This document shows, piece by piece, positions 1 through 64,000 of a stretch of DNA of 64,000 nt. A program made the position numbers and the translations under genes. Within the stretch, counting starts at the first letter, position 1, and each line of letters opens with the position of its first letter. The DNA is from Bacteroidales bacterium (GTDB lineage Bacteria; Bacteroidota; Bacteroidia; Bacteroidales; UBA1402): the NCBI GenBank assembly GCA_035719105.1, contig DASTGN010000003.1, forward strand, positions 198,979 to 262,978. Direction: 5' to 3'. A model generated the notes under the pieces. The model was given only the letters and a program-made list of their open reading frames with translations, made no database searches and was not told the origin of the DNA.

Positions 1-654
1 ACCAATGTTATTTTCCTGAAAGCCAGCACTGATGAATCCGACATTCGTGCACAACTCATTCCAAGAGTTCAGGCGAAATTCAAACGGTTGGGTATTCCTT
101 ATATCGAAGTTGCTGATGACGAGAATCTGGAATTATTGTCCAAGGCGCTTTCAGAAACCAAGTTGAACCAAATCATGCCTACACCTTTGAATATGCAGGA
201 GACCAATAATTTACTGACTCGATTGGGTGCCTTTCACAAGGCAAATCCAAACTTTCAGATGGTCTTGGTAGGTTATCCGGATTGGATGGCCATCAACAAA
301 GGTTACCAAAAGTACCTATACGACTTGAATACCATCATTTATTCCAATTTTTATGCGGATACTCAACAAAAAAATGTCCGTGATTTTCAGATTTTGTTCA
401 ATCAAACCTACGATCAAAATTTGATGAACACTTATCCCAAATATGGCATGATGGGCTACGACATTGCCGGATATTTCATTCCTAGAATGGTATTTGAAAA
501 ATCGGAGGTGTCTGATACCGTTCGTTATCTCAGCCCGCTTCAAAGCGAATTTAAATTCGGTACCACCAATGCCTTGAGCGGTGCCAGCAACCAAAGCTTC
601 TTCATCATTCGTTACACCCCCGAAAACGAGGTGGAAGTTAAGGTTATGCATTAA
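1..654 (+). CDS. periplasmic-binding-fold (type 1 PBP-like) protein, C-terminal part; 5' end lies outside the window
   Basis: Frame 1 is open from nt 1 (TNVIFLKASTDESDIR...) to the TAA at 652-654, so the track start at 88 (a TTG) is internal. The alternating strand/helix pattern with GYPDW and IIYSNFY segments recalls Bacteroidota LysM/PBP lipoproteins. Family call from memory only. Confidence 0.4.
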   Translation, partial: TNVIFLKASTDESDIRAQLIPRVQAKFKRLGIPYIEVADDENLELLSKALSETKLNQIMPTPLNMQETNNLLTRLGAFHKANPNFQMVLVGYPDWMAINKGYQKYLYDLNTIIYSNFYADTQQKNVRDFQILFNQTYDQNLMNTYPKYGMMGYDIAGYFIPRMVFEKSEVSDTVRYLSPLQSEFKFGTTNALSGASNQSFFIIRYTPENEVEVKVMH

Positions 655-669
655 TTGAAAATAAGTCCC

Positions 670-1335
670 ATGAATTTCTTCAAAATACAGCTTACTGTCC
701 TTTTGTCATTTATAAGCTTTTCACTTTCAGCACAATATAATACGCTGAGGGAATGGTATGTGGGGCCTTCAGCTGGTGTTTCGGCTTCCACCATCACCCT
801 GTCCCCCAACTTTGTAGACAAAATGTACACGTTGGGTAAAAACGGGGGTTTGACTATGCGATACGTCAGCGAAAGTCATTTTGGCCTACAGTTGGAATGC
901 AATTTCCTGGAATCGGGTTGGTTGGAGGATCAGTTGGGTTTCAAAGACCCAAAACAATATTCGTATTCGAGACAATTACAATTTGTTGAGGTTCCATTCT
1001 TGATGCATACCTATTCGTCGGTTGGAGCAACTCGTTTCTTTCTAAACATTGGCCCTAAATTCAGTTATCTCTTGTCAGAGTCGGAGACCAATCGGGCAAC
1101 CATTCCTCAACTGGATCACGGAAAATTAGTAGAACGGCCTTTCCAATACGGAATTCTGGGAGGTGGTGGGGTTGAAGTTCATATAGGGCCTACCGTTTTG
1201 GGTTTGGAAGGACGTTATTGTTACAATCTATCCAACCTTTTCAAAGATGCAATCGGGGAAGATTACGTTACCTCCGATTTGCAAGTGATCACTTTGAACT
1301 TGTACCTTCTTTTCCAACTTTCAGGAAAAAAATAA
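670..1335 (+). CDS. small outer-membrane beta-barrel protein (porin-family)
   Basis: The in-frame ATG at 670 gives the signal peptide MNFFKIQLTVLLSFISFSLSAQ. The rest shows alternating amphipathic strands rich in G/Y/F and a hydrophobic C-terminal strand, as in small beta-barrels. Confidence 0.65.
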   Translation: MNFFKIQLTVLLSFISFSLSAQYNTLREWYVGPSAGVSASTITLSPNFVDKMYTLGKNGGLTMRYVSESHFGLQLECNFLESGWLEDQLGFKDPKQYSYSRQLQFVEVPFLMHTYSSVGATRFFLNIGPKFSYLLSESETNRATIPQLDHGKLVERPFQYGILGGGGVEVHIGPTVLGLEGRYCYNLSNLFKDAIGEDYVTSDLQVITLNLYLLFQLSGKK

Positions 1336-1359
1336 AACCGACTCTACTGAATCGGTTTT
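1335..1359. terminator. stem-loop between convergent genes (bidirectional terminator candidate)
   Basis: AAACCGA-ctctactgaa-TCGGTTT is flanked by A-run and T-run sequence, between the OMP gene (+) and the DUF4293 gene (-). Confidence 0.5.
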
Positions 1360-1380
1360 AAAAATTGGTATCGTATGGAA

Positions 1381-1839
1381 TCAACGAATTCTGTCCAACG
1401 ATTTCACCAAAGCATCGTCTTTTCGAATACCATTGATGGCCAACAGATCGAAAATGATACCGATGAAAGGCAACCATGCTGAAGCGCCGTAAACGATTTC
1501 AGGTTGCATTAGATATTTGATATACAAAAACATGCAGACCATAGACACAGCAAGCACTGTTTTAAAAACAAGTGCTATACCAGTCAGTCTGATTTGTCGG
1601 CTGCGTTTTTTAAAGTGGAAAATGGCTAAGAAGGAGAAAAAGCCAGCAAATCCAGCAAGAAGTCCAAAGATCCAAACCGGAAGATTGAGCAACGGCAACT
1701 CGCCCGTTTGAATTATTTTGAAAGCCGAGCATTCATACAAACCCTGCGGCATGATGAATTTACCGACAGGAAAGAAGCATACAGCAATCAAAGCGACAGC
1801 GGCCAACAACAACCAAAGACTTTGAATACGCTGTATCAT
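1381..1839 (-). CDS. DUF4293-like integral membrane protein
   Basis: 152 aa with about four hydrophobic helices. The N-terminus MIQRIQSLWLLLAA and the position directly downstream of rpoZ/bamD are typical for Bacteroidota. Confidence 0.65.
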   Translation of the reverse strand: MIQRIQSLWLLLAAVALIAVCFFPVGKFIMPQGLYECSAFKIIQTGELPLLNLPVWIFGLLAGFAGFFSFLAIFHFKKRSRQIRLTGIALVFKTVLAVSMVCMFLYIKYLMQPEIVYGASAWLPFIGIIFDLLAINGIRKDDALVKSLDRIR

Positions 1840-1840
1840 C

Positions 1841-2170
1841 TTATTTTTTCAATTTCTCGCGAGCGGGATTCTTATGATAGATTTTTCCGTCCATGTATTC
1901 CTGAGCAGCAATTAAGGTTGCTTTAGGCAATTTTTCATAGAAACGAGAAATCTCGATTTGTTCGCGGTTTTCGAACACTTCTTCCAAATTATCGGTATAA
2001 GAAGCGAATTCCTGCAATTTCTTTTCGAGCTCCGATTTCATTTCCACGCCAATCTGATTGGAACGTTTGGCAATGATTTTAACGGTTTCGTAGACGTTGC
2101 CGGTGTCTTCACACAAAGCATTCATGTCGCGCGTTACGGTTGAATTCGGAATTGATTTTTTGTACTCCAT
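1841..2170 (-). CDS. rpoZ: DNA-directed RNA polymerase subunit omega (Rpb6-like, Bacteroidota type)
   Basis: 109 aa. It contains NVYETVKIIAKRSNQI and an acidic helical C-terminal half, and lies 1 nt upstream of the DUF4293 gene and just downstream of bamD. Confidence 0.75.
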   Translation of the reverse strand: MEYKKSIPNSTVTRDMNALCEDTGNVYETVKIIAKRSNQIGVEMKSELEKKLQEFASYTDNLEEVFENREQIEISRFYEKLPKATLIAAQEYMDGKIYHKNPAREKLKK

Positions 2171-2181
2171 TTTTCAGTTTT

Positions 2182-2985
2182 TTATTCTTTGATTACTTTT
2201 TTACATTCTTTGAGGATGGATTCCGCTTCTTTGAGATACTTACTGGCAGGAAATTCATTCAAGAAACTGAAATATTCATCCTGCGTAGCCCGGAAACGAT
2301 CCAACTTTAGGTTTTCCACACTTTGTACTGCCAACTGGAACCTCGACTTCAAGATCAGAAAAGCCAATTCTTCCCGGTATTTTGAGACGGGATAATCCAT
2401 CAGTGCATTATTGGCGGTGATGATACAAGACTGATAGTTATTGCCCATGTAATCACCCAAATCAAAATACAACTTACTGGCCAGCAATTGTTTGTAAACT
2501 AATTTGTCCTGTAAATCGTTCAGCATACTTACTACTTCCTCCTTTCGGTCACTTTCCGGATAGTAATCCAGGAAAACATTGAGTTGGTCCATCGCTTTGA
2601 TGGTTTCCTCTTGAGTCAGCCTTGGATCCGGAGAATTCAGGTAAGCAGCTTTCCCGGCTAAAAACCGGCAATCTTCCGTGAACACACCTTTGGGATAAGT
2701 CTTATAATAGGTCTCAAAAAAGCCCGAAGCAGAAAAATAGTCTTTTCTGTTATAATAGGAATTGGCCAACATGAACAAGGTCTGTTCTGCCCTGTCTGTA
2801 CCCTTATGGATGGGTTGAAGTTCTTCCAACAACTCTATTGCGCGCAGATATTTCTTCTGTTCGTAATATTCGTTGGCTTTTTTCCACTTCAATTCATAAT
2901 CGGTACTTTTCAGCAATTTCTGATAGTCAGAACAGGAAACCAGGTTGATACCCAGCAAGATAATAATTAGAAATTTCCACTTCAT
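2182..2985 (-). CDS. bamD: outer membrane protein assembly factor BamD (TPR lipoprotein)
   Basis: The internal ATG at 2985 gives MKWKFLIIILLGINLVSCS (lipobox ending in Cys). TPR-like repeats follow (YEQKKYLRAIELLE, YYNRKDYFSASGFFE). The track start at 3030 adds 15 non-signal residues. Confidence 0.8.
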   Translation of the reverse strand: MKWKFLIIILLGINLVSCSDYQKLLKSTDYELKWKKANEYYEQKKYLRAIELLEELQPIHKGTDRAEQTLFMLANSYYNRKDYFSASGFFETYYKTYPKGVFTEDCRFLAGKAAYLNSPDPRLTQEETIKAMDQLNVFLDYYPESDRKEEVVSMLNDLQDKLVYKQLLASKLYFDLGDYMGNNYQSCIITANNALMDYPVSKYREELAFLILKSRFQLAVQSVENLKLDRFRATQDEYFSFLNEFPASKYLKEAESILKECKKVIKE

Positions 2986-3100
2986 ACCGTTACGATTCTC
3001 ACACTTTTCAAGATGTATGAAAAGTTGCACAAAGGTAACATTTCCCTTTCAATATGCGAAAAAAACAGCATAATTTAACTGAAAAGCCTATTGGTAAGCG

Positions 3101-3544
3101 TTAAAAATAATACATTTCACTGGCTTTAATCAGTTTCAGGTTTGAATTTTGCAATACTTCCACACATTTGGCAATGTCGCTGGGTCGAATCACTACTCTG
3201 GCCACATCGTCCATTGCAAAGGCATACATGTAATCTACCGATACGTTGTGTTCAGAAAGAGTGAGCAACGCATCCGATAAAGTACCGGGTGTATTGGGCA
3301 CGAACAAGCAGACCACATCGCTTAAAGTAACAGTAAATCCGTTGGCTGTAAGCAATTTCTTAGCTGCCTGTGGATCAGATAGAACAACCCGCATGATACC
3401 GAAATCGGAGGATTCAGCCATGCTGAAGGCTGATAAATTGATGCCTGCCTGTCCCAATAAGCGGGTAACTTCCGTCAAACGTCCAGTCTTATTTTCCAAA
3501 AAGATGGATAGCTGCTTGATAATCAATGGTTCGCTCATATTCAA
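3101..3544 (-). CDS. ACT domain-containing (amino-acid-binding) protein
   Basis: 147 aa made of two ACT-like beta-alpha-beta-beta-alpha-beta halves. Its start overlaps the paaK stop by 4 nt (ATGA). This is the usual partner of phenylacetate-CoA ligase in anaerobes. Confidence 0.7.
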   Translation of the reverse strand: MNMSEPLIIKQLSIFLENKTGRLTEVTRLLGQAGINLSAFSMAESSDFGIMRVVLSDPQAAKKLLTANGFTVTLSDVVCLFVPNTPGTLSDALLTLSEHNVSVDYMYAFAMDDVARVVIRPSDIAKCVEVLQNSNLKLIKASEMYYF

Positions 3545-4839
3545 TACAAATTACGTTTGTCAGTTACACGTTTGGCTTTTCCGGTGGAACGTTCAATAGA
3601 CCTAGGTTCCACCAATTTGACATGAGCATGGATTCCGACCACGCTCAGAATACGTTGTTCGATGCGTTTGGCCAGCCCAAGCATCATACTCATATCGTCT
3701 TTAAAGTTTTCAGGACGCAATTCCACATGGACATCAAAAGTATCCGTATTGTTCATGCGATCAACATATAAATGGTAATGAGGAGCAGTTTCACCAAACT
3801 CCAGCAGGACGCTTTCAATTTGAGATGGGAATACGTTCACCCCTCGAATGATCAGCATGTCATCGCTACGTCCCATAATCTTGTGCATTCGGACGGATGT
3901 ACGGCCGCAAGAGCAAGTTTCATAAATCAAGGAAGTCAAGTCTTTGGTACGATATCGCAATACGGGCATGCCTTCTTTTGTAATGGTGGTGAATACCAAC
4001 TCCCCTATTTCGCCCTTCTTAACTGGTTTCAGTGTTTTGGGATTAATGATTTCTGGGAAAAAATGGTCTTCGTTGATGTGCATGCCGTGTTGAGCGCTGC
4101 AATCGTATGCCACTCCCGGGCCAATGACCTCGGTCAAGCCAAAAATGTCATACGCTTTCAGACCGAGTTTCTCTTCAATTTCCTTACGCATTTCTTCCGT
4201 CCAAGGTTCGGCGCCGAAAAAACCTACTTTGAGTTTCAATTTATCCTGAACGCCCATGTCGTGTACAGCTTCTGCTAAATACAAAGCGTAAGAAGGGGTG
4301 CAGCAAAGGGCTGTGGAACCAAAATCGGTCATCAATTGTATTTGTTTTTCCGTATTTCCTGATGAAATCGGAATGACAGAAGCACCGATGTTTTCTGCAC
4401 CATAATGTGCACCAAGCCCACCGGTGAACAAACCATAGCCGTAAGCAATTTGGAAAATGTCATTACGAGTGCATCCACCTGATGTAAACGTTCTGGCCAT
4501 CACTTCGGCCCAAATATTCAAATCCTTTCGGGTATACCCTGCTACTATGGGTTTTCCAGTAGTTCCGGACGAAGCGTGCAATCGAACTATTTCCGACATC
4601 GGTGCGGAGAACAAACCGAAAGGATATTGGTCGCGAAGGTCAGTCTTTGTAGTGAAAGGCAGTTTTACGATATCGTCGATTGTTTCAATGTCATTTGGGG
4701 TGATGCCGAGTTCTTGCATCTTGGTCCTATAAAAGGGCGAATTATGGTAAACACACTCAACGGTGGTGCGAAGCCTTTTGCTTTGCACCTCACGCAGTTC
4801 CTCGTGCCCCATGCACTCGTAGCTTTCGTTCCAAATCAT
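3541..4839 (-). CDS. paaK: phenylacetate--CoA ligase
   Basis: The start MIWNESYECM (ATG at 4839) is the typical PaaK N-terminus. The adenylate-forming motifs SSGTTGKP, YGLTE and RTKD are present. The track start at 4947 adds 36 unlikely residues. Confidence 0.85.
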   Translation of the reverse strand: MIWNESYECMGHEELREVQSKRLRTTVECVYHNSPFYRTKMQELGITPNDIETIDDIVKLPFTTKTDLRDQYPFGLFSAPMSEIVRLHASSGTTGKPIVAGYTRKDLNIWAEVMARTFTSGGCTRNDIFQIAYGYGLFTGGLGAHYGAENIGASVIPISSGNTEKQIQLMTDFGSTALCCTPSYALYLAEAVHDMGVQDKLKLKVGFFGAEPWTEEMRKEIEEKLGLKAYDIFGLTEVIGPGVAYDCSAQHGMHINEDHFFPEIINPKTLKPVKKGEIGELVFTTITKEGMPVLRYRTKDLTSLIYETCSCGRTSVRMHKIMGRSDDMLIIRGVNVFPSQIESVLLEFGETAPHYHLYVDRMNNTDTFDVHVELRPENFKDDMSMMLGLAKRIEQRILSVVGIHAHVKLVEPRSIERSTGKAKRVTDKRNLY

Positions 4840-4953
4840 AATATATAAAGTATAAGAATCAGTCGTTTTGGTAGTCGTACATGCACTTTCCACTAGTTGC
4901 CGTCCACTACTGCAAAGTAAATCAATATTTCCTGATTTTCCGCCCAAATCAGC

Positions 4954-4961
4954 TATATTTG
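4954..4961 (+). promoter_or_regulatory. Bacteroidota -7 promoter box (TAnnTTTG) upstream of uvrB
   Basis: TATATTTG lies 19 nt before the uvrB ATG at 4980. Confidence 0.4.
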
Positions 4962-4979
4962 TACCTTCTAAAATAGTCT

Positions 4980-6992
4980 ATGTTCAACCTAGTTTCACCA
5001 TACGTTCCCACTGGCGATCAGCCTGAAGCCATCCGACAGTTGTGTGAGGGCATCCGGCAGGAAATGCCCTTTCAGACCCTACTCGGTGTGACTGGTTCGG
5101 GAAAAACATTTACGATGGCGAACGTGGTGAAAGAAATTCAACGCCCCACCTTGGTACTCAGCCACAATAAGACGTTGGCCGCTCAATTATACGGCGAATT
5201 CAAGAGTTTCTTCCCGGACAATGCAGTAGAATATTATGTGTCCTACTACGATTACTACCAACCGGAAGCTTATTTGCCAACTTCCGATACCTATATTGAA
5301 AAAGACCTGGCCATCAATGCTGAAATCGAAAAACTCAGGCTTTCAGCTACTTCCGCGTTGTTATCTGGAAGACAAGACGTGCTCATCGTTTCATCGGTTT
5401 CCTGCATTTATGGAATCGGGAACCCTGAAGATTTCAAAAAGACCGTCGTTGACATCCATCAGGGACAAATGCTGGATCGGAATGTTTTTCTTCGAAAATT
5501 GGTGGATATTCTCTATTCCAGAAACGAAGTGGAGCTCGAACGTGGCAATTTTAGGGTCAAAGGGGATACGGTCGACATTTTCCTTGCTTACGCCGACTAC
5601 ATTTTACGGGTTGTTTTTTGGGGGAATGAAATTGACAGCATCTCAACCATCGATCCCTTGAATGGTCGAACCCTTTCCACTTCGACTGAGTTTCGTATTT
5701 TCCCTGCTAATCTTTTTGTAACCAGTAAGGAAAACATTACCATGGCACTTGAACAGATTCAGTTCGACCTTGAGAAGCAAGTTGCCTTTTTTAATTCAGT
5801 TGGTAAACCATTCGAAGCCAAGCGATTACAAGAACGAGTCAGTTACGATGTAGAAATGATTCGTGAATTGGGGCATTGTTCTGGCATTGAAAACTACTCC
5901 CGTTATTTTGACGGAAGGCAACCCGGAGAAAAGCCCTTCTGTTTGTTGGACTTCTTTCCCGATAACTTTCTGATGGTCATTGACGAAAGTCATGTTACCT
6001 TACCGCAGGTACGTGCCATGTGGGGTGGCGACCGGGCTAGAAAATCCAACCTCGTGGAATACGGTTTTAGACTGCCGGCTGCCATCGACAACAGACCACT
6101 CAGCTTCGCAGAGTTCGAAGGGGTAAAAAAACAAGTGGTTTATGTCAGTGCGACTCCAGGTGATTATGAATTGGAAAAATCGGAAGGTATTTTCATAGAA
6201 CAGGTTATACGTCCAACGGGGCTGCTTGATCCAGAGATTTCCGTCCGACCAAGCAAGAATCAAGTGGACGACCTGATGGAAGAAATCCATATCCGTTCCA
6301 TTAAGAACGAGCGTGTGCTGGTCACCACGCTGACCAAGCGCATGGCCGAAGAGTTGACCTCTTATATGGAAGGTTTAGGCATCAAGTGCAGTTACATACA
6401 TTCCGATGTAGACACCCTGGATCGCGTTAAAATCATGGAGGATTTGCGACTGGGCGTTTACGATGTTTTGGTTGGTGTCAACCTGCTTCGTGAAGGGCTG
6501 GATTTGCCTGAAGTCTCTTTGGTGGCTATTTTGGATGCTGACAAAGAAGGATTCTTAAGGAACCATCGTTCATTAACGCAAACTGCAGGCCGTGCTGCAC
6601 GCCATCTCGAGGGTAAAGTCATCATGTACGCCGATAAGGTGACGGCAAGCATGCGTATCACCATCGATGAAACCAACCGAAGACGCGAAAAGCAAAAAAC
6701 ATACAACGAAGCGCATGGCATCACTCCTACTGCCATCGTTAAGGAAAAAACCTCTGGACTGGGTCAATTGGCCCGCTCTACCGAACCTCAAGCCTATATT
6801 GAACCGGAAAGGTCCAGCTTGGTGGCAGATCCCATCCTTTCACACATGAGCTCCTCACAGTTGCAGAAGACGATTGACAAAACCCGTAAAGCTATGCAAG
6901 AAGCGGCAAAGCGGCTCGATTTTCTCGAAGCCGCTCAATACCGGGACGAAGTTCTCAAACTGGAGGAACTCCTATCCAATTCGCCAAAATAA
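4980..6992 (+). CDS. uvrB: excinuclease ABC subunit B
   Basis: 670 aa with Walker A GVTGSGKT, the DESH box (VIDESHVT), helicase motifs and a C-terminal UVR domain (LEAAQYRDEVLKLEE). Confidence 0.97.
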   Translation: MFNLVSPYVPTGDQPEAIRQLCEGIRQEMPFQTLLGVTGSGKTFTMANVVKEIQRPTLVLSHNKTLAAQLYGEFKSFFPDNAVEYYVSYYDYYQPEAYLPTSDTYIEKDLAINAEIEKLRLSATSALLSGRQDVLIVSSVSCIYGIGNPEDFKKTVVDIHQGQMLDRNVFLRKLVDILYSRNEVELERGNFRVKGDTVDIFLAYADYILRVVFWGNEIDSISTIDPLNGRTLSTSTEFRIFPANLFVTSKENITMALEQIQFDLEKQVAFFNSVGKPFEAKRLQERVSYDVEMIRELGHCSGIENYSRYFDGRQPGEKPFCLLDFFPDNFLMVIDESHVTLPQVRAMWGGDRARKSNLVEYGFRLPAAIDNRPLSFAEFEGVKKQVVYVSATPGDYELEKSEGIFIEQVIRPTGLLDPEISVRPSKNQVDDLMEEIHIRSIKNERVLVTTLTKRMAEELTSYMEGLGIKCSYIHSDVDTLDRVKIMEDLRLGVYDVLVGVNLLREGLDLPEVSLVAILDADKEGFLRNHRSLTQTAGRAARHLEGKVIMYADKVTASMRITIDETNRRREKQKTYNEAHGITPTAIVKEKTSGLGQLARSTEPQAYIEPERSSLVADPILSHMSSSQLQKTIDKTRKAMQEAAKRLDFLEAAQYRDEVLKLEELLSNSPK

Positions 6993-6996
6993 AAGC

Positions 6997-8526
6997 TTAA
7001 AATTTGAATCCAGCGGTCAATACCAAATTCATTTTGCGACGAGACAAATCGGCAAACTTGGGTACGTTGATGTTGCTCATATCGCAGAAATTATAGAAGT
7101 GTTCATTGCTGACGCGTTCTTGCAAGGCTGCATCTGCAAAAAAGGCTCCTGATCGATAACCTAAACCCATCGAACCATACCAGGTGCTTTTGACCACGCT
7201 GTATTCAGGGCTTGTATATGCCGTTGCAATATCGTAGGTTTCGACTTGGGAAACCAAAGGCGACATGTAATAAGCTGCGCCCAGTCGAGCACTGACATTG
7301 TCTGTCAAACGCATTTCACCTCCTACCCGTACGTTGTAACTCAATTTGAAATCATTTTCCATGTAATAGTTGATGTCTTCCATTTCGAATCCATCACCGC
7401 TTTTCAAATCGGTGCTTCTGCTGTCAACACATTCGAAATCTACGCTGAACAATCCTTTGTTTTCGAATTGATAAGCTGCACTCAAAGTCAATTGCCAAGG
7501 CGTTTTCAACATATAGTCATTGGTTTGTTCATTGCCGATGACCTTTGGATCTGGATTGTACAGAACATCCGTAATGGGATCCCTGAAATTCCACGAAGCC
7601 ATAGAAGCGTTAAAAACATCAGTCAGTGTATAATAGGTACCCGAACGATAGGAAACACCCAGTCTGAGTTCAGGCACGGGCCTGTAAATAACTCCAGCTT
7701 TGAAATCTATACCGCTACCGGTGGTCGTCATGGCATTGCGCAATTCCGTTCCGCCACCCAATTGATATTCTTCGGAAAAAATAGTGGATTTCTCGTAAAG
7801 AACACTTTGAATACCGATGCCGATACCCAAATACAAGTTATGGTTGTAATTCGCCCCCAACGTAAAGTTCCAAGAATTGATTCCGCCGGTTTCCTGCATT
7901 TTCATGTTGCTCAGGCTAACCAGTTCCCCATTGTCAAGTCTCGGTCTATAACGGTTTTCATTGTTGTCATTGACAAATTGTTCAATAACGTGGACTCCAT
8001 TTACAAAACTGTAGAAATTGCTGTGATAAGGATGCGTACCATTGTCATTCCACATGGTATTTTCTACAGCTACGATCCTGTCGAGCAAAGAGGTTGGTCT
8101 ATCCACTCCAAGGACATTGGTGTTCCGGTTGAAATCGGCCACAGTTTGGTACGAAATGCCAAAATTGAAATTGGAAATGGCTGATTCATCGTAGGTTCGG
8201 AAGGAACCTACATAACCAAAACCATTCATCAGCACCTTCAATCGATTGGCCTCTGCCAATTTGCCATTAAAATCGGCTTTCGAAAAATCTTGTTGCAGAG
8301 AAGGTGAAAAAGAAACTTCTGAGCTTCTATAAATGCCTATGCCTGCAGGATTCAGGCCGATGGCGCTCATATCGCCGCCCAGGGCTCCAAAGGCTCCGGA
8401 CATGGAAACATAGCGAGCGGTGCCGATAATATCAGTTTGAGACAACCTGAGGGCATCAAATTCAGCTTGCGCAAAAACAGTAAGTCCGCAAACCGACATG
8501 AACACCATTAAAATGTATTTTTTCAT
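6997..8526 (-). CDS. FadL/TodX-like outer-membrane transport beta-barrel
   Basis: The signal peptide is MKKYILMVFMSVCGLTVFAQA. The N-terminal hatch-like motif GTARYVSMSGAFGALGGDMSAIGLNPAGIG resembles the FadL family. Beta-strand periodicity continues to a terminal aromatic (TAGFKF). Confidence 0.6.
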   Translation of the reverse strand: MKKYILMVFMSVCGLTVFAQAEFDALRLSQTDIIGTARYVSMSGAFGALGGDMSAIGLNPAGIGIYRSSEVSFSPSLQQDFSKADFNGKLAEANRLKVLMNGFGYVGSFRTYDESAISNFNFGISYQTVADFNRNTNVLGVDRPTSLLDRIVAVENTMWNDNGTHPYHSNFYSFVNGVHVIEQFVNDNNENRYRPRLDNGELVSLSNMKMQETGGINSWNFTLGANYNHNLYLGIGIGIQSVLYEKSTIFSEEYQLGGGTELRNAMTTTGSGIDFKAGVIYRPVPELRLGVSYRSGTYYTLTDVFNASMASWNFRDPITDVLYNPDPKVIGNEQTNDYMLKTPWQLTLSAAYQFENKGLFSVDFECVDSRSTDLKSGDGFEMEDINYYMENDFKLSYNVRVGGEMRLTDNVSARLGAAYYMSPLVSQVETYDIATAYTSPEYSVVKSTWYGSMGLGYRSGAFFADAALQERVSNEHFYNFCDMSNINVPKFADLSRRKMNLVLTAGFKF

Positions 8527-8544
8527 ATGAATCCGTATTTATAT

Positions 8545-9981
8545 TTATCTGCGTCCTCCACCAAAAGAACCACTACTTCCTCTTGAACTGCTCGAATTAG
8601 AACTGGAATTAGAATTTGAATTTGAATTGGAGCTGGAACTGGATCTGGTCGATGGTGTATAGGAAGAGCCTGATGAATTGGAACTGTTGGATGAGTTGTA
8701 AGATGGCGTATAGTTTGAATTCGTATTGACTGTTTGACGATATTGAGTAGTTGTTGTCGGAGTCGATCTGACGGAATTTGATGAACCTGGCGTACTGGTT
8801 CTTTCACTTCTGTAATTTCCTGTAGAACTTGGTGCGTTTCGAGTTGTTGTCTGGTACGAACGATTCTGAGTCTGAGTTTGCGTCGAAGGTGTCGTACTGT
8901 TGTAATCGCTACGGCTGGTACCATAATAGGTGGAACTTCTGGTTGTTGGCACAGAACTGCGAATGGCTGAATTCATGCTTTCACGAGTGGTGGTGCTAAA
9001 TGTTCTGGTCGTACCGGTTGAATTACTTCTGCGGGTTGTACCTGTTTCAACCATTCCTGCCCTGGTTCCAAAATTTGTATTTCTGACAGCGGAACTTGTA
9101 CGCGTCGAGCTATTTGTTGGCCGACTGGTACTATATCGTCCAGAACCGACATTGGAAAGGAAGTCTCGTTGATTGTTGGATAAGGTATGACGATTTCTGG
9201 AAAAGGCGTTGCTTCCGAGGTTTCCATAGTTGCCACCTCCATACCAACCGCCACCGTAGCCGTAATAATCGTTGTACCCATAATATCCATAGTATCCGCC
9301 ATAGAATCCACCGTAATAGCCACCATAGCCATATCCATTATAGCCCCACCAAGGATCGTACCAACTACCGTAGCCATACCCATAATAGCCTGAATACCAA
9401 GGATCATAATACCCCCAACCAGAATATCTCCATGGGTCGTAATACATACCCCATCTGCTTCCAAAACGATGGTTCCATCCATATCCATAGTACGGGTACC
9501 AATAATTATCATAATAAAAAGGACTCATGAACATATTGGAAGCCCCATCCATATAGTAAACGTTTACGTTGGCGCCATCTTCGATATAAATGCTGAGATA
9601 TTCGTCATCCGTAATTTGCTTCGTGAATTTGGGATTGTGAAAACGACGTATACGTTCGGAATATTCAAACGGTTGGCCGTTTTCATCCAATTCGGTCGTA
9701 TCATTGTTTTCGGTGTACGTAGCTGTATCATCGGTAGTATTCGGCCGACGATTGTATTCGTCTACATTGCGCAATTCGTAGGTCTTTAGGGTACCGGTGT
9801 TGTCATATACCCGCACCTGATCGTTTTGAACCGGTTCACTTACTTCCTTTTGAGGATGTGTCTTGGCTTCCGCTTTCGCCGTTTTAGGATTGTAATACAG
9901 GTCATCCTCGAAGTTTTGAGCCTGAGCGAGTCCCGTCAGCATCAATGCCAGGGTCATCAGTATCATCCATTTCGTTTTCAT
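8545..9981 (-). CDS. secreted low-complexity protein with a Tyr/Gly/Trp-rich core and a Ser/Thr/Asn/Arg-rich tail
   Basis: The signal peptide is MKTKWMILMTLALMLTGLAQAQ. About 105 aa are almost only Y/G/W/D/P (YDPW x3, GYGYG runs), followed by about 220 aa of S/T/N/R-rich sequence ending in GGGRR. The gene is 18 nt upstream of the FadL-like gene on the same strand. Confidence 0.7.
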   Translation of the reverse strand: MKTKWMILMTLALMLTGLAQAQNFEDDLYYNPKTAKAEAKTHPQKEVSEPVQNDQVRVYDNTGTLKTYELRNVDEYNRRPNTTDDTATYTENNDTTELDENGQPFEYSERIRRFHNPKFTKQITDDEYLSIYIEDGANVNVYYMDGASNMFMSPFYYDNYWYPYYGYGWNHRFGSRWGMYYDPWRYSGWGYYDPWYSGYYGYGYGSWYDPWWGYNGYGYGGYYGGFYGGYYGYYGYNDYYGYGGGWYGGGNYGNLGSNAFSRNRHTLSNNQRDFLSNVGSGRYSTSRPTNSSTRTSSAVRNTNFGTRAGMVETGTTRRSNSTGTTRTFSTTTRESMNSAIRSSVPTTRSSTYYGTSRSDYNSTTPSTQTQTQNRSYQTTTRNAPSSTGNYRSERTSTPGSSNSVRSTPTTTTQYRQTVNTNSNYTPSYNSSNSSNSSGSSYTPSTRSSSSSNSNSNSNSSSNSSSSRGSSGSFGGGRR

Positions 9982-10121
9982 AATGCGGGTGTTTTAATGT
10001 TATTTCAGAATAAAAGGCGTATTTTTGTGTACTGCCGTAGCATTTGCCTAAAATCCTTTAATACAAAGATACTTTTTTTGTAAAAACGTTTACTGCAATA
10101 ACCGAATTTAACAGACCAAAC

Positions 10122-10964
10122 ATGGATTATATTGAATTTCACATCAAAATTACCCCAATCAACACCATTATCAACGATTTACTTGCTGTCGACTTGGCCG
10201 AAATCGGTTTTGAAAGTTTCAGTGAAACGGAAGATGGCATGCTGGCTTATGTTTCATCAGCCCTTTACAATAAAGAAGCAATAAGAAAAACGATACCTGC
10301 CGAAATGTATGGCTCCATCTTGGAATTCTTTGAAAAAGATATTCCTGGTCAAAATTGGAACGAAACTTGGGAAAAGAATTACTTCCAACCCATTGTGATC
10401 GGAAAAGATTGTGTTATTCACAGTTCCTTTCACACCAATATTCCTGAAGCCGAATTTGACATACTCATTGACCCGAAAATGGCTTTCGGAACCGGTCATC
10501 ACGAAACGACCAGTTTGATGCTCGAGGAATTGCTCAAACTCGATGTGAAAAACAAATCATTTCTGGACATGGGTTGCGGAACGGCCGTGTTGGCCATCCT
10601 TGCCTCAATGAAGGGTGCTGTTCACGTATTGGGCATTGACATTGACCAATGGGCAACGAACAATGCGCTGGAAAACATTCAAATGAACAACACCTCGTCC
10701 ATCGAAATACTTACCGGCGGTGCTGAATTATTGGAGCATACGCGTTCGTTCGATGTTATTTTCGCAAACATCAACCGCAATATTTTATTAGCCGATATGG
10801 CAGCATACACTGCCAAAATGCATACTGGTTCCCTCCTATTTATGAGTGGCTTCTATCAAACCGATATTCCTGTCATTCGCCAAATGGCCGAAAGTTTGGG
10901 CTTGACTTACCATGGTCACTCGATGAAAAACAACTGGGTTGCCGTTCGTTTCGAAAAAAAATAA
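10122..10964 (+). CDS. prmA: ribosomal protein L11 methyltransferase
   Basis: 280 aa with FGTGHHETT and the SAM motif DMGCGTAVLAI. Confidence 0.9.
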   Translation: MDYIEFHIKITPINTIINDLLAVDLAEIGFESFSETEDGMLAYVSSALYNKEAIRKTIPAEMYGSILEFFEKDIPGQNWNETWEKNYFQPIVIGKDCVIHSSFHTNIPEAEFDILIDPKMAFGTGHHETTSLMLEELLKLDVKNKSFLDMGCGTAVLAILASMKGAVHVLGIDIDQWATNNALENIQMNNTSSIEILTGGAELLEHTRSFDVIFANINRNILLADMAAYTAKMHTGSLLFMSGFYQTDIPVIRQMAESLGLTYHGHSMKNNWVAVRFEKK

Positions 10965-10985
10965 ATAACATTATCCTGAAATCTC

Positions 10986-13451
10986 ATGCATCTGAAATCT
11001 AGAAAAAACACCCTTGCTCCTTTTTTACTATCCTTATTATTGACTTCGCTACCTCTATCAGTTAAATCCCAAAACATCTCAAAGCTAGAACCAGTTGTTC
11101 GGGTCAAAGAATGCTTTGATGCTGACTGGCAATTTCATAAGGGGGATATTGTTTTTAAAAGAGCGATCAAGGCCGGTAAACAAGGAGGTCTTACCGATAC
11201 CAATGTCAAGGTGGTGACAGGTGAAGAAACACTTATAGCCTATACCGATAAAAATAAAACCGCTGCTTTCAAGCCAAGCGACTGGCAGGCAATAACGCTT
11301 CCGCACGACTGGATGGTCGAACAAGCTTTTGTAAACGACAATAGCATAGGAAGTCGGGCTGGATCCAATGGTTATTTGCCTGGTGGCATCGGGTTTTACA
11401 GAAAAGAATTTGAAATACCTGAAACCGACAAAGGGAGTGTCATTTCGCTAGAATTTGACGGAATTTTCAGAAACAGTACCGTATGGGTAAACGGACACTT
11501 GATGGGCAATCATTTAAGTGGTTATGTGCCCTCCTGGTATGATTTATCCACCGTTTTGCGTTACGGCAAAGAAGGCAAAAACGTTGTTCTTGTCAAGGTT
11601 GATGCCACGGATTTCGAAGGTTGGTGGTACGAAGGGGCTGGTATATATAGACATGCTTGGTTGACCAAGACCAACAAACTGCATGTGGCACGCTTTGGCA
11701 CCTTTGTCAGCACGCCAACCGTTTCTGAGCAAGAAGCTGCCATCCAAATGAAAACAACGCTGAAAAATGAATATCCGATTGAAAAAAACATTCAGCTGAT
11801 TTCTAAAATCATCGATAAAAATGGCGTTGTACTCGATACAAAAACGACAGCCCAAACACTGAAACCCTCCAGCCAAATTGAAATGACTCAAAATGGAACG
11901 ATTCAAAAACCGCTGCTTTGGTCACCAGAATTCCCCAACTTATATCAGGTATTAACGGAAGTTGTTGATAATGGAGTGATTATCGATAGGTATCAAACGA
12001 CTTTTGGCGTTCGAACCATCAACTTGACTACCGATGGTTTCTTTCTGAATGGTAAACTTTACCCAATCAAAGGTACAGCCAATCATCAGGATTTCGCAGG
12101 TGTGGGGGTTGCTCTACCAGACAAACTGAATGAATATCGGATAAAATTGTTAAAGGAAATGGGCTGCAATGGCTATCGCTGCGCTCACAATCCTCCGACA
12201 CCGGAATTGCTTGATGCCTGCGATCGGCTTGGGATGTTGGTTTTGGACGAAAACCGATTGTTGTCCAATACCGAAGATGGTCTAAAGGATTTGACCACAT
12301 TAATGCACAGAGACCGCAATCATCCCTCCGTTTTTATGTGGAATATGGAAAACGAGGAGTCGTTGGAAGGTACCGAAATGGGTGCACGCATTCTTGAAAA
12401 AATGGTTGAAGTCGCTCACGGAATCGACCCAACCCGACTTACAACCGCAGCCATGAATCACGGTTGGAATGATGGTGGATACAGTGACAAAGTGGATGTG
12501 GTAGGTTATAATTATGGTCAACGTGGATCGAGGTATATCAAAGACCATGAGCAATTTCCAAAACGAAAGATGCTCGTGACGGAATCTACCAGTTATGTGT
12601 CCACTCGCGGCGAATACGAGGACGATGCTGTAAAATGCTACGTTTCAAATCTCGGGAAAGGTATCAGTTGGGGTTGTAATCCCGGCAAAGATTGGGAGCA
12701 AATCGTTCAAAACCCCTTTTTGAGCGGCACCTTTGCATGGACCGGTTTCGATTATCGTGGTGAACCAACGCCGTATCAATGGCCCAATGTGACGTCTCAT
12801 TTTGGCATCATGGATTTGTGCGGTTTCCCAAAAGATGGCTATTATGCATACAAAGCTGCTTGGACCTCTGTTCCAGTTGTTCACGTCTTTCCTCATTGGA
12901 CCTTGCCGGGCAAAGAAGGGAAAAGCATATTGATGCGTGCATACAGCAATTGCGAAGAAGTGGAATTGTTTGTAAACGGTAAAAGTGCGGGTAAGAAAAC
13001 TGTAATACCCTATAATGCAACCGATTGGACAGTTATTTACAAACCTGGCAAAGTTGAAATAAAAGGGTATAACCAAGGAAAAGTTGCCACTAAGGAAGTG
13101 GTTGAAACGACCTCCGCGCCAGCCCAACTTGCTCTAAGCAGTGATACCTATACCTTAAAAGCAGATGGATGTGATGTTGCTGTAGTCAGAATTGCAATCA
13201 AGGACGCCAAAGGTCGGATTGTTCCCATTGCCAACAACTTAGTGACCTTTTCGATTGATGGTCCAGGTAAAATTATCGGTACCGGAAATGGTAATCCAAG
13301 CAGTCACGAACCGGATAAAGCCAGTCAACGTTTAGCTTTCAATGGCTATTGCATGGTGTTGATTCAAAGCAATAAAACAGCCGGCAAAATCTTACTTAAG
13401 GCTTCATCAGAGAATTTAAAAGGTTCAGAAATCAGTATCGAAGCCCAATAA
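10986..13451 (+). CDS. glycoside hydrolase family 2 (beta-galactosidase-like), secreted
   Basis: A signal peptide is present. The GH2 sugar-binding and TIM-barrel regions include NHPSVFMWNMENE (acid/base region) and WTGFDYRGEP. Confidence 0.85.
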   Translation: MHLKSRKNTLAPFLLSLLLTSLPLSVKSQNISKLEPVVRVKECFDADWQFHKGDIVFKRAIKAGKQGGLTDTNVKVVTGEETLIAYTDKNKTAAFKPSDWQAITLPHDWMVEQAFVNDNSIGSRAGSNGYLPGGIGFYRKEFEIPETDKGSVISLEFDGIFRNSTVWVNGHLMGNHLSGYVPSWYDLSTVLRYGKEGKNVVLVKVDATDFEGWWYEGAGIYRHAWLTKTNKLHVARFGTFVSTPTVSEQEAAIQMKTTLKNEYPIEKNIQLISKIIDKNGVVLDTKTTAQTLKPSSQIEMTQNGTIQKPLLWSPEFPNLYQVLTEVVDNGVIIDRYQTTFGVRTINLTTDGFFLNGKLYPIKGTANHQDFAGVGVALPDKLNEYRIKLLKEMGCNGYRCAHNPPTPELLDACDRLGMLVLDENRLLSNTEDGLKDLTTLMHRDRNHPSVFMWNMENEESLEGTEMGARILEKMVEVAHGIDPTRLTTAAMNHGWNDGGYSDKVDVVGYNYGQRGSRYIKDHEQFPKRKMLVTESTSYVSTRGEYEDDAVKCYVSNLGKGISWGCNPGKDWEQIVQNPFLSGTFAWTGFDYRGEPTPYQWPNVTSHFGIMDLCGFPKDGYYAYKAAWTSVPVVHVFPHWTLPGKEGKSILMRAYSNCEEVELFVNGKSAGKKTVIPYNATDWTVIYKPGKVEIKGYNQGKVATKEVVETTSAPAQLALSSDTYTLKADGCDVAVVRIAIKDAKGRIVPIANNLVTFSIDGPGKIIGTGNGNPSSHEPDKASQRLAFNGYCMVLIQSNKTAGKILLKASSENLKGSEISIEAQ

Positions 13452-13472
13452 GAATCGCATCTCCACAAAAAA

Positions 13473-13512
13473 ACCAGCCCCAAAGCAACTTGAAAGTTAT
13501 TTTGGGGCTGGT
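13473..13512. terminator. bidirectional rho-independent terminator
   Basis: ACCAGCCCCAAA-16 nt-TTTGGGGCTGGT is flanked by an A-run and a T-run, between the convergent GH2 and pfp genes. Confidence 0.8.
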
Positions 13513-13530
13513 TTTTTTATGGAAAGTTTA

Positions 13531-15174
13531 TCATGCCTGTTCCAACACCAGTGTTTTAGTGGGTTGATCGCAAACTTCCGTTGGACCAAAATATTGAATA
13601 GGACCTGGATATACATAATCAGTGTGAATGGCCCATGCAGCACGTTTGGCGGCAAATGCCTTGAAGGGTTTGCCATCCAGTTCAACCAATGCCTTTTGAA
13701 TGACAGGCTTCATTTCTCCATGACGGCGTTCCATGTTCATCATCATGGTGATGGGTACTCCTCCTGCTATCCATTCAGCAGCCGGAGCAGTCGTATTGCG
13801 TACGGAAGACATGTAGCCGGTCTTACCCGAAGCAATGAGCTGTGAGGCAGTATAACCTAAAGAGTAACAATAGTCGGCATCGTAATTGGAAGGAGCGGCA
13901 CAACGACCTTCGTAACCAAAGAAGTGTACTTGAGTTGCAAATTTGCCAGCGTATTTACCTGCACTTTTCCATTCATCTAATTTATGGGCAACCATTTCGG
14001 CCAACATCTTTTCTGTTTCAATGAGGGAAACCTGTACATTACCATGTGGATCACGATCCAAGGTTAATTGTTTGGCAACGCCCTCAGGCAGAGACTCATA
14101 GATCGCTGAGTTCTCCGGGCTGATCATTTTGATGATGTATTGGCGTTTGTCTCTGTTGCGAATTAAATTGAATTCTTCCTGATGGGAAGCTAAGAAATCA
14201 TTCAGTTCAGAAATGAGCTTTTTAATGGAAGGAATAAATTCAATCAGGCCTTCTGGGATCAGCACGGTACCGAAGTTGGCTCCGTTTTCTGCTCGCTGGG
14301 CTACAGCTTTGGCGATACCGGTTACCACGTCATCCAAGGTCAAATTATTTGCTTCGACTTCTTCGGAAATAATGCAATAATTGGGTTGTACTTGCAGAGC
14401 ACATTCCAAAGCGATGTGCGAGGCAGAACGGCCCATCAGTTTGATAAAGTGCCAGTATTTACGAGCAGAATTACAGTCGCGTTGGATGTTGCCAATGACT
14501 TCTGAATAAACCTTGCAAGCCGTATCAAAACCAAAAGAGGCTTCAATCATGCTGTTTTTGAGGTCACCATCAATGGTTTTTGGACAACCGATCACTTGAA
14601 CTCCTGCTTTAATACTTGCATAGTATTCAGCTAATACACAAGCATTTGTATTAGAATCATCACCGCCAATGATAACCAAGGCTTTGATGTCCAATGCTTT
14701 CAGAATAACGAGTCCCTTATCAAATTGTTCGTGTGTTTCGAGTTTGGTACGACCTGAACCAATAATGTCAAAACCACCGGTGTTGCGGTATTCATCGATG
14801 ATATCAGAAGTCAGCTCCATATAATTGTGATCCACCAGACCTCCAGGGCCAAGAATGAAACCATACAATTTGGAAGCTTTGTTCAAATGTTTGATACCGT
14901 CGAAGATTCCAGCAATGACGTTGTGACCACCGGGAGCCTGTCCACCGGAAAGAATGACGCCCACGTTGATGGGTTCAAATGGGACTACTTCATTACTGGG
15001 TTCAAACGATACCAACGGCATTCCGTAGGTATTGGGGAATAATGCTTTGATGGCATCCTGATCGGCAACCGACTGGGTGGCTTCCCCTTCGCTCATTTTA
15101 ACGTTTCCGGTCAAAGCCTGCGGCATTTTTGGCTGATACGCAGCGCGCGCAATCTGCAAGGCACTTTTTGTCAT
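13531..15174 (-). CDS. pfp: diphosphate--fructose-6-phosphate 1-phosphotransferase (PPi-dependent PFK)
   Basis: The start is MTKSALQIARAAYQPK (ATG at 15174). The motifs GGDDSNT and PKTIDGDL are present, and the roughly 547-aa length is typical of the PPi-PFK clade. Confidence 0.9.
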   Translation of the reverse strand: MTKSALQIARAAYQPKMPQALTGNVKMSEGEATQSVADQDAIKALFPNTYGMPLVSFEPSNEVVPFEPINVGVILSGGQAPGGHNVIAGIFDGIKHLNKASKLYGFILGPGGLVDHNYMELTSDIIDEYRNTGGFDIIGSGRTKLETHEQFDKGLVILKALDIKALVIIGGDDSNTNACVLAEYYASIKAGVQVIGCPKTIDGDLKNSMIEASFGFDTACKVYSEVIGNIQRDCNSARKYWHFIKLMGRSASHIALECALQVQPNYCIISEEVEANNLTLDDVVTGIAKAVAQRAENGANFGTVLIPEGLIEFIPSIKKLISELNDFLASHQEEFNLIRNRDKRQYIIKMISPENSAIYESLPEGVAKQLTLDRDPHGNVQVSLIETEKMLAEMVAHKLDEWKSAGKYAGKFATQVHFFGYEGRCAAPSNYDADYCYSLGYTASQLIASGKTGYMSSVRNTTAPAAEWIAGGVPITMMMNMERRHGEMKPVIQKALVELDGKPFKAFAAKRAAWAIHTDYVYPGPIQYFGPTEVCDQPTKTLVLEQA

Positions 15175-15403
15175 AGTGTAATCGTATATTTGATTGGTTA
15201 TATGATTGTTCTGAGATATCCTGAAAAACGGTGCAAATTTCGTCATTTTTTTTCAAATACTCAAACAAAATGCCTTGCAGGAGTGCCCTTTTTTTAGTAC
15301 TATTGCATGGTTTTTCAAATCGGGCAACCATTAGTTTTAAACTGCAACCAATCAACGAGTTAATATAAGGTTACATACAATCTCTCACACAAAATCTAGA
15401 AAA

Positions 15404-16096
15404 ATGATTTATTCACACGAAGTGCAACAAATGTGTTGCGTACAAAAAGGAGCCAATCATGCGAGTGCTCCGATTCCTGAAGAAGGAAAGTGGGTAAGAG
15501 CCAAAGAAGTGTCAGACATCTCCGGCCTCACGCACGGAGTAGGCTGGTGTGCCCCTCAACAGGGCGCTTGTAAGCTCACCCTCAACGTGAAGGACGGTAT
15601 CATTCAGGAAGCCTTGGTGGAAACCATCGGTTGCTCCGGCATGACCCATTCAGCTGCCATGGCTTCTGAAATCCTTCCCGGCAAGACCATTTTGGAAGCA
15701 CTGAATACTGACTTGGTTTGCGATGCCATCAATACAGCCATGCGCGAACTGTTTTTGCAGATCGTATACGGACGTACTCAATCTGCATTTTCTGAAGGCG
15801 GACTGCCCATCGGCGCCGGTTTGGAAGACCTAGGTAAAGGCCTTCGCAGCCAGGTAGGCACCATGTACGGAACCGTTGCCAAAGGCACCCGTTACCTTGA
15901 AATGGCCGAAGGCTACTGCTCCCGCATGGCTCTCGATGCTGAAGATTTGGTTATTGGTTATGAATTCGTCCACTTAGGCAAATTCATGGATTCAATCAAG
16001 AAAGGCGTTGATGCCAACGAAGCATTGAAAAAAGCAACCTCGAGCTATGGTCGCTTTGCCGAAGGAGTTAAATACATCGATCCGCGTCACGAATAA
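15404..16096 (+). CDS. NifU/IscU-like Fe-S scaffold-domain protein (partner of the GGGtGRT protein)
   Basis: 230 aa. The Cys-containing N-terminal half (GWCAPQQGACKL, GCSGMTHSAA) resembles the NifU_N fold. The gene lies 18 nt upstream of the GGGtGRT gene. Confidence 0.6.
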   Translation: MIYSHEVQQMCCVQKGANHASAPIPEEGKWVRAKEVSDISGLTHGVGWCAPQQGACKLTLNVKDGIIQEALVETIGCSGMTHSAAMASEILPGKTILEALNTDLVCDAINTAMRELFLQIVYGRTQSAFSEGGLPIGAGLEDLGKGLRSQVGTMYGTVAKGTRYLEMAEGYCSRMALDAEDLVIGYEFVHLGKFMDSIKKGVDANEALKKATSSYGRFAEGVKYIDPRHE

Positions 16097-16114
16097 TATA
16101 GGAGGAAACATACA

Positions 16115-17113
16115 ATGGCATTATTTGAAAGCTACGACCGCAGAATCGAAACGATCAACGCGGTATTGAACCAATACGGCATTTCCAGCCTGGAAGAAGC
16201 AAAAACCATTTGCGACGCCAAGGGCATCGACCCTTACAAAATTTGTGAAGAAACTCAACCCATCGCCTTTGAAAATGCGAAATGGGCTTATGTGATGGGT
16301 GCTGCCATCGCTATTAAAACTGGTGTGACCAATGCTGCCAAAGCTGCTGAAGTCATTGGTATCGGTCTGCAGGCATTTTGCATCAAGGGTTCTGTCGCCG
16401 ACGACCGCAAGGTTGGATTGGGTCACGGTAACCTGGCTGCCATGTTGCTTCGCGAAGAAACCAAATGCTTCGCTTTCCTTGCCGGTCACGAATCGTTTGC
16501 TGCCGCTGAAGGCGCCATCAAAATCGCAGAAAAAGCCAACAAAGTTCGCAAAGAACCGCTTCGCGTGATTCTGAACGGTTTGGGCAAGGATGCTGCTATG
16601 ATTATTTCCCGCATCAATGGCTTCACCTACGTACAAACTCAATTCGATTACTACACCAGCGACTTGGCTGTAGTTAAAGAAATCCCCTACTCCACGGGTC
16701 TTCGTTCCAAAGTGAAATGCTATGGTTGCGACGACGTTCGTGAAGGCGTTGCGGTGATGCACAAGGAAGGTGTTGACGTGTCCATCACGGGCAATTCCAC
16801 CAACCCAACCCGTTTCCAACATCCTGTTGCAGGCACTTATAAGAAGGAATGCAACGAATTGGGCAAGAAGTACTTCTCCGTAGCTTCCGGTGGTGGAACG
16901 GGTCGTACCCTGCACCCCGACAACATGGCCGCTGGTCCTGCCTCTTATGGTATGACCGACACCATGGGCCGCATGCACTCCGACGCTCAGTTCGCCGGTT
17001 CATCATCCGTTCCCGCTCACGTGGAAATGATGGGTTTCTTAGGCATGGGCAACAATCCCATGGTTGGTGCAACCGTGGCTGTAGCCGTGGCGGTAGAAGA
17101 AGCTTCGAAGTAA
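16115..17113 (+). CDS. GGGtGRT-family protein (function unknown)
   Basis: It contains the family-defining SGGGTGRTLHPDN motif and the Gly/Ala-rich C-terminus MGNNPMVGATVAVAVAVEEA. Confidence 0.85.
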   Translation: MALFESYDRRIETINAVLNQYGISSLEEAKTICDAKGIDPYKICEETQPIAFENAKWAYVMGAAIAIKTGVTNAAKAAEVIGIGLQAFCIKGSVADDRKVGLGHGNLAAMLLREETKCFAFLAGHESFAAAEGAIKIAEKANKVRKEPLRVILNGLGKDAAMIISRINGFTYVQTQFDYYTSDLAVVKEIPYSTGLRSKVKCYGCDDVREGVAVMHKEGVDVSITGNSTNPTRFQHPVAGTYKKECNELGKKYFSVASGGGTGRTLHPDNMAAGPASYGMTDTMGRMHSDAQFAGSSSVPAHVEMMGFLGMGNNPMVGATVAVAVAVEEASK

Positions 17114-17133
17114 AGATTTGATTAACTGTTAAA

Positions 17134-17175
17134 TAAACCCCTGTGATTGAAATAATTGCAGGGGTTTATTGTTTC
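17134..17175 (+). terminator. rho-independent terminator after the GGGtGRT gene
   Basis: TAAACCCCTG-15 nt-CAGGGGTTTA is followed by TTGTTTC. Confidence 0.7.
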
Positions 17176-17233
17176 ATCTTCTTGCATGCAAAGACAAAAA
17201 AACCGATATTTGCACTTCTAAAAAAACAGACTT

Positions 17234-18031
17234 ATGGGATTGGAAAAAGTCATTTTTAATCGGACCGAATTATTATACGGTTCAGAAAAAATGAAACAAA
17301 TAAAAGAAGCAAAAGTTATCATCTTTGGTATAGGCGGAGTTGGAAGTTGGGCAGCCGAAAGCCTGGTCAGAAGCGGCATCAAACACCTCACCATCGTAGA
17401 TTCGGACCGCATCTGTGTAACGAACATCAATAGGCAACTTCATGCCACCACGCTCACAGTTGGTGAAGTTAAAACGGAAGCGCTAAAAAAGCGTTTGCTT
17501 GAAATCAACCCAAAAGCTAAAATCACCGCCCTACAGAAGATATACAATGCCGAGAGCAGAGATTCATTCAAATTGGGCGATTACGATTACATTCTCGATG
17601 CCATTGACAGCCTGAGCAATAAAGCAGACCTCATACGCACAGCTGCAAAAACAAACGCCGTCCTTTTTTCATCCATGGGGGCAGCTCTCAAGGTAGACCC
17701 CACTCGCATTCGTGTCGATGAATTCTGGAAAATCAAGGGCGACCCATTAGCCGCAGCCATGCGCCGTAACATTCGTAAAGGGGAAATGCCTGCAAAAAAA
17801 TTCCTTTGTGTCTATAGCGACGAAGTCCTCCCCAATTTGGGTGCCAATCAATCATGCGGAACGGAAAAATGCCTTTGTCCCAAAAACAAGGAGTTGGAAG
17901 GCGACCCAGAGTTGGCCGATCATGAATGGTGTAGCCTCAAAGCGGCCATCAATGGATCGATGGCTCACATCACCGCCATTTTCGGATTTACACTGGCCGG
18001 CTTAATTTTGCAAGACATTTACAAAAAATGA
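17234..18031 (+). CDS. tcdA: tRNA threonylcarbamoyladenosine dehydratase (ThiF/MoeB family)
   Basis: The Rossmann motif GIGGVGSW and DSDRICVTNINRQ are present, and the length of about 265 aa fits. Confidence 0.8.
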   Translation: MGLEKVIFNRTELLYGSEKMKQIKEAKVIIFGIGGVGSWAAESLVRSGIKHLTIVDSDRICVTNINRQLHATTLTVGEVKTEALKKRLLEINPKAKITALQKIYNAESRDSFKLGDYDYILDAIDSLSNKADLIRTAAKTNAVLFSSMGAALKVDPTRIRVDEFWKIKGDPLAAAMRRNIRKGEMPAKKFLCVYSDEVLPNLGANQSCGTEKCLCPKNKELEGDPELADHEWCSLKAAINGSMAHITAIFGFTLAGLILQDIYKK

Positions 18032-18083
18032 GGTGAATTATCTTTTGAAATAGGTACATTTGTTTGTTCTCAGGACAGTCACT

Positions 18084-19280
18084 ATGAAAAAAGCCAGTGT
18101 CTGCATCACCTTATTGTCACTGATTTTCATTCAGACAGCTACATCTGCCACCCTAGCAGAAGTCGATTCCACTCACCACAAAAACACCTATCTGTATTCA
18201 GTTCTGGCACAATCAGGCCAATTAATGCCCACTTGGAGTTTCATGCGCGAGAAGTATAGAACGGATGGTGAGGAGTTTGGCGATTTCAACAGCCTTTCGT
18301 TTCAAATCTTGAAACAGACCTACGGAGAGAAACCCATCGAGCAGATTTTTCACTTTCCAAGATACGGCATTGGGATTTATGCAGGTAAATATTTCAGAGA
18401 CACCTATCTAAGTAGACCTTTGGGCATGTATGGTGTTTTTATGGGTCCCATTCTTGAATGGAACCGATTTTGCTTGAATTATTGCATTTGGGCAGGAATA
18501 ATTGGTAACTGGAACCATTACGACCCAGCTAAAAACAATTTTAACACCACGTTGGCTGGGGATTTCACTTCACACGTCGATGTTGGACTGCAATTGAATT
18601 ATAAAGTCAGCGCCCATTTCGAAGCAGGCATCGGTGGCGCTTTCACCCATTTCTCGAATGGGGCGATGCAGATTCCGAACTTCGGAATCAACATGCTCGC
18701 TCCAAGAGTATCAGTCACTTATCTTCCAGTTCATTCAGAGCAAAAGAAAATAAAGCGTACCCTGCCAAAATACGTAAAAAGCACCTTTCTGGATTTGGCC
18801 GTCTATGGAGGTGAAAAAGAACTGCCCTATCCCGAATGCGACTTGGATACGGCACACAATTTCTTTGGCTTTCATTACCCCCAATTCGGGCTGACGGCAG
18901 TGCTGAACCGTAACATCAGCTATGTCATAACGATGGGCATGGGCTTGCACGTGGGATACGATTCCTCCAAAAACACCCGCTACCGCCAAGCAGATGGACA
19001 AACAGTTGCCGACTTAAGCTTTAACGCGGAAAACCTAAATCTTGGTATCATACCCTCCTTGGAACTGAACTACGATCGAATCGCCTTGGTCTTGCAACCC
19101 TGTTTTACGGTGTACAAGCACGAGACAACGTTTAAAAAACCCGATTTTTTTGGAAAATTCGGCTTGAAATATGCGCTTTCGGACAACATCTATGCAGGAG
19201 TGCAACTTCATACATTCAAGCTGCACGCCGATTTCATAGAATTCTCATTCGGATACAGACTTCCGCTATTCGTCAATTGA
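18084..19280 (+). CDS. acyloxyacyl hydrolase / PagL-like lipid A deacylase family outer-membrane protein
   Basis: The ATG at 18084 gives the signal peptide MKKASVCITLLSLIFIQTATSA. HFSNGA (an HxSNG-type His/Ser site) is followed by NFGINM, and the protein shows beta-barrel periodicity. Confidence 0.55.
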   Translation: MKKASVCITLLSLIFIQTATSATLAEVDSTHHKNTYLYSVLAQSGQLMPTWSFMREKYRTDGEEFGDFNSLSFQILKQTYGEKPIEQIFHFPRYGIGIYAGKYFRDTYLSRPLGMYGVFMGPILEWNRFCLNYCIWAGIIGNWNHYDPAKNNFNTTLAGDFTSHVDVGLQLNYKVSAHFEAGIGGAFTHFSNGAMQIPNFGINMLAPRVSVTYLPVHSEQKKIKRTLPKYVKSTFLDLAVYGGEKELPYPECDLDTAHNFFGFHYPQFGLTAVLNRNISYVITMGMGLHVGYDSSKNTRYRQADGQTVADLSFNAENLNLGIIPSLELNYDRIALVLQPCFTVYKHETTFKKPDFFGKFGLKYALSDNIYAGVQLHTFKLHADFIEFSFGYRLPLFVN

Positions 19281-19814
19281 ACTGATTTCCACCAGCAACT
19301 CGTCCTTCATAACCGATTGCCCCTGCTGTACCTTGATTTTACGAATGACCCCGTTGCAAGTCGCTGCAATTTCATTTTGCATCTTCATCGCTTCCAGACT
19401 AAGGATCGGTTCCCCTTTGTTCACCAAATCACCTTCAGCCAAGAATATATCCGTTATTTTGCCTGGTATGGGAGCAATGATGTTGTTTTCATTAATCTTG
19501 TTCGAATCGGAATTGATCATGCCGCGTCGAATATAAGAGAACAAAGAGTCAATGCTGAAGCGGTATTCCACACCATTTACTTTCACTACAGCCTTGTTTT
19601 GGTTGTGCGAAACCAGCTCGCAATGAAAACGTTTGCCTTTCCAGTCGAATGTATAATGAAAATCTTCCTGTTCCACAAAATCGATGTCTTGTTCCTGACT
19701 GTCAATAATCGGTTTGGTTTCCTTCGGAATATAAATTTTATACCGTTTGCCATTTTCACGCAATGCAATAAATAAGCGTGAAGCGTCACGATTGTATTTG
19801 TAGGTGGTTCCCAT
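19266..19814 (-). CDS. biotin carboxyl carrier (biotin/lipoyl attachment) subunit
   Basis: The C-terminal biotinyl domain carries EAMKMQNE. Confidence 0.8.
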   Translation of the reverse strand: MGTTYKYNRDASRLFIALRENGKRYKIYIPKETKPIIDSQEQDIDFVEQEDFHYTFDWKGKRFHCELVSHNQNKAVVKVNGVEYRFSIDSLFSYIRRGMINSDSNKINENNIIAPIPGKITDIFLAEGDLVNKGEPILSLEAMKMQNEIAATCNGVIRKIKVQQGQSVMKDELLVEISSIDE

Positions 19815-19831
19815 TTTTCTTGATTTTCAGG

Positions 19832-21328
19832 TCAGTAATTCAATCTTTTATTCAAAACCCACACATTCAGCGAATCGCTTTTGTACGAAGGCAGGTCAGA
19901 CGATAATTGCAGGTATTCGGAAGCGTACATGATTGTTGCAGCCAATGCGCCGATCATTTCGTCATCATCGTTTTCGAGCATTTCAGGCGTATAGACAGAA
20001 TCCACCCAACGGGTCGTGTACGTGGCATTCACAAAGGCCGGATGCTGCAAAACAATGCGGCAAAACGGAACCGTGGTTTTCAAACCGATCAGGCTGAAAT
20101 CGTACAAAGCCTTCAACGTTTTTTCGATGACCGTCTCGCGACTTTCTGCATGCACAATAATTTTGGCTACCATGGAGTCAAAATAAGGCGTAATGATAGA
20201 ACCGTCCTGAACCCCTGTTTCGATGCGAATGGATGGATCTTGTGGAAAATAAATCCGATCGATGAATCCCGTTTGAGGAGCAAATCGATTTTGCGGATCT
20301 TCAGCATTAACCCGGCATTCAATGGCCCAACCATTAATCTTAATGTCTTCTTGTCGCAAGGTCAATGTTTCACCCAACGCCACCCGAATTTGCCAATCAA
20401 CCAAATCCACACCTGTAACCATTTCTGTAACAGGATGTTCCACCTGTATACGCGTATTCATCTCCATAAAGTAATACGAACCGTCTTCATCCAAAATAAA
20501 TTCAATCGTTCCGGCCGAATAGTAACCGATGGCTTTTGCAAAACGAACCGCCAGGTCACCCATTTCAGCTCGAGTCTCAGGACTTATGCTGGCTGAAGGT
20601 GCTTCTTCGACTAATTTTTGATGCTTGCGTTGCAAGGAGCATTCCCTTTCACCCAGGTGAACCACGTTTCCGTGTTTGTCACCCATGATTTGAAACTCAA
20701 GGTGTTTCGGATTCTGTAAGTATTTTTCGATGAACATGTCACCGTTTCCGAAAGCAGCCAATGCCTCTTTGGAAGCCGATTTGAAGTTTCGTTCGATGCT
20801 ATCCGATTTCTCGACGATGCGCATCCCGCGACCACCTCCTCCTGCTGAAGCTTTCAGAATCACGGGATATCCAATTTTGTCCGCAAACGTTTTTGCCGCC
20901 AAGGCATCTCGTACCGGACCATCACTACCAGGAACGAGTGGCAAGCCTGCTTTGATTGCCATGCTTTTGGCAACTGTCTTCAAACCCATGTCACGAATCA
21001 ATTGAGGAGACGGACCAATAAAATTGATACCCTTATCGACGCATAATTGTGCAAAATCAGGATTTTCAGACAAGAATCCATATCCAGGGTGAATCAAGTC
21101 AATGGCATTCTCAAGTGCCAATTTCACAATGCGTTCCTGATCCAGAAAAATGGGTTTCTCGTTTTTTGCATCCCCTGCCTGGATGATTTCATCCGCAAAT
21201 TTCAAATAAAAAGCATCCGGTTCGCGGTCGCTTTGAAAAACTACTGCCAAAAGCCCTAGCTTGTGCGCTGAACGGATGAGACGAATTGCGATTTCTCCCC
21301 GATTGGCTATTAATAGACGTTTCTTCAT
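19832..21328 (-). CDS. accC: biotin carboxylase subunit of acyl-CoA carboxylase
   Basis: The start is MKKRLLIANRGEIAIR (ATG at 21328). The ATP-grasp motif GYPVILKASAGGGGRGMR and EMNTRIQVEHPVTE are present. Confidence 0.9.
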   Translation of the reverse strand: MKKRLLIANRGEIAIRLIRSAHKLGLLAVVFQSDREPDAFYLKFADEIIQAGDAKNEKPIFLDQERIVKLALENAIDLIHPGYGFLSENPDFAQLCVDKGINFIGPSPQLIRDMGLKTVAKSMAIKAGLPLVPGSDGPVRDALAAKTFADKIGYPVILKASAGGGGRGMRIVEKSDSIERNFKSASKEALAAFGNGDMFIEKYLQNPKHLEFQIMGDKHGNVVHLGERECSLQRKHQKLVEEAPSASISPETRAEMGDLAVRFAKAIGYYSAGTIEFILDEDGSYYFMEMNTRIQVEHPVTEMVTGVDLVDWQIRVALGETLTLRQEDIKINGWAIECRVNAEDPQNRFAPQTGFIDRIYFPQDPSIRIETGVQDGSIITPYFDSMVAKIIVHAESRETVIEKTLKALYDFSLIGLKTTVPFCRIVLQHPAFVNATYTTRWVDSVYTPEMLENDDDEMIGALAATIMYASEYLQLSSDLPSYKSDSLNVWVLNKRLNY

Positions 21329-21347
21329 TTTACCTTGATTAATGTAT

Positions 21348-22883
21348 TTATAGGGGGATGTTTCCATGTTTACGTGCTGGTTTCATGTATTGTTTGTTCG
21401 AAAGAATGTCAAAAGTTGTGATCAATATTTGACGAGTCGAAGAGGGCTGAATCACTTCGTCAATCAAGGAGAACTCTTCTGCCTTATAAGGGTTGGCCAC
21501 TTCGTCCTTGTATTTATCGGTGAGAATTTTTTCGAGTTCCTCCTTGTTCTCAGCTTTCGATAGTTCGTGCTTGTTAACGATTTTAATGGCTCCTGCCGGC
21601 CCCATGACAGCAATTTCTGCAGTAGGCCAGGCAAAATTAAAGTCACCACCGGTATTCAAGCTGCTCATCACAATGTATGCACCACCATACGCTTTTCGGG
21701 TGATGATGGTGATTTTAGGTACCGTCGCTTCGCAAAAAGCGTACAAAAGTTTGGCTCCGTTTCGAATAATACCATTGTGTTCCTGTTCCAAACCGGGAAG
21801 AAATCCAGGCACATCTTCCAAAATAAGCAATGGAATGTTGAACGCGTCGCAAAACCTTACAAAACGCGCTCCTTTCACACTAGCGTTGATGTCAAGCGTA
21901 CCTGCCATCACTTTGGGCTGGTTGGCGACAATGCCAATGGTCTTACCATCAATGCGTGAAAAACCCACTAAAATGTTTTGGGCAAAATTTTCGTGTACTT
22001 CAAAGAAGGAATCCTTATCGACCAAAATGTTGATGATTTCCCTCATGTCGTATGGACGGTTTGGATCGTCAGGAATAATTTGATTCAGAAACTCTTGGCG
22101 CGTATGGTAGCTGCTCACCAAGTTGGAAACCGGGTGTGGCTCGTAATTATTGGAAGGGATGTAAGACAATAGTTTGCGAATCAACATGATGGTATGTTCC
22201 TCATCATCAGATACAAAATGTGCCACACCACTTTTACTGGCATGAATGGCACCTCCACCCAGACTTTCCATATCCACATCTTCGTTCAAAACTTCTTTGA
22301 CCACATCCGGGCCAGTAACGAACATGTACGAGGTTTGATTCGTCATGAAAATAAAATCTGTCAATGCTGGAGAATAAACCGCACCACCTGCAGCAGGCCC
22401 AAGAATGGCCGATATCTGAGGAATAATGCCTGACGAACGAACATTGTTTCGAAAAATGGTGGCATAAGCCGATAAGCTTTTGACACCTTCTTGAATGCGT
22501 GCTCCTCCCGAATCCATAAGACCGACAATCGGAGCACCCAATTTCAACGCCATTTCCTGCACCTTGGCAATTTTCATGCCGTGTGCGTAGCCCAGCGAAC
22601 CACCCAAGACCGTAAAGTCTTGTGCATAGGCAAATACGCTTCGACCCTGAACCAATCCGCGACCAACGACGACCCCATCACCAAAGTTGGTTTGTCTGCT
22701 GCTCATGGGTGTTTGTGAAGGCATCACAAAAGCATCAAATTCGAAAAAAGTACCCTCGTCGAACAAAACATTCAAACGTTCTCGCGCGGTAAGTTTCCCT
22801 TTTATATGTTGTCGGGTGGCTGCATTGTCCTCTAAATCCTGCAACGTTTTTAATCGTTGCTCAAAAACCTCGTTTTTGTTCAT
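21348..22883 (-). CDS. acyl-CoA carboxylase carboxyltransferase (beta) subunit, propionyl-/methylmalonyl-CoA type
   Basis: 511 aa with two crotonase-like carboxyltransferase halves. It heads the three-gene carboxylase operon. Confidence 0.88.
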   Translation of the reverse strand: MNKNEVFEQRLKTLQDLEDNAATRQHIKGKLTARERLNVLFDEGTFFEFDAFVMPSQTPMSSRQTNFGDGVVVGRGLVQGRSVFAYAQDFTVLGGSLGYAHGMKIAKVQEMALKLGAPIVGLMDSGGARIQEGVKSLSAYATIFRNNVRSSGIIPQISAILGPAAGGAVYSPALTDFIFMTNQTSYMFVTGPDVVKEVLNEDVDMESLGGGAIHASKSGVAHFVSDDEEHTIMLIRKLLSYIPSNNYEPHPVSNLVSSYHTRQEFLNQIIPDDPNRPYDMREIINILVDKDSFFEVHENFAQNILVGFSRIDGKTIGIVANQPKVMAGTLDINASVKGARFVRFCDAFNIPLLILEDVPGFLPGLEQEHNGIIRNGAKLLYAFCEATVPKITIITRKAYGGAYIVMSSLNTGGDFNFAWPTAEIAVMGPAGAIKIVNKHELSKAENKEELEKILTDKYKDEVANPYKAEEFSLIDEVIQPSSTRQILITTFDILSNKQYMKPARKHGNIPL

Positions 22884-22982
22884 TCCTTATTGCTTGAAAT
22901 TCATTGTGACCTATTAATTGCACAAAAGTAACAAAAATGTGCAATAATTGAGATAAATCACGTGAATTTAAAAGGAATTGCA

Positions 22983-24425
22983 TCAACCATTCTGAAAATC
23001 ATGCTCATGCAAGCAAAATGGTACTGTAAATTTAAAGATGGATCCCTCTCCTTCGTTGCTTTCCACCCAAATTTCACCACCAAGTAACTCAACATAGGCT
23101 TTGGCGATGGTCAAACCTAGGCCGTTACCCTCGTGGTCCCTGGTCATGGAATCATTTCCCTGCCGGAAATATTCAAAAATAAACGATTTCTGCACATCGT
23201 TGACGCCCACTCCAGAATCCTTGACGTAAAATTCAAGATGGCTGCCAGTAGACCGATATCCGATTTCCACAAAACCCTTAGGAGTAAATTTAAAGGCATT
23301 CCAGGTTAATTTTTCTAATATCGTATGCAACAATTCCGAATCCGTATAAAAATTGAGGTTCATGTCATCCTGGGCAATGTTGCATCTATATTCCAATCCC
23401 TTTTCGCTAGCAATGCCCGAGAATCGATCCTGCAATCGATACAATTGCTCTGCCATGTTGGTACGGACTATCGTTGCAGAAATCTGCCCGGATTGAACCC
23501 TGGACAAATCGATGATGTCGTTAATGGTATTCAGCATTCGTTGCCCGGAATTGATCATGTTCTGCAAATACAGCTGCTTGTATTGGGCAGACAAGTTTTG
23601 TTCCTTTAGCAAGCCGGCAAAACCCAAAATGGAGTTCATCGGAGTTCTGATTTCATGACTGATGTTTTTCAGAAAAGAAGTTTTCAACCGGTCGCTTTCT
23701 TCCGCTTTTTCTTTTGAAATCAATAAATCAGCTTCAGCCTTTTTCAAAAGCATGAAGTCTTTTTTAAGTTTTTGGCTGTTGCTGATGATTCTGAATATGG
23801 CGATGACCACCATCATCGAAAGCAAAATCACCAGGACAATCAGAAACAAGTCCTTGTTTCTTTTAGATTTCCAAACCTTGGCGTTGAAATCCATTCCAAA
23901 AACGGCAAAATTCTGATGTGTAATCGGATGCTGGAGTGGTATCAACACACTAACCCAGTCTCCCCAGCGATTTTTCGAATATACTACCATGGGAATGCTT
24001 CCATTGTCCATTAACTGATGATCCATTATCGTCACTCCCTTCAATTCCTCACCGGCAGAAGCGTAATTTGGGCTTTCGTTGGGTTCAGAATCGGCCATGA
24101 CATACATTTTCCCATTCCTCTTGGTGAACACATAAGAATAAACCGCTGAAGAATTGACCGAAGTGATGTCAGCCAACATTTTTTTTATGACCGCATATTC
24201 GATTTTCAACGTATCTTCAGAAACCGCATTCAAATTGATCAGGTCATTATAATGCATCATAGCAGCGGCCGTCAATGCAATTTGCTTAACTTCAGCATAT
24301 TGATCCTTGTTCGCTTGGATAACCCTTCTAATTTGGTAGATGCCAAATACCAAAACCAATAAAATAACCAGCACCGTTATAACTCGAAAATTGTCCTTAG
24401 TCTTTGCCTGTTTGTTCAGTTGCAT
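22983..24425 (-). CDS. sensor histidine kinase (orphan in this window)
   Basis: It has two TM segments around an extracytoplasmic domain, the H-box SHEIRTPMNSILG and HATPase_c motifs (GNGLGLTIAK). The start overlaps the antiporter gene end by 29 nt. Confidence 0.85.
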   Translation of the reverse strand: MQLNKQAKTKDNFRVITVLVILLVLVFGIYQIRRVIQANKDQYAEVKQIALTAAAMMHYNDLINLNAVSEDTLKIEYAVIKKMLADITSVNSSAVYSYVFTKRNGKMYVMADSEPNESPNYASAGEELKGVTIMDHQLMDNGSIPMVVYSKNRWGDWVSVLIPLQHPITHQNFAVFGMDFNAKVWKSKRNKDLFLIVLVILLSMMVVIAIFRIISNSQKLKKDFMLLKKAEADLLISKEKAEESDRLKTSFLKNISHEIRTPMNSILGFAGLLKEQNLSAQYKQLYLQNMINSGQRMLNTINDIIDLSRVQSGQISATIVRTNMAEQLYRLQDRFSGIASEKGLEYRCNIAQDDMNLNFYTDSELLHTILEKLTWNAFKFTPKGFVEIGYRSTGSHLEFYVKDSGVGVNDVQKSFIFEYFRQGNDSMTRDHEGNGLGLTIAKAYVELLGGEIWVESNEGEGSIFKFTVPFCLHEHDFQNG

Positions 24426-26673
24426 GAAATCGACTTGTTTTTTTGCTAATGATCAATGTAGAAGGAATGTTTTCCAACACCCGATCCTGCGAAGTGGAAT
24501 AATGATTCCATGCTGCGTAACTGATGAGCAGGAAACTATAATTTGAAACATACGTGGAAGAAACATGCATGTTTTTACTCACTTTCACAGCCGTCGGGAA
24601 TTCTTCCTTCAAGGCAGCAATACCTTCACCAATTACGGAATCGGTTTCAGTCAGTCTATGCACGTCCATAATGCGGATGGTCACTTCACCGTTGTTGCGC
24701 AACAATCGTCTGGCATAACGCAATAGAAACTCATCCTCTGGTTTATCAATAAAAACCAATGTTTTGGTAATTCTTGAAAAATTTCTATTCACAAAAACAC
24801 CAACGCTGCAATTGGAATTTTCGATAAAAAACCTCGTTTTATCCTTTATTAATGATCCGGGATAGAAAAAATCTTTCCTGAAAAATGATCTACTCGGTAA
24901 GGTAACTCCGGCTCCCACCAATAAGAAATCAAAACCTTCGTGATTAACCGTATGGACAATTTCATGACCAATATTATCGGTCACTTTGTAGCGCGTGTCG
25001 ATGGGAAGATTCAATAGAGCAGCTTCTTCACGGATTTTTTTGAAACTGTCCACAGAATATTCCTCACCATGAATGGGGTTCACATCAGTTCCCACCGTGA
25101 TGTGCAACACCGTCACTGACAGACTGTTTTTAGCGCCGTCCAGCACCGTTTTCGCCACGTTTAACAAGTATTTGCCATTTTCCGGGTTACCACAGGCTAC
25201 CAAGGCATTGAAAATACCCAACGCTTTTTGACGGTTTCGTTCCTCAGCAATGTTCCGCAAAGGATACAGGAATTCAATCAGGTTCATGGCAGGCGTCGTC
25301 ATAAAGGTGGTGAACAGAGCCATAATAACCAACATCACAAAGATGGCAGGTGGCAGAATGCCCATTTCATAACCGATGTTGAGCACGATCAGTTCCATCA
25401 ACCCTCTGGTATTCATTAGAATACCCAATGCTAGGCTATCCCGCTTGCTTTCACCCAAGAATCGGGACGATAGAGAACTGCCACCGAATTTTCCAACGAT
25501 AGCCACCAAAATAATCAACGCACAAACTGCCCACAAATGAGGAGTATTCAACAAGCCAATTTCCGTTCTAAGTCCAGTAAATACGAAAAAAAGCGGTAAC
25601 AAAAGAGTAACCGAAAGGTCCTCCACCTTGTCTATCATCATTTTCCGGAAATTGGGCAAGGGAGGCATGATGACACCTGCCAAAAAGGCACCAAAAAGGG
25701 CATGAATTCCAATGATTTGTGTGGCAAGCGCCGAACAAACCAATACGAGCAGAAAAAACGCAACGATGCTTTTGTTCAGAACCTCTGCATTTTGGTAAAT
25801 CTCACCAATTTTCTTTAAAAAAGGTCTTAATACAAAAATCATGAAAATAATATAAGCGACAGCCGCCCCAATCGTATAGATCGAACTGGCCAAACTACCT
25901 GTTTTGGCAATGGCTATGACTGCAGCGAGCAAACACCAGGCAGTGACATCCCCAATCGCCGCACTAGCCAAAGCCAATGTTCCCAAATGGGTTCGTGTCA
26001 GGCCCTTTTCCTGAACTATTCTAGCCAATACAGGGAAAGCCGTTATACTCATCGAAATACCCATGAACAAGGCAAACGAGACAAAATCCGTTTTACCGAC
26101 TGCGAATTCACCATATAAATAATAGGCCACCACCATCCCAAGAAAGAAAGGAATGATGATACTGGCGTGGCTGATTACCCAGGTTTCACCAATCTTGTCC
26201 CTAAGTGCCTTCATGTTCAATTCCATACCGATGGTAAACATGAATAATATCAGCCCTAACTGACTAAGAATGTATAAGTTATTTAAAGAGCCAGGAGCAA
26301 AAAGAAAATGGAAGGCACCTGGAAAGAAATTACCCAATAAGGACGGCCCCAACACGATCCCAGCTAATATTTCACCTATAACCGTCGGTTGACCGATTTT
26401 GGCAAAAAGCCATCCAAACATGCGGGAACAAATAAGAATGGAAATAATTTGCAACAAAAGCATGGCAGCAGGTTCACCAACGCTCAACAGCAGCGATTTT
26501 AGAAACACCAGCCAATTCGAATCCATATTGGTTGAAACAACCGAAGACAAATGACTGTTTCCATCAGATTCAAACCGAATCGAACCATTCTTGAACAAGA
26601 CAAATGTCAATCCTCCGAACACAACGATCAGGGCTATGTAAAAAAGGATGAATTTCCACTTCTTGTTATGCAT
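24397..26673 (-). CDS. cation:proton antiporter (CPA2/Kef-type) with a long cytoplasmic C-terminal (USP-like) region
   Basis: An N-terminal domain of about 430 aa with 12-13 TM helices carries Na+/H+ exchanger-type glycine-rich helices. A soluble tail of about 320 aa follows. Confidence 0.8.
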
Positions 26674-26761
26674 ATCCGTTCTATGTGATTGGACTTAAGG
26701 TTTTTTGTGCTCTCCGTTGCAAATGTAAGAATTTTCCTGTTTTAAGAAAGGAATTTTGCCT

Positions 26762-26769
26762 TACCTTTG
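26762..26769 (+). promoter_or_regulatory. Bacteroidota -7 promoter box upstream of panB
   Basis: TACCTTTG lies 39 nt before the panB ATG. Confidence 0.45.
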
Positions 26770-26807
26770 CACTACAAATCCCGATTATTCGGCAAAAAAC
26801 AATACAT

Positions 26808-27626
26808 ATGTCCGTACATCAAGAAGATTCCCGAAAAGTAACCACCCATCGGTTGGTAGAAATGAAGCAACGTGGCGAAAAAATTGCCATGCTTACTGCT
26901 TACGACTATTCCATGGCCAAACTCATCGACCAGGCAGGGATGGATGTCATTTTGGTAGGAGATTCTGCTTCGAACGTCATTGGGGGCAACATCACCACAC
27001 TTCCCATCACCCTCGATCAAATGATTTACCACGGAAAATCGGTTGTTCGCGCTGTCACTCGGGCACTTGTCGTGGTGGACATGCCCTTTGGAACCTGTTC
27101 CGGAAACCCCTTGGAATCGCTCAATGCAGCCATTCGCATCATGAAGGAAACCGGTGCGGACGCGCTCAAGATTGAAGGTGGCAAAGAAATCATTGCCGAT
27201 ATCAAAAAAATCATTGATGCTGGTCTTCCCGTCATGGGTCATTTGGGCCTGATGCCTCAATCCATCAATAAATACGGTACTTACACGGTTCGAGCAAAAG
27301 ATGAAGCCGAAGCTAAAAAATTACTGGAAGATGCCCATTTGTTGCAAGAGGTCGGTTGTTTCGGCATTGTGCTTGAAAAAATACCGGCAGCCGTAGGCGC
27401 AAAAATAGCTAAGGAAATCGACATCCCCGTCATTGGCATCGGAGCCGGCAACGGCGTGGACGGTCAAGTGCTGGTGATGCACGACATGTTGGGTATCACG
27501 CAGGAATTCTCTCCCCGCTTTCTTCGTCGCTACGCCAATTTGCAAGAAACCATCATCCATTCTGTCAACGACTACGTGAACGATGTCAAGAACCGCGAAT
27601 TCCCGAGCGACCAAGAACAATATTGA
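26808..27626 (+). CDS. panB: 3-methyl-2-oxobutanoate hydroxymethyltransferase
   Basis: The start is [16 protein letters not shown] (ATG at 26808). The motifs LTAYDY, VGDS and KIEGG are present. The track start at 26685 is an unlikely extension. Confidence 0.92.
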
Positions 27627-27721
27627 ATTTAATTCCCTAAGACCATTGGTATTTTTCGAAATGTTGCATATATTTGCCAGTAGAAACTATTTACAAAATA
27701 AAATATATAACCGGTAACTAT

Positions 27722-29716
27722 ATGAAACGGGGATTATATCTTTTCTTTTTACTGTTCCTCAGCTTGGCAGTACACGCTCAAATACTGGATCCCATTCACT
27801 GGGACGTCCGTTTGAAGCCCATCGACAATACGAACTATCAGATTGTTTTTCTAGCAACCATCGACGATGGCTGGCACCTATATAATATGGACTTACCCGA
27901 AGGAGGTCCCGTTTCCACTTCTTTCGAAATAGAGGTCAAACAAGGTTTGACTTTGGACGGAAAGACTCTCGCCACCAGCAAACCCGTCGTCAAAAAGGAT
28001 GTGCAATTTGACATGGTTTTGAGTTGGTTTGTACGCGAAGCCATCTTCCTACAAAAAATCAACATTTCCAATCCCAAAACTTTCCATTTGAAAGGGCATG
28101 TCCAATACATGGCTTGTAATGATGAAAGCTGCCTACCTCCTACTCCGTTTGATTTCGAGTTTACACCAAGCGATTTAACTAAAAATACGGGAAGCGCAAC
28201 CAAAACGACCGAAAAGGCAAAAACAGACACTACAGCTGAAACTTTACCAGTTGCCGCTTGGTCCACCGATACATTGCAGACTTCATCGGAACTAACTGCG
28301 AATCCCCTTTGGAAGCCCGTCATTGCCGAGCTGAAAAGGCTCAACAACGACGCTTCGTCCCACCAACACGGAACTTCCTGGTGGTTCTTACTTTTGTCAG
28401 GTTTTTTGGGAGGCTTATTGGCCTTGTTGACACCCTGCGTCTGGCCCATCATCCCAATGACCGTCAGCTTCTTTCTCAAACGCAACAAAGACCGACGAAA
28501 AGCCGTTCGGGAAGCCATTCTTTATGGCCTTTCCATCATCGTCATTTACCTAATTCTAGGCATCGGAATTACCTTATTGTTTGGATCCAGCGCCTTGAAC
28601 AGCCTTTCCACCAATGCTTTCTTCAATCTTTTATTTTTTGCACTTCTTGTCGTTTTTGCGATTTCGTTTTTCGGAGCCTTCGAGATGGTTCTACCTTCTT
28701 CCTGGACCAATAAAATGGACCAAAAAGCCGACTCCACATCCGGTTTGCTGAGCATTTTCTTTATGGCCTTTACCCTGGCTCTTGTATCATTTTCCTGCAC
28801 TGGCCCCATCATTGGTACCTTGCTGGTCGAAGCCGCTACGACAGGCTCCGTTCTAGGCCCTGCTCTGGGTATGTTTGGTTTCGCCACCGCCTTAGCGATT
28901 CCCTTTGCCCTATTTGCTCTTTTCCCGAATTTGCTTCAACGCATGCCCAAATCGGGAGGCTGGCTCCAAACGGTTAAAGTAGTTCTAGGTTTCCTTGAAC
29001 TCGCATTTGCACTTAAATTCCTTTCAGTGGCTGACCTGGCCTATGGCTGGGGCATACTCAGCCGTCAAACCTTCCTCATCCTGTGGATTGCCAATTTCGG
29101 CATCATGGGCTTGTGGCTTATTTTTAAAGTTCGAAAATTCAGTACGATTCGTCTCTTGCTCGGATTGGTTTCACTGACCTTTTCCGGTTGGATGGCAACA
29201 GGACTCTGGGGTGCCCCGCTTGCTTCCATCAGTGCCTTTGCACCACCCGCCACCGCCAAAGACAGTAAACTCTACCAGACACAAGTTCACGCTGCATTTA
29301 CCGATTACGAAGCAGGCATGGCTTATGCCAAATCCACCAATAAGCCCGTTATGATTGACTTTTCGGGCTTCGGTTGTGTCAATTGCCGCAAAATGGAAAA
29401 CTCAGTTTGGCAAGACGAACGCGTCAAAAACATCCTGAAAAACGATTATGTACTCATTACGCTGATGGTTGACGACAAAACTTCGCTCGATAAACCGTTG
29501 GAAATTGTTGTCAATGGCAAAAAACGTACGCTACGAACCATTGGGGACAAGTGGAGCTACCTGCAACAATACAAGTTTGGCGCCAACGCCCAACCGTTTT
29601 ACGTATTGTTGGATCGTGACGCCAATCTGCTTGGTCCTAGCCGTGCTTACGACGAAGACACCAAATCGTATATAGAATTTCTGAATGCAGGTTTGAGTGT
29701 TTACAAATCCAGATAG
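27722..29716 (+). CDS. dsbD: thiol:disulfide interchange protein DsbD-like (N-terminal domain + CcdA-type membrane core + C-terminal thioredoxin)
   Basis: The ATG at 27722 gives the signal MKRGLYLFFLLFLSLAVHAQ. Membrane Cys residues occur in LTPCVWPIIP and FSCTGPIIG, and the C-terminal Trx motif is GFGCVNCRKME. Confidence 0.85.
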   Translation: MKRGLYLFFLLFLSLAVHAQILDPIHWDVRLKPIDNTNYQIVFLATIDDGWHLYNMDLPEGGPVSTSFEIEVKQGLTLDGKTLATSKPVVKKDVQFDMVLSWFVREAIFLQKINISNPKTFHLKGHVQYMACNDESCLPPTPFDFEFTPSDLTKNTGSATKTTEKAKTDTTAETLPVAAWSTDTLQTSSELTANPLWKPVIAELKRLNNDASSHQHGTSWWFLLLSGFLGGLLALLTPCVWPIIPMTVSFFLKRNKDRRKAVREAILYGLSIIVIYLILGIGITLLFGSSALNSLSTNAFFNLLFFALLVVFAISFFGAFEMVLPSSWTNKMDQKADSTSGLLSIFFMAFTLALVSFSCTGPIIGTLLVEAATTGSVLGPALGMFGFATALAIPFALFALFPNLLQRMPKSGGWLQTVKVVLGFLELAFALKFLSVADLAYGWGILSRQTFLILWIANFGIMGLWLIFKVRKFSTIRLLLGLVSLTFSGWMATGLWGAPLASISAFAPPATAKDSKLYQTQVHAAFTDYEAGMAYAKSTNKPVMIDFSGFGCVNCRKMENSVWQDERVKNILKNDYVLITLMVDDKTSLDKPLEIVVNGKKRTLRTIGDKWSYLQQYKFGANAQPFYVLLDRDANLLGPSRAYDEDTKSYIEFLNAGLSVYKSR

Positions 29717-29725
29717 TAAATTGCT

Positions 29726-31714
29726 CTATTCTATTTCATTGAATATCAGCACAAAACCTCCATTTCCCTTAACCGATATTTGTTCCATGGTGGACGAAGA
29801 AGCGGTTTCGGCAGTTCGGGGCAGCTCTCCACAAACCACTGCATTGTTGGAATCTTGCTGATCCTGAATCAAAAAACCCTTCAAATCTTTTTCAGATAAG
29901 GTACTCGTATCAAACGAAAGGGTTTTAGCTACGTTTTCTCCATTAATGCCAGCAACATACCACGTTTTACCAGAACGCCTGGCCACGACACAATCTTTAC
30001 CCGGATAACCTGCCAAAAATCGTGTTTCATCCCAAACCGTGGGTATATCCTTCAAATAGTTGATCACCTCAGCAGGCAATTGAGACAGGTTTTCGGGTAT
30101 CAATCCAAAGTGTTGTACACCAGAAAAAAACACCACTGGAAGTGCCAATTCGAAAGCCATAGTCGTTCTGCGAATGGGGCCACTTTTTCTGTCTGCCCCT
30201 AGCCGTTCGTTAAGAATGATGGGGGTAAAATCCATAGGGCCAACGACATTGCGAAGAAATGGCAACGTAGCGCAATGTTGGGGTTCTCTGTCCGCATCGT
30301 ATTGGCTGAATGTCACGAATTCCATTCCTTTGACCGACTCGTCCGTCACAAAATTGGGATAAATACGCTCCCACCCTCTGGGCAAGGTTGTTCCATGAAA
30401 GTTGACAGTCAATCCGAAATCGTTGGCATCCTTTAAAATATCCTCGTAATATTGCATGAAAAATTGCTTGTCACTGCCAAAAAAATCAACCTTAATCCCC
30501 TTTATGCCAATACTTTGCATCCATTTCATTTCAGCTCTTCGAATTTCCTGGTTATCCATGCAGTTTTTAGGCGTTTGAGGCGCATCGTTCCATTTTCCGT
30601 TTGAATTGTACCAAAGCAACAATCCAACACCCTTAATATCAGCATAAACCGCCAGGGTGCTAATATTTTCCCTACCAATCTGAACATCCCAAGGGGCATC
30701 GATCAGGCAATAATCGAAATTCAAGGTATCGGCCAAATCGATGAACTTACGAGTCACGTCATACGTAATGCTGTCGTCTTTCAAAACCAACCAACTCCAG
30801 GTCGCTTTGCCTGGTTTGTAAATCCCTTTGGCTTTGTACATTGGCTTTACGAGGTCTGTTGCCATGGTCGACTGGGCAATGGCCGTTGGCGCGTCCCCCA
30901 CAATCATCATTCTCCAAGGGGTTTCGTAGGGTAGCGACATCATGGCCTTGGAGTGTTGTCCGGGCAGACCTTCAGCAACATTCGGGAATTCAATCCGATA
31001 AAGACTGTCGGTCGACAAATGTGCCAAATGAGTGCCACAATACGTGCCAGTGGTACCTGTTTCGCTAATCAATACCCAACCGGCACCGGGAATATTGAAC
31101 AAAGCCGGATACGACCAACCACAACCCAATGTGGAAGGCGTTCCGACAGGAATGTTTTGTTGGTAATGTTCTTCGTAACTTGGATTGGTACGTGCGAAAC
31201 CGGTGTGCGCTTGAGAAAGCGGAGTCATAAACGCTGTAGCATTGCCCGGAAAACGATAGCCACCTAGCTCCCGATTGATGGTGCAGGAGCCAGAGCCGTG
31301 CAATTTATATCGATAAGCCACCCCATCGTTAGAAACCCTGAAAATCAAATCCATGGCTCTCGATTGAGCATTTTTTAAATAGACTTGCACCTCCCTGTAT
31401 GCCACAGAAATTTGAGACTTTTTACCAATGGGTTGCGTATAGTTTTCATATTTAACCTGTTCCGAATTTTTTCGGGTTTGTTTGAGTTCCTCACCAAAGG
31501 AGCCCAATGACGTTTCCAAACCAAGCGGGGATTGACGCACAACCAAGTTCTCTTTGTAAAAAACTTTGAAATAAAACCGGCCTTGTTGATTCAAAATTTG
31601 AAGAGCCACCTTCTTATCAGGGCTCCGATAGAAAACATCGGTCTTTGTCTTGGATGCAAACGACCAGCCGATAGACAATAGAACGGTGAGAAGCATTAGG
31701 TAGATGCGTTTCAT
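29726..31714 (-). CDS. glycoside hydrolase family 97 (alpha-glucosidase/alpha-galactosidase-like), secreted
   Basis: A signal peptide is present. The GH97-type N-terminal beta-sandwich (SPDKKVALQI...SPLGLE) and a TIM barrel with IGIKGIKVDFFGSDKQ support the call. Confidence 0.78.
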   Translation of the reverse strand: MKRIYLMLLTVLLSIGWSFASKTKTDVFYRSPDKKVALQILNQQGRFYFKVFYKENLVVRQSPLGLETSLGSFGEELKQTRKNSEQVKYENYTQPIGKKSQISVAYREVQVYLKNAQSRAMDLIFRVSNDGVAYRYKLHGSGSCTINRELGGYRFPGNATAFMTPLSQAHTGFARTNPSYEEHYQQNIPVGTPSTLGCGWSYPALFNIPGAGWVLISETGTTGTYCGTHLAHLSTDSLYRIEFPNVAEGLPGQHSKAMMSLPYETPWRMMIVGDAPTAIAQSTMATDLVKPMYKAKGIYKPGKATWSWLVLKDDSITYDVTRKFIDLADTLNFDYCLIDAPWDVQIGRENISTLAVYADIKGVGLLLWYNSNGKWNDAPQTPKNCMDNQEIRRAEMKWMQSIGIKGIKVDFFGSDKQFFMQYYEDILKDANDFGLTVNFHGTTLPRGWERIYPNFVTDESVKGMEFVTFSQYDADREPQHCATLPFLRNVVGPMDFTPIILNERLGADRKSGPIRRTTMAFELALPVVFFSGVQHFGLIPENLSQLPAEVINYLKDIPTVWDETRFLAGYPGKDCVVARRSGKTWYVAGINGENVAKTLSFDTSTLSEKDLKGFLIQDQQDSNNAVVCGELPRTAETASSSTMEQISVKGNGGFVLIFNEIE

Positions 31715-31832
31715 ACAGTATCGATTTTGGGTAAGGTTGAAAACAAAAATACAAAAAAAATCCTTAGCACTTCAGGAGGTAAATTCAAAAAATTTTAAGT
31801 TTCTTTGCATTAGTAAAAACACACCGAAACTA

Positions 31833-33194
31833 ATGGATACGAAGAAATTCCTTCTCAGCGAAAAAGAGATTCCCACGCAATGGTACAACATATGTGCCGA
31901 CATGAAAAACAAACCGGCCTTGCCTTTGCATCCCGGAACCCGTCAACCGCTGACAGTCGCTGATTTATCCCCCATTTTTGCAGAAGAACTCTGCAAACAG
32001 GAATTGAACCTGACGGACACCTACATCGATATTCCAGAAGAAGTTCGCAATGTGTACATGAACTACCGGCCCACCCCGCTGGTTCGCGCTTATGGCTTGG
32101 AAAAAGCTTTGGACACACCGGCACACATCTATTTCAAGAACGAAAGTGTCAGCCCGGTTGGCTCGCACAAATTGAATTCAGCCATTCCTCAGGCCTATTA
32201 TAATAAAAAACAAGGTATTACCAACCTGACGACCGAAACTGGCGCCGGCCAATGGGGAGCAGCCCTCTCCTACGCCTGTCAGTTTTTTGGGCTCGAGCTT
32301 GCCGTCTACATGGTTAAAATCAGCTATGAACAAAAACCGTATCGCCGCTCCATCATGCAAAGCTACGGTGCTACCGTCATCGCTTCTCCGTCCATGTCAA
32401 CCCGCGCCGGCAAAGATATCATCACCAAACATCCCAATTATCAGGGAAGTTTAGGAACAGCCATTTCAGAAGCCATTGAACTGGCCACCACGACCCCCAA
32501 TTGCCGTTATGCTTTGGGTAGCGTGCTCAACCACGTCTCCTTGCACCAAACCATTATCGGGCAAGAAGCCAAAAAGCAAATGGAAATGGCCGGCGAATAT
32601 CCTGATATCGTGATTGGTTGCTTTGGCGGCGGATCCAACTTCAGCGGACTTTCCTTTCCTTTCATACAGGAAACCTTGACCAAAGGAACCAAAACTCGTT
32701 ATATCGCTGCTGAACCAGCTTCTTGTCCCAAATTGACCCGTGGCAAATTGCTTTACGATTTCGGTGACGAAGCCGGTTACACTCCACTTCTTCGCATGTA
32801 CACATTAGGCCACAACTTCGCACCAGCTCACATTCACGCAGGCGGACTTCGCTACCACGGAGCCGGCACCATCGTTAGTCAGCTAATGGATGATAAAATC
32901 ATGGAAGCAGTAGACATCAAACAGTTGGACAGTTTTGCAGCCGCCATGACCTTTGCCAAATCCGAAGGAATCATACCAGCTCCCGAATCTGCTCATGCTA
33001 TCGCCGCCACCATCAATGAAGCACTCAAATGCAAAGAAGAAGGTGTTGGCAAAACCATCCTGTTCAATCTATCTGGTCATGGGCTCATCGACATGACTGC
33101 TTACGACAATTATTTATCCGACGACCTGAAAAACTTCGAACTTTCTCAGGAAGAAATTGATCGGAATTTGGAAGCCGTCATCAACATGCAATAA
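31833..33194 (+). CDS. TrpB2-type tryptophan synthase beta-like PLP enzyme
   Basis: The start MDTKKFLLSEKEIPTQWYN (ATG at 31833) is typical of TrpB2. The PLP lysine motif is GSHKLNSA, with GGGSNFSG also present. No trpA is nearby. Confidence 0.85.
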   Translation: MDTKKFLLSEKEIPTQWYNICADMKNKPALPLHPGTRQPLTVADLSPIFAEELCKQELNLTDTYIDIPEEVRNVYMNYRPTPLVRAYGLEKALDTPAHIYFKNESVSPVGSHKLNSAIPQAYYNKKQGITNLTTETGAGQWGAALSYACQFFGLELAVYMVKISYEQKPYRRSIMQSYGATVIASPSMSTRAGKDIITKHPNYQGSLGTAISEAIELATTTPNCRYALGSVLNHVSLHQTIIGQEAKKQMEMAGEYPDIVIGCFGGGSNFSGLSFPFIQETLTKGTKTRYIAAEPASCPKLTRGKLLYDFGDEAGYTPLLRMYTLGHNFAPAHIHAGGLRYHGAGTIVSQLMDDKIMEAVDIKQLDSFAAAMTFAKSEGIIPAPESAHAIAATINEALKCKEEGVGKTILFNLSGHGLIDMTAYDNYLSDDLKNFELSQEEIDRNLEAVINMQ

Positions 33195-33197
33195 AAC

Positions 33198-34268
33198 ATG
33201 AAGATCCTCGTCCAACACATCGAAAACCTGCTGCCCGAGCACGACTGCGTAGTCGTTCCCGGGTTAGGCGGCTTCGTTCAGAACGAGGTTCAGGCACGCA
33301 TTCAGCCGGGAGCCAGATTATTTTACCCCGCTTCCAAAGAAATCGGGTTCAACCATCGCCTCAAATTCAACGATGGCTTGTTGGCACAATCTTATCAGGA
33401 AACCAATGGTTTAAGTTTTGAAGAAGCCAATACTGAGATTCAAAAGGCGGTTCATGAAATTCATGAGAAACTGAATGCAGGCAAATTTATCCGCTTGGGG
33501 CGCATAGGAACGTTATTCCTGGTAGAACAGCAACCCGTTTTTCGACCAGACCATCACAACCATTTTTATCCGGAAGCATACGGACTTACTCCATTTACAT
33601 TCCCATTGCTTAAAAAGGACGCACCCATGCAGGAAGCTTCAACCCCGGTTGCAGAAACTCCAAAAGAATCGTCAGAATTGAAGAAAACGATTGTTCGACA
33701 AAAGAAAACGGAATCAAGATCGTCCAAGGATGAATTCATTCACCTTCGTTTAAGCCGCAGCAGAGCCCGTCAATTGACCGCAAGCGTTGCTGTTCTCTTG
33801 TTTTTCGTCTTCTTATCCAAACCTGCCGGAAATTTTTCCGAGAGTCAAGAAGCCGGCATGATGCACAATTACCTTTCTGCCGTTGTTCAAAACAATTCCG
33901 ATATCACTCCGACGGTTGTTAAGCCAGTATTACCCACCGAAACTCGTGAGGCGGTTCCAATTCCCAGTGTACAAAAAGATTCAACGATTCAAGCTTCTAT
34001 TGCCTCCATCGATGCACCAGCCTCACTCAAAGGCTTTTACATCATCGTGAGCACCTTTGTTCAAAAAGAGACTGCTCAACGTTGGCTCAAAGAACACGAA
34101 AGGGAACCGATTTTGAAGGATGCCCGCATTTTAGTTTCCGACGGACGCGCCAGAGTCTTTGTGAAGCACTGTTTGAACTCAACCGAAGCTTCCACTTACC
34201 TTAATAAGTTTACCGCGAGTCATTCTGAATATGCTTCCGCATGGGTTTATTCTGCTAAAAATGACTGA
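33198..34268 (+). CDS. HU-CCDC81-like + SPOR domain protein
   Basis: The N-terminus LLPEHDCVVVPGLGGFV is the HU-CCDC81-type repeat. A central TM segment follows, and the C-terminal SPOR-like domain reads GFYIIVSTFVQKETAQRWL. Confidence 0.65.
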   Translation: MKILVQHIENLLPEHDCVVVPGLGGFVQNEVQARIQPGARLFYPASKEIGFNHRLKFNDGLLAQSYQETNGLSFEEANTEIQKAVHEIHEKLNAGKFIRLGRIGTLFLVEQQPVFRPDHHNHFYPEAYGLTPFTFPLLKKDAPMQEASTPVAETPKESSELKKTIVRQKKTESRSSKDEFIHLRLSRSRARQLTASVAVLLFFVFLSKPAGNFSESQEAGMMHNYLSAVVQNNSDITPTVVKPVLPTETREAVPIPSVQKDSTIQASIASIDAPASLKGFYIIVSTFVQKETAQRWLKEHEREPILKDARILVSDGRARVFVKHCLNSTEASTYLNKFTASHSEYASAWVYSAKND

Positions 34269-34309
34269 AAAAAGTCGGTCAACACTCAAAATCTTCCAAA
34301 TATTCTTTT

Positions 34310-34317
34310 TACCTTTG
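34310..34317 (+). promoter_or_regulatory. Bacteroidota -7 promoter box upstream of rpsP
   Basis: TACCTTTG lies 44 nt before the rpsP ATG. Confidence 0.45.
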
Positions 34318-34360
34318 TGCCCGCTTAATGCAAGTACATTTATAAATTCAATTCAAACAA

Positions 34361-34948
34361 ATGGCAACTAAAATCAGATTGCAAAGACACGGCCGCAAAG
34401 GGTATGCATTTTACCACGTTGTAGTCGCAGACAGCAGGGCACCACGAGATGGTAAATTTATTGAGAGATTAGGTTCGTACAACCCGAACACAAATCCTGC
34501 TACAATAGATTTGAATTTCGAACGCGCCTTGTATTGGGTATCAACCGGTGCACAACCCACCGACACCGCTCGTACAGTACTTTCCACCGAAGGCGTACTG
34601 ATGATGAAACACCTCTTGGAAGGTGTCAAAAGAGGCGCTTTCAACGCCGAAGAAGCTGAAGTAAAATTCAATGCATGGAAACAAAGCAAAGATGCTTCTA
34701 TCAACGCCGCCAAGGTTTCCCTTAAAGATGCCGCCCGCGCCGATGCTAAAGCTCGTTTAGAAGCTGAGGTAGCTGTCAACAAAGCTAAAGCCGAAGAAGT
34801 AGCCGCTAAACAAGCTGCTCTCCGCGCCGAAGAAGCTGCTGCCAATGCTCCCGTTGAAGAAGCACCCGTCGCTGAAGCTCCTGCAGCTGAAGAAGCCGAA
34901 GAAGTAGCTGAGGAAAAAGTTCCTCACGTTGCTCCAGACGCTGAATAA
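34361..34948 (+). CDS. rpsP: 30S ribosomal protein S16 with an Ala/Glu-rich C-terminal extension
   Basis: The core [35 protein letters not shown] is followed by an A/E/K-rich tail of about 100 aa, as in other Bacteroidota S16 proteins. Confidence 0.92.
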
Positions 34949-34983
34949 TATTTAAGGAGTCCTTTTTCTACGGACTCCACTTT

Positions 34984-35068
34984 GGAGAGATGGCAGAGTG
35001 GTCGATTGCGGCGGTCTTGAAAACCGTTGAACAGCAATGTTCCTGGGGTTCGAATCCCTATCTCTCCG
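34984..35068 (+). tRNA. tRNA-Ser (anticodon UGA)
   Basis: The acceptor stem pairs GGAGAGA with TCTCTCC. The anticodon loop CTTGAAA (TGA) sits on the stem GCGGT/ACCGT. A long variable arm (TGAACAGCAATGTTCC) and the T-loop GGTTCGAATCC are present. Length is 85 nt with discriminator G. Confidence 0.9.
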
Positions 35069-35094
35069 CAAATACAAAAACAAAAAACAGTAAA

Positions 35095-35133
35095 AGCCCG
35101 TAAAATCAATGATTTACGGGCTTTTATTTTTTT
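35095..35133 (+). terminator. rho-independent terminator after tRNA-Ser
   Basis: AGCCCGTAAA-atcaatga-TTTACGGGCT is followed by TTTATTTTTTT. Confidence 0.8.
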
Positions 35134-35604
35134 AGATACAACCAAAATATTGAAAAAATATCAGACTTTAAGAGACCCTTTCGGGTACCTGAATATACAT
35201 CAAACTCACTTGAAATCAAATTATTCCTTTTTCCAGAATCATGCTGCTGCATGATAAACATTTTCAGGTATGTCCAGATTTACGCATCCGTACTTACGCT
35301 CCGCCAGAAGCGTTCCACGAAAATGTTGTCCAGCGCTCATCCTTTAGTACCAATAAATATAATTTAATATATTGATTATCAGCAATATAAATTAGCAGCT
35401 TCAAATTTTTTTAGAAAATTAATGTGCTGAATTTAAGCGCTTTAAACATGTTCGAAACAACTAACAAGAACAAAGTTACCCTAAAATCTTTTCAAAAATG
35501 GGCAACATACCGCACTATTCGTCCCATTTGGCAGTTAAGCCAACAAAAAATATCAAAAAAGTGCATTTTATAGCTCTTTTCGTTGCATATAATAAATTTA
35601 ATTG

Positions 35605-35612
35605 TATATTTG
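35605..35612 (+). promoter_or_regulatory. Bacteroidota -7 promoter box upstream of the hipB-like gene
   Basis: TATATTTG ends 8 nt before the ATG at 35620, which would give a near-leaderless transcript. Confidence 0.4.
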
Positions 35613-35619
35613 CAGATAA

Positions 35620-35850
35620 ATGAGCCGTATAATGCACTATTCAGAGTTAATAAAAACAATAAAAGACCGCCGGGAAGCCTTACAGGTAACACAGGAAACC
35701 GTGGCGGAACTATCGGGTGTTGGGTTACGCACACTCAAACAGTTCGAAAGTGGAAAAGGAAACCCGACACTACTTACTTTACAAAAGATAGCCGATGTGT
35801 TGGGATTAGAACTAACACTCACCGTCAAAAATTTATCTGGAAATAGATGA
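35620..35850 (+). CDS. hipB: XRE-family HTH protein, HipB-like component of a tripartite TA module
   Basis: 76 aa. The HTH_3 pattern is QVTQETVAELSGVGLRTLKQFESGKGNPTLLTLQKIADVLG. The stop overlaps the next start by 4 nt. Confidence 0.8.
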   Translation: MSRIMHYSELIKTIKDRREALQVTQETVAELSGVGLRTLKQFESGKGNPTLLTLQKIADVLGLELTLTVKNLSGNR

Positions 35851-36191
35851 GACAGGTAAAAGTATTATTCAAAGACCAGGAAGCAGGAGTATTAACCCAG
35901 CACAACGATGGATCATTTACATTCAGCTACAATGATGCATGGTTAGCCGACAACAACAAACCAGCAATCAGTCTCACGTTGCCTAAAAGTGAACAATCCT
36001 TTCATTCACCATTTCTATTCCCGTTTTTTTTCAACATGCTACCAGAAGGTTCAAACAAACAAGTCGTCTGCAAATTAAACAGGATTGATACAAAAGATTA
36101 TTTTGGCTTACTGATGACTACCGCAAAAACGGATAGTATCGGTGCAGTAACCCTCATGGAAATCATTGGTAATAACACCGCAGAACAATGA
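35847..36191 (+). CDS. hipS: HipA N-terminal subdomain-only protein (HipS-like)
   Basis: 114 aa. The segment VLFKDQEAGVLTQHNDGSFTFSYNDAWL...LPKSEQSF...FFFNMLPEG matches the N-terminal 'couple_hipA' region of HipA kinases. It is translationally coupled (ATGA) on both sides. Confidence 0.75.
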   Translation: MRQVKVLFKDQEAGVLTQHNDGSFTFSYNDAWLADNNKPAISLTLPKSEQSFHSPFLFPFFFNMLPEGSNKQVVCKLNRIDTKDYFGLLMTTAKTDSIGAVTLMEIIGNNTAEQ

Positions 36192-37195
36192 AAAAAAGAT
36201 TAGAAAATAATATTCAACATCCAATTACTCATTGTCCCGGCACCTTAGCTGAAGGTTTTAATGCTTATAGTAGAACATGTCTGAAACGAGTTTTTCAAGG
36301 CAAGGCGGTGCATTGCATATTGCCATACGACTCGCCTGCTTCCAATTCAGAAACAGACAACCTTTTCGATCAAAACAGAAAACGCATGTCTATCTCCGGT
36401 GTCCAGGAAAAATTCTCGGTACTGCTCGAAAAAAATAAATTGAGGCTAATCGAAGAGGGCGAACGTGGCACATATATTCTGAAACCAATTCCTGGAGTAG
36501 GTAAAAATCCCAATCAGATGCCAGCCAACGAACACCTAACGATGCAAATTGCTCGTCAGGTATATAACATTGAAACAGCCGAAAATGCATTGATTTTCTT
36601 CAAAAACGGAGCTCCGGCTTACATTACCAAACGCTTTGATGTAAAAAACGACGGTTCAAAACTGGCGCAGGAAGATTTTGCGTCACTAGCTGGCCGGACA
36701 CCGCAGACACATGGAGAACATTACAAGTATTTGGGAAATTATTTTGAGTTGTTTGAATTGATGCAGAAGCATTTGCCAACCTATAAATTGGAAGTACCCA
36801 AACTATTGAAACTGCTGATTTTCAATTATCTGTTTTCTAATGGCGATGCACACTTCAAAAACTTTTCGATACTGGAGACCCCAATGGGCGACTACAGATT
36901 AAGTCCGGCCTACGACCTGATAAACAGTCGTATTCACATTGAGGATAGAGATTTTGCACTGGATGATGGACTATTACCCAGAAACAAAACACAGGGCAAG
37001 GTTAGTCATCAATTTGCAATACTTGCTGAAAATGCAGGAATCAGTGAAACCATATTCAATGGAATCATGAAACTCTTGCTCTCAAAATCAGCAGAAGTTG
37101 AGAAACTGATAAATGCATCCTTCCTCAACGAAAGTATTAAACGGAATTATTGGCAAGCTTATCAAACCCGACTAAAGAAACTTTCAGAAGAATAA
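36188..37195 (+). CDS. hipT: HipA-family Ser/Thr kinase lacking the N-terminal subdomain (HipT-like toxin)
   Basis: 335 aa. The Gly-rich loop is RMSISGVQEKFSV (S-I-S), the catalytic region is SNGDAHFKNFS, and YDLINS is also present. Confidence 0.8.
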   Translation: MKKRLENNIQHPITHCPGTLAEGFNAYSRTCLKRVFQGKAVHCILPYDSPASNSETDNLFDQNRKRMSISGVQEKFSVLLEKNKLRLIEEGERGTYILKPIPGVGKNPNQMPANEHLTMQIARQVYNIETAENALIFFKNGAPAYITKRFDVKNDGSKLAQEDFASLAGRTPQTHGEHYKYLGNYFELFELMQKHLPTYKLEVPKLLKLLIFNYLFSNGDAHFKNFSILETPMGDYRLSPAYDLINSRIHIEDRDFALDDGLLPRNKTQGKVSHQFAILAENAGISETIFNGIMKLLLSKSAEVEKLINASFLNESIKRNYWQAYQTRLKKLSEE

Positions 37196-37197
37196 TC

Positions 37198-37217
37198 CCC
37201 AAACAGTTTGGGTTTTT
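37198..37217 (+). terminator. short stem-loop plus T-run after the hipT-like gene
   Basis: CCCAAA-cag-TTTGGG is followed by TTTTT. The stem is short, so this is a weak call. Confidence 0.45.
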
Positions 37218-37477
37218 ATGTATTTGCATGCCCGACAGAAACGCTAAGCAAAACCGTTGACGTCAAAAGATAGCATACAACCCAAGTTACGTCGAACCTC
37301 TCGAATTGGTTCAATTGGTGACCTTTCTACTTATAAAACCATCACTTGACCCATAACCCGAACGAGGGATTTCAAAATATTTACTTCATTTCTAAAGTAG
37401 TTTATTTCATGACCATGATAAATGATTTTAATGAAAAAATCATTCGTAAATTCGTCAAATAATAAAACCCCTCTTTC

Positions 37478-38737
37478 ATGAAAACGATAGCCTACAATCC
37501 ACTCACCATACCAACCTATGTAATGGCAAAACCAATTGGTTCCAGTTGCAACCTGAACTGCGCCTATTGCTATTATCTTGAAAAGGCGAAATTATACGAA
37601 AATCGTAAGAACTTTATCATGAGCGACGATACGCTCGAAAAATACATTGAAAGTTATATTCAAGCTCAGCCAGTACCCGATGTCTTGTTTTCCTGGCACG
37701 GAGGAGAGACCTTGTTGCGGGATCTTTCCTTTTATCGAAAGGTGCTTGCCCTTCAAAAAAAATACGGCCGCGGACGAAGAATAGATAACTCACTGCAAAC
37801 CAATGGCGTATTATTGAATGACGATTGGTGTAGGTTCTTTAAGGACGCTAATTTTCTGATTGGAATATCCTTAGATGGACCGGAACATTGCCACGATAAA
37901 TATCGAAAAAACAAAGGAGGAGACGGCACATTCCGACAAGTGATGCGAGGCGTCGAATTGCTACAAAAGCATCAGGTAGACTTTAATACGCTCTCCGTAA
38001 TCAATAATTACAATGTCGATTTTCCGCTCGAAACGTATCATTTCTTTAAAGAAATTGGAAGTCAATACATGCAGTTCTCACCCATTGTAGAGCGATTGTC
38101 GAATGTACGACCCGATGGTTTGAACCTACTGCCACCCGACTTTAATGCCAATATAGAATCCAATGCCGGAACCGATTCCAATACAGAAACCGTTTTAGCT
38201 CCCTGGACAGTGGACGCCAAGAAATTCGGTCAATTTTATATATCCATTTTTGACGAATGGGTTCGAAAGGATGTCGGAAGGTATTTTATCCAGCTATTCG
38301 ATGCGACGTTGGCCGGAACGGTCGGAGAACAGCCAGGCGTTTGCATTTTTGGAGAAACCTGTGGACATGCCACCGCGATGGAGTTTAACGGAGATGTATA
38401 CGCCTGTGACCATTTTGTTTATCCCGAATATAAATTGGGAAACATCAAAACCCATACCATTTTTGAAATGGTCTTTTCTCAAAAGCAATTGCGATTTGGA
38501 GCAGATAAGCGTGACATGTTGCCGTCGCAATGTCTCCAATGTGAATACAAGAAACTTTGCAACGGCGAATGCCCTAAAAACCGAATAATCAATACTTCGA
38601 CCGGAGAACCCGGACTAAATTATCTATGCGAAGGTTACACCGCTTTTTGGAAACATACAAAACCTTATATGGAGTTCATGGCCAATGAATTGCGCTTTGA
38701 ACGTTCACCGGCAAACGTCATGAATTGGAACAAGTAA
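37478..38737 (+). CDS. anaerobic sulfatase-maturating enzyme-like radical SAM/SPASM protein
   Basis: The radical SAM motif is CNLNCAYCYY (CxxxCxxC). The SPASM Cys motifs include CLQCEYKKLCNGEC. The overall pattern (GGETLL, NGVLLND) matches anSME. Confidence 0.8.
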   Translation: MKTIAYNPLTIPTYVMAKPIGSSCNLNCAYCYYLEKAKLYENRKNFIMSDDTLEKYIESYIQAQPVPDVLFSWHGGETLLRDLSFYRKVLALQKKYGRGRRIDNSLQTNGVLLNDDWCRFFKDANFLIGISLDGPEHCHDKYRKNKGGDGTFRQVMRGVELLQKHQVDFNTLSVINNYNVDFPLETYHFFKEIGSQYMQFSPIVERLSNVRPDGLNLLPPDFNANIESNAGTDSNTETVLAPWTVDAKKFGQFYISIFDEWVRKDVGRYFIQLFDATLAGTVGEQPGVCIFGETCGHATAMEFNGDVYACDHFVYPEYKLGNIKTHTIFEMVFSQKQLRFGADKRDMLPSQCLQCEYKKLCNGECPKNRIINTSTGEPGLNYLCEGYTAFWKHTKPYMEFMANELRFERSPANVMNWNK

Positions 38738-38762
38738 TTACGCCGCCAAGCGACGTAATTAC
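38734..38762. terminator. stem-loop between convergent genes
   Basis: GTAATTACG-11 nt-CGTAATTAC (9-bp perfect stem) overlaps the anSME stop codon. Confidence 0.5.
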
Positions 38763-38771
38763 CTAAAAACC

Positions 38772-39197
38772 TTACTGAAAACTGATGGTCCAACGAATAC
38801 CAAAACGGTCGGTCAACATACCGTGGTACGCGCCCCAGAACATCATGGCCATCGGCATCTCTGCCTTGCCTCCCTCAGCCAAGCCATTAAAAAGAGCATC
38901 CGCTTCCTCCTTGGACGAAGCATCCAGTGAAATGGCAAAATTATCTCCAGCGGTAGTTCCGCGGCCCATTTCGGGTAAACTATCGCTGCCAAAAAGCATC
39001 GCATTGCCACCTATCGGCAATTCCACATGTAAAACTTTATTCTTTAAGGAATCCGGAACAGGCGGAAAACCCTCCATGGGAGGCATATCCTTGAAATACT
39101 GCATCATACGGAATTCCGTCTTGAAAACTTTCTTATAAAAATTGAACGCTTCTTCAGTAAATCCGTTGAAGTTCAGCGAGATAACCATATTCTTCAT
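38772..39197 (-). CDS. VOC-family (glyoxalase/PhnB-like) protein
   Basis: 141 aa. The sequences LNFNGFTEEAFNFYKKVF, GDNFAISL and FWGAYHGMLTDRFGIRW match the PhnB/YjdN-type VOC pattern. Confidence 0.7.
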   Translation of the reverse strand: MKNMVISLNFNGFTEEAFNFYKKVFKTEFRMMQYFKDMPPMEGFPPVPDSLKNKVLHVELPIGGNAMLFGSDSLPEMGRGTTAGDNFAISLDASSKEEADALFNGLAEGGKAEMPMAMMFWGAYHGMLTDRFGIRWTISFQ

Positions 39198-39257
39198 CTT
39201 GATGTCTATTTAAATTAGGTAGCAAATATACGCATCGACCATTCAAAATTCCAACAA

Positions 39258-40532
39258 TCAGTTCATCAATTTTTTCGAACAGTCGATAGCCGCAATCGTA
39301 CCGTCCGAAACCGCTGTCGTGATCTGCCTGTATTTCTTGCTCACCACGTCTCCGGCAGCATAAACGTCCGGTAAGGTCGTCTGACGATCCTCGTCCACCA
39401 AAATATACCCCCACTTGTCCAAAGATGGGAGAACCGATCCGAGCATCGAAACGTTGGCCTTAAATCCAATGAACACAAACACTCCGTCCGAAACCAATTT
39501 CGTGAACTCATGCGTCAACACATTTTCTATCGTCGCAACCATCTGACCTTCCAATTTTTCAAAAAGCCTTGGTTCCGAATCGTAAATGACTGAAATCTTG
39601 GGATCGGCCAACAACGCATCCACCGCCGTCTGGTTGGCTGTCAGCTTGTCAAACTGATGCACCATCGTAATCTTTGAAGCAAATTTGGAAATGAACAACG
39701 CTTCTTCCACAGCGGAGTTCCCACCGCCAATCACCACCACTTCCTTGCCTTCAAAATATTTGGCATCGCAGGTGGCGCAATATGAGATGCCCTTGCCCTT
39801 GAATTCCGATTCCCCAGGCGCGTTCATCGTGTTGGGTGTTGTTCCCGTGGCTAATATGATTTTTTTGAAACGAATCGTCTCCAATTCGTCAATGACAATC
39901 TCTTTTTTAACCAAATCCACCGAAGTGACATCCACCGCCAGCTTCATGTCAATGCCCGAATGCTTGGCCTGTTCGCCCATGTTGTGCGCCAACAGGTATC
40001 CCGGTTGCGGCTCTTGAAAACCCGGATAATTTGAAACCTGATGCGTGATGGCCATATAACCGCCCGGCAACGCAGGATCAATCAAAACCGTCTTGATTTT
40101 GGCCTGACCCAGATAAATTCCAGCAGTCAGACCTGCAGGGCCACCACCCAAAATCACCACATCGTAATCCGACACCATTGGTTTGCGAGCAGCATGCACC
40201 TTCGAAACCTCTTCGGGCGAAAGCATCCCGTCCAATTTCTCCATCAACTGCGATTTGCGAATGGCACCACTGACGAACTCTGTAACCTGCTTGCCCTGAT
40301 CAAAAAACAAGACCGTCGGTGAGGAAGTCACCCCAAGCTGAGTTGCCAATTCTCGGTTCGCCTGACGGAAAATCTTCAAAAACTTCAGGTTCGAACCGTA
40401 CAGTTCAGCCATTTCTTCGAACTTCGGAGCCAACGCTTCACACGGAGGACACTCGGTCGAATAAAAATCCAAAACAACTTTTCCACCGTTCAAAACCTCT
40501 TTTTCAAAATCTTTTGATTCAATTTCTTTCAT
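39258..40532 (-). CDS. thioredoxin (CPPC) fused to a low-Mr thioredoxin-reductase-like flavoprotein (CATC)
   Basis: The N-terminal Trx fold of about 105 aa carries STECPPCEAL. It is followed by the FAD motif VILGGGPAGLTAG, the redox-active SYCATCDA and the second dinucleotide motif VIGGGNSAVEEA. The NADPH-specifying HRRxxxR is replaced by HQFDKLT. Confidence 0.85.
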   Translation of the reverse strand: MKEIESKDFEKEVLNGGKVVLDFYSTECPPCEALAPKFEEMAELYGSNLKFLKIFRQANRELATQLGVTSSPTVLFFDQGKQVTEFVSGAIRKSQLMEKLDGMLSPEEVSKVHAARKPMVSDYDVVILGGGPAGLTAGIYLGQAKIKTVLIDPALPGGYMAITHQVSNYPGFQEPQPGYLLAHNMGEQAKHSGIDMKLAVDVTSVDLVKKEIVIDELETIRFKKIILATGTTPNTMNAPGESEFKGKGISYCATCDAKYFEGKEVVVIGGGNSAVEEALFISKFASKITMVHQFDKLTANQTAVDALLADPKISVIYDSEPRLFEKLEGQMVATIENVLTHEFTKLVSDGVFVFIGFKANVSMLGSVLPSLDKWGYILVDEDRQTTLPDVYAAGDVVSKKYRQITTAVSDGTIAAIDCSKKLMN

Positions 40533-40569
40533 CTGATAATCAATATAATACGATACTATAATTAAACTT

Positions 40570-41868
40570 TTACTTGAAGTAGTAGGAAGCTCCCAACGAA
40601 AGCAATTCCTTGATTGGACGGCAATCTGGAGAAGCTACCGAGCCGTTTTTATTCTTGGCAACCGACGCACAACCTCCTCCGCATGCCAACGCCAACGAAC
40701 AGTCCTTGCATTCCAAAATGGAAGTGATGTCCCTGTCCTGCCACGCTTCCACCGCTTCGGTGTTCAGCGTAACGGTCGGATAAAAAGTGCCCAGTTCCTC
40801 CCCTTGTTTCCCGACGGTTGCCGTGCAGGAATAAATGGTGCCGGTATAGTCAAACGCCCATTCCGTCTTGCAAGCAGGACAAGAATCGAACAAAGGTTGT
40901 GGTAGCTCGTCGTTCTCAGAGATGAATTTGGCAATGGAGAACGCAGGTTTGTAGAATTCGGCAATGTAGGGATGTTCTTTCAGCAGTTCATACATCGCAC
41001 CGTAAAGCGAAGCACGGTCGTACAACCGGTCTGGCGTGCTGTTGCAATGGTGAAGCTCGTAATTTCGACCAATTTGCGTCTTGAAAATTGGATTCGACGT
41101 CCAGCCTTTATCGATGGCAAAACGCGACAAGGCAGGCAGGTTGCTCAGGTTGTCCTTATCGGCCACCATCCTCAAATTCACGGAGATACCAGCTTTCAGG
41201 CTAGCATCGATGCCCTCTACGATTCTTTTGAAAGTAGGCTGCTTGCCAAGCAGGTACCGACGCGCATCGTGCACTTCTTCGGTGCCGTCCAGCGTTACTT
41301 GAACCTCCCGAATTCGGTGCTTCGACAACAAATCCAGGTACGAAGCCAACGTATAGCCGTTGGTTACAAAAGCCACTTCCAAACCAGCTTCCGTAGCTTT
41401 GTTCAAAAAATGCGTCAGCAAAAGACGCTGATTTTTACCGGGCAGCAAGGGTTCACCGCCAAAAACGGTCACATATTTACGTTTACCAGCAAAATGCACC
41501 TTCACATAATCGAAAAAGGAATCGATCACCTCGGTCGAAAGCACCTGTTTCACAGGCTCATAGCCTTCTTGATAACAATACGTGCAGGCAAAATTGCAGG
41601 AATAATTGGGCACAAAAAACAACTGGACCTCGTCTAATTCGCGGCGATCCAAAAAATCCAGATACGCATTCCGAAACGCAGATTGCTCGTCGAATTCCTG
41701 TGTCAGATAGCCTTTTTCGGCAAACGCACCTTCGGGATCGATTTCCTTAAGGTATCGATCTCTCTCCGTTTTCGAAATCAAGTCGGCACTGCCGTACAAT
41801 GGATTGACGATGAGAAACTCCCCCGGGGCATCCGCCACTGGAGCAACAATATTGTGTTTGGATTTCAT
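40570..41868 (-). CDS. radical SAM/SPASM-domain enzyme (peptide-maturase-like)
   Basis: 432 aa. CNFACTYC (CxxxCxxC) follows an N-terminal extension of about 85 aa. The C-terminal auxiliary-cluster motifs are CPACKTEW...SCTA and CKDCSLALACGGGC. Confidence 0.85.
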   Translation of the reverse strand: MKSKHNIVAPVADAPGEFLIVNPLYGSADLISKTERDRYLKEIDPEGAFAEKGYLTQEFDEQSAFRNAYLDFLDRRELDEVQLFFVPNYSCNFACTYCYQEGYEPVKQVLSTEVIDSFFDYVKVHFAGKRKYVTVFGGEPLLPGKNQRLLLTHFLNKATEAGLEVAFVTNGYTLASYLDLLSKHRIREVQVTLDGTEEVHDARRYLLGKQPTFKRIVEGIDASLKAGISVNLRMVADKDNLSNLPALSRFAIDKGWTSNPIFKTQIGRNYELHHCNSTPDRLYDRASLYGAMYELLKEHPYIAEFYKPAFSIAKFISENDELPQPLFDSCPACKTEWAFDYTGTIYSCTATVGKQGEELGTFYPTVTLNTEAVEAWQDRDITSILECKDCSLALACGGGCASVAKNKNGSVASPDCRPIKELLSLGASYYFK

Positions 41869-41890
41869 AAGCTAACTATTTGATTTTAAA

Positions 41891-41929
41891 AGGGCTGCGT
41901 CCATATGAATTCCATACCGACACAGCCCT
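41891..41929 (-). terminator. long imperfect hairpin between the small Cys-rich ORF and the radical SAM gene (partial terminator or attenuator candidate)
   Basis: AGGGCTGCGTCCATATG-aattc-CATACCGACACAGCCCT forms 14 of 17 pairs. On the minus strand it is followed by TTTAAAAT. Confidence 0.5.
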
Positions 41930-41940
41930 AAAATCCATGC

Positions 41941-42048
41941 TCAGTCGTGACAACCAGCAATGGTCACGGAAACCTTGGCACAGCATTGTGCCACTTTTTT
42001 CGTGGATTTGCCGCTGTTACAGCAGCTTTTCTTAACTAAACTTTTCAT
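41941..42048 (-). CDS. unannotated 35-aa Lys/Cys-rich peptide MKSLVKKSCCNSGKSTKKVAQCCAKVSVTIAGCHD (candidate substrate of the adjacent radical SAM/SPASM enzyme)
   Basis: ATG (42048-42046) to TGA (41943-41941) read by hand on the minus strand. It is too short for the ORF track. It lies 72 nt upstream of the rSAM gene and 74 nt downstream of the methyltransferase gene on the same strand, and contains 5 Cys in the pattern CC-x11-CC-x9-C. Confidence 0.5.
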   Translation of the reverse strand: MKSLVKKSCCNSGKSTKKVAQCCAKVSVTIAGCHD

Positions 42049-42122
42049 CAGAAAGTGAATTTAGTACGGTTCGGTTCGCATGTAAACCAAAACCAACGAT
42101 GAACGAACATGCTCGTTTTAAT

Positions 42123-42773
42123 TTAGCAACAACAACAGCCAGTCGACCGTTTTACGCCAGAAATGGTGAAACTGCAGACTTCGGCCTTCCCTTTTGCATA
42201 AGGTTGCGATTCTTCCAAAATACGGATTTCTTTGAATCCGGCTGTCAACAGCATTTGCAGGTATTCGGGCTTGGTAACCGAACCAGCCCAGCATTCAGCC
42301 ACTGCTTCAGGATCGTTTCGGTACTCCTCGGGAATGGGCTGCGTGGCGTAAATATCGCTCACCACGAACCGCCCACCCGTACGCAAAATACGGAACACTT
42401 CGTTCCAAACTCCCTGTTTATCAGCGCTGTGATTGATAGTACAATTGGAAATAACCAAATCGACCGTTCCATCTTGCAAAGGTAGATGTTCGAGTTCAGC
42501 CTTGAGGATGGTGGCATTGGTAATCGCGAACTTTTCGAGATTCGCCTTGGCTTTGGCCACCATGCCCTCAGACAGATCAATGCCATAAACATGGCCCTTG
42601 GGACCGACCTTTTCAGCCAGTCGCATCACGTCGTTGCCTCTGCCGCTGCCTAAATCCACACAAACATCCCCCAACAGAGCCTCTGCATGAAATACAGCAC
42701 CCCCACAGGACAAACAGCAGGAATCATCCTTGCTTAAAAGCGTATAACGTTGATTGATAGCTTCGTTCGACAT
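42123..42773 (-). CDS. ArsM-like SAM-dependent methyltransferase with a C-terminal CCCC tail
   Basis: The start is MSNEAINQRY (ATG at 42773). The N-terminal Cys cluster is DDSCCLSCGG and SAM motif I is VDLGSGRGNDV. The sequences VISNCTINH and ECWAGS resemble the conserved ArsM cysteines. The protein ends in KRSTGCCCC. Confidence 0.75.
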   Translation of the reverse strand: MSNEAINQRYTLLSKDDSCCLSCGGAVFHAEALLGDVCVDLGSGRGNDVMRLAEKVGPKGHVYGIDLSEGMVAKAKANLEKFAITNATILKAELEHLPLQDGTVDLVISNCTINHSADKQGVWNEVFRILRTGGRFVVSDIYATQPIPEEYRNDPEAVAECWAGSVTKPEYLQMLLTAGFKEIRILEESQPYAKGKAEVCSFTISGVKRSTGCCCC

Positions 42774-42774
42774 A

Positions 42775-43014
42775 TTATTCGGGAATTTCGTCTGTGTCGG
42801 ACGGTTTATTGGCAACCGGCTTCTTCTCAAAGGTATTAAATAATAGTCCACCGACCAATACCCCCCAAATGGAACTCATGATTGGGTTGGAAGTAATGGG
42901 ACATGTACCGCTGGTACAACCCACAAAATGATAATATAAATAGCCACCGACGCCACCCAGAATACCTCCAAGAATGGTCAAACGATGCTTTCGCAAATAA
43001 ATCGGACACTGCAT
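42775..43014 (-). CDS. small two-TM membrane protein with a CxxxC motif (DUF6132-like)
   Basis: The sequence is MQCPIYLRKHRLTILGGILGGVGGYLYYHFVGCTSGTCPITSNP...VLVGGLLFNTF. The stop is 1 nt from the methyltransferase ATG. The start could instead be at 43044. Confidence 0.55.
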   Translation of the reverse strand: MQCPIYLRKHRLTILGGILGGVGGYLYYHFVGCTSGTCPITSNPIMSSIWGVLVGGLLFNTFEKKPVANKPSDTDEIPE

Positions 43015-43084
43015 AATGCTATAAATTAGTTGATTTTCAAACAAATATTATCTACTAAGAATATTTTCCTATTGAAATTATTTG

Positions 43085-43092
43085 CAAATATA
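43085..43092 (-). promoter_or_regulatory. Bacteroidota -7 promoter box for the minus-strand Cys-rich cluster
   Basis: The reverse complement is TATATTTG. It lies 41 nt upstream of the 43044 start and 71 nt upstream of the 43014 start. Confidence 0.4.
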
Positions 43093-43135
43093 AACATATT
43101 TTTGATTCGTACATACAATCTTACACAATTTTTGT

Positions 43136-43143
43136 TATTTTTG
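43136..43143 (+). promoter_or_regulatory. Bacteroidota -7 promoter box upstream of the HU gene
   Basis: TATTTTTG lies 58 nt before the ATG at 43201. Confidence 0.4.
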
Positions 43144-43200
43144 CTATTATGGATATTGTCTTTCTAGGTTCTTATTAATGTACCCGTTAAAAAAACAACC

Positions 43201-43473
43201 ATGAACAAAGCCAGTTTAATCAGCCTCGTTTCTGAAATGAGCGACATGAGCAAATCCGACGTGAAAAAAGTGCTTGAAGCTACCGTAGCAGCACTAAACA
43301 AAGGCCTGTCAAAAGGCGAAAAAGTATTGCTTACCGGATTTGGATCATTCAACGTGGTGGAACGCGCACCCAGGGTAGGCATCAACCCGAAAACCCTGAA
43401 ACCCATGAACATCCCCGCCAAAAAATTTGTAAAATTCGTACCCGGGAAGGACATCACGAGTAGCATTCATTGA
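43201..43473 (+). CDS. hup: HU-family DNA-binding protein
   Basis: 90 aa with the HU signature LTGFGSFNVVERAPRVGINPKT. Confidence 0.9.
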   Translation: MNKASLISLVSEMSDMSKSDVKKVLEATVAALNKGLSKGEKVLLTGFGSFNVVERAPRVGINPKTLKPMNIPAKKFVKFVPGKDITSSIH

Positions 43474-43515
43474 TGCTGCAGACTCTCGTTCTAAGTCTCA
43501 GCGTTCAATTCCGCC

Positions 43516-44427
43516 ATGAATCAAAATCCAGTTTGTAAACTCTTCAACATCCAGTACCCCATCATCCAGGGCGGAATGGTTTGGTGTAGCGGTTGGCGCC
43601 TCGCTTCAGCAGTAAGCAACGCCGGTGGGCTCGGACTCATCGGCGCCGGCTCCATGCATCCCGAAGTGCTACGCGAACACATCCAAAAGTGCCGTGCCGC
43701 CACTTCAAAACCCTTCGGTGTCAATATCCCCTTGATGTACCCACAAATCCAGGACATCATGCAAATCGTTGTAGATGAGCACGTCCCCATCGTCTTCACC
43801 TCTGCAGGCGGCCCCAAAACCTGGACCCCATTTTTACACGAACACGGCATTTTAGTCGCTCACGTCGTTTCAAACACCCTTTTTGCCCGCAAAAGCGCCG
43901 AAGCCGGCGTCGACGCCATCGTAGCCGAAGGCTTTGAAGCAGGCGGTCACAACGGCCGCGAAGAAACGACCACCTTCTGCCTCATACCCCTAGTGCGCCA
44001 AGCCACCACCCTACCCCTTATCGCAGCAGGCGGCATTTCCTCTCGCCCCAGCTATCAAGCCGCCTTTATTCTCGGCGCAGACGCCGTTCAAATGGGAACC
44101 CGCTTCGCTTTGAGCACCGAAAGCTCCGCCCACCCTCTCTTCAAGGCTCGCTGCCGTTCATTAAACGAAGGCGACACCAAACTCCTACTTAAAAAGCTAG
44201 CACCCACCCGATTAGTCGATAATCCATTTTCACAAACCGTCTTGGAAGCCGAAAATCGCGGTGCCTCACCCGAGGAACTCCGCTCTCTCCTTGGTCACGG
44301 CCGCCCCAAACTCGGTATTTTCGAAGGCAACCTCACCGATGGCGAACTGGAGATTGGCCAGTCTGCCGGCTCCATTCGTCACGAAGAAACAGTTGCCGAA
44401 ATCTTTGCTGATTTACTTCTACAGTAG
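43516..44427 (+). CDS. nitronate monooxygenase / FabK-like FMN oxidoreductase
   Basis: The NMO pattern is IQGGMVW, GVNIPL, AEGFEAGGH and AAGGI, with MGTRF also present. Confidence 0.82.
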   Translation: MNQNPVCKLFNIQYPIIQGGMVWCSGWRLASAVSNAGGLGLIGAGSMHPEVLREHIQKCRAATSKPFGVNIPLMYPQIQDIMQIVVDEHVPIVFTSAGGPKTWTPFLHEHGILVAHVVSNTLFARKSAEAGVDAIVAEGFEAGGHNGREETTTFCLIPLVRQATTLPLIAAGGISSRPSYQAAFILGADAVQMGTRFALSTESSAHPLFKARCRSLNEGDTKLLLKKLAPTRLVDNPFSQTVLEAENRGASPEELRSLLGHGRPKLGIFEGNLTDGELEIGQSAGSIRHEETVAEIFADLLLQ

Positions 44428-45237
44428 TAACGATAATTTGCTTTTCTCTTGTTTCCTTTCTGCATTTTTGAAAATTGGCCCTTAGCCGTTAGATCCAGAT
44501 ACTTTGATCCATTTTCTGCAACCTCCACGCTAAGAGCTACGCCCAGAATCCTTTTGCCTGCGACCCTTTATTTGCAGAACTTCTTTATACTGTGTCTGCC
44601 TATTACAAAAGTGAGATTTTTATTATCGCCATCAGGAGGGCAATTTTGCCGCTCTTTTCGCTACTGGAGTAACGATAATATGCCTTTCCATTGCTTCGTT
44701 TCTGTGTTTTTAAAAACATCCCTCATTCACTTAACTGCGACCCAAAATTTGCAGAACTTCTTTATACTGTGTCTGCCTATTACAAAAGTGAGATTTTTAT
44801 TATCGCCATCAGGAGGGCAATTTTGCCGACCTTTTCGCTACTGGAGTAACGATAATATGCCTTTCCATTGCTTCGTTTCTGTGTTTTTAAAAACACATCC
44901 TTCATTCACTTAACTGCGACCCAAAACTTGCAAAACTTCGTTTGCGCAGTCTGCCTATACAAAAGTGAGATTTTTATTATCTCTATCAGGGTAGCAATTT
45001 TGCCGCTCTTTTCGCTACTGGAGTAACGATAATATGCCTTTCCATTGCTTCGTTTCTGTGTTTTTAAAAACACATCCTTCATCCATTAAACTGCGACCCA
45101 AAACTTGCAAAACTTCGTTTGCGCAGTCTGCCTATACAAAAGTGAGAATTTTATTATCACTATCAGGGTAGCAATTCAAATTATCGCTACCAGGAGGGCG
45201 ATTTTGCCGCCCTTTTCGCTACTGGGGAAACGATAAT
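44419..45237. repeat. tandem array of a 177-bp unit (unit lengths 242/177/177/204 bp), each unit ending in AACGATAAT
   Basis: The anchor CTAC(T/A)G(G/T)AGTAACGATAAT starts at 44419, 44661, 44838, 45015 and 45219. The first copy contains the NMO gene stop codon. Each full unit carries the 16-bp palindrome GTGTTTTTAAAAACAC (44881 and 45058; a degenerate copy at 44704) and a ~58-nt element with ATTATCG...CGATAAT ends. Confidence 0.9.
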
Positions 45238-45250
45238 AGGATTTTACTTT

Positions 45251-45450
45251 TTAGGGTTGGTGGATGTGGTTGGAGGTGGTTATGAGTATTTGGAGGTGGT
45301 TATGAGTATTTGGAGGTAGTTATTAGTAGTTGGAGGTAGTTATGAGTAGTTGGAGGTAGTTTTGAGTAGTTGGAGGTAGTTTTGAGTAATTGGAGGTGAT
45401 TATGGGTAGTTGGAGGTAGTTATGAGTCTTTGGAGGTAGTTGGGAGCGGT
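45251..45450. repeat. tandem 20-bp repeat, about 10 copies (TGGAGGTRGTTATGAGTAKT), iteron-like
   Basis: Copies start at exactly 20-bp spacing from 45271 to 45431, with a degenerate copy at 45251. The plus strand is almost free of C. Confidence 0.9.
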
Positions 45451-45594
45451 TAGTTTAATTAGTTCAAAATTGATTCTGAGAAAAATTGGGAAGTATTCAG
45501 AAAAGTGTGTCAGCCCTAATTCCTAAAGCAATTCAAATTACCGTTACCAGAATAGCAGTTAAAATTGCCCTAAATGTAGTAGAAATAGTAGTAT

Positions 45595-45631
45595 AAGAAG
45601 AAGAAGAAGAAGAAGTATAAGTAGTAGTAGT
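45595..45631. repeat. trinucleotide microsatellites (AAG)7 then (GTA)3-4
   Basis: The sequence aagaagaagaagaagaagaagtataagtagtagtag was read directly. Confidence 0.85.
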
Positions 45632-45635
45632 TCAT

Positions 45636-45748
45636 ATTATCGCTATCAGGGTAGCAATTCAAATTATCGCTATCAGGGTAGCAATTCAAATTACTGCTAT
45701 CAGGTGGGCGATTTTGCCGCTCTTTTCGCTACTAAAGTAACGATAATA
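45636..45748. repeat. 27-bp repeat x3 (ATTATCGCTATCAGGGTAGCAATTCAA) plus terminal GCCGCTCTTTTCGCTACTAAAGTAACGATAAT motif
   Basis: Units start at 45636, 45663 and 45690. The block is related to the internal element of the 177-bp units and ends in AACGATAAT at 45739-45747. Confidence 0.88.
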
Positions 45749-45764
45749 AAAAACCACTAAAAAC

Positions 45765-46010
45765 AAGGTTAGTTAAGACACGAAAGGGTGAGTTAAGACA
45801 CGAAAGGGTGAGTTATGCCACGAAAGGGCAAGCTGAGCAAAGGCAAGCCACGAAAGGGTGAGTCACATTACGAAAGGGCAAGTCAAACCACTCAATGCCA
45901 TACAAAGAAAATCAAACCGAAGCTACGCAAGCCGAAGCCACCAAAGCCGAAGGTACGCAAGCCGAAGCCACGAAAGCCGAAGCCACGCAAAATGAAATGA
46001 AATGAAACGA
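45765..46010. repeat. short tandem repeats: CGAAAGGGTGAGTTAAGACA (20-bp spacing, one 30-bp) x5, then a ~30-bp ACGCAAGCCGAAGCCACNAAAGCCGAAG unit x2-3
   Basis: CGAAAGGG occurs at 45781, 45801, 45821, 45851 and 45871. GCCGAAGCCA occurs at 45931 and 45961. The track ORF 45815-46000 is a translation of these repeats. Confidence 0.85.
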
Positions 46011-46039
46011 AACCAAGCAAGCCGAGTCAAAGGAAAAAA

Positions 46040-46432
46040 CTAAAGCAAATCCGCTGCTCCAAGCGGCTCATACGGCCCATCCTTGCATTCGAAAATGGTG
46101 CTGCCAGGCTCCAGCACTTCGATGTTGTGCCATTGGCCTGCGGGGATGTTGACGCCATAAAGGCCTTGCAGGGGGTCCAGGATCAGGTCTTCTGAGACGG
46201 TGCCATCGGCGTTGTAAAACAGGACACGGATGCGGCCGCGGAGGAGGACATAGGTTTCTTGAGTGGCGGGGTGGCGGTGGATGGGCAATAGAGTGCCGGG
46301 TTCCAGGGCGTTAAGCATGCGTTGAGAGGGGGAATCGGCGCTGGAATGGAAATTGAAATTCATGCGAAGGCGAGACGAGAGTTTGGCTTCATCCGAGATT
46401 CGATCTAACAAAGCATTATCGATGACTTGCAT
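46040..46432 (-). CDS. WbuC-family cupin-fold protein
   Basis: The start is MQVIDNALLDRISDEAKLSSRLR (ATG at 46432). The cupin motifs are LLPIHRHPATQETYVLLRG and GQWHNIE. Confidence 0.72.
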   Translation of the reverse strand: MQVIDNALLDRISDEAKLSSRLRMNFNFHSSADSPSQRMLNALEPGTLLPIHRHPATQETYVLLRGRIRVLFYNADGTVSEDLILDPLQGLYGVNIPAGQWHNIEVLEPGSTIFECKDGPYEPLGAADLL

Positions 46433-46482
46433 ATATAAAGGTATTAATGTGAACCAACGAGAACCAACGGGAACCACGTGAA

Positions 46483-48411
46483 TCAACCAACTTCCGAGAC
46501 TTCGTCGTATATTTCGAAAGGAGAGTTTTGGCTTTTAAACTCGGGAATCAGTTCCTTCATAGCTCGAATCGTACAAGGAATATCCACGATGTAGGCGCAA
46601 TCGATAGCCTTTGTTAGTTTATTGCAGACATCATCGAAATCGTACTGACGCACCTTCGCAACGGTAATCTTTTCGTGCTCTGTGGGCAGGGTCGTTTCCT
46701 TGTCATTCAGCAGTTCCTCGTAGAGTTTTTCGCCGGGTCTCAGGCCGGTAATTTGAATCTTGATGTCGACATCGGGCAGCAAACCGGCCAATTCGATCAT
46801 TTTTCTGGCCAAATCGATGATCTTGACGGGTTCACCCATGTCAAAGACGTAGATTTCACCCGATTTGCCAAACGAAGCGGCTTCCAGAACCAAGCGGCAG
46901 GCTTCGGGAATGGTCATGAAATAGCGGATAATATCGGGGTGAGTCACCGTAACCGGACCACCACGTTCAATCTGCGATTTGAAGTGCGGAATCACGGAAC
47001 CGTTGGAACCCAACACATTGCCGAAACGAGTGGTTACGAATTGAATCGGATTCCCCATTCGGGCAGCTTCCTTGGCCAAGGTCTGAACGTAGATTTCGGC
47101 CATGCGTTTGGAAGCACCCATCACATTGGTAGGGTTCACAGCCTTGTCGGTGGAAATCATGACGAAACGCTCCACACCGTATTGGGCAGAGAAGCTACTT
47201 AAATTCTTGGTACCAAGCACATTGACCAAAATAGCCTCGCAAGGATTTTCCTCCATCATCGGCACATGCTTGTAGGCAGCAGCATGGTAGACAACCTGCG
47301 GCCTAAACTTGCGGAACACAAAGCCCAAGCGGTTCACACTGCGGACATCACCAATCACCGTTTCAAAAACGAGATCCGGGTAAATCAACTCCAACTCCAA
47401 ACGAAGGTTGTGAAGCGGGGTTTCAGCCAAGTCGAACAAAACAAGCGACTGCGGTCTGAACTGAGCCAGTTGGCGAACCAATTCACTACCAATGGAACCG
47501 GCAGCACCCGTAATGAGAATCACCTTGTTGCGAACCTGGCTCTCAATACGCTCCATATCGATGCGAATTTCCTCCCTACCCAACAAATCCTCGAACTGAA
47601 TAGGCTTCATCTGAACATGCATTTGACCGGGGCTATCCACACCCTCGAACGGTGGTGATACCATCACCTCCAACCCTTTTTCCAAACAGGTGGAGATAAA
47701 AGCCTCTTCTTGGCGAGCTGATATGTAATCGGGAAATAAAATGGTCAATATCTGATTCTTACGCAAAAACACATCCATATTGTCGCTTTCCAAATCGTAC
47801 ACAGGCAAATCGTGGATGCGCATGCTGCGTGATTTGCCGTCACGTACCAAAAAACCCTGCACCAAATGGTTGTTCCTCGGGCTTTTGTTGATCCATTGAG
47901 CCAAGGCCAAGCTGTGTCCGCCGATACCGTACACTAACGTGTTCTTGCCCTTCTTGCCCGAATAGCTCATGGTGTAGAAATACAAAAAAACCACGATGAG
48001 CCGCATGGACAACATCAAAGAGAGCGAATAAATCATCAGGTTTTGCACCAAAAACAAGCGGTAGGGAACATCCAACTGCATCGCTACGATCAAACCCAAG
48101 AAAACCACATTGGATGAAAACAGAGCGAGGAATACCCGCCACAATTCCTGCAGGTTGGAATGACGAATCAGTCCGCGATATGACTTGAAAAAGTAGAAGG
48201 AAACCGCATTAACTATCAAATAAATGAAACACCATACGAGAACGTTTGGAATTTGATGGTCGGCGTCCACTTTGGATCGAATGTACACCGCACCAAAATA
48301 CGCAGCAGTACATAAAAACAAATCAATCGAATAAATTATCCAACGATTGAACATGGATTTACCCATGAGTTTCGTGAAAAATCTTCTTAGAACATTTTGA
48401 ATTTCATTCAT
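46483..48411 (-). CDS. CapD/WbpM-type polysaccharide biosynthesis protein (membrane-anchored NDP-sugar 4,6-dehydratase/epimerase), copy 1
   Basis: Four N-terminal TM helices are followed by the Rossmann motif ITGAAGSIGSEL and a Polysacc_synt_2-type SDR core (YHAAAYKHVPMME, STDKAVNPTNVMGASKR). Confidence 0.88.
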   Translation of the reverse strand: MNEIQNVLRRFFTKLMGKSMFNRWIIYSIDLFLCTAAYFGAVYIRSKVDADHQIPNVLVWCFIYLIVNAVSFYFFKSYRGLIRHSNLQELWRVFLALFSSNVVFLGLIVAMQLDVPYRLFLVQNLMIYSLSLMLSMRLIVVFLYFYTMSYSGKKGKNTLVYGIGGHSLALAQWINKSPRNNHLVQGFLVRDGKSRSMRIHDLPVYDLESDNMDVFLRKNQILTILFPDYISARQEEAFISTCLEKGLEVMVSPPFEGVDSPGQMHVQMKPIQFEDLLGREEIRIDMERIESQVRNKVILITGAAGSIGSELVRQLAQFRPQSLVLFDLAETPLHNLRLELELIYPDLVFETVIGDVRSVNRLGFVFRKFRPQVVYHAAAYKHVPMMEENPCEAILVNVLGTKNLSSFSAQYGVERFVMISTDKAVNPTNVMGASKRMAEIYVQTLAKEAARMGNPIQFVTTRFGNVLGSNGSVIPHFKSQIERGGPVTVTHPDIIRYFMTIPEACRLVLEAASFGKSGEIYVFDMGEPVKIIDLARKMIELAGLLPDVDIKIQITGLRPGEKLYEELLNDKETTLPTEHEKITVAKVRQYDFDDVCNKLTKAIDCAYIVDIPCTIRAMKELIPEFKSQNSPFEIYDEVSEVG

Positions 48412-48433
48412 TAGTCAGGTAGCATGAAACATA

Positions 48434-48441
48434 CAAAAATA
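48434..48441 (-). promoter_or_regulatory. Bacteroidota -7 promoter box upstream of capD-like copy 1
   Basis: The reverse complement is TATTTTTG, 23 nt upstream of the ATG at 48411 and just downstream of the terminator at 48484-48513. Confidence 0.4.
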
Positions 48442-48483
48442 ACAAAAAGTTTACTTCTATAGCGGTTTATCAAAGAATTGTTC

Positions 48484-48513
48484 AAAAAAAAAGCCGTTCC
48501 AAAATGAAACGGC
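48484..48513 (-). terminator. rho-independent terminator after the epimerase gene
   Basis: On the minus strand, GCCGTT-tcattttgg-AACGGC is followed by TTTTTTTTT. Confidence 0.75.
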
Positions 48514-48545
48514 CATTAATTACTTTAATATCAATTTATTACAAA

Positions 48546-49610
48546 TTATATTTTATCCCAAGCGACATACCACTGAGCAAAGGCCTCCAAACCCTCCTTC
48601 AGGGTCGTCGAAGGTTTGTAACCGAACTCCTTTTCCAAGTCCGAAACATCGCAATACGTATTCAAAACATCCCCTGGCTGCATGGGTAAAAACTCCTTGA
48701 CAGCCTCTTTTCCAAGTGCTTGCTCCAGCGTTTCGATGTAATCCATCAAACGGACAGGAGCCGAGCTTCCAATGTTGTATATTCGGTATGGCTCCGACGA
48801 AGTCGCCGGATCAGGCGCCTGCGCATTCCAATCCGCTGCAGCCGTGGCCGGCTTGTTGATGACCCGAACCACCCCCTCAATGATATCCGCAATGTAGGTG
48901 AAATCCCTGCCCATGTCCCCCTTATTGAAAACCTTGAGCGTTTTGCCGTGCAAGATGGCATCGGCAAAAAGCATCGGCGACATGTCCGGCCTGCCCCACG
49001 GCCCATAAACCGTAAAAAACCGCAAACCCGTAGTGGGCATCTGATACAGTTTCGAAAACACATGCGCCATCAACTCGTTGCTCTTCTTGGTGGCCGCATA
49101 AAACGAAACCGGATGGTTCACTGATTCGTGCGTGGAAAACGGCATGTGCCCGTTCAGCCCATAAACGCTGCTCGAACTGGCATACACCAAATGTTCCACC
49201 CGATGCTTCCGCGATTGTTCCAAAATATTGGTGAAACCCACGATGTTGCTGTTTACGTAGGCCATCGGATTCTCGATGGAGTACCGCACGCCAGCCTGCG
49301 CACCCAGGTTGCAAACCACCCCGAAGGCAATCTCCTCGAACAAGGAAGCCAAGTTTTCACTGTCCTCCATTTTTATCCGGATGAACCGATAGCCCTTGTG
49401 TTTTGCGCTGGGAGTCAGTTTGTTCCATTGAATAGCCTCCTCAGTAACGCCCAACTCCGCCAATCGCGCGTACTTCAATCGAACGTCGTAATAATCGTTG
49501 ATGTTATCCAGTCCCACCACTTGCCAGCCCTCAGCCAACAAACGTTCCGAAAGCCAGAAACCGATGAAACCGGCACCACCAGTCACCAAAATCGTCTTGT
49601 TTTGTATCAC
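48546..49610 (-). CDS. NAD-dependent epimerase, UDP-glucuronate 4-epimerase-like
   Basis: The motifs are VTGGAGFIGF, DNINDYYDV and YAATKK (YxxxK). The length of about 354 aa is typical of the Cap1J/LpsL type. Confidence 0.82.
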   Translation of the reverse strand: MIQNKTILVTGGAGFIGFWLSERLLAEGWQVVGLDNINDYYDVRLKYARLAELGVTEEAIQWNKLTPSAKHKGYRFIRIKMEDSENLASLFEEIAFGVVCNLGAQAGVRYSIENPMAYVNSNIVGFTNILEQSRKHRVEHLVYASSSSVYGLNGHMPFSTHESVNHPVSFYAATKKSNELMAHVFSKLYQMPTTGLRFFTVYGPWGRPDMSPMLFADAILHGKTLKVFNKGDMGRDFTYIADIIEGVVRVINKPATAAADWNAQAPDPATSSEPYRIYNIGSSAPVRLMDYIETLEQALGKEAVKEFLPMQPGDVLNTYCDVSDLEKEFGYKPSTTLKEGLEAFAQWYVAWDKI

Positions 49611-50347
49611 TTTCCTGTTGTAAAAAGTTCATTCACAGCCTCGTACGAAGCCAAATCTCCAATATCGAAGCGTTTGCCGGGCAACGGCCAGGCGTACACT
49701 TCCGTCTGCTTGCAGAGCCAAGCCATCAGGTTTCCAGGAGCATCGGCTCCGCAACCGTTTTCCAACGCTTGGCGAACCAAGGGCAAATCGTCCTTGCGGT
49801 AAAAGTAAAACGGCGGTACCGCCCAATGCGAAGGCGGCAGCTGCGGTTTCTCATGCATGGCGATCACCCGCATGTTTTGGTCCGCCTCCAAAACGCCCGT
49901 TTTTTGCAAAGCCTTGATCGAAGGCTCCTCGTGGCAGGTCAGGCAGCTCCTACCCTTCTCCACGGCAAACCGGACAAAAGGCGCGAACGAGAAATCCACC
50001 ACATTGTCGCCGGCCAAAACCAGCAAATCGTCTTTGATGTGGAGGCTGTCCAGCACAAACAAAATATCTTTTACGGCGCCCAAGCGGTTGTCGTTGGTGG
50101 TGGTGCCGTCGTTCACAATCCGAACCGGTTTGATAAACGCTTTGTTTTTCAGCCAGTTTTGGAAAACGATTGAAAAGGTGGCATTTGTTACTACAATATG
50201 TTCATCAATCGCATCAATTTTTTCCAGATCCCCAAGTAAACGATCCAAGATGCTGATGCCACCGATTACGAGCAACGGCTTCGGAAAATTCTGTGTCAAA
50301 GGATACAACCGCGTCGCATATCCTGCCGCTAAAATCAGTGCCTTCAT
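49607..50347 (-). CDS. sugar-1-phosphate nucleotidyltransferase
   Basis: The N-terminal motif is MKALILAAGYATRLYPLTQNFPKPLL. The stop overlaps the epimerase start by 4 nt. Confidence 0.8.
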   Translation of the reverse strand: MKALILAAGYATRLYPLTQNFPKPLLVIGGISILDRLLGDLEKIDAIDEHIVVTNATFSIVFQNWLKNKAFIKPVRIVNDGTTTNDNRLGAVKDILFVLDSLHIKDDLLVLAGDNVVDFSFAPFVRFAVEKGRSCLTCHEEPSIKALQKTGVLEADQNMRVIAMHEKPQLPPSHWAVPPFYFYRKDDLPLVRQALENGCGADAPGNLMAWLCKQTEVYAWPLPGKRFDIGDLASYEAVNELFTTGK

Positions 50348-50363
50348 ATCTTAAAAACGAATA

Positions 50364-50425
50364 TTTTATTATCACTACAATAGTAGCATTTTTACCTCAA
50401 ATATTGCTATCATACTAACGATAAT
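50364..50425. repeat. solitary copy of the ATTATC...AACGATAAT element
   Basis: The sequence is TTTTATTATCACTAcaatagtagcatttttacctcaaatattgctatcatacTAACGATAAT. The first 14 nt are identical to the start of the element in the fourth 177-bp unit, at about 45150-45163. The copy fills the gap between the nucleotidyltransferase start and the RES toxin stop. Confidence 0.75.
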
Positions 50426-50875
50426 CTACAAAACCAGTCTTCCATCCCAATCAAATTCCTCCACCTCTACCAACCGAATCATCTCGCCAAAATCCGGATG
50501 TTGTGTGTTTATCAAATAATTACGTTCCTGAGGAATTAATACTGAAGGAACGCTCAAAACCAATGACTCACTCCGCCGATACCATTCCGCACCTATTTCT
50601 CTCAAATGTCCAAAACTAGAAATCTGTTTCCAATGGTCGGGCAAAGACTCTGGGAGGAGCAATTGACAAGAATCGACGGGAACTTCCAACACCATCACCT
50701 TATACGGATTATTTAGGAACTGTCCACTCCGTCTAGCCAACATCTCCAACGCCGCTAAAGACCGCGTGGCGCTTGAATATAAAATCCACTGCCCATCGTG
50801 GTTCCACCTCCCGGCAGAACCTGAAGCTTTTAGATCTGCGGCATATTCAGCACGGCATATTCGATAGCTAAGCAT
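50426..50875 (-). CDS. RES-domain toxin
   Basis: 149 aa. GRWNHDGQWILYSSATRSLAALEML and the conserved downstream Ser region give the R...E...S pattern. It is paired with an Xre/DUF2384-type antitoxin 3 nt upstream. Confidence 0.82.
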   Translation of the reverse strand: MLSYRICRAEYAADLKASGSAGRWNHDGQWILYSSATRSLAALEMLARRSGQFLNNPYKVMVLEVPVDSCQLLLPESLPDHWKQISSFGHLREIGAEWYRRSESLVLSVPSVLIPQERNYLINTQHPDFGEMIRLVEVEEFDWDGRLVL

Positions 50876-50878
50876 CGG

Positions 50879-51304
50879 CTAAGCATTATCTCCGTATTCC
50901 ATGCCATACAAACTGCTATCAATGAACCGAATGCCAGAAATAGTGCCCAAAAAATCTTTTGGCTTCATTCGATCAAGCATCAGATTCTCTCTATCCAACC
51001 AGGCTTCGAACTCCTTGGAAGAACCAAAAACGGATGCACCATGCTTAAACAAAGTCTTCAGGAGCAAAACCTGTTCGCCCAAGGTTTCGGAAAGTACCGA
51101 TTTTCGAGCTAAATAACTTCTCAAGGTTTTAGGCGTCACGTGCAACCAACCAGACAGCAGCTCACCGCTTACGCCTGTTTCTTCTTTGAGCGTTCTCAAA
51201 CTCTCCGAGTCTACTTGGTTGTTCATCAACGCATAAACCACTTCAGCATCGTTCAACCTAAACGTTTGCTCCTGCTCTGAATTGGACGGCTTGTATTCTT
51301 TCAC
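50879..51304 (-). CDS. Xre/MbcA/ParS-like antitoxin (HTH + DUF2384 toxin-binding domain)
   Basis: 141 aa. The C-terminal sequence FEAWLDRENLMLDRMKPKDFLGTISG is typical of the DUF2384 antitoxins of RES toxins. Confidence 0.78.
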   Translation of the reverse strand: MKEYKPSNSEQEQTFRLNDAEVVYALMNNQVDSESLRTLKEETGVSGELLSGWLHVTPKTLRSYLARKSVLSETLGEQVLLLKTLFKHGASVFGSSKEFEAWLDRENLMLDRMKPKDFLGTISGIRFIDSSLYGMEYGDNA

Positions 51305-51341
51305 CTTCTATTATTTCCTAGGTTCCATTTGCTAATCCATA

Positions 51342-51349
51342 CAAATATA
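51342..51349 (-). promoter_or_regulatory. Bacteroidota -7 promoter box upstream of the antitoxin gene
   Basis: The reverse complement is TATATTTG, 38 nt upstream of the ATG at 51304. Confidence 0.4.
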
Positions 51350-51446
51350 GAACATTTTACCCACACAAACAAGAAAATTTACCTTATTTGTAGTACATTC
51401 GCTTAAAATAATCAAATTATTTGTGCCGTCATAAACGAAATTATAC

Positions 51447-51454
51447 TAACTTTG
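51447..51454 (+). promoter_or_regulatory. Bacteroidota -7 promoter box upstream of the ATPase gene
   Basis: TAACTTTG lies 70 nt before the ATG at 51524. Confidence 0.35.
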
Positions 51455-51523
51455 CCAATATTTCATGCAGAATATGTGATAATAAACACATAATCCGCAC
51501 GTAAAACGTGAAAAAGTGAAAAC

Positions 51524-52846
51524 ATGAAAATTCAGCGAGACTTAATAGATTCGCTCAAGGGATGGAAAAACGCTCTTGAACGCAAACCAATCCTCTTGAA
51601 AGGAGCACGTCAGACAGGAAAGACATGGATTATGGAAGAATTCGGCAAGCAATGTTTTGACTACGTAGCCGAATTCAATTTTGATAAAACAACAGAACTA
51701 GCGAGCATCTTTGAAAAAACTAAAGACATACAGCGAATACTAAAGGAGCTAACTTTATTCACCAATGTACCCATCGAACCTGGAAAAACGCTAATCATTT
51801 TTGATGAGATACAAGCGTGTGAAGGCGCACTCAACAGCCTAAAGTATTTTTGTGAAGATGCGCCTCAATACCACCTCATTGCGGCAGGTTCGCTATTGGG
51901 AGTGGCCATACGTAAAAAAAAGATGTCCGTTCCGGTAGGCAAAGTACAGATTCTTCAGACTTACCCAGTCACCTTCAAGGAATTTCTTCGTGCATCCGAT
52001 CTTCAAACCTATTCGTATGTTCACAACTTGAGTCAGATAGAACTCCTACCTGAAATCATACTCCATAAATTGGAAGTGGAATACAGGCGCTACCTCGTTT
52101 GTGGTGGAATGCCCGAATCAGTAACAGCCCTACTTGGCAACGAAGGTATGCAAAGGGTAGAAGACGTTTTGCAAAACATTTTAGATCTTTACACGCTCGA
52201 TTTTGCAAAGTATGCAACCCCTACCGATATTCCGAGAATCAATAATTTATGGAACTCCCTTCCCTCCCAGTTGGCTAAAGAAAATCGGAAATTCATTTAT
52301 AAAGTCATTAAAACCGGTGCGCGTGCCCGAGAGTATGAAGATGCGTTGCTTTGGTTGGAAGAAGCAGGATTGATCTATCGCGTCTACAATGTTTCCAAGC
52401 CTGGCATCCCATTAAGTGCCTATCAAGATCTTTCTGCCTTTAAGGTATACGCCTTCGATTGTGGTATATTAAGACGTTTGGCCAAACTATCCCCTGAAGT
52501 CATTCTATCAGGCAACGCCGGATACGTAGAGTTTAAAGGCGCATTAGCCGAAAATGCGATTCTACAGGCCCTTGTTCCACAGTCGGATGGATTGCCCTAT
52601 TATTGGAGTTCAGAGAACAGGGCGGAAGTCGATTTTATTTTGCAACAAGGTTTCCATGTCATTCCGGTGGAAGTCAAAGCCGAAAATCGAATCAGTGGAA
52701 AAAGCCTGTCCGTTTACACTTCCAAATTCGGACCCCAGTTGAAGATTCGATATTCATTAAATAATTTGAAAATGAATGAAGGCCTGCTATGCCTGCCATC
52801 TTTTCTTGCCGATTGGACCTACCAAATTTCAGGATGGATTAAATAA
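51524..52846 (+). CDS. AAA+ ATPase (AAA_14 + DUF4143 architecture)
   Basis: The motifs are Walker A GARQTGKT and Walker B LIIFDEIQ. The C-terminal DUF4143-like region contains EVDFIL. Confidence 0.82.
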   Translation: MKIQRDLIDSLKGWKNALERKPILLKGARQTGKTWIMEEFGKQCFDYVAEFNFDKTTELASIFEKTKDIQRILKELTLFTNVPIEPGKTLIIFDEIQACEGALNSLKYFCEDAPQYHLIAAGSLLGVAIRKKKMSVPVGKVQILQTYPVTFKEFLRASDLQTYSYVHNLSQIELLPEIILHKLEVEYRRYLVCGGMPESVTALLGNEGMQRVEDVLQNILDLYTLDFAKYATPTDIPRINNLWNSLPSQLAKENRKFIYKVIKTGARAREYEDALLWLEEAGLIYRVYNVSKPGIPLSAYQDLSAFKVYAFDCGILRRLAKLSPEVILSGNAGYVEFKGALAENAILQALVPQSDGLPYYWSSENRAEVDFILQQGFHVIPVEVKAENRISGKSLSVYTSKFGPQLKIRYSLNNLKMNEGLLCLPSFLADWTYQISGWIK

Positions 52847-52898
52847 CCAATGCTACGTACGCCTGTTATCAATATATTCATGCGTCCACAGATATTGA

Positions 52899-54062
52899 TT
52901 AATCTTTTAAACAGCGAACACTAAATCCAAACCGCTTGCCATGTGCAGTATTTGCATTCGTAAAGTAGGTACTTGCCTTACTGTAATCCAAAGCTATTGA
53001 TAATAAGGTGTTTTGCGATGAAGTAACCTCAGTCGAACTCCACCAATGTCCAAAATACCCATTCCCCGAAAAACCAAAAGTATTTGGATTGTTGACGTTA
53101 TAGTCAAGAATGTCCTTAGTGTAATTGTAATAACCGCTCGGCAAGGCTGAAAAACCACTTGAATTGGTTCCTCCAACATTTGGACCGACCCAATTCCCCT
53201 CATACAAGAATTCGATCTGATTGGCTAACACAAAGCTCTTGACCGATTTCATCTTGCCACCCGATATAGAATCACCTCCAAGATAATCGGAGAGTTTAAT
53301 CCAATCCTCCATGCTCGGTACATGCCAACCGGTTGGTGCCAATATACCAGTAGCTACTGCATATCCATTATACAAAATACCCAATGCATTTTTATTCAAC
53401 GGATTATACCATTTGCTGGAGGAGTTGTACCAATAATCAAAATAAAGCGGTGAATACAAATTGATCTTTTCACCCATCTCCCCTTTTACTGTTGGAATAT
53501 TCGTGCCATCATTATACTTGGTTGTTCTCAAATTTTCCAATATCCATAATTGTGTACCAATTTGCACGGTATGGTACACATTTCCGTCCACATCAGAGAC
53601 CGTTGGAGTTCTGGCATCTGTCGTAAAACTAAATTCTTCACCATAAGCCGTTTCCCCAATTGAATAATACCCGTAACCACTCGAAAACGAATGTAAGTTT
53701 GTCGCAAACGCTCTTACATAATAGGTAGTCTCTCCAACCAAGCTATCTATCGGACATAAAAATACGTCCGGCCTCTTAATATTGGTCTCTTTTTTAAGAT
53801 ACGTATAATCAGAGCACTTGTCTTTGACGGTTGGATGCGGCTTACTACTCCAACAAACCCCATATGAAATTCCTTCAACCTCACTACTGAAGGCAACCTC
53901 CCCTGAACAGGTGGCGGTGTATTGTGTCACATTGGCTACTCCGTCAGTTGTAACTGTCGGATCTAAAAGGGCTTCATCAGTGTCGATGGAATCTGTATTC
54001 TGATTACACGCAATGAATGCCATCGCAAACAAAAAAAGCCAACCTTTAGAAAAATTTTTCAT
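52899..54062 (-). CDS. FISUMP-domain (Fibrobacter succinogenes major paralogous domain) lipoprotein
   Basis: The lipobox is LFAMAFIACN. The FISUMP signature is DVDGNVYHTVQIGTQLWILENLRTTKYNDGT, and the C-terminus is FGFSVRCLKD. Confidence 0.8.
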   Translation of the reverse strand: MKNFSKGWLFLFAMAFIACNQNTDSIDTDEALLDPTVTTDGVANVTQYTATCSGEVAFSSEVEGISYGVCWSSKPHPTVKDKCSDYTYLKKETNIKRPDVFLCPIDSLVGETTYYVRAFATNLHSFSSGYGYYSIGETAYGEEFSFTTDARTPTVSDVDGNVYHTVQIGTQLWILENLRTTKYNDGTNIPTVKGEMGEKINLYSPLYFDYWYNSSSKWYNPLNKNALGILYNGYAVATGILAPTGWHVPSMEDWIKLSDYLGGDSISGGKMKSVKSFVLANQIEFLYEGNWVGPNVGGTNSSGFSALPSGYYNYTKDILDYNVNNPNTFGFSGNGYFGHWWSSTEVTSSQNTLLSIALDYSKASTYFTNANTAHGKRFGFSVRCLKD

Positions 54063-54063
54063 T

Positions 54064-55248
54064 CTATTGGTGTATCAACTTCCTGGCTCCATCCGCCGTT
54101 TTACACACATGGGCCGAAAACTGACCTTTTAATTCTGGAAAACTCTCCAAATAGCGTTTCGACACCGAAGCCAGAATCGACTCCCGTTGAGACGGATCCG
54201 AAATCGCTATGCAGCAACCTTTGAACCCTGCCCCACTGAAGCGGCCACCATAAATACCAGGCGTTTCGGTCATGATGTCGTACAAGGTAATCATCTCCGG
54301 ACAACCCGATTCCCATTTTTGAATGGAGCTCAAACCAGAAGCGAACATCACTGCACCCAACGTCTTGATGTCACCCTGACGGTATGCTTCCACAGCCTTT
54401 TCCACCCGACTGAACTCCGTCATGTAGTGAGTCGCCCGCTTGGCCAACGAAGCCGGCAAAAGATGCTTCCATTTTTCAAAAACAGCCGGTTCCACATCCC
54501 TCAACCGAGTTTCCGCCAAAGCACCATAAGGCAAGCCTTCATACGCCAACAAATTGAATGCGGCCACCTTGCATTCGTCGGTACGCGTGTTGTAGCCCGT
54601 ATTGATCAGCGAGCGCGTGAGCCCGCTAAAAAAGATCAAAATATCAAAATCCGGCATGGACGAAGGCGCCGGCACCAGTTTGTACGAACCATCCTTGGTA
54701 TCCAAATACAACAAATGATCTTTCTTGCACAACACCTCGCAGCTCTGATCCAACGTTCCCAGATTCAACCCGATGTATTCATGCTCCGCCTCAAATGCAA
54801 TCTGAATCAATTCCTCCTTGGTGAGCTCCAAATCGTTCACATCGGCCAAAGCCATGATGTAGCAAAGCAAAACGGCTGCCGAAGACGAGAGACCTCCAAT
54901 GGGCAAGGAACCATGAATCAAGCCCTGAATACCCACTTCCAACTTCATTCGTTTAGACAGTGCGAAAATGGCAGCCTGCACGTATACTCCCCAATGTTTG
55001 TATTTGGCAGGCACCGATTCCAATGGAAACAGAACCTGTCCCTCAAAATTCGTACTAAACATGTTGATCACCCCCGTTTCTGTCGGGATGTACAGCAAAT
55101 CCACACCGTGATCCAACGCAAAACCCGTCACATGGCCGTGCTGATGGTCAATGTGCGCTCCCACCGGGCACACCCTGTACGGACTATAAACGTGACGAAT
55201 CTCCGACTTAACGGCATCCGGAAAAAGTGAATGAAATTGTTTTTGCAT
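54064..55248 (-). CDS. GHMP-family sugar-1-kinase (galactokinase-like)
   Basis: The galactokinase-signature-like sequence is YRVCPVGAHIDHQHG. The GHMP motif is PIGGLSSSAA, and SGAGFKGC lies in the C-terminal part. Confidence 0.78.
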   Translation of the reverse strand: MQKQFHSLFPDAVKSEIRHVYSPYRVCPVGAHIDHQHGHVTGFALDHGVDLLYIPTETGVINMFSTNFEGQVLFPLESVPAKYKHWGVYVQAAIFALSKRMKLEVGIQGLIHGSLPIGGLSSSAAVLLCYIMALADVNDLELTKEELIQIAFEAEHEYIGLNLGTLDQSCEVLCKKDHLLYLDTKDGSYKLVPAPSSMPDFDILIFFSGLTRSLINTGYNTRTDECKVAAFNLLAYEGLPYGALAETRLRDVEPAVFEKWKHLLPASLAKRATHYMTEFSRVEKAVEAYRQGDIKTLGAVMFASGLSSIQKWESGCPEMITLYDIMTETPGIYGGRFSGAGFKGCCIAISDPSQRESILASVSKRYLESFPELKGQFSAHVCKTADGARKLIHQ

Positions 55249-57179
55249 TATTTCGTTTTGTCTAAAGCCTCATACGGCGAATTTTGACTGATAAATTCAG
55301 GAACCATACGCTTCATGGCCATCACGGTGGACGGCACGTTCACTTCCGTGGCGGCATCCACAATGGTCTTCACAGCCACATCCACCTTCTCCAATTCGTA
55401 TTGTCGTACCTTGGCCACCGTTATCTTCTCGTGAACCGTCGGCTTGGTCACTTCCTTATCGTTCAGCAATTCCTCGTACAATTTTTCACCAGGACGCAAC
55501 CCGATGAATTCAATCATGATGTCCTTATCCGGCACCAAACCAGCCAACTCGATCATCCTTTTGGCCAAATCCACAATCTTGACCGGATCACCCATGTCGA
55601 ACACGTAAATTTCGCCCGTTTTACCGAACGAAGCCGCTTCCAACACCAAACGACAAGCCTCAGGTATGGTCATAAAATAGCGGATGATGTCCTTATGCGT
55701 CACCGTAACCGGCCCGCCTTTTTCTATCTGTTCCTTAAAATGCGGAATTACTGAACCGTTGGAACCCAATACATTACCAAACCGCGTTGTCACAAACCGA
55801 ATGGGATTGCCCATATTGGAACAATGTTTTGCCAAAGCCTGCACGTAAATTTCGGCAATACGCTTGGAGGCACCCATCACGTTGGTTGGATTCACCGCCT
55901 TGTCCGTGGAAATCATCACAAAGCCCTCGCAACCATACTTCACCGCATAGTTCGCCACATTGAAGGTACCCGAAATATTGACCAAAGCCGCTTCGCAAGG
56001 ATTCTCCTCCATCATGGGCACATGCTTGTAAGCAGCCGCATGATACACCACTTCCGGACGATATTTGGAAAAAACATGCTCCAACCGATGCTTGTTTCGA
56101 ACATCGCCAATGATGGGCAGAATCTTCAGTTTGGGAAACAACCGCTCCATTTCCAAACGCAAATTGTGCAAAGGTGTTTCCGCCATATCGTACAACAAAA
56201 GCATTTTAGGTTGAAAGACGGCCAACTGGCGCACCAATTCACTACCGATGGAACCAGCCGCACCAGTAATCAATATGACTTTGCCTTGGAGTTGACCCGC
56301 AATTCGGTTCATATCAATCTTGATTTCATCGCGACCCAACAAATCTTCGAACTGAATGGGCTTCATTTGAAACTGCGTTTGTCCAGTGGCACTCACCCCT
56401 TCGAAAGGCGGCGATACCAACACCGCCACCTGCAATTCCCTGCATTTGGCAATCAAATCTTGTTCCTTGCGAACGCTTTTATAATCGGGAAACAAGACAA
56501 TGGAAATATCGTTCTGCGCAAAAAAACTTTCAATATGCTCCAAATCAATGCCATAGACTTCCAAACCCTGAATGCGTGTTTTGAAGGCATCCCTGTTTCT
56601 GGTAAGGAAACCCATCACCTGCTGGTTGTTCTTACCGCTCCGCTTGATCCATTGAGATAAGGCAATGCTGTGTACTCCAATGCCATAGATCAACATTTTT
56701 TTGGTTCGTTTGTTAATGGGCTTCATGGCGTAATTGTATATGACAAGAATCCAAAACCGCACAAACAACATGGAAACCAAACTGAAGAGAAACACGTTCT
56801 GAATGAAAGACATACGACCGTGCATCGATGATTCGAAAACCAACAGAACAAAGTATAACGCAACGGAAGCCAACACGTCAGCCACAAACAAGCGCCACAT
56901 TTCCTGGAAATTGGAATGTCGCACCAAACCACGATGCGATTTAAAGGCGGCAAAACCAATGGCACAGAACACGACGAAGGTCAAACCCAACCAATGGTAG
57001 TCGGGTACCGCCTCGTTCCCCAATATCCGTATCCTATTTAACACCGCCAGCGAAAACGCAGCAGCACACAACACCAAATCGATGACATAGACCAACCAGC
57101 GGTTTACCAATGAGAACCTCATCAACCGCCGAATGATTCGACCAACCAATTCTTGAAATTCAATCATAATTTTCAACAT
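55248..57179 (-). CDS. CapD/WbpM-type polysaccharide biosynthesis protein, copy 2
   Basis: The architecture matches 46483-48411 (TM helices, ITGAAGSIGSEL, STDKAVNPTNVMGASKR). The C-terminal halves align almost residue for residue. The start may be one of the internal Met residues. Confidence 0.88.
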   Translation of the reverse strand: MLKIMIEFQELVGRIIRRLMRFSLVNRWLVYVIDLVLCAAAFSLAVLNRIRILGNEAVPDYHWLGLTFVVFCAIGFAAFKSHRGLVRHSNFQEMWRLFVADVLASVALYFVLLVFESSMHGRMSFIQNVFLFSLVSMLFVRFWILVIYNYAMKPINKRTKKMLIYGIGVHSIALSQWIKRSGKNNQQVMGFLTRNRDAFKTRIQGLEVYGIDLEHIESFFAQNDISIVLFPDYKSVRKEQDLIAKCRELQVAVLVSPPFEGVSATGQTQFQMKPIQFEDLLGRDEIKIDMNRIAGQLQGKVILITGAAGSIGSELVRQLAVFQPKMLLLYDMAETPLHNLRLEMERLFPKLKILPIIGDVRNKHRLEHVFSKYRPEVVYHAAAYKHVPMMEENPCEAALVNISGTFNVANYAVKYGCEGFVMISTDKAVNPTNVMGASKRIAEIYVQALAKHCSNMGNPIRFVTTRFGNVLGSNGSVIPHFKEQIEKGGPVTVTHKDIIRYFMTIPEACRLVLEAASFGKTGEIYVFDMGDPVKIVDLAKRMIELAGLVPDKDIMIEFIGLRPGEKLYEELLNDKEVTKPTVHEKITVAKVRQYELEKVDVAVKTIVDAATEVNVPSTVMAMKRMVPEFISQNSPYEALDKTK

Positions 57180-58101
57180 ATTCTTGAACCGATTTAATCA
57201 ACCCTTCCCTGAGTTGAAACGGCATCGATTTCACACCAAGCGCTTTTTTCAATTTTTGATTGCTGGCCACAAAATTCTTCGAAAGTTTCAAGTATTCGAA
57301 TTTGTTGAAATATCCATGAAACCATCCAGTCACTACAGCAGCAACCTTGAAAAAGCTTTTTCCCAAACGCCAAACACGCACTTTCTTGCCCGTGGCCTGT
57401 CCAATGAGTTTAAAATAATCCGTCGAAGTCATCGATCCATCATCCGTCAAATGATACACCCCACCGGGAACATCCTTTTCCAACATTTGTACCAAGACAA
57501 AATGCAGATTGTCCAACGATGTAAACGATCTTCTGCATTCAAAGCTACCAAAAACATACGGAATCCCCTTACGTACCCAATTAAAAATTCGTATGGAATT
57601 CTCATTACATAAAAGTCCCCTGCCATGTATAAAGGCCGTTCGCAAAATATAGACCTTCTTATCGAGCAACCATGTATCTTGTAAATACTGCTCTACCATG
57701 TACTTACTTTCTCCCAATGGTCCAAAAGGCATCGGTATCATTTCCTCAGTCAAATCCTCGTCATTCGTTCTATTTCCAATCACCTTGATGGAACTCAAGT
57801 AATAAAATTGCTTCGCATTCGATTTTTTGAACCATTCAAAGATGCACCGCGTAAGCCCTACATTGTTCTCCATATACTCGAGCGATCTGGCCAAATCTAT
57901 CGTGTCCGCATCCTTACCCGCCAAATGAATCACCGCATCCACTTCTGGCATTTGCGAGAACTCATTACACGTGAACACTTGGCTCACCCCCTCCATTGCC
58001 ACCAATGTATCATCCATTCCATACACCGTATGGTACGGGCTAAGCTTCTCCACCAGAAAAGCCCCAACAATGCTGTGAACACCTGTAATTAATAGATTCA
58101 T
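57160..58101 (-). CDS. SDR-fold epimerase/dehydratase paralogue with degenerate cofactor and catalytic motifs
   Basis: It aligns with 59156-60094. It has TGVHSIVG where the paralogue has TGVHGFVG, and PLGESK where the paralogue has PYGESK, so the YxxxK Tyr is replaced by Leu. Confidence 0.72.
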   Translation of the reverse strand: MNLLITGVHSIVGAFLVEKLSPYHTVYGMDDTLVAMEGVSQVFTCNEFSQMPEVDAVIHLAGKDADTIDLARSLEYMENNVGLTRCIFEWFKKSNAKQFYYLSSIKVIGNRTNDEDLTEEMIPMPFGPLGESKYMVEQYLQDTWLLDKKVYILRTAFIHGRGLLCNENSIRIFNWVRKGIPYVFGSFECRRSFTSLDNLHFVLVQMLEKDVPGGVYHLTDDGSMTSTDYFKLIGQATGKKVRVWRLGKSFFKVAAVVTGWFHGYFNKFEYLKLSKNFVASNQKLKKALGVKSMPFQLREGLIKSVQEYVENYD

Positions 58102-58199
58102 GAGATTTTTTTGTCCATGGTTAGTTCCATAACATTCTATTTTCCAAGCGAAGCCAATATTATAGTTTACAAAATATTAGACTTTTGCTTTACATATTA

Positions 58200-59153
58200 T
58201 TAGAGGCTGTGTAGCCGAAAATATTTCTTTATAAACAACGCATAGCCTAAAGAAAACAAAAGTATAATACCAAGTGCATATACAACATGGCTAGTCGAAA
58301 TAATTAGTCCAACCGAAATCAACGCTTGTAAAGTCATATAAATTGCCGAAACCACTACATGAGGCATCTTTAATTCGTTAGCCATGATTTGATACAAATG
58401 CTTCCGGTGCGCTTTAAAAATATTTTCCTTCAGCATCAAACGATGAACAATCGTCAAAATACTATCCACTCCGTATAGTGCCAACAACAAAATGTAGCTG
58501 AAATCTCCCGTCTTGATAATAAGCAACCCTAGCAAAAAAACCACGATGAACGCCATCGAAACCGCCCCCACATCCCCAGCAAAACACTTGGCTTTCTTCC
58601 TGAAATTGAAGAAATTAAATACCATCAGGGCAATTAGGATCATATCCAGAAAATCGGAATCCACAAAAGGCGAAACATAGGCATTGATGTACCATAGAGC
58701 ACCAATCACCACCAAACTATAACCACCTGTTATCCCGTTGATGCCGTCCATAAAATTAAACGCATTCAACACCCCCGTACAAAACACCAACGAAATCAAT
58801 GTGTAGAACCAAGGCAATCCAAACAATCCCCATTCATAAAACATCAATCCCATAGCAACAAAATGGAAACACAACCGCATCCACGAAGGCCTAGGCTTTA
58901 GGTCATCCATAAAACTAATAATGGTAATCAACGTCAAACCCGCAAAAAAATAGGGATACTGAAACTGAAACAGAAAGAAATAAAGCAATACCCCAAAGAA
59001 AAACACAATGCCTCCACCCCTTAAAGTTACATCTGAATGTGAACTCCTCAAATTGGGCTTGTCAATGATATTCAATTTCTCGGCCAACTTAAAATAACCA
59101 AGCTCAGCAACCAACAAAATGAGTAATGAAACAACATATATCATAAACGTCAA
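58200..59153 (-). CDS. polyprenol-phosphate sugar-1-phosphate transferase (WecA/WbpL, MraY-like)
   Basis: It has 10-11 TM helices. The motifs are DDLKP and NFMDGINGI. Confidence 0.85.
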   Translation of the reverse strand: MTFMIYVVSLLILLVAELGYFKLAEKLNIIDKPNLRSSHSDVTLRGGGIVFFFGVLLYFFLFQFQYPYFFAGLTLITIISFMDDLKPRPSWMRLCFHFVAMGLMFYEWGLFGLPWFYTLISLVFCTGVLNAFNFMDGINGITGGYSLVVIGALWYINAYVSPFVDSDFLDMILIALMVFNFFNFRKKAKCFAGDVGAVSMAFIVVFLLGLLIIKTGDFSYILLLALYGVDSILTIVHRLMLKENIFKAHRKHLYQIMANELKMPHVVVSAIYMTLQALISVGLIISTSHVVYALGIILLFSLGYALFIKKYFRLHSL

Positions 59154-59155
59154 AC

Positions 59156-60094
59156 TTAATGTTGAAAGCTCCGAAAGGTCTTTTCAAGGCCCTCCTTCGC
59201 TGTAATGGGCATCTTTTCTATCTGAAGCGCCTTTTTAATTTTCTCATTCGAAACCACGTAATTTTCTGTCAATTTCCTCAAACGTTCACTGTTCAATGGA
59301 AAGTGTATTATAGTTCCTATCCTTGCACAACCTTCAATCAATCTGCGGTTTATCTTCCAAATCCTACCTTTCTTGTTCATCGATTTACACATCACCTCTA
59401 TCAACTCATTGGTCGAAAGCGCTTCATCGTCTCCCATGTTGTAAATGCCAGAAGGGATATCTTTCGAAATCAACTTTTCAATGACATAACACAAATCATC
59501 GATCGAAGTAAATGAACGTCTGTTCTCAAACGCCCCCAATGGCCACGGAAACCCCTTACTGACCACCTTATACAACAAATTCAAATTGCCCTTGTTACCA
59601 GGCCCATGGATCATACAGGGACGCAATATATAGACCGATTTACTTGGATCTGTAGGCATATTCGCTTGAATGTATGCCTCTGCAGCCATCTTAGACTCAC
59701 CATACGGCCCCTTCGGCGAAGGAACGACCTCTTCTGTCAACTCCGCTCCCTGCACGCTATCAGCAGCTGCTTTCACCGAACTAAAGAAAATAAATTTGGT
59801 TGCCGACGATTTTAAATAGAAGTCGTAGATTTTTTTGGTCAGTCCCGTATTAATGTCAAAGTAAACACTGGCTTCAGACTGGTTTTTGGTATCGTGCGCT
59901 TTGCCTGCAAGGTGTATGATAGCATCGATATTAGGCAAAGTCCCAGACTCCAAATCTTTCCAAGAAAATGTTTTCTTAATTCCTTCTTTTTCTGGTGAGA
60001 CAATATCCAATCCGTACAAACAATTTACAGAGGAAAGTGATTTAATTAAATTTCCACCGACAAAACCATGGACACCTGTAATCAGAATATTCAT
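59156..60094 (-). CDS. NAD-dependent epimerase/dehydratase (WbpV/WbpK-like)
   Basis: The glycine motif is TGVHGFVGG, with SSVK and PYGESK (YxxxK) also present. Confidence 0.8.
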   Translation of the reverse strand: MNILITGVHGFVGGNLIKSLSSVNCLYGLDIVSPEKEGIKKTFSWKDLESGTLPNIDAIIHLAGKAHDTKNQSEASVYFDINTGLTKKIYDFYLKSSATKFIFFSSVKAAADSVQGAELTEEVVPSPKGPYGESKMAAEAYIQANMPTDPSKSVYILRPCMIHGPGNKGNLNLLYKVVSKGFPWPLGAFENRRSFTSIDDLCYVIEKLISKDIPSGIYNMGDDEALSTNELIEVMCKSMNKKGRIWKINRRLIEGCARIGTIIHFPLNSERLRKLTENYVVSNEKIKKALQIEKMPITAKEGLEKTFRSFQH

Positions 60095-60972
60095 CAGATA
60101 TGAATCAGGCTAACCGTTTCTTTAATGTTTCGATCTGAGGAAGCACCAAAAACGACAGATTGAAGATTTAAACCATTTATAAAATCATATGCATCCGTTG
60201 CCTTTATTGCTCCAGATGCTAAAGTTGACATGGCCATGATTTGATATTTGTCAGGATCGTTATTTTGAATACATTCCAAATATGACGGCACATTAGGGGA
60301 CATCAAATATCCGATTTTATTTATTGAGGTACAAATTACTACTTCTTCAATACCCCATTCTTCTAGTTTGGCCTTTAAATAGGGTAGATTCTGAGTGATT
60401 AAACCTGGCAACGCATGGTATTTATTCCGTATGTATTGGCAATATTCGTAAAATATATCCTTCATACCATAACCCAAAATCAAGTCTACAATTATATTTT
60501 GAAGAAATATAACTTTAACATTCAACCCTTTGTATATTTTAACTTCAACATCAACCAACATCTTCATCAACTCAATGGCATCTTTATTTAATACTGCCAT
60601 GCCCCCTTTTGCAACCATACCCAAAACACCCAATGCAGAATTATTGCTGAAAAGCACTTCGTTTATCGCAGGGAATATGCCTTTCTCATTAACCATATTG
60701 GCATATTTGTGCGGATACGGAATGGAGGGATACCATACTAGGTCACCATATTGTGATTTGTTCGAGCGAAAATGACTGCAAATTTCCTTGGCTCTATCAT
60801 TACTATTCAGCATTATTGCATTAATTCCGTGCTTAAATGCTAAATCATAAATCTTGAAAATATTTTTTGTATCATAAAACTTTTCAGACAACTGTTGGGC
60901 TTTTTCCTGAGACATGTGATTTATACCAAAAAACTGGTTATCACCAAAAACAACCTTATCTATTTTTTCCAT
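60094..60972 (-). CDS. hypothetical protein in the polysaccharide locus (no family recognised)
   Basis: The 292-aa ORF is tightly packed, sharing 1 nt with the downstream gene. It has no TM segments and no motif I can name. Confidence 0.55.
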   Translation of the reverse strand: MEKIDKVVFGDNQFFGINHMSQEKAQQLSEKFYDTKNIFKIYDLAFKHGINAIMLNSNDRAKEICSHFRSNKSQYGDLVWYPSIPYPHKYANMVNEKGIFPAINEVLFSNNSALGVLGMVAKGGMAVLNKDAIELMKMLVDVEVKIYKGLNVKVIFLQNIIVDLILGYGMKDIFYEYCQYIRNKYHALPGLITQNLPYLKAKLEEWGIEEVVICTSINKIGYLMSPNVPSYLECIQNNDPDKYQIMAMSTLASGAIKATDAYDFINGLNLQSVVFGASSDRNIKETVSLIHI

Positions 60973-60978
60973 AACTAA

Positions 60979-62010
60979 TTATTCATTGTTTTTAGCATCC
61001 ACAAACATATGGTGCATGATGTTTTGAGCGTCGTAACCATCTTTAAATGTGCATATTTTGGTAGTATCTTTACCTAATATGCTATCTGCAAAATGATAAA
61101 GTTGTCGGGTGAACTCGTTACCACGAACATAAAATTGCACAGGTGTAAAGATGTCTGTTATATACACTGTATTCCAACCTTTTTTATATTCGAATTTATC
61201 ATCGTCGGCATTCAAAAACACTTTTAGACCATGTTGATCTGCCAATATCTTACCTTTTGCACCAAAAAGTTCCAATTTATTTGCTGGCTTACGAAAACTA
61301 GTATCGCACCAATTTACATACAACGTACCTGAGCAACCGTTTTTATATGTGAAAGTAGATGAAACAATATCCTCAACATGTTTTGAATAGATTTGATTCA
61401 TACTGGTTCCAACAATCTTGTCGGGCGTTCCAATAATGTAATTGACCAAATCTATTGCATGAGCCGCAATTTCATAAACGGCTCCCCCACCATTCTCACG
61501 GAACGATCTCCAACTTTCGGTTTCCTCTTTTTTCGTAACCGTGCAACTGAACATTTCCGATCGAAAGCGAATGACATCTCCAATAAGGTCTTGATTCACA
61601 TATTTTTTAACGGTCATAAACACATCATTAAATCGATTCACATATCCACATTGATTGATCAAACCCTTTAACTCAAACTTCTCCTTCAGCTCTTTTGCTT
61701 TAAGAACATCATTAGTGAACGGCTTCTCAATAAATGCATGAATATTGCGATCCAATGCATACATTCCAACTTCATAATGGAGATTTGGAGGAGTACATAC
61801 GATAATTGCATCTGGTTTTGCTTCGTCAATCAACTCTTTGTAGTCTTTAAAAACTTGCAAACCTGGAACATATTTTTTCAAAATATCCAAAGTCATTTTT
61901 GATGTATCTGCAACAGCAACTATTTCTACTTGAGGATGGCTGTTAATGATGGAAAAATGTGTAATCCCCATTCGCCCCATACCAACTATGCCTAATCTTA
62001 TTTTATCCAT
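60979..62010 (-). CDS. Gfo/Idh/MocA-family oxidoreductase
   Basis: The start is MDKIRLGIVGMGRMG (ATG at 62010). The Rossmann N-terminal domain includes the EKP motif (FIEKPF). Confidence 0.85.
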   Translation of the reverse strand: MDKIRLGIVGMGRMGITHFSIINSHPQVEIVAVADTSKMTLDILKKYVPGLQVFKDYKELIDEAKPDAIIVCTPPNLHYEVGMYALDRNIHAFIEKPFTNDVLKAKELKEKFELKGLINQCGYVNRFNDVFMTVKKYVNQDLIGDVIRFRSEMFSCTVTKKEETESWRSFRENGGGAVYEIAAHAIDLVNYIIGTPDKIVGTSMNQIYSKHVEDIVSSTFTYKNGCSGTLYVNWCDTSFRKPANKLELFGAKGKILADQHGLKVFLNADDDKFEYKKGWNTVYITDIFTPVQFYVRGNEFTRQLYHFADSILGKDTTKICTFKDGYDAQNIMHHMFVDAKNNE

Positions 62011-63109
62011 ATATTTCAATACATTTCTTATATAAACCAACTATTTTTTCCCAAGTATACCTTCTGGATGCAATTTCAAACATATCGTTTCTAAGTTTTT
62101 CAATTTTATCCAGATTCATTGAATCAAGAATAAATTTTAAGGAGTCTTCATCTTTAAAGTAAAAGGATTTCTCTTCTGTACTTGCCCTATTTGTTGGGAC
62201 ATCAAAACAAAGAACTGGCAATTTCAAAGACATTGCCTCTGTTAACGAGGGTGCTGTACCACATAACGAATGCGTATGTAGGTAAATTTGACAATTTCCA
62301 CGAATAGTATTTAATTCTTTCAAATCATAAATAGAATCCAAAAGAATAATATTGTCGAATTTGTACTTGAACTTCTTCTTTAATTCAATTCCATACTCGG
62401 ATATTTCCCAATTTGAAACTATCACCAATGTCCTATTTGGAATTGATTTATAAGCTTCAATAACTAGATGAATATTCATGTCTTCTTGTGCTCTCGATAT
62501 TGTGAGGTCGTACGGTGAAGCTAAGAATGGATGTTTTATTAATATATCCTTATCAATAGCCTCAAAAACTGCGTGATCACCACCATATTCCGCTAAGACT
62601 GACTTGATGTTGTATTTTGACATCACATAATCATACAAGACCTGATTATCAACAATGACTACATCAGAAGAATGTACACAAATCCATTCGAACCATTTTT
62701 TTGCAACCACTTCCAAAGCTGCGGTCATTTTATGGCCTCTTACCTTCTGCCATTCAATTCCGCCTATATTAAAAATAATTTTTTTCCTAAAAATAAATTT
62801 TAAAGGAAATGCAAAAACACCAGAAAATCCTAAAATGACAAGCACATTATGCTTAAATAAAGAATCAATGATTGAAAGTGCATCATAAACCATTGATTGC
62901 CAACCATTCGCTTTGAATGGAAGATAAATCAATTTAGTGTTCTGATATACTTTTAACCTTTTATCTTTTGGTGTTTTCGCACAATAGCAATAGAGGTCGT
63001 AATCCGAATTTAAATTCTTAGAAAGGTATTCTGTTAATGTCTCAAAACCACCATAACGAGCTGGAATTCCATTTGTTCCTATTAAAGAGACTTTTGTTTT
63101 GCTACTCAT
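62003..63109 (-). CDS. glycosyltransferase (GT-B fold, DUF1972-type N-terminus)
   Basis: The N-terminal sequence VSLIGTNGIPARYGGFETLTEYL is typical of DUF1972 glycosyltransferases. A C-terminal GT1-like domain follows. Confidence 0.78.
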   Translation of the reverse strand: MSSKTKVSLIGTNGIPARYGGFETLTEYLSKNLNSDYDLYCYCAKTPKDKRLKVYQNTKLIYLPFKANGWQSMVYDALSIIDSLFKHNVLVILGFSGVFAFPLKFIFRKKIIFNIGGIEWQKVRGHKMTAALEVVAKKWFEWICVHSSDVVIVDNQVLYDYVMSKYNIKSVLAEYGGDHAVFEAIDKDILIKHPFLASPYDLTISRAQEDMNIHLVIEAYKSIPNRTLVIVSNWEISEYGIELKKKFKYKFDNIILLDSIYDLKELNTIRGNCQIYLHTHSLCGTAPSLTEAMSLKLPVLCFDVPTNRASTEEKSFYFKDEDSLKFILDSMNLDKIEKLRNDMFEIASRRYTWEKIVGLYKKCIEIYG

Positions 63110-63111
63110 TA

Positions 63112-64000
63112 TTAGTCTAAATATCCTTGATAATAATTGCTAATGTATTCTTTTAAAGCGACTTTCCAGTCTCTCATCAAATTCGCCTCCCGAATTTTCA
63201 ATTTTCTATTATCTAGTCGCTCACAAGGTGGTCTTTCCGCAAAATAAATGTCCTTAAAATAATCGCTGGTCACTACATTTAACTTAATCTGATCTTTCAA
63301 ACCAAGAATTTCTAATAACTCTTCTGTCACTTCAAGCCGACTCGTTTGGCCACCACAAACCATATTGTAAAGACCCCAATATTCCTTTTCAATCAAGTAT
63401 TTTACATTTTTTGCAAAATCATGTGTATATGTTGGAGTTCCGTCCTTATCATTTACAATGAATAGTTCTTTTTTCCCATCCTTTAATTGCTTCATCAATT
63501 TTTGGATGAATTTTTTATCTTTATTGGGACCCGCCCCCATCATCCAACCTGCACGACATATCAAAAAACGCTTGGCGTTCTCACTTACAAATCTTTCAGC
63601 CATGTATTTTGAACGTGCATATACACCGAGCGGATTAGGCATATCCCAATCGTCATACAATTCTTTCTTTCCATCAAAAATTCCGGCGGTGCAAATATAA
63701 AGCAAAGGAATATCTAACTCATTGGCAATATATACGGCATTTTCAACGGACATCGTATTTGTACGATATGTTTCGTCAGCATTTTGTTCGCAGAATTCCA
63801 AATCGGTATACGCGCCTAAGTGAAACAGATAATCTGGGTTGAACTCTAAAACATCTTTACGGTAAATATCCAATTCCCTGAAATCCAAAAAGCTCAACCA
63901 TTTTTCATTTACGTCCTTATCAGTACATTTAATTTCATAAGAATCTTTAAATTGATTGTAAAATGCTTCACCAAGCATGCCTCCACAACCAGCAATATAA
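63112..64000 (-). CDS. RmlD-like NAD(P)-dependent sugar-nucleotide reductase; N-terminus outside the window
   Basis: The frame stays open to nt 64000 (...YIAGCGGMLGEAFYNQF), so the glycine-rich cofactor motif straddles the track start. The YARSK (YxxxK) motif is present. Confidence 0.78.
   Translation of the reverse strand, partial: YIAGCGGMLGEAFYNQFKDSYEIKCTDKDVNEKWLSFLDFRELDIYRKDVLEFNPDYLFHLGAYTDLEFCEQNADETYRTNTMSVENAVYIANELDIPLLYICTAGIFDGKKELYDDWDMPNPLGVYARSKYMAERFVSENAKRFLICRAGWMMGAGPNKDKKFIQKLMKQLKDGKKELFIVNDKDGTPTYTHDFAKNVKYLIEKEYWGLYNMVCGGQTSRLEVTEELLEILGLKDQIKLNVVTSDYFKDIYFAERPPCERLDNRKLKIREANLMRDWKVALKEYISNYYQGYLD

Follow-up and report, generated by a model that had tools for sequence, protein, structure and literature searches.

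A four-gene cassette on the minus strand of the window (the whole 64,000-nucleotide stretch of Bacteroidales DNA analyzed here) constitutes a new, undescribed intracellular RiPP-like system, albeit one whose modification has not been observed. It comprises genes for an ArsM-like methyltransferase (MT), a 35-residue peptide, a radical SAM (rSAM)/SPASM enzyme, and a fusion of thioredoxin to a thioredoxin-reductase-like flavoprotein (Trx-TrxR), and these follow a DUF6132 gene, in that order, in a chromosomal operon. Hundreds of anaerobic Bacteroidales carry the cassette, as do some bacteria further removed; we found neither a family model nor a describing paper for the system. That the peptide and the rSAM enzyme form a precursor-maturase pair is well supported, though neither a transcript nor the peptide, nor any modification of it, has been seen. 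The undescribed peptide-modification system proposed in a sequence-only reading of this DNA is supported by the conserved peptide and the CteB-like enzyme. Which kind of cross-link is made, and what the product does physiologically, remain inferences.

The peptide gene

The peptide gene (41941..42048, minus strand) runs from an ATG at 42048 to a TGA at 41941-41943 and encodes MKSLVKKSCCNSGKSTKKVAQCCAKVSVTIAGCHD, 35 residues with seven Lys, five Cys arranged as CC-x11-CC-x9-C, and no Phe, Trp, or Tyr. It ends 72 nt before the rSAM ATG at 41868. All coordinates, spacings, and motifs quoted earlier for this ORF are present in the sequence. It had been called hidden, and it is indeed missing from the ORF list, but only through a length cutoff; public gene calls contain 1424 clusters of the peptide, and the named clusters among 120 listed are all "hypothetical protein." No NCBIfam or Pfam model matched it.

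Counting both strands, six ORFs that reach 30 aa or more overlap one and the same 180-nt stretch, so that a 35-codon ORF is not in itself beyond chance. The case for a gene comes from conservation and selection across related loci. Of 80 related genomic loci, 76 have the peptide a short way ahead of their rSAM orthologue, and a 77th copy (L043) is truncated by a contig end. Its layout is a conserved N-terminal MKS[VL][VI]KK, a variable linker, and a core, here residues 20-35 (AQCCAKVSVTIAGCHD, 41944-41991); the final 16 residues read AQCCAK.S...[AV]GCHD-stop across the related loci. Eleven core codons are invariant in residue while using all synonymous codons (73 distinct DNA versions), variable alignment columns in the 16-codon core are distributed 4/5/16 over the codon positions, and pN is 0.072 versus a pS of 0.665 (pN/pS 0.11, 2926 pairs). 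Judged by these substitution patterns, the ORF is a real protein-coding gene under strong purifying selection, in frame at orthologous loci, as the original proposal needed it to be. The five-Cys description survives only in part: count and spacing are right for this copy, but only C22, C23, and C33 are conserved, the N-terminal CC pair being lineage specific. The universally conserved residues of interest are these three Cys plus a His.

The peptide also follows its enzyme over large distances. Ahead of each rSAM relative at 44, 42, 41, and 38% identity lies a peptide with the ending CC[AS]K.S....GCH[DG], which in the peptides of the distant loci L082, L083, L085, and L088, where the gene set is the same, stands directly before the stop codon. 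The cassette stays intact down to 38-45% rSAM identity, bearing out the idea that a conserved Cys-containing small ORF should be found upstream of rSAM homologues; by this comparison, peptide and enzyme co-vary. In L082, the terminal Asp is replaced by Gly, so no acceptor residue can be named.

The radical SAM/SPASM enzyme and its closest known relatives

The rSAM gene (40570..41868, minus strand) encodes 432 aa and was assigned by Pfam Radical_SAM and by a fold match. Its motifs CNFACTYC (the CxxxCxxC, residues 91-98, 41575-41598), CPAC (residue 330), and CKDCSLALACGGGC (residue 387) are as previously quoted. The last two lie in a 7-Cys SPASM domain (residues 330-416, 40621-40881); the Pfam SPASM model gave no report on the enzyme. 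Cys91, 95, 98, 330, 348, 387, 390, 396, 400, and 416 are invariant in 60/60 relatives, and seven SPASM Cys have likewise been described in CteB, Tte1186, and QhpD. The AF2 model (pLDDT 94.5) has CteB (5wgg/5why) as its top Foldseek match (E 3e-18, TM 0.64-0.68, full length), and CteB (5wgg, E 2e-13) is also the top PDB match by sequence. The superposition includes an N-terminal beta-beta-beta-alpha-alpha-alpha domain (residues 1-80, 41629-41868), which we regard as RRE-like on fold and topology only. With that qualification, the suggestion that the N-terminal extension occupies the position of a peptide-binding domain is upheld by the model.

No curated NCBIfam family cutoff is reached by the enzyme, which, with the silence of the Pfam SPASM model, counts against the reading favored below; its top score is 130 bits for TIGR04463 (cutoff 525). 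The best matches (TIGR04463, CefB, and PapB) are all RiPP maturases, all far below their cutoffs, and no non-peptide family was matched in the NCBIfam search. It is likely that the enzyme is of the CteB-like peptide-modifying type and that the peptide is its substrate.

CteB/SCIFF (CteA; also Tte1186) is the best match by both sequence and fold. It shares the domain order (RRE-like, rSAM, 7-Cys SPASM), and it too has a small, highly conserved, Cys-containing precursor encoded a short way upstream and lacks a protease or exporter of its own. However, this enzyme scores only 68 bits against the SCIFF maturase model (cutoff 425), and the SCIFF precursor has six Cys in 45 residues, compared with three conserved Cys and a CC-x9-C-H-D/G C terminus here. 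The ArsM-like MT and Trx-TrxR fusion are obligate partners only in the present system, whose hosts are Bacteroidales, those of SCIFF being Clostridia. No curated families score higher than the rSAM/SPASM maturases TIGR04463 and CefB (Cys-every-fifth), with 130 and 123 bits; the CefB alignment spans residues 19-430, N-terminal domain included. The precursors of these maturases are Cys rich, and CefA has a TIGR04463 enzyme as its neighbor in Methylomagnum. Even so, cutoffs of 525 and 600 put the scores 4-5 times too low, CefA at ~680 aa is a long repeat protein whereas the peptides here have 31-38 aa, and in place of ArsM and TrxR these families are partnered by a B12-type rSAM C-methyltransferase and a 2OG oxygenase. 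PapB/QhpD (Cys-to-Asp/Glu thioether; ranthipeptides and quinohemoprotein amine dehydrogenase maturation) share the rSAM/SPASM chemistry and Cys donors, PapB being the third-best NCBIfam match (109 bits, cutoff 340). The C-H-D ending could supply a Cys-Asp pair, but the CX3[DE] repeats are absent, and the Gly in L082 rules out a Cys-Asp link as the modification common to all.

Partner genes and a sister branch

The MT gene (42123..42773, minus strand; 216 aa) starts at ATG 42773, the listed ORF from GTG 42851 being an upstream extension. The product belongs to the ArsM family of SAM-dependent methyltransferases by NCBIfam and structure matches: the best solved-structure matches are all ArsM (5evj, 2e-24; 4fr0), and the cysteines of the SNC and ECxxG motifs align with those of the ArsM structures. 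Cys19, Cys23, Cys111 (SNC), and Cys161 (ECWAG) are kept in >95% of 74 orthologues, distant ones included; the CCCC C terminus of this copy is not conserved. From these alignments, the MT is ArsM-like and retains the metalloid-binding cysteines of ArsM. It differs from ArsM in being short and in scoring 199 bits against PRK11873 arsenite methyltransferase, below the cutoff of 263, a shortfall that we counted against the role favored below. Present in 74/80 loci and fused to the rSAM enzyme in one distant relative (P0267, 33% identity), the MT is a core partner of the cassette, more than a neighbor.

The Trx-TrxR gene (39258..40532, minus strand) has its ATG (40532) 37 nt beyond the rSAM stop (40570) and is present in 76/80 loci. 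The fusion has Pfam Thioredoxin and Pyr_redox_2 domains, a thioredoxin CPPC (40440-40451), and a flavoprotein CATC (39768-39779); it scores 289 bits against NCBIfam TRX_reduct (cutoff 343). In an alignment to 2q7v, the NADPH motif HRRD is replaced by HQFD (39648-39659), which also appears in the orthologues of L028 and L088.

The DUF6132 gene (42775..43044, minus strand), for a small membrane protein with a GCTSGTCPIT motif (Pfam, 25.6 bits versus a cutoff of 23.2), opens the operon as an accessory gene, its stop codon directly adjoining the ATG of the MT; orthologues lie upstream of the MT in 12/80 loci and in L088. Two loci, L066 and L075, keep the rSAM and Trx-TrxR genes with both MT and peptide missing nearby, an arrangement also scored against the favored role; in these, the DUF6132 orthologue directly precedes the rSAM gene. 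A VOC/YjdN-like gene (38772..39197; NCBIfam YjdN 49.5 bits, cutoff 122) lies on the same strand 60 nt downstream of Trx-TrxR; it had 0/80 tblastn matches in related loci and is outside the conserved cassette.

Among close rSAM relatives are fusions to DUF5714, which matches an NCBIfam model named "metal-binding double selenoprotein MbdU." In a sister rSAM branch, ArsD-like proteins (N-terminal ..ACCG..) ending in QCCSTTYFCACSST are encoded directly upstream of the rSAM gene, with a canonical ArsM-like gene, a MIP channel (aquaglyceroporin), and CobW as neighbors. We infer that this branch modifies "QCC" tails on the ArsD-like proteins, although no modification has been observed. Paludibacter has extra neighbors of the sulfide/persulfide type (rhodanese, CoADR-rhodanese, DUF302, and a YgaP-like TM protein), and the regulators adjoining the operon are of the CsoR family or Rrf2; in L085, the divergent gene beside the operon encodes a CsoR-family regulator that is CstR-like and has two Cys. 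Given these neighbors and regulators, the trigger could be reactive sulfur, copper, or general thiol stress, not arsenic.

Possible role of the product

The reading we favor, with moderate confidence, is that the rSAM-modified peptide is an intracellular thiol-rich metalloid carrier or ligand working beside the MT and Trx-TrxR. We imagine that the peptide is a ribosomal precursor whose MKSxxKK N terminus would be bound by the RRE-like domain (the binding is inferred) and that the enzyme would act on the invariant C-terminal core CC[AS]K.S....GCH[DG]. If CteB is a guide, a substrate Cys may ligate the open site of auxiliary cluster I in the 7-Cys SPASM domain, and 5'-deoxyadenosyl radical chemistry would yield one or more intramolecular thioether cross-links; thioether cross-linking is probably the chemistry, inferred by this analogy and not shown. 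No peptidase, exporter, or transporter was among the 25 most widespread neighbor-ORF clusters in the 80 loci, as the sequence-only reading had led us to expect, and this absence, with Trx-TrxR in 76/80 loci, fits an intracellular product. Because no protease or exporter is conserved, the product would stay in the cell, probably with its leader still attached. It would retain thiols (the vicinal CC pair and/or Cys-His) and may work with the other two conserved enzymes, the Trx-TrxR fusion holding the cysteines of peptide and enzyme reduced. Its most likely role, again inferred, would be to carry or ligate a thiophilic As(III)-like metalloid, possibly as a ribosomally made functional equivalent of As(GS)3 or ArsD CC tails presented to the MT; alternatively, the MT may methylate the peptide itself.

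Several known arsenic systems offer parallels. The thioredoxin system is a known reductant serving ArsM. The vicinal CC of the peptide resembles the CC sites of the metallochaperone ArsD, and the sister branch fuses an ArsD-like domain to a QCC tail. In ArsL/ArsM and ArsS/ArsM, an rSAM enzyme is likewise paired with an ArsM-like gene, but the enzyme here is of the SPASM/RRE peptide maturase type and unlike ArsL or ArsS. Also different is the conserved neighborhood, which has no arsR, acr3, arsC, or arsA; this, too, was entered against the carrier role.

It is possible, though unlikely, that the product has no metalloid role and is a peptide-derived redox cofactor or dithiol, following mycofactocin or low-molecular-weight-thiol logic: a cross-linked CC/Cys module whose disulfide is recycled by the dedicated Trx-TrxR and which the MT only decorates. 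The core is invariant over wide phylogenetic distance, like those of housekeeping RiPP cofactors, the always-linked disulfide reductase has an altered pyridine-nucleotide motif, and the thioredoxin, rhodanese, and CoADR-rhodanese neighbors and the divergent regulator in L085 would suit such a role. In mycofactocin (MftA/MftB/MftC) itself, an rSAM/SPASM enzyme likewise works on a small C-terminal core that does not vary, and the product is a peptide-derived intracellular redox cofactor with linked redox enzymes and no export. However, similarity to MftC is weak (54.7 bits, cutoff 265), the RRE is fused to the rSAM enzyme rather than a separate MftB, there is no MftE-like peptidase or glycosyltransferase, and the core chemistry would be Cys based rather than Val-Tyr. 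A redox cofactor would also leave unexplained the full set of ArsM metalloid-binding cysteines in the MT and the QCC tails on ArsD-like domains beside an ArsM-like gene and MIP channel.

More doubtful is the idea that the product binds metal(loid)s as an unmodified mini-protein, much as ArsD C-terminal CC tails or a 3Cys-1His site would, with a small molecule or another operon protein as the rSAM substrate. Three invariant Cys and a His make a plausible soft-metal site, the partners are ArsM-like, ArsD-like, or "metal-binding" DUF5714, and L066 and L075 have the enzyme without a nearby peptide. Yet the enzyme is built like CteB, N-terminal RRE-like domain included, and such domains are known to bind peptide leaders; the peptide gene is immediately upstream in 76/80 loci and tracks the enzyme to 38% identity; and MKSxxKK, variable linker, and core are the layout of a leader and core, not of a metal site. 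A secreted antimicrobial sactipeptide or ranthipeptide is very improbable: the gene pair does carry the hallmark of Cys-containing RiPPs with rSAM/SPASM maturases, and the nearest families are CteB, PapB, and CefB, but no leader peptidase, ABC exporter, or immunity gene is in the 25 most widespread neighbor clusters, the core hardly varies across families and orders, unlike bacteriocins, which diversify, and the obligate partners are enzymes that work in the cytoplasm on redox and methyl transfer.

A strong predicted hairpin with 11-bp arms followed by UUUU (41888..41929, minus strand) begins 12 nt past the peptide stop codon. ORF and hairpin together fold at -70.5 kcal/mol (z = -5.55), the hairpin folding independently of the ORF. 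A stem-loop with unrelated arm sequences is at the same position in most related loci and is absent from three with 3-16 nt spacers; it looks like a terminator or attenuator, or a transcript-stabilizing element. Despite the short ORF, tandem Cys codons, and hairpin with U-run in most loci, it is scarcely credible that the ORF only senses Cys-tRNA charging and controls a terminator before the rSAM gene, since selection extends over all 16 residues of the core (A, Q, A, K, S, G, H, and D, also C), synonymous change is free in the core, the fold shows no alternative antiterminator pairing with the ORF, and the hairpins are unrelated between loci or, in three, missing.

Returning to the carrier or ligand that we favor, the ArsM-like MT and the ArsD-like sister branch lean the system, as far as gene content can indicate, toward metalloid or thiol chemistry. 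In the Bacteroidales that carry it, the system would probably serve in the handling of thiophilic metalloids or in redox.

A conserved small gene ahead of the radical SAM gene

The sequence-only reading had pointed to an unannotated ORF on the minus strand, running from ATG(42048) to TGA(41941-41943). The ORF is there as described and encodes MKSLVKKSCCNSGKSTKKVAQCCAKVSVTIAGCHD, with 7 Lys and with 5 Cys arranged as CC-x11-CC-x9-C. Its stop lies 72 nt from the ATG (41868) of the gene for a radical SAM/SPASM enzyme (rSAM), and the stop of the latter (40570) is in turn 37 nt from the ATG (40532) of the gene for a thioredoxin/thioredoxin-reductase fusion (Trx-TrxR), spacings that also agree with that reading. 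By itself, a 35-codon ORF proves nothing, since the two strands together have six ORFs with lengths of 30 aa or more that overlap the same stretch.

To judge conservation, we used 80 genomic loci with relatives of the enzyme (rSAM identity, 57-85%), mostly from Paludibacter and other Bacteroidales and drawn from 261 confirmed in GTDB species representatives. A 31-38-codon ORF ending AQCCAK.S...[AV]GCHD-stop lies upstream of the rSAM gene in 76 of the 80, so the small Cys-rich ORF is indeed kept beside the homologues, as the sequence-only reading had proposed to check. One locus, L043, meets a contig end that leaves just the last nine peptide codons; another, L027, is rearranged and truncated by a contig end. 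Two more, L066 and L075, have neither the peptide nor the methyltransferase at the locus and retain rSAM, Trx-TrxR, and DUF6132, a small membrane protein. We noticed that in these two loci the DUF6132 proteins, encoded upstream of the rSAM gene at 6001, have C termini reading ...SPCSGGRC and ...SPCSNGKC.

The last 16 codons form a core that exists in 73 different DNA versions. Eleven core codons specify an unchanging residue (A, Q, C, C, A, K, S, G, C, H, and D), with all synonymous codons in use; the variable columns number 4, 5, and 16 at the first, second, and third codon positions, and across 2926 pairs pN is 0.072 vs a pS of 0.665. This pattern therefore indicates that the sequence is translated and that strong purifying selection acts on it in that frame; a lack of such selection would have refuted the original proposal. 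In this family, a variable linker 8-15 residues long separates a conserved N terminus (MKS[VL][VI]KK) from the invariant core, which is a leader/core layout. Only three of the five cysteines (C22, C23, and C33) are conserved. The N-terminal CC pair is lineage specific, and an essential role for it can be ruled out, given its absence from Prolixibacteraceae/Rikenellaceae-type peptides. The window holds a single copy of the peptide.

No curated model describes this family. The peptide had no NCBIfam or Pfam match at E up to 0.01 (release of June 2026), and a scan of 31 family members against family models at E up to 10 returned only noise (YchJ, 0.073; GeoRSP SPASM, 0.13). Membership in SCIFF or another described precursor family, judged by a match to a curated precursor model, is not met. 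An alignment-profile search found 1424 peptide clusters among public gene calls, and all of the named ones among the 120 clusters listed are called "hypothetical protein."

Does the peptide gene have its own promoter? The only site from a consensus promoter scan, at 42086-42058, is weak and sigma-70-like, a type without meaning for Bacteroidetes. Of 76 loci, 9 have the Bacteroidetes-type TAnnTTTG motif upstream of the peptide gene, vs 3.9 expected, at scattered positions; these counts and this scatter therefore lend no support to a separate promoter. By eye, and without quantification, we saw a (T)ATTCA(C/T) motif ~10-25 nt ahead of the start codon of the peptide gene in many of the 80 loci (e.g., TTATTCACAACTAAAAT); in the window, it reads AAATTCACTTTCTG, at about 42056-42066.

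The enzyme and its partner proteins

The rSAM motifs named in the sequence-only reading, CNFACTYC at 91-98, CPAC at 330, and CKDCSLALACGGGC at 387, all hold up. The three cysteines of the CxxxCxxC motif (C91, C95, and C98) are invariant in 60/60 relatives. The only Pfam domains found in the protein (40570-41868, minus strand) are Radical_SAM (73.7 bits) and Fer4_12, and the Pfam SPASM model PF13186 did not report it. The SPASM pattern itself is met (C330-x12-G343-x4-C348, C387-x2-C390-x5-C396-x3-C400, and C416), and its seven cysteines are likewise invariant in all 60; C333 and C275 are not conserved.

When the enzyme was compared with the NCBIfam maturase families, another check suggested by the sequence-only reading, the best matches were RiPP maturases throughout, all far under cutoff (bits scored vs bits required): TIGR04463, 130/525; CefB NF038107, 123/600; PapB NF047865, 109/340; SCIFF TIGR03974, 68/425; and MftC TIGR03962, 55/265. 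The cutoff of the anSME family TIGR03942 was missed as well (65/349). Relatives at 31-45% identity missed every curated cutoff too, and no Pfam or NCBIfam model (June 2026) names the protein beyond "radical SAM protein."

Among solved structures, the top sequence match is the SCIFF thioether synthase CteB (E 2e-13). An AF2 model built on 60 diverse relatives (pLDDT 94.5, pTM 0.91) again gave CteB as the top Foldseek match, with an alignment spanning the full length (E 3e-18, TM 0.64-0.68, 477 columns), followed by anSME, SuiB, and ChlB; a shallow alignment of 12 sequences had reached a pLDDT of only 57, with the SPASM domain unmodelled and weak fold matches. At the N terminus, the model has strands at 7-10, 17-22, and 27-32 and then helices at 33-40, 48-51, and 58-78 (pLDDT 91-98). 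In the model, residues 7-78 thus have three strands and then three helices, the topology of an RRE (RiPP recognition element), placed as in CteB. The likeness is at fold level only, and it is in this sense that the N-terminal peptide-binding-type domain expected from the sequence alone appears in the model.

The 7-Cys SPASM domain of CteB does not occupy every iron site of Aux I, and the open one is available to a substrate Cys. The resemblance of rSAM to CteB and its own 7-Cys SPASM domain lead us to infer, by analogy and without product data, that it may install one or more thioether cross-links in the 16-residue core. This type of SPASM domain is common to CteB, Tte1186, and QhpD (PMC10352776). 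No acceptor residue can be assigned to the cross-link, since L082, one of the more distant loci, has Gly in place of the Asp that ends the core; Lys25, Ser27, and His34, universally conserved, are candidates.

Upstream of the peptide gene lies the methyltransferase gene (42123-42773, minus strand), with its true start at ATG 42773 and a product of 216 aa. Its closest solved structures are arsenite methyltransferases, 5evj (2e-24) and then 8xt7 and 4fr0. SNC and ECWAG of the protein align with SNC and ECLAG of 5evj, and Cys23 aligns with about residue 72 of 4fr0, which we take to be Cys72 of CmArsM, one of its As(III)-binding cysteines together with Cys174 and Cys224. Cys19, Cys23, Cys111, and Cys161 are kept in >95% of 74 orthologues, distant ones included. 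By alignment, therefore, the test for an ArsM protein, equivalents of the As(III)-binding cysteines plus an N-terminal Cys, is met. The protein carries the SAM-binding motif of the class I fold (VDLGSGRG, residues 39-46) and matches Pfam Methyltransf_31 (113.8 bits); it is under the cutoff for ArsM (PRK11873, 199 vs 263 bits) and is without the ArsM C-terminal domain. A conserved "swinging arm" formed by its CCCC tail was considered and ruled out, as the tail is lineage specific.

Downstream, Trx-TrxR (39258-40532, minus strand) has a thioredoxin CPPC motif, the FAD motif GGGPAG, CATC, and GGGNSA. It matches the thioredoxin reductase 2q7v with 240 bits and has the FAD motif, CxxC, and second dinucleotide fold of a low-Mr TrxB, but its TIGR01292 score of 289 bits is under the cutoff of 343. 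The HRRxxxR motif, which binds the NADPH 2'-phosphate in ordinary TrxR, is replaced: the HRRD of 2q7v aligns with HQFD at residues 292-295 (39648-39659); HQFD is also found in the orthologues of L028, a related locus, and L088, a more distant one. Because of this replacement, we infer from the alignment that the electrons may come from NADH or another donor rather than from NADPH. DUF6132 (42775-43044, minus strand), which carries a GCxSGxC motif, is encoded ahead of the methyltransferase both in the window and in 12 of the 80 loci, as well as in L088.

The cassette in close and distant relatives

By tblastn, the methyltransferase is present in 74/80 loci and Trx-TrxR in 76/80, and where the genes are found their order is always methyltransferase, peptide, rSAM, Trx-TrxR. 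The association extends to more distant enzymes (identities are those of rSAM to the window enzyme). L082 (44%, rSAM fused to DUF5714; peptide ...TAQCCSKSSKIVAGCHG) and L083 (41%; peptide ...ALCCAKQSSVKTGCHD) have the methyltransferase upstream and Trx-TrxR downstream. L085 (42%; peptide ...GQCCAKSSKVVSGCHD) has both Trx-TrxR and the methyltransferase upstream, and L088 (38%; peptide ...TAQCCAKSTKLAVGCHD) has a thioredoxin, DUF6132, and the methyltransferase upstream and Trx-TrxR downstream. Thus, the test of an adjacent, co-conserved small precursor gene is met both in 76/80 loci and beside relatives at 38-45% identity. In P0267 (33% identity; L081:1028-3406), rSAM and an ArsM-like methyltransferase are joined in one polypeptide ending ...KACCSENGAPC, and in P0242 and P0250 (L082:5001-7184) rSAM/SPASM is fused to DUF5714, with an RCCKR[ED] motif. 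Not every member of the wider clade shows the association: L086, the locus of P0248 (37% identity), is without the cassette.

Taken together, we regard it as well supported that peptide and enzyme form a precursor-maturase pair of the rSAM/SPASM-RRE kind and, equally, that this pair is locked to an ArsM-family methyltransferase and Trx-TrxR, without export or cleavage machinery among its most widespread neighbors.

At least 261 species-level genomes encode an rSAM relative. The hosts of the cassette are anaerobic Bacteroidales of sediments, groundwater, and wastewater, as well as more distant bacteria. The plasmid collection PLSDB contains only relatives at <30% identity and no close relative of the cassette, which therefore is not plasmid borne in PLSDB. 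In the window, its surroundings are ordinary chromosome (S16, HU, and polysaccharide synthesis genes). A VOC gene at 38772-39197 can be ruled out as a cassette member (0/80 loci). Convergent with the cassette is a second rSAM/SPASM gene (37478-38737, plus strand), for an anaerobic sulfatase-maturating enzyme (NCBIfam PRK13745, 625 bits vs a cutoff of 484); it is unrelated, at 25-31% identity over the rSAM core only. Elsewhere in the window, we observed a HipA-type toxin kinase split into overlapping plus-strand ORFs (35847-36191 and 36188-37195; Couple_hipA and HipA_C) and a repeat-rich, apparently noncoding region (44594-45176, 45269-45441, 45624-45704, 45767-45828, and 45913-45990) with a 177-nt unit ×3.3 (93% matches), 20-nt ×8.6, 27-nt ×3, 20-nt ×3.1, and 15/30-nt units.

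A sister branch of rSAM proteins (34% identity to the window enzyme) has, directly upstream, proteins that end (A/P)QCCSTTYFCACSS[YT], a second "QCC" precursor family (L087:101-310; L090:1721-2086; L091 and L093, 6001-6426; proteins P0391-P0397). In seven sister-branch clusters, these are ArsD-like, at ~140 aa, with an N-terminal ..ACCG.. as in ArsD plus the invariant tail; the Pfam ArsD score is 31.2 bits vs a cutoff of 27. Near the ArsD-like precursor, L091 has a canonical ArsM-like gene and L093 has a MIP aquaglyceroporin, CobW, and a further CC-rich protein; other neighbors in this branch include a B12-type rSAM and further CC-rich small proteins. DUF5714, the domain fused to close rSAM relatives, matches the NCBIfam model "metal-binding double selenoprotein MbdU." The DUF5714/MbdU fusions, the ArsD-like tails, and the ArsM and MIP neighbors are clues towards a metalloid. 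A clue away from a metalloid comes from Paludibacter: the genes that often follow the cassette there, those for DUF1847, thioredoxin, rhodanese, CoADR-rhodanese, a YgaP-like transmembrane protein, DUF302, and BLH-phosphatase-like proteins, are characteristic of loci for sulfide/persulfide stress. Another such clue is that the adjacent regulators vary among distant loci (L082, CsoR-type C-H-C; L085, divergent two-Cys CsoR-family; L088, Rrf2). Neither these regulators nor the extra Paludibacter genes are found in the window.

In 37/80 loci, we also saw a gene for a 142-aa IS1595-type zinc-ribbon protein without a transposase body, divergent from the methyltransferase, ~1.7 kb upstream of rSAM and on the opposite strand (L025:4090-4518 and 36 further loci). 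The protein, absent from the window, may regulate the cassette.

Possible roles of the putatively modified peptide

Our main reading of the role is more weakly inferred than the cross-link: the mature peptide would keep thiols and serve as ligand or carrier for a thiophilic metalloid, the methyltransferase, whose methylation activity is itself inferred, would process the carried metalloid, and Trx-TrxR would reset the cysteines. In a bolder form, one can envision the cross-linked QCC...GCH[DG] peptide as a thiol cofactor or metallochaperone of ribosomal origin, matured by an enzyme, with its vicinal cysteines capturing As(III) or another thiophilic metalloid and delivering it to a dedicated ArsM-type methyltransferase, and with a private Trx-TrxR resetting the cysteines. 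We offer this specific reading as an unlikely one. If the reading is true, the peptide would be a substitute for glutathione/ArsD in metalloid methylation by glutathione-free anaerobes and would represent a previously unknown RiPP functional class.

The product could instead be a pure redox cofactor, or the peptide could be a metal-binding mini-protein that is never modified; both are rivals to our main reading. A secreted bacteriocin would also start from a small Cys-rich precursor beside an rSAM enzyme. It fits poorly, because no peptidase and no transporter appear among the 25 most widespread neighbor-ORF clusters of the 80 loci, a survey that extends what the sequence-only reading had said of the cluster, that it contains no peptidase or exporter.

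A strong stem-loop, often with a U-run, directly follows the peptide stop in most related loci, with no conservation of its sequence; it is missing from three loci, in which the spacer is 3-16 nt. In the window, the hairpin lies at 41888-41929. The consensus terminator scan was blind to it, its loop and T-run being outside the rules of the scan, and Rfam found no riboswitch and no RNA family in 38500-43600. A Cys-sensing leader peptide acting as a transcription attenuator fits poorly and fails as an explanation, since the 11 invariant core residues coexist with free synonymous change and the hairpin folds independently of the ORF.

An rSAM/SPASM-modified Cys peptide is known in kind. New here are the family of precursors and the subfamily of maturases, together with their obligate partnership with ArsM-like and Trx-TrxR proteins. 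We found no description of the cassette in the literature searched; a study mining Bacteroidales for RiPPs reported no rSAM region in Paludibacteraceae and does not describe it (PMC10352776). Widespread among anaerobic Bacteroidales and tightly conserved there, the cassette is covered by no family model or paper that we found.

Even on the plainest reading, precursor and maturase make up a new family, and its 16-residue core is very short, invariant, and experimentally tractable. The cassette joins two fields not joined before: on one side rSAM/SPASM peptide maturation, on the other metalloid chemistry of the ArsM/ArsD type, served by its own thioredoxin system. Should the product be a thiol ligand or cofactor that acts inside the cell, modified peptides would gain a new functional class beside PQQ and mycofactocin, and the product could bear on how strict anaerobes handle or methylate arsenic-like metalloids and, with that, on arsenic speciation in paddy soils and aquifers.

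Follow-up and report, generated by a model that had tools for sequence, protein, structure and literature searches.

A probable locally amplified cluster of a small palindromic repeat at the stop codon of a nitronate monooxygenase-like gene in Bacteroidales

Introduction

At one locus of a Bacteroidales genome, a tandem array begins inside the stop codon of a nitronate monooxygenase-like (NMO) gene, which raises the question of what is repeated there and how a gene came to share its last codons with it. A first-pass annotation of the window (the whole 64-kb stretch of DNA analysed here) had described non-coding 177-bp units and suggested serial site-specific insertion or duplication at an attachment site. 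In our analysis, the region is probably a cluster in which a small non-coding palindromic repeat, designated E58, has been amplified locally. We regard E58 as a previously undescribed family within a familiar kind of bacterial repeat (REP/REPIN/BIME- or MITE-like) and not as a new kind of system.

Results

The array is part of a 1.6-kb repeat-rich gap (44428–46039, 1612 nt) between two convergent genes. The NMO gene on the left is 100% identical to HET9570180.1 (TPA MAG 'Bacteroidales bacterium'), and the DUF6016 gene on the right closes, at its 3′ end, a long minus-strand cluster for polysaccharide biosynthesis. Every array scoring 60 or higher in Tandem Repeats Finder (TRF) within the window falls inside this gap, which also has 20-mer (8.6 copies), 27-mer (3 copies), 20-mer (3 copies), and 15-mer (5 copies) arrays. 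The gap is probably under weak constraint. The features are as follows, with no strand assigned to the repeats.

43516–44427, plus strand: NMO gene (Pfam PF03060, E = 3.6e-58)
44419–44437: solo right arm of E58 (R0), CTACAGTAGTAACGATAAT, the first "anchor"; 80% identity over 56 nt to later units
44438–44621: linker of unit 1, an older diverged copy with 65 extra bases (unit alignment)
44622–44679: E58 copy 1, 58 nt (covariance models R1, 89.6 bits, and R2, 76.9 bits)
44680–44798: 119-nt linker of type b/A, with TGTTTTTAAAAACA and the hairpin CTGCGACCC..GCAG
44799–44856: E58 copy 2 (covariance models)
44857–44975: 119-nt linker of type b/B, with a perfect 16-bp palindrome at 44881 (unit alignment)
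44976–45033: E58 copy 3 (covariance models)
45034–45152: 119-nt linker of type b/B, with a perfect 16-bp palindrome at 45058 (unit alignment)
45153–45237: E58 copy 4 and one extra 27-nt left half-site, 85 nt in total (repeat families, covariance model)
45269–45441: 20-bp minisatellite, 8.6 copies, GTTGGAGGTAGTTATGAGTA (TRF score 255)
45533–45590: degenerate E58 copy (R1, 30.7 bits; R2, 32.1 bits)
45636–45747: E58 copy 5 and two extra 27-nt left half-sites, 112 nt, with the sixth anchor at 45729 (TRF 27-mer, 3 copies; covariance model)
45767–45828: 20-bp minisatellite, 3.1 copies, GGTGAGTTAAGACACGAAAG (TRF; confirmed by contig L162)
45913–45990: 15-bp minisatellite, 5.2 copies, CAAGCCGAAGCCACG (TRF; confirmed by L162)
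46040–46486, minus strand: convergent DUF6016/cupin-like gene, right boundary of the gap (Pfam PF19480)
50368–50425: solitary E58 copy (covariance model, 67.6 bits; identical in the short-read contig L162)

The array consists of the solo arm at the NMO stop codon followed by four blocks of linker and E58, with linkers of 119–184 nt. The "anchor" on which the units had originally been defined is the right arm of E58. Pattern matching placed it at 44419, 44661, 44838, 45015, and 45219, in agreement with the reported units of 242, 177, 177, and 204 bp. The sequence CTACNGNAGTAACGATAAT is exact at the first four positions and has two mismatches at 45219, the sixth anchor at 45729 has one mismatch, and dinucleotide shuffles gave 0 matches to the pattern. 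TRF likewise recovered the units as a 177-bp period with 3.3 copies and 93% matches (44594–45176). No left-arm partner was found upstream of the solo arm R0. The A-A-B-B order proposed for the unit subtypes applies to the 3′ parts, whereas the 5′ parts run a-b-b-b in the unit alignment; the units are mosaics (aA, bA, bB, bB), which fits unequal exchange. A perfect 16-bp palindrome had been assigned to each full unit, but it is present only in units 3 and 4, being 14 bp in unit 2 and missing from unit 1.

Several other readings of the tandem structure were rejected. Quasi-palindrome correction would predict an exact complement, which the B sequence is not, and it was rejected as a source of the A/B differences. 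As the first-pass annotation had noted, there are no unique spacers. The 119-nt linkers are themselves repeated at 90% or more and no cas domains were found in the neighbouring genes, which rejects a CRISPR. A diversity-generating TR/VR system was rejected for lack of a reverse transcriptase, and integron attC sites for lack of intI and of GTTRRRY at the element ends. A 154-aa ORF (44449–44913) does run through the array, although no plausible ORF had been recognized there, because 177 is a multiple of 3. Neither this ORF nor a 61-aa basic ORF matched Pfam, and a coding repeat or pseudogene (177 = 59 codons) was rejected accordingly. Because the translation of the 154-aa ORF is junk-like and has no Pfam match, the description of the array as non-coding stands.

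An expanded or mis-joined repeat in the metagenome-assembled genome might also produce such an array. Independent short-read contigs (SRR25158224) match the window at 100% over 37516–44599 and 45664–54411. Both end at the array, and the contigs of relatives also tend to stop just after NMO. Because the short-read contigs break inside the array, the independent support ends at 44599 and resumes at 45664, on either side of the 44600–45663 segment. However, both edges of the array are confirmed at 100% identity, with E58 copy 5 confirmed from 45664 onward by L162; the units differ at many positions; and in the L163 lineage, assemblies from several independent samples run through comparable arrays. 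Exact repeats inside the array reach 82 bp at most, which leaves a unique path that an assembler with k > 82 could resolve. We therefore regard an assembly artefact as very improbable.

The repeated element itself had been noticed as a sub-element of about 58 nt with inverted ends (ATTATCG…GTAGC…GCTAC…CGATAAT). It is real: three of the array copies, the solitary copy at 50368, and the L084 copy all measure exactly 58 nt, with an overall range of 57–58 nt. E58 is composed of two inverted half-sites (ATTATCGCTAYC..GTAGC / GCTAC..TARCGATAAT), is AT-rich (GC 0.26–0.48), and has arms of 7–17 bp; the L170 copy has perfect 17-bp arms. The arms are conserved and the interior is diverged. In an alignment of 12 copies from 5 lineages, 77% of cells are paired in the fully nested hairpin, and this value falls to 26–36% when the partners are slid by 1–2 columns. 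GTAG and CTAC are internal, face each other, and are paired, with GTAG in about 5 of the 12 copies, among which we found no unpaired terminal GTAG or CGTC tag and no CGTC. E58 is discrete, palindromic, and constant in length, and it has the short imperfect palindrome and the inverted doublets forming one hairpin that characterize REPs and REPINs, together with MITE-type features (terminal inverted repeats, small size, AT richness, and a non-coding, intergenic nature).

A hairpin of this kind could act in RNA, and the units might be small-RNA genes in tandem or form a structured 3′ UTR, with transcription starting at a promoter of each unit or reading through from NMO and ending at the E58 hairpin. 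Both the units and E58 copy 5 contain terminator-like hairpins with T-rich tails, several stem positions are G-T on the plus strand and would be G-U pairs in RNA, and REPs have been reported as 3′-UTR RNA elements (PMC3733652; bioRxiv 10.64898/2026.03.23.713779). On the other hand, E58 exhibits no compensatory covariation, its pairing being no better than column shuffles, and a selected RNA fold was rejected on this ground. The linkers are not conserved between lineages, and the solitary copy at 50368 is oriented in the model like the array copies yet lies among minus-strand genes. A scan of the sigma-70 type, which is ill-suited to Bacteroidota, gave no promoter-like sites. In Rfam 15, only a tRNA elsewhere in the window passed the gathering score, and a permissive scan of the gap returned a sole match (nadA, E = 0.21) inside the DUF6016 gene. 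A known RNA family was thus rejected for the array at both thresholds, and small-RNA genes or a structured 3′ UTR appear unlikely. The repeat also had no blastn match in plasmid and phage collections, in line with the initial failure to assign the array to a known family.

The NMO ORF ends at 44427, and its last two sense codons and stop codon, CTA CAG TAG (44419–44427), lie inside the first anchor, as originally described. In this clade, the conserved NMO core ends in ...DLL followed by 1–4 variable residues, which in the window are LQ*. In the window, NMO takes its last two codons and its stop codon from the E58 arm. The part of the units that overlaps NMO is the 19-nt E58 right arm only. 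Local alignment of the units with the NMO coding sequence upstream of the arm gave no similarity above 300 shuffles, and a derivation of the units from decayed NMO 3′ coding copies was rejected. Such a derivation is true only in the relative L083, whose 71-bp unit contains approximately 47 nt of NMO coding sequence and a relic of an alternative NMO 3′ end.

The overlap of the anchor with the stop codon had suggested an attachment site at the NMO 3′ end, with the units as remnants of repeated site-specific integration. The genes found between NMO and PS2 vary with the lineage, indicating an insertion hot spot, and the L083 unit would also be consistent with this explanation. However, the window units have only the 19-nt arm in common with NMO, whole 177-bp units including the linkers are repeated and not just the boundaries, and the same arm is found at the ends of unrelated genes. 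In addition, the annotation of the contigs covering 37.5–54.4 kb of the window, and that of the syntenic loci, includes no integrase. Therefore, the duplication part of the original proposal holds, whereas its site-specific insertion part is highly unlikely.

The distribution of E58 was examined in approximately 200 kb of clade sequence from one syntenic neighbourhood. The element is present at three distinct intergenic sites, two of which are in the window.

Site 1, NMO 3′ flank: present in the window, L163, L170–173, and L178/L084; degenerate copy in L083
Site 2, RES 3′ end and spacer upstream of the NTP-transferase gene: present in the window (50368) and L169 (15077); empty in L178 and L163
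Site 3, DUF2271 3′ flank: present in L169 (2764) and L180 (4870); empty in L163, L174, and L178

The solitary window copy directly follows the TAG stop codon of a RES toxin gene (50426–50875, minus strand) and stands upstream of the NTP-transferase gene, whose start (50347) is 20 nt away; its positional orthologue is at 15077–15141 in L169. E58 is seated at gene 3′ ends, and a TAG stop codon is overlapped or directly abutted in three cases. In L180, the TAG of a 370-aa gene falls within an E58 arm. The empty sites at two loci do not have clean boundaries, and flank comparison revealed no consistent target-site duplication. Matches to R1 and R2 are confined to this uncultured Bacteroidales clade. 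The exact 21-base core had 0 matches in 185k species representatives and the JGI metagenomes, and a widespread family was rejected on this ground. Neither PF01797 (Y1/RAYT) nor another cognate transposase was found by Pfam among 27 window ORFs scanned or in the annotation of loci L001 and L162–L180, and the sequences analysed contain no IS that could be a parent carrying E58 terminal repeats. Within one uncultured Bacteroidales clade, E58 is dispersed in intergenic space at three sites, being present or absent according to lineage; the dispersal claim rests on three sites because the search covered one neighbourhood.

A pair of E58 copies bracketing the Xre-RES cassette as a composite transposon was also considered, but the match at 51412–51487 has an E of about 9, as expected by chance, and was unconvincing on inspection. 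As a separate observation, E58 is kept at orthologous sites across lineages with conserved arms, which could mean a host function and not mobility.

Downstream of NMO, the gap varies from −4 nt in L169 (complete genome) to the 1612 nt of the window, and it is almost missing in L169, L082, and L174. What the NMO gaps of different lineages have in common is limited to E58 and short flanks, the linkers being lineage-specific. The following E58 arrays were observed.

Window: 177 bp (93%)
L163: about 208 bp (215/201 bp, 81%)
L083: 83 bp, 1.9 copies
L178: 71 bp, 2 copies
L169, different site: 78 bp, 2 copies (97%)

E58 has been amplified in tandem independently in several sister lineages, each with its own unrelated linkers. 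The reiteration of a palindromic unit with its linker, differing between lineages, is a feature of BIME-2 and REPIN ordered clusters. A homology of the 20-mer array to the CCAAC-rich linker of L163 was rejected, the two having a compositional resemblance only and no blastn match.

The density of half-sites in the gap, about 15 in both orientations within 1.3 kb against a background frequency elsewhere, might instead reflect a binding-site array for a DNA-binding protein (nucleoid-associated, gyrase target, or partition factor), with the conserved 12-mer ATTATCGYTAYC as the putative site. The arms are conserved as sequence and not through compensatory changes, and BIMEs are bound by IHF and gyrase (PMC2817692). 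However, single E58 copies occur at assorted gene ends, and GC skew is negative on both sides of the locus (about −0.12 before and −0.15 after). Because the skew keeps its sign, an origin or terminus is unlikely here; a dif site and iterons were also rejected. Close relatives are entirely without the gap, and there is therefore no essential chromosomal site at this position. We consider a binding array doubtful as an explanation of the gap. Such an array would be compatible with a REP- or BIME-like origin.

Discussion

We favour a locally amplified E58 cluster, which could have arisen as follows. One E58 arm would have come to abut the conserved ...DLL end of NMO, providing the last two codons and the stop codon. 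Unequal recombination or replication slippage between directly repeated arms may then have reiterated the block of linker and E58, possibly aided by stalling at the hairpins. The outcome would be the solo arm, the four blocks, further E58 copies with duplicated 27-nt half-sites, and the minisatellites. E58 itself might have been spread by a RAYT/IS200-type or other trans-acting transposase, or by recombination, and it may serve as a 3′-end RNA hairpin or a protein-binding platform.

The first-pass annotation held that a match to a known MITE or REP family would speak against its interpretation; E58 behaves like REPs, REPINs, and MITEs in kind but does not match them in sequence. The E58 hairpin, made of two inverted half-sites, has counterparts in the REPIN ordered clusters of Pseudomonas fluorescens SBW25 (PMC3116915) and in enterobacterial BIME-2, a tandem arrangement of BIME-1-like units (PMC2817692). 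REPINs are also mostly single extragenic copies, with ordered clusters that reiterate the unit with its flanks; their interior is less conserved than the arms, and their clusters are length-polymorphic between strains (PMC3116915). The largest published REPIN cluster has four REPINs and one extra REP in more than 700 bp (PMC3116915), compared with four E58 copies and one solo arm in about 820 bp here. E58 differs in being AT-rich (26–48% GC) and 58 nt long, against REPIN spacings of 71–110 nt; in the compensatory changes reported for REPINs (PMC3116915), which were not seen in E58; and in the lack of a RAYT gene among the window ORFs and annotated loci.

The GTAG REP superfamily resembles E58 in lying downstream of ORFs, between unidirectional or convergent genes, and in its G-T stem pairs (PMC3733652). 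REP termini often give a TAG to flanking ORFs, a stop donation that they share with E58, and both form tandem clusters with flanking DNA, the REP clusters being dimers reiterated along with it (PMC3733652). However, the GTAG tag is terminal and unpaired in REPs and internal and paired in about half of the E58 copies, and the 5–13-bp, GC-rich REP stems contrast with the long, AT-rich, interrupted hairpin of E58 (PMC3733652). A published survey did not find GTAG-type REPs in Bacteroidetes (PMC3733652).

Within Bacteroidales, BrickBuilt and MITE464/PgRS of Porphyromonas gingivalis are likewise strictly intergenic and AT-rich with terminal inverted repeats, are associated with 19–41-nt tandem direct repeats, cause assembly breaks, and have no homologues outside the lineage (PMC4596501). 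Their terminal repeats are unrelated to those of E58 (GAGACCTTTGCA against ATTATCGCTA). BrickBuilt and MITE464/PgRS contain internal minisatellites, and BrickBuilt is hundreds of bp long (PMC4596501), whereas here the minisatellites stand beside the 58-nt E58, and E58 and its linker are reiterated. Unlike these MITEs, E58 has no target-site duplications or parent IS in the sequences examined.

A stronger version of this relationship is that E58 belongs to an unrecognised Bacteroidales REPIN-like system, with an AT-rich hairpin, no classical GTAG tag, and a mobilising enzyme that is possibly not a RAYT, in which the enzyme or the hairpin actively drives local amplification. We hold this to be improbable, if somewhat less so than the small-RNA and binding-array explanations. 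Active amplification would explain the at least five independent arrays beside E58, and the arrays might then be a selected hypervariable insulator or 3′-end platform at the edge of a polysaccharide locus.

An amplified E58 cluster accounts for the recurrent breaks directly behind NMO in assemblies of this clade. The array is likely a variable-number tandem-repeat locus that can be used in strain typing. The MIRU minisatellites of Mycobacterium tuberculosis, in the description attributed to Supply et al., are reportedly tandem intergenic units of 40–100 bp with ends overlapping the flanking stop and start codons and with variable copy numbers; they are also said to contain small in-frame ORFs, to lie inside operons, and to have no palindromic element at their core. 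E58 also extends the catalogue of such elements, which is poor for this phylum, by an AT-rich palindromic family of the REPIN/MITE-like kind. Of wider interest, the same palindrome has seeded independent amplifications with different linkers in several sister lineages and at two loci, offering a natural system in which to ask whether hairpin-promoted duplication is passive (slippage or unequal exchange) or enzymatic. It is also a clean case of a repeat donating the last codons and the stop codon of a gene.

Architecture of the repeat array

Two convergent genes enclose the 1612-bp gap that holds the array: the nitronate monooxygenase-like (NMO) gene on the left and a DUF6016/cupin gene on the right, the latter terminating a long minus-strand polysaccharide-biosynthesis cluster. 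The NMO protein is HET9570180.1, from a 271-kb contig of the TPA MAG 'Bacteroidales bacterium'. The remainder of the window is gene-dense, and all arrays that Tandem Repeats Finder scored at 60 or higher across the 64 kb are confined to this gap (a 177-mer, 20-mer × 8.6, 27-mer × 3, 20-mer × 3 and 15-mer × 5). The sign of the GC skew does not change from one side to the other.

43516-44427, plus strand: NMO gene
44419, 44661, 44838 and 45015: exact copies of the anchor CTACNGNAGTAACGATAAT
44594-45176: period of 177 bp, 3.3 copies, 93% identity (Tandem Repeats Finder)
45219 and 45729: fifth and sixth anchors, with two mismatches and one mismatch, respectively
50368-50425: solitary E58 directly after the TAG of the RES toxin gene, 20 nt ahead of the next gene's start
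DUF6016/cupin gene, minus strand: right border of the gap

The anchor, the short sequence used to delimit the units, had no match in shuffled sequence. Because the NMO-like ORF ends at 44427, the first anchor spans its last two codons and stop (CTA CAG TAG). The sub-element of about 58 nt described in the first-pass annotation is a discrete unit, here named E58, consisting of two inverted half-sites. It is exactly 58 nt long in three array copies, and two more copies carry one or two additional 27-nt left half-sites. The anchor corresponds to the right arm of E58, and at the NMO stop this arm stands alone; therefore, the array is a solo arm followed by four repetitions of linker plus E58.

The anatomy given in the first-pass annotation was largely correct. 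Its A-A-B-B subtypes hold for the 3′ parts of the units, but the 5′ parts run a-b-b-b, so the make-up is mosaic. The perfect 16-bp palindrome ascribed to each full unit is present in units 3 and 4 and missing from the others. A plausible ORF had been denied; a 154-aa ORF does traverse the array, since the 177-bp period is divisible by three, but it has no family match and a junk-like translation.

The position of the first anchor on the NMO stop had suggested serial integration at an attachment site. The units share only the E58 arm with NMO, and nothing upstream of this arm resembles the coding sequence beyond chance; we regard this explanation as very improbable. The NMO protein core ends in ...DLL followed by 1–4 lineage-specific residues, and the tail of the window's protein (LQ*) is the E58 arm. 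Likewise, the TAG of a neighbouring 370-aa gene in L180 (L numbers denote contigs or loci of related Bacteroidales) lies inside an E58 arm.

Two short-read contigs from SRR25158224 are 100% identical to the window as far as 44599 and again from 45664, both breaking at the array. An assembly artefact, which such breaks might suggest, is highly unlikely. The longest exact repeat within the array is 82 bp, and the array is thus resolvable with longer k-mers. The feature is real.

Two short ORF-like features accompany these repeats. In each 20-bp unit GTTGGAGGTAGTTATGAGTA (45269-45441), GGAGG is followed after 5 nt by ATG, with a stop in the same frame five codons on (MSSWR*). Shine-Dalgarno sites are little used in Bacteroidota, so the arrangement is probably due to chance. 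A 61-aa ATG ORF (45815-46000, plus strand) spans the 20-mer and 15-mer arrays; its very basic, K/P/R-rich product (...KPKPRKPKPRK...) matches no Pfam family, and the repeats probably gave rise to the ORF incidentally.

Distribution of E58

The exact E58 core was found in none of 185k species genomes and in no JGI metagenome, and there were no plasmid, phage or Rfam matches. We retrieved NMO loci by a protein-guided search (74–89% identity) and searched them with covariance models, which found E58 restricted to this clade at three sites.

Sites of E58
NMO 3′ flank: L163-168, L170-173 and L178/L084; degenerate copy in L083
RES/NTP-transferase spacer: window and L169, the latter with a RES 3′-end remnant beside E58
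DUF2271 3′ flank: L169 and L180

In L178 and L163, the genes flanking the RES site abut with no E58 between them, and the spacer at the DUF2271 3′ flank is absent from L163, L174 and L178.

Directly after the NMO stop, L178 has a perfect 8-bp-stem hairpin, GCGATTAT-TTGCAT-ATAATCGC (10910-10931, equivalent to L084 5908-5929), whose arms differ little from the arm words of E58. In the more distant L085 and L086, too, the NMO stop is followed by 'ACGATAAT', a word that therefore may be old at this position.

Recurrent amplification

When the NMO gaps were compared across lineages, only E58 and short flanks were common, and these flanks show that the copies in L083, L163c and L170 occupy orthologous positions. 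Each lineage has its own linkers. NMO overlaps the next gene by a few nucleotides in L082 and in the complete genome L169; the post-NMO gap measures 73 nt in L174, 136 in L180, 517 in L178, 775 in L163 and 1612 in the window.

Tandem units containing E58 or its arm
Window: 177 bp × 4
L163: 215/201 bp, 81% identical
L083: 83 bp × 1.9
L083, 5886-6160: 71 bp × 3.5, including the last ~47 nt of the NMO coding sequence and the stop
L178: 71 bp × 2
L169, unrelated second site: 78 bp × 2, 97%

Short minisatellites of 9–21-bp period adjoin E58 in L163, L169, L178 and the window; those in L163 and L169 include CCAAC/GTTGG-rich ones.

This anatomy is close to that of published systems. REPIN 'ordered clusters' repeat a hairpin doublet in tandem with its flanking sequence, the largest comprising four REPINs and an extra REP (PMC3116915). 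REP clusters reiterate dimers in tandem along with flanking DNA, and REP termini provide the ORFs beside them with TAG stops (PMC3733652). BIME-2, which is length-polymorphic, is built of tandem BIME-1-like units (PMC2817692), and MITEs of Porphyromonas gingivalis, also of the Bacteroidales, contain internal minisatellites (PMC4596501). Based on this likeness, we read the array as a local amplification, similar to a BIME or REPIN cluster, of a palindromic repeat family that is new and restricted to this clade. Unequal exchange or slippage between arms in direct repeat would most likely account for the amplification. E58 is not an established member of the REP-RAYT family proper, because its GTAG tag lies outside the canonical position and no Y1 transposase was seen among the scanned window ORFs or annotated loci. 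What is chiefly of interest is that one small palindrome has seeded amplification repeatedly and independently.

The final, partial copy of the L083 71-bp array (NMO identity 86%) ends in ...GCCGACCTTCTATGCAGAGG, resembling the NMO 3′ end of a different lineage (L084, ACCGACCTTCTATCCTAG); the array looks like a scar of recombination on the conserved margin of a variable locus. Contigs of many independent samples stop 300–600 bp after NMO (L170/L171, on a 246-kb contig, L172, L173, L083, L084 and L166), and in this clade the repeats associated with E58 seem to break assemblies systematically.

Structure and sequence of E58

Across 12 copies, 77% of cells pair in a fully nested hairpin, compared with 26–36% when partners are slid by 1–2 columns. 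These copies show no compensatory covariation, and their pairing is no better than in column shuffles, indicating that the palindromy stems from conserved arm sequences. At orthologous sites, the arms are kept and the interior has diverged. A DNA-level inverted repeat or protein recognition would fit E58 better than a selected RNA fold, and several G-T positions would still allow a role as RNA. Tandem sRNA genes are an unlikely description of the array. A protein-binding platform is also rather improbable, and would be compatible with local amplification of the palindrome.

Neighbouring variable modules

An Xre-RES toxin-antitoxin pair and an adjacent AAA_14/DUF4143 ATPase gene lie inside the polysaccharide cluster (50426-52846). 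The pair is placed differently in sister lineages: between NTP-transferase and GHMP-kinase genes in L178 (17759-18637) and the window, and between NMO and DUF6016 in L180 (7715-9936). It is absent from L174, and only a RES 3′ remnant persists in L169 (15142-15265). By its placement, the pair behaves as a putative small mobile cassette; one of its junctions carries E58. Another possible insertion spot is the stretch at 34949-37195, where a tRNA gene (34984-35068) is followed by ~500 bp of non-coding sequence and a HipA-like toxin module, made up of a HipA N-terminal domain (35847-36191) and a subsequent 335-aa ORF. At 56000-64000, in the distal part of the polysaccharide cluster, GC drops from ~0.45 to 0.34–0.37 and GC skew turns strongly negative (about −0.2), as is typical of variable glycan loci subject to horizontal exchange.
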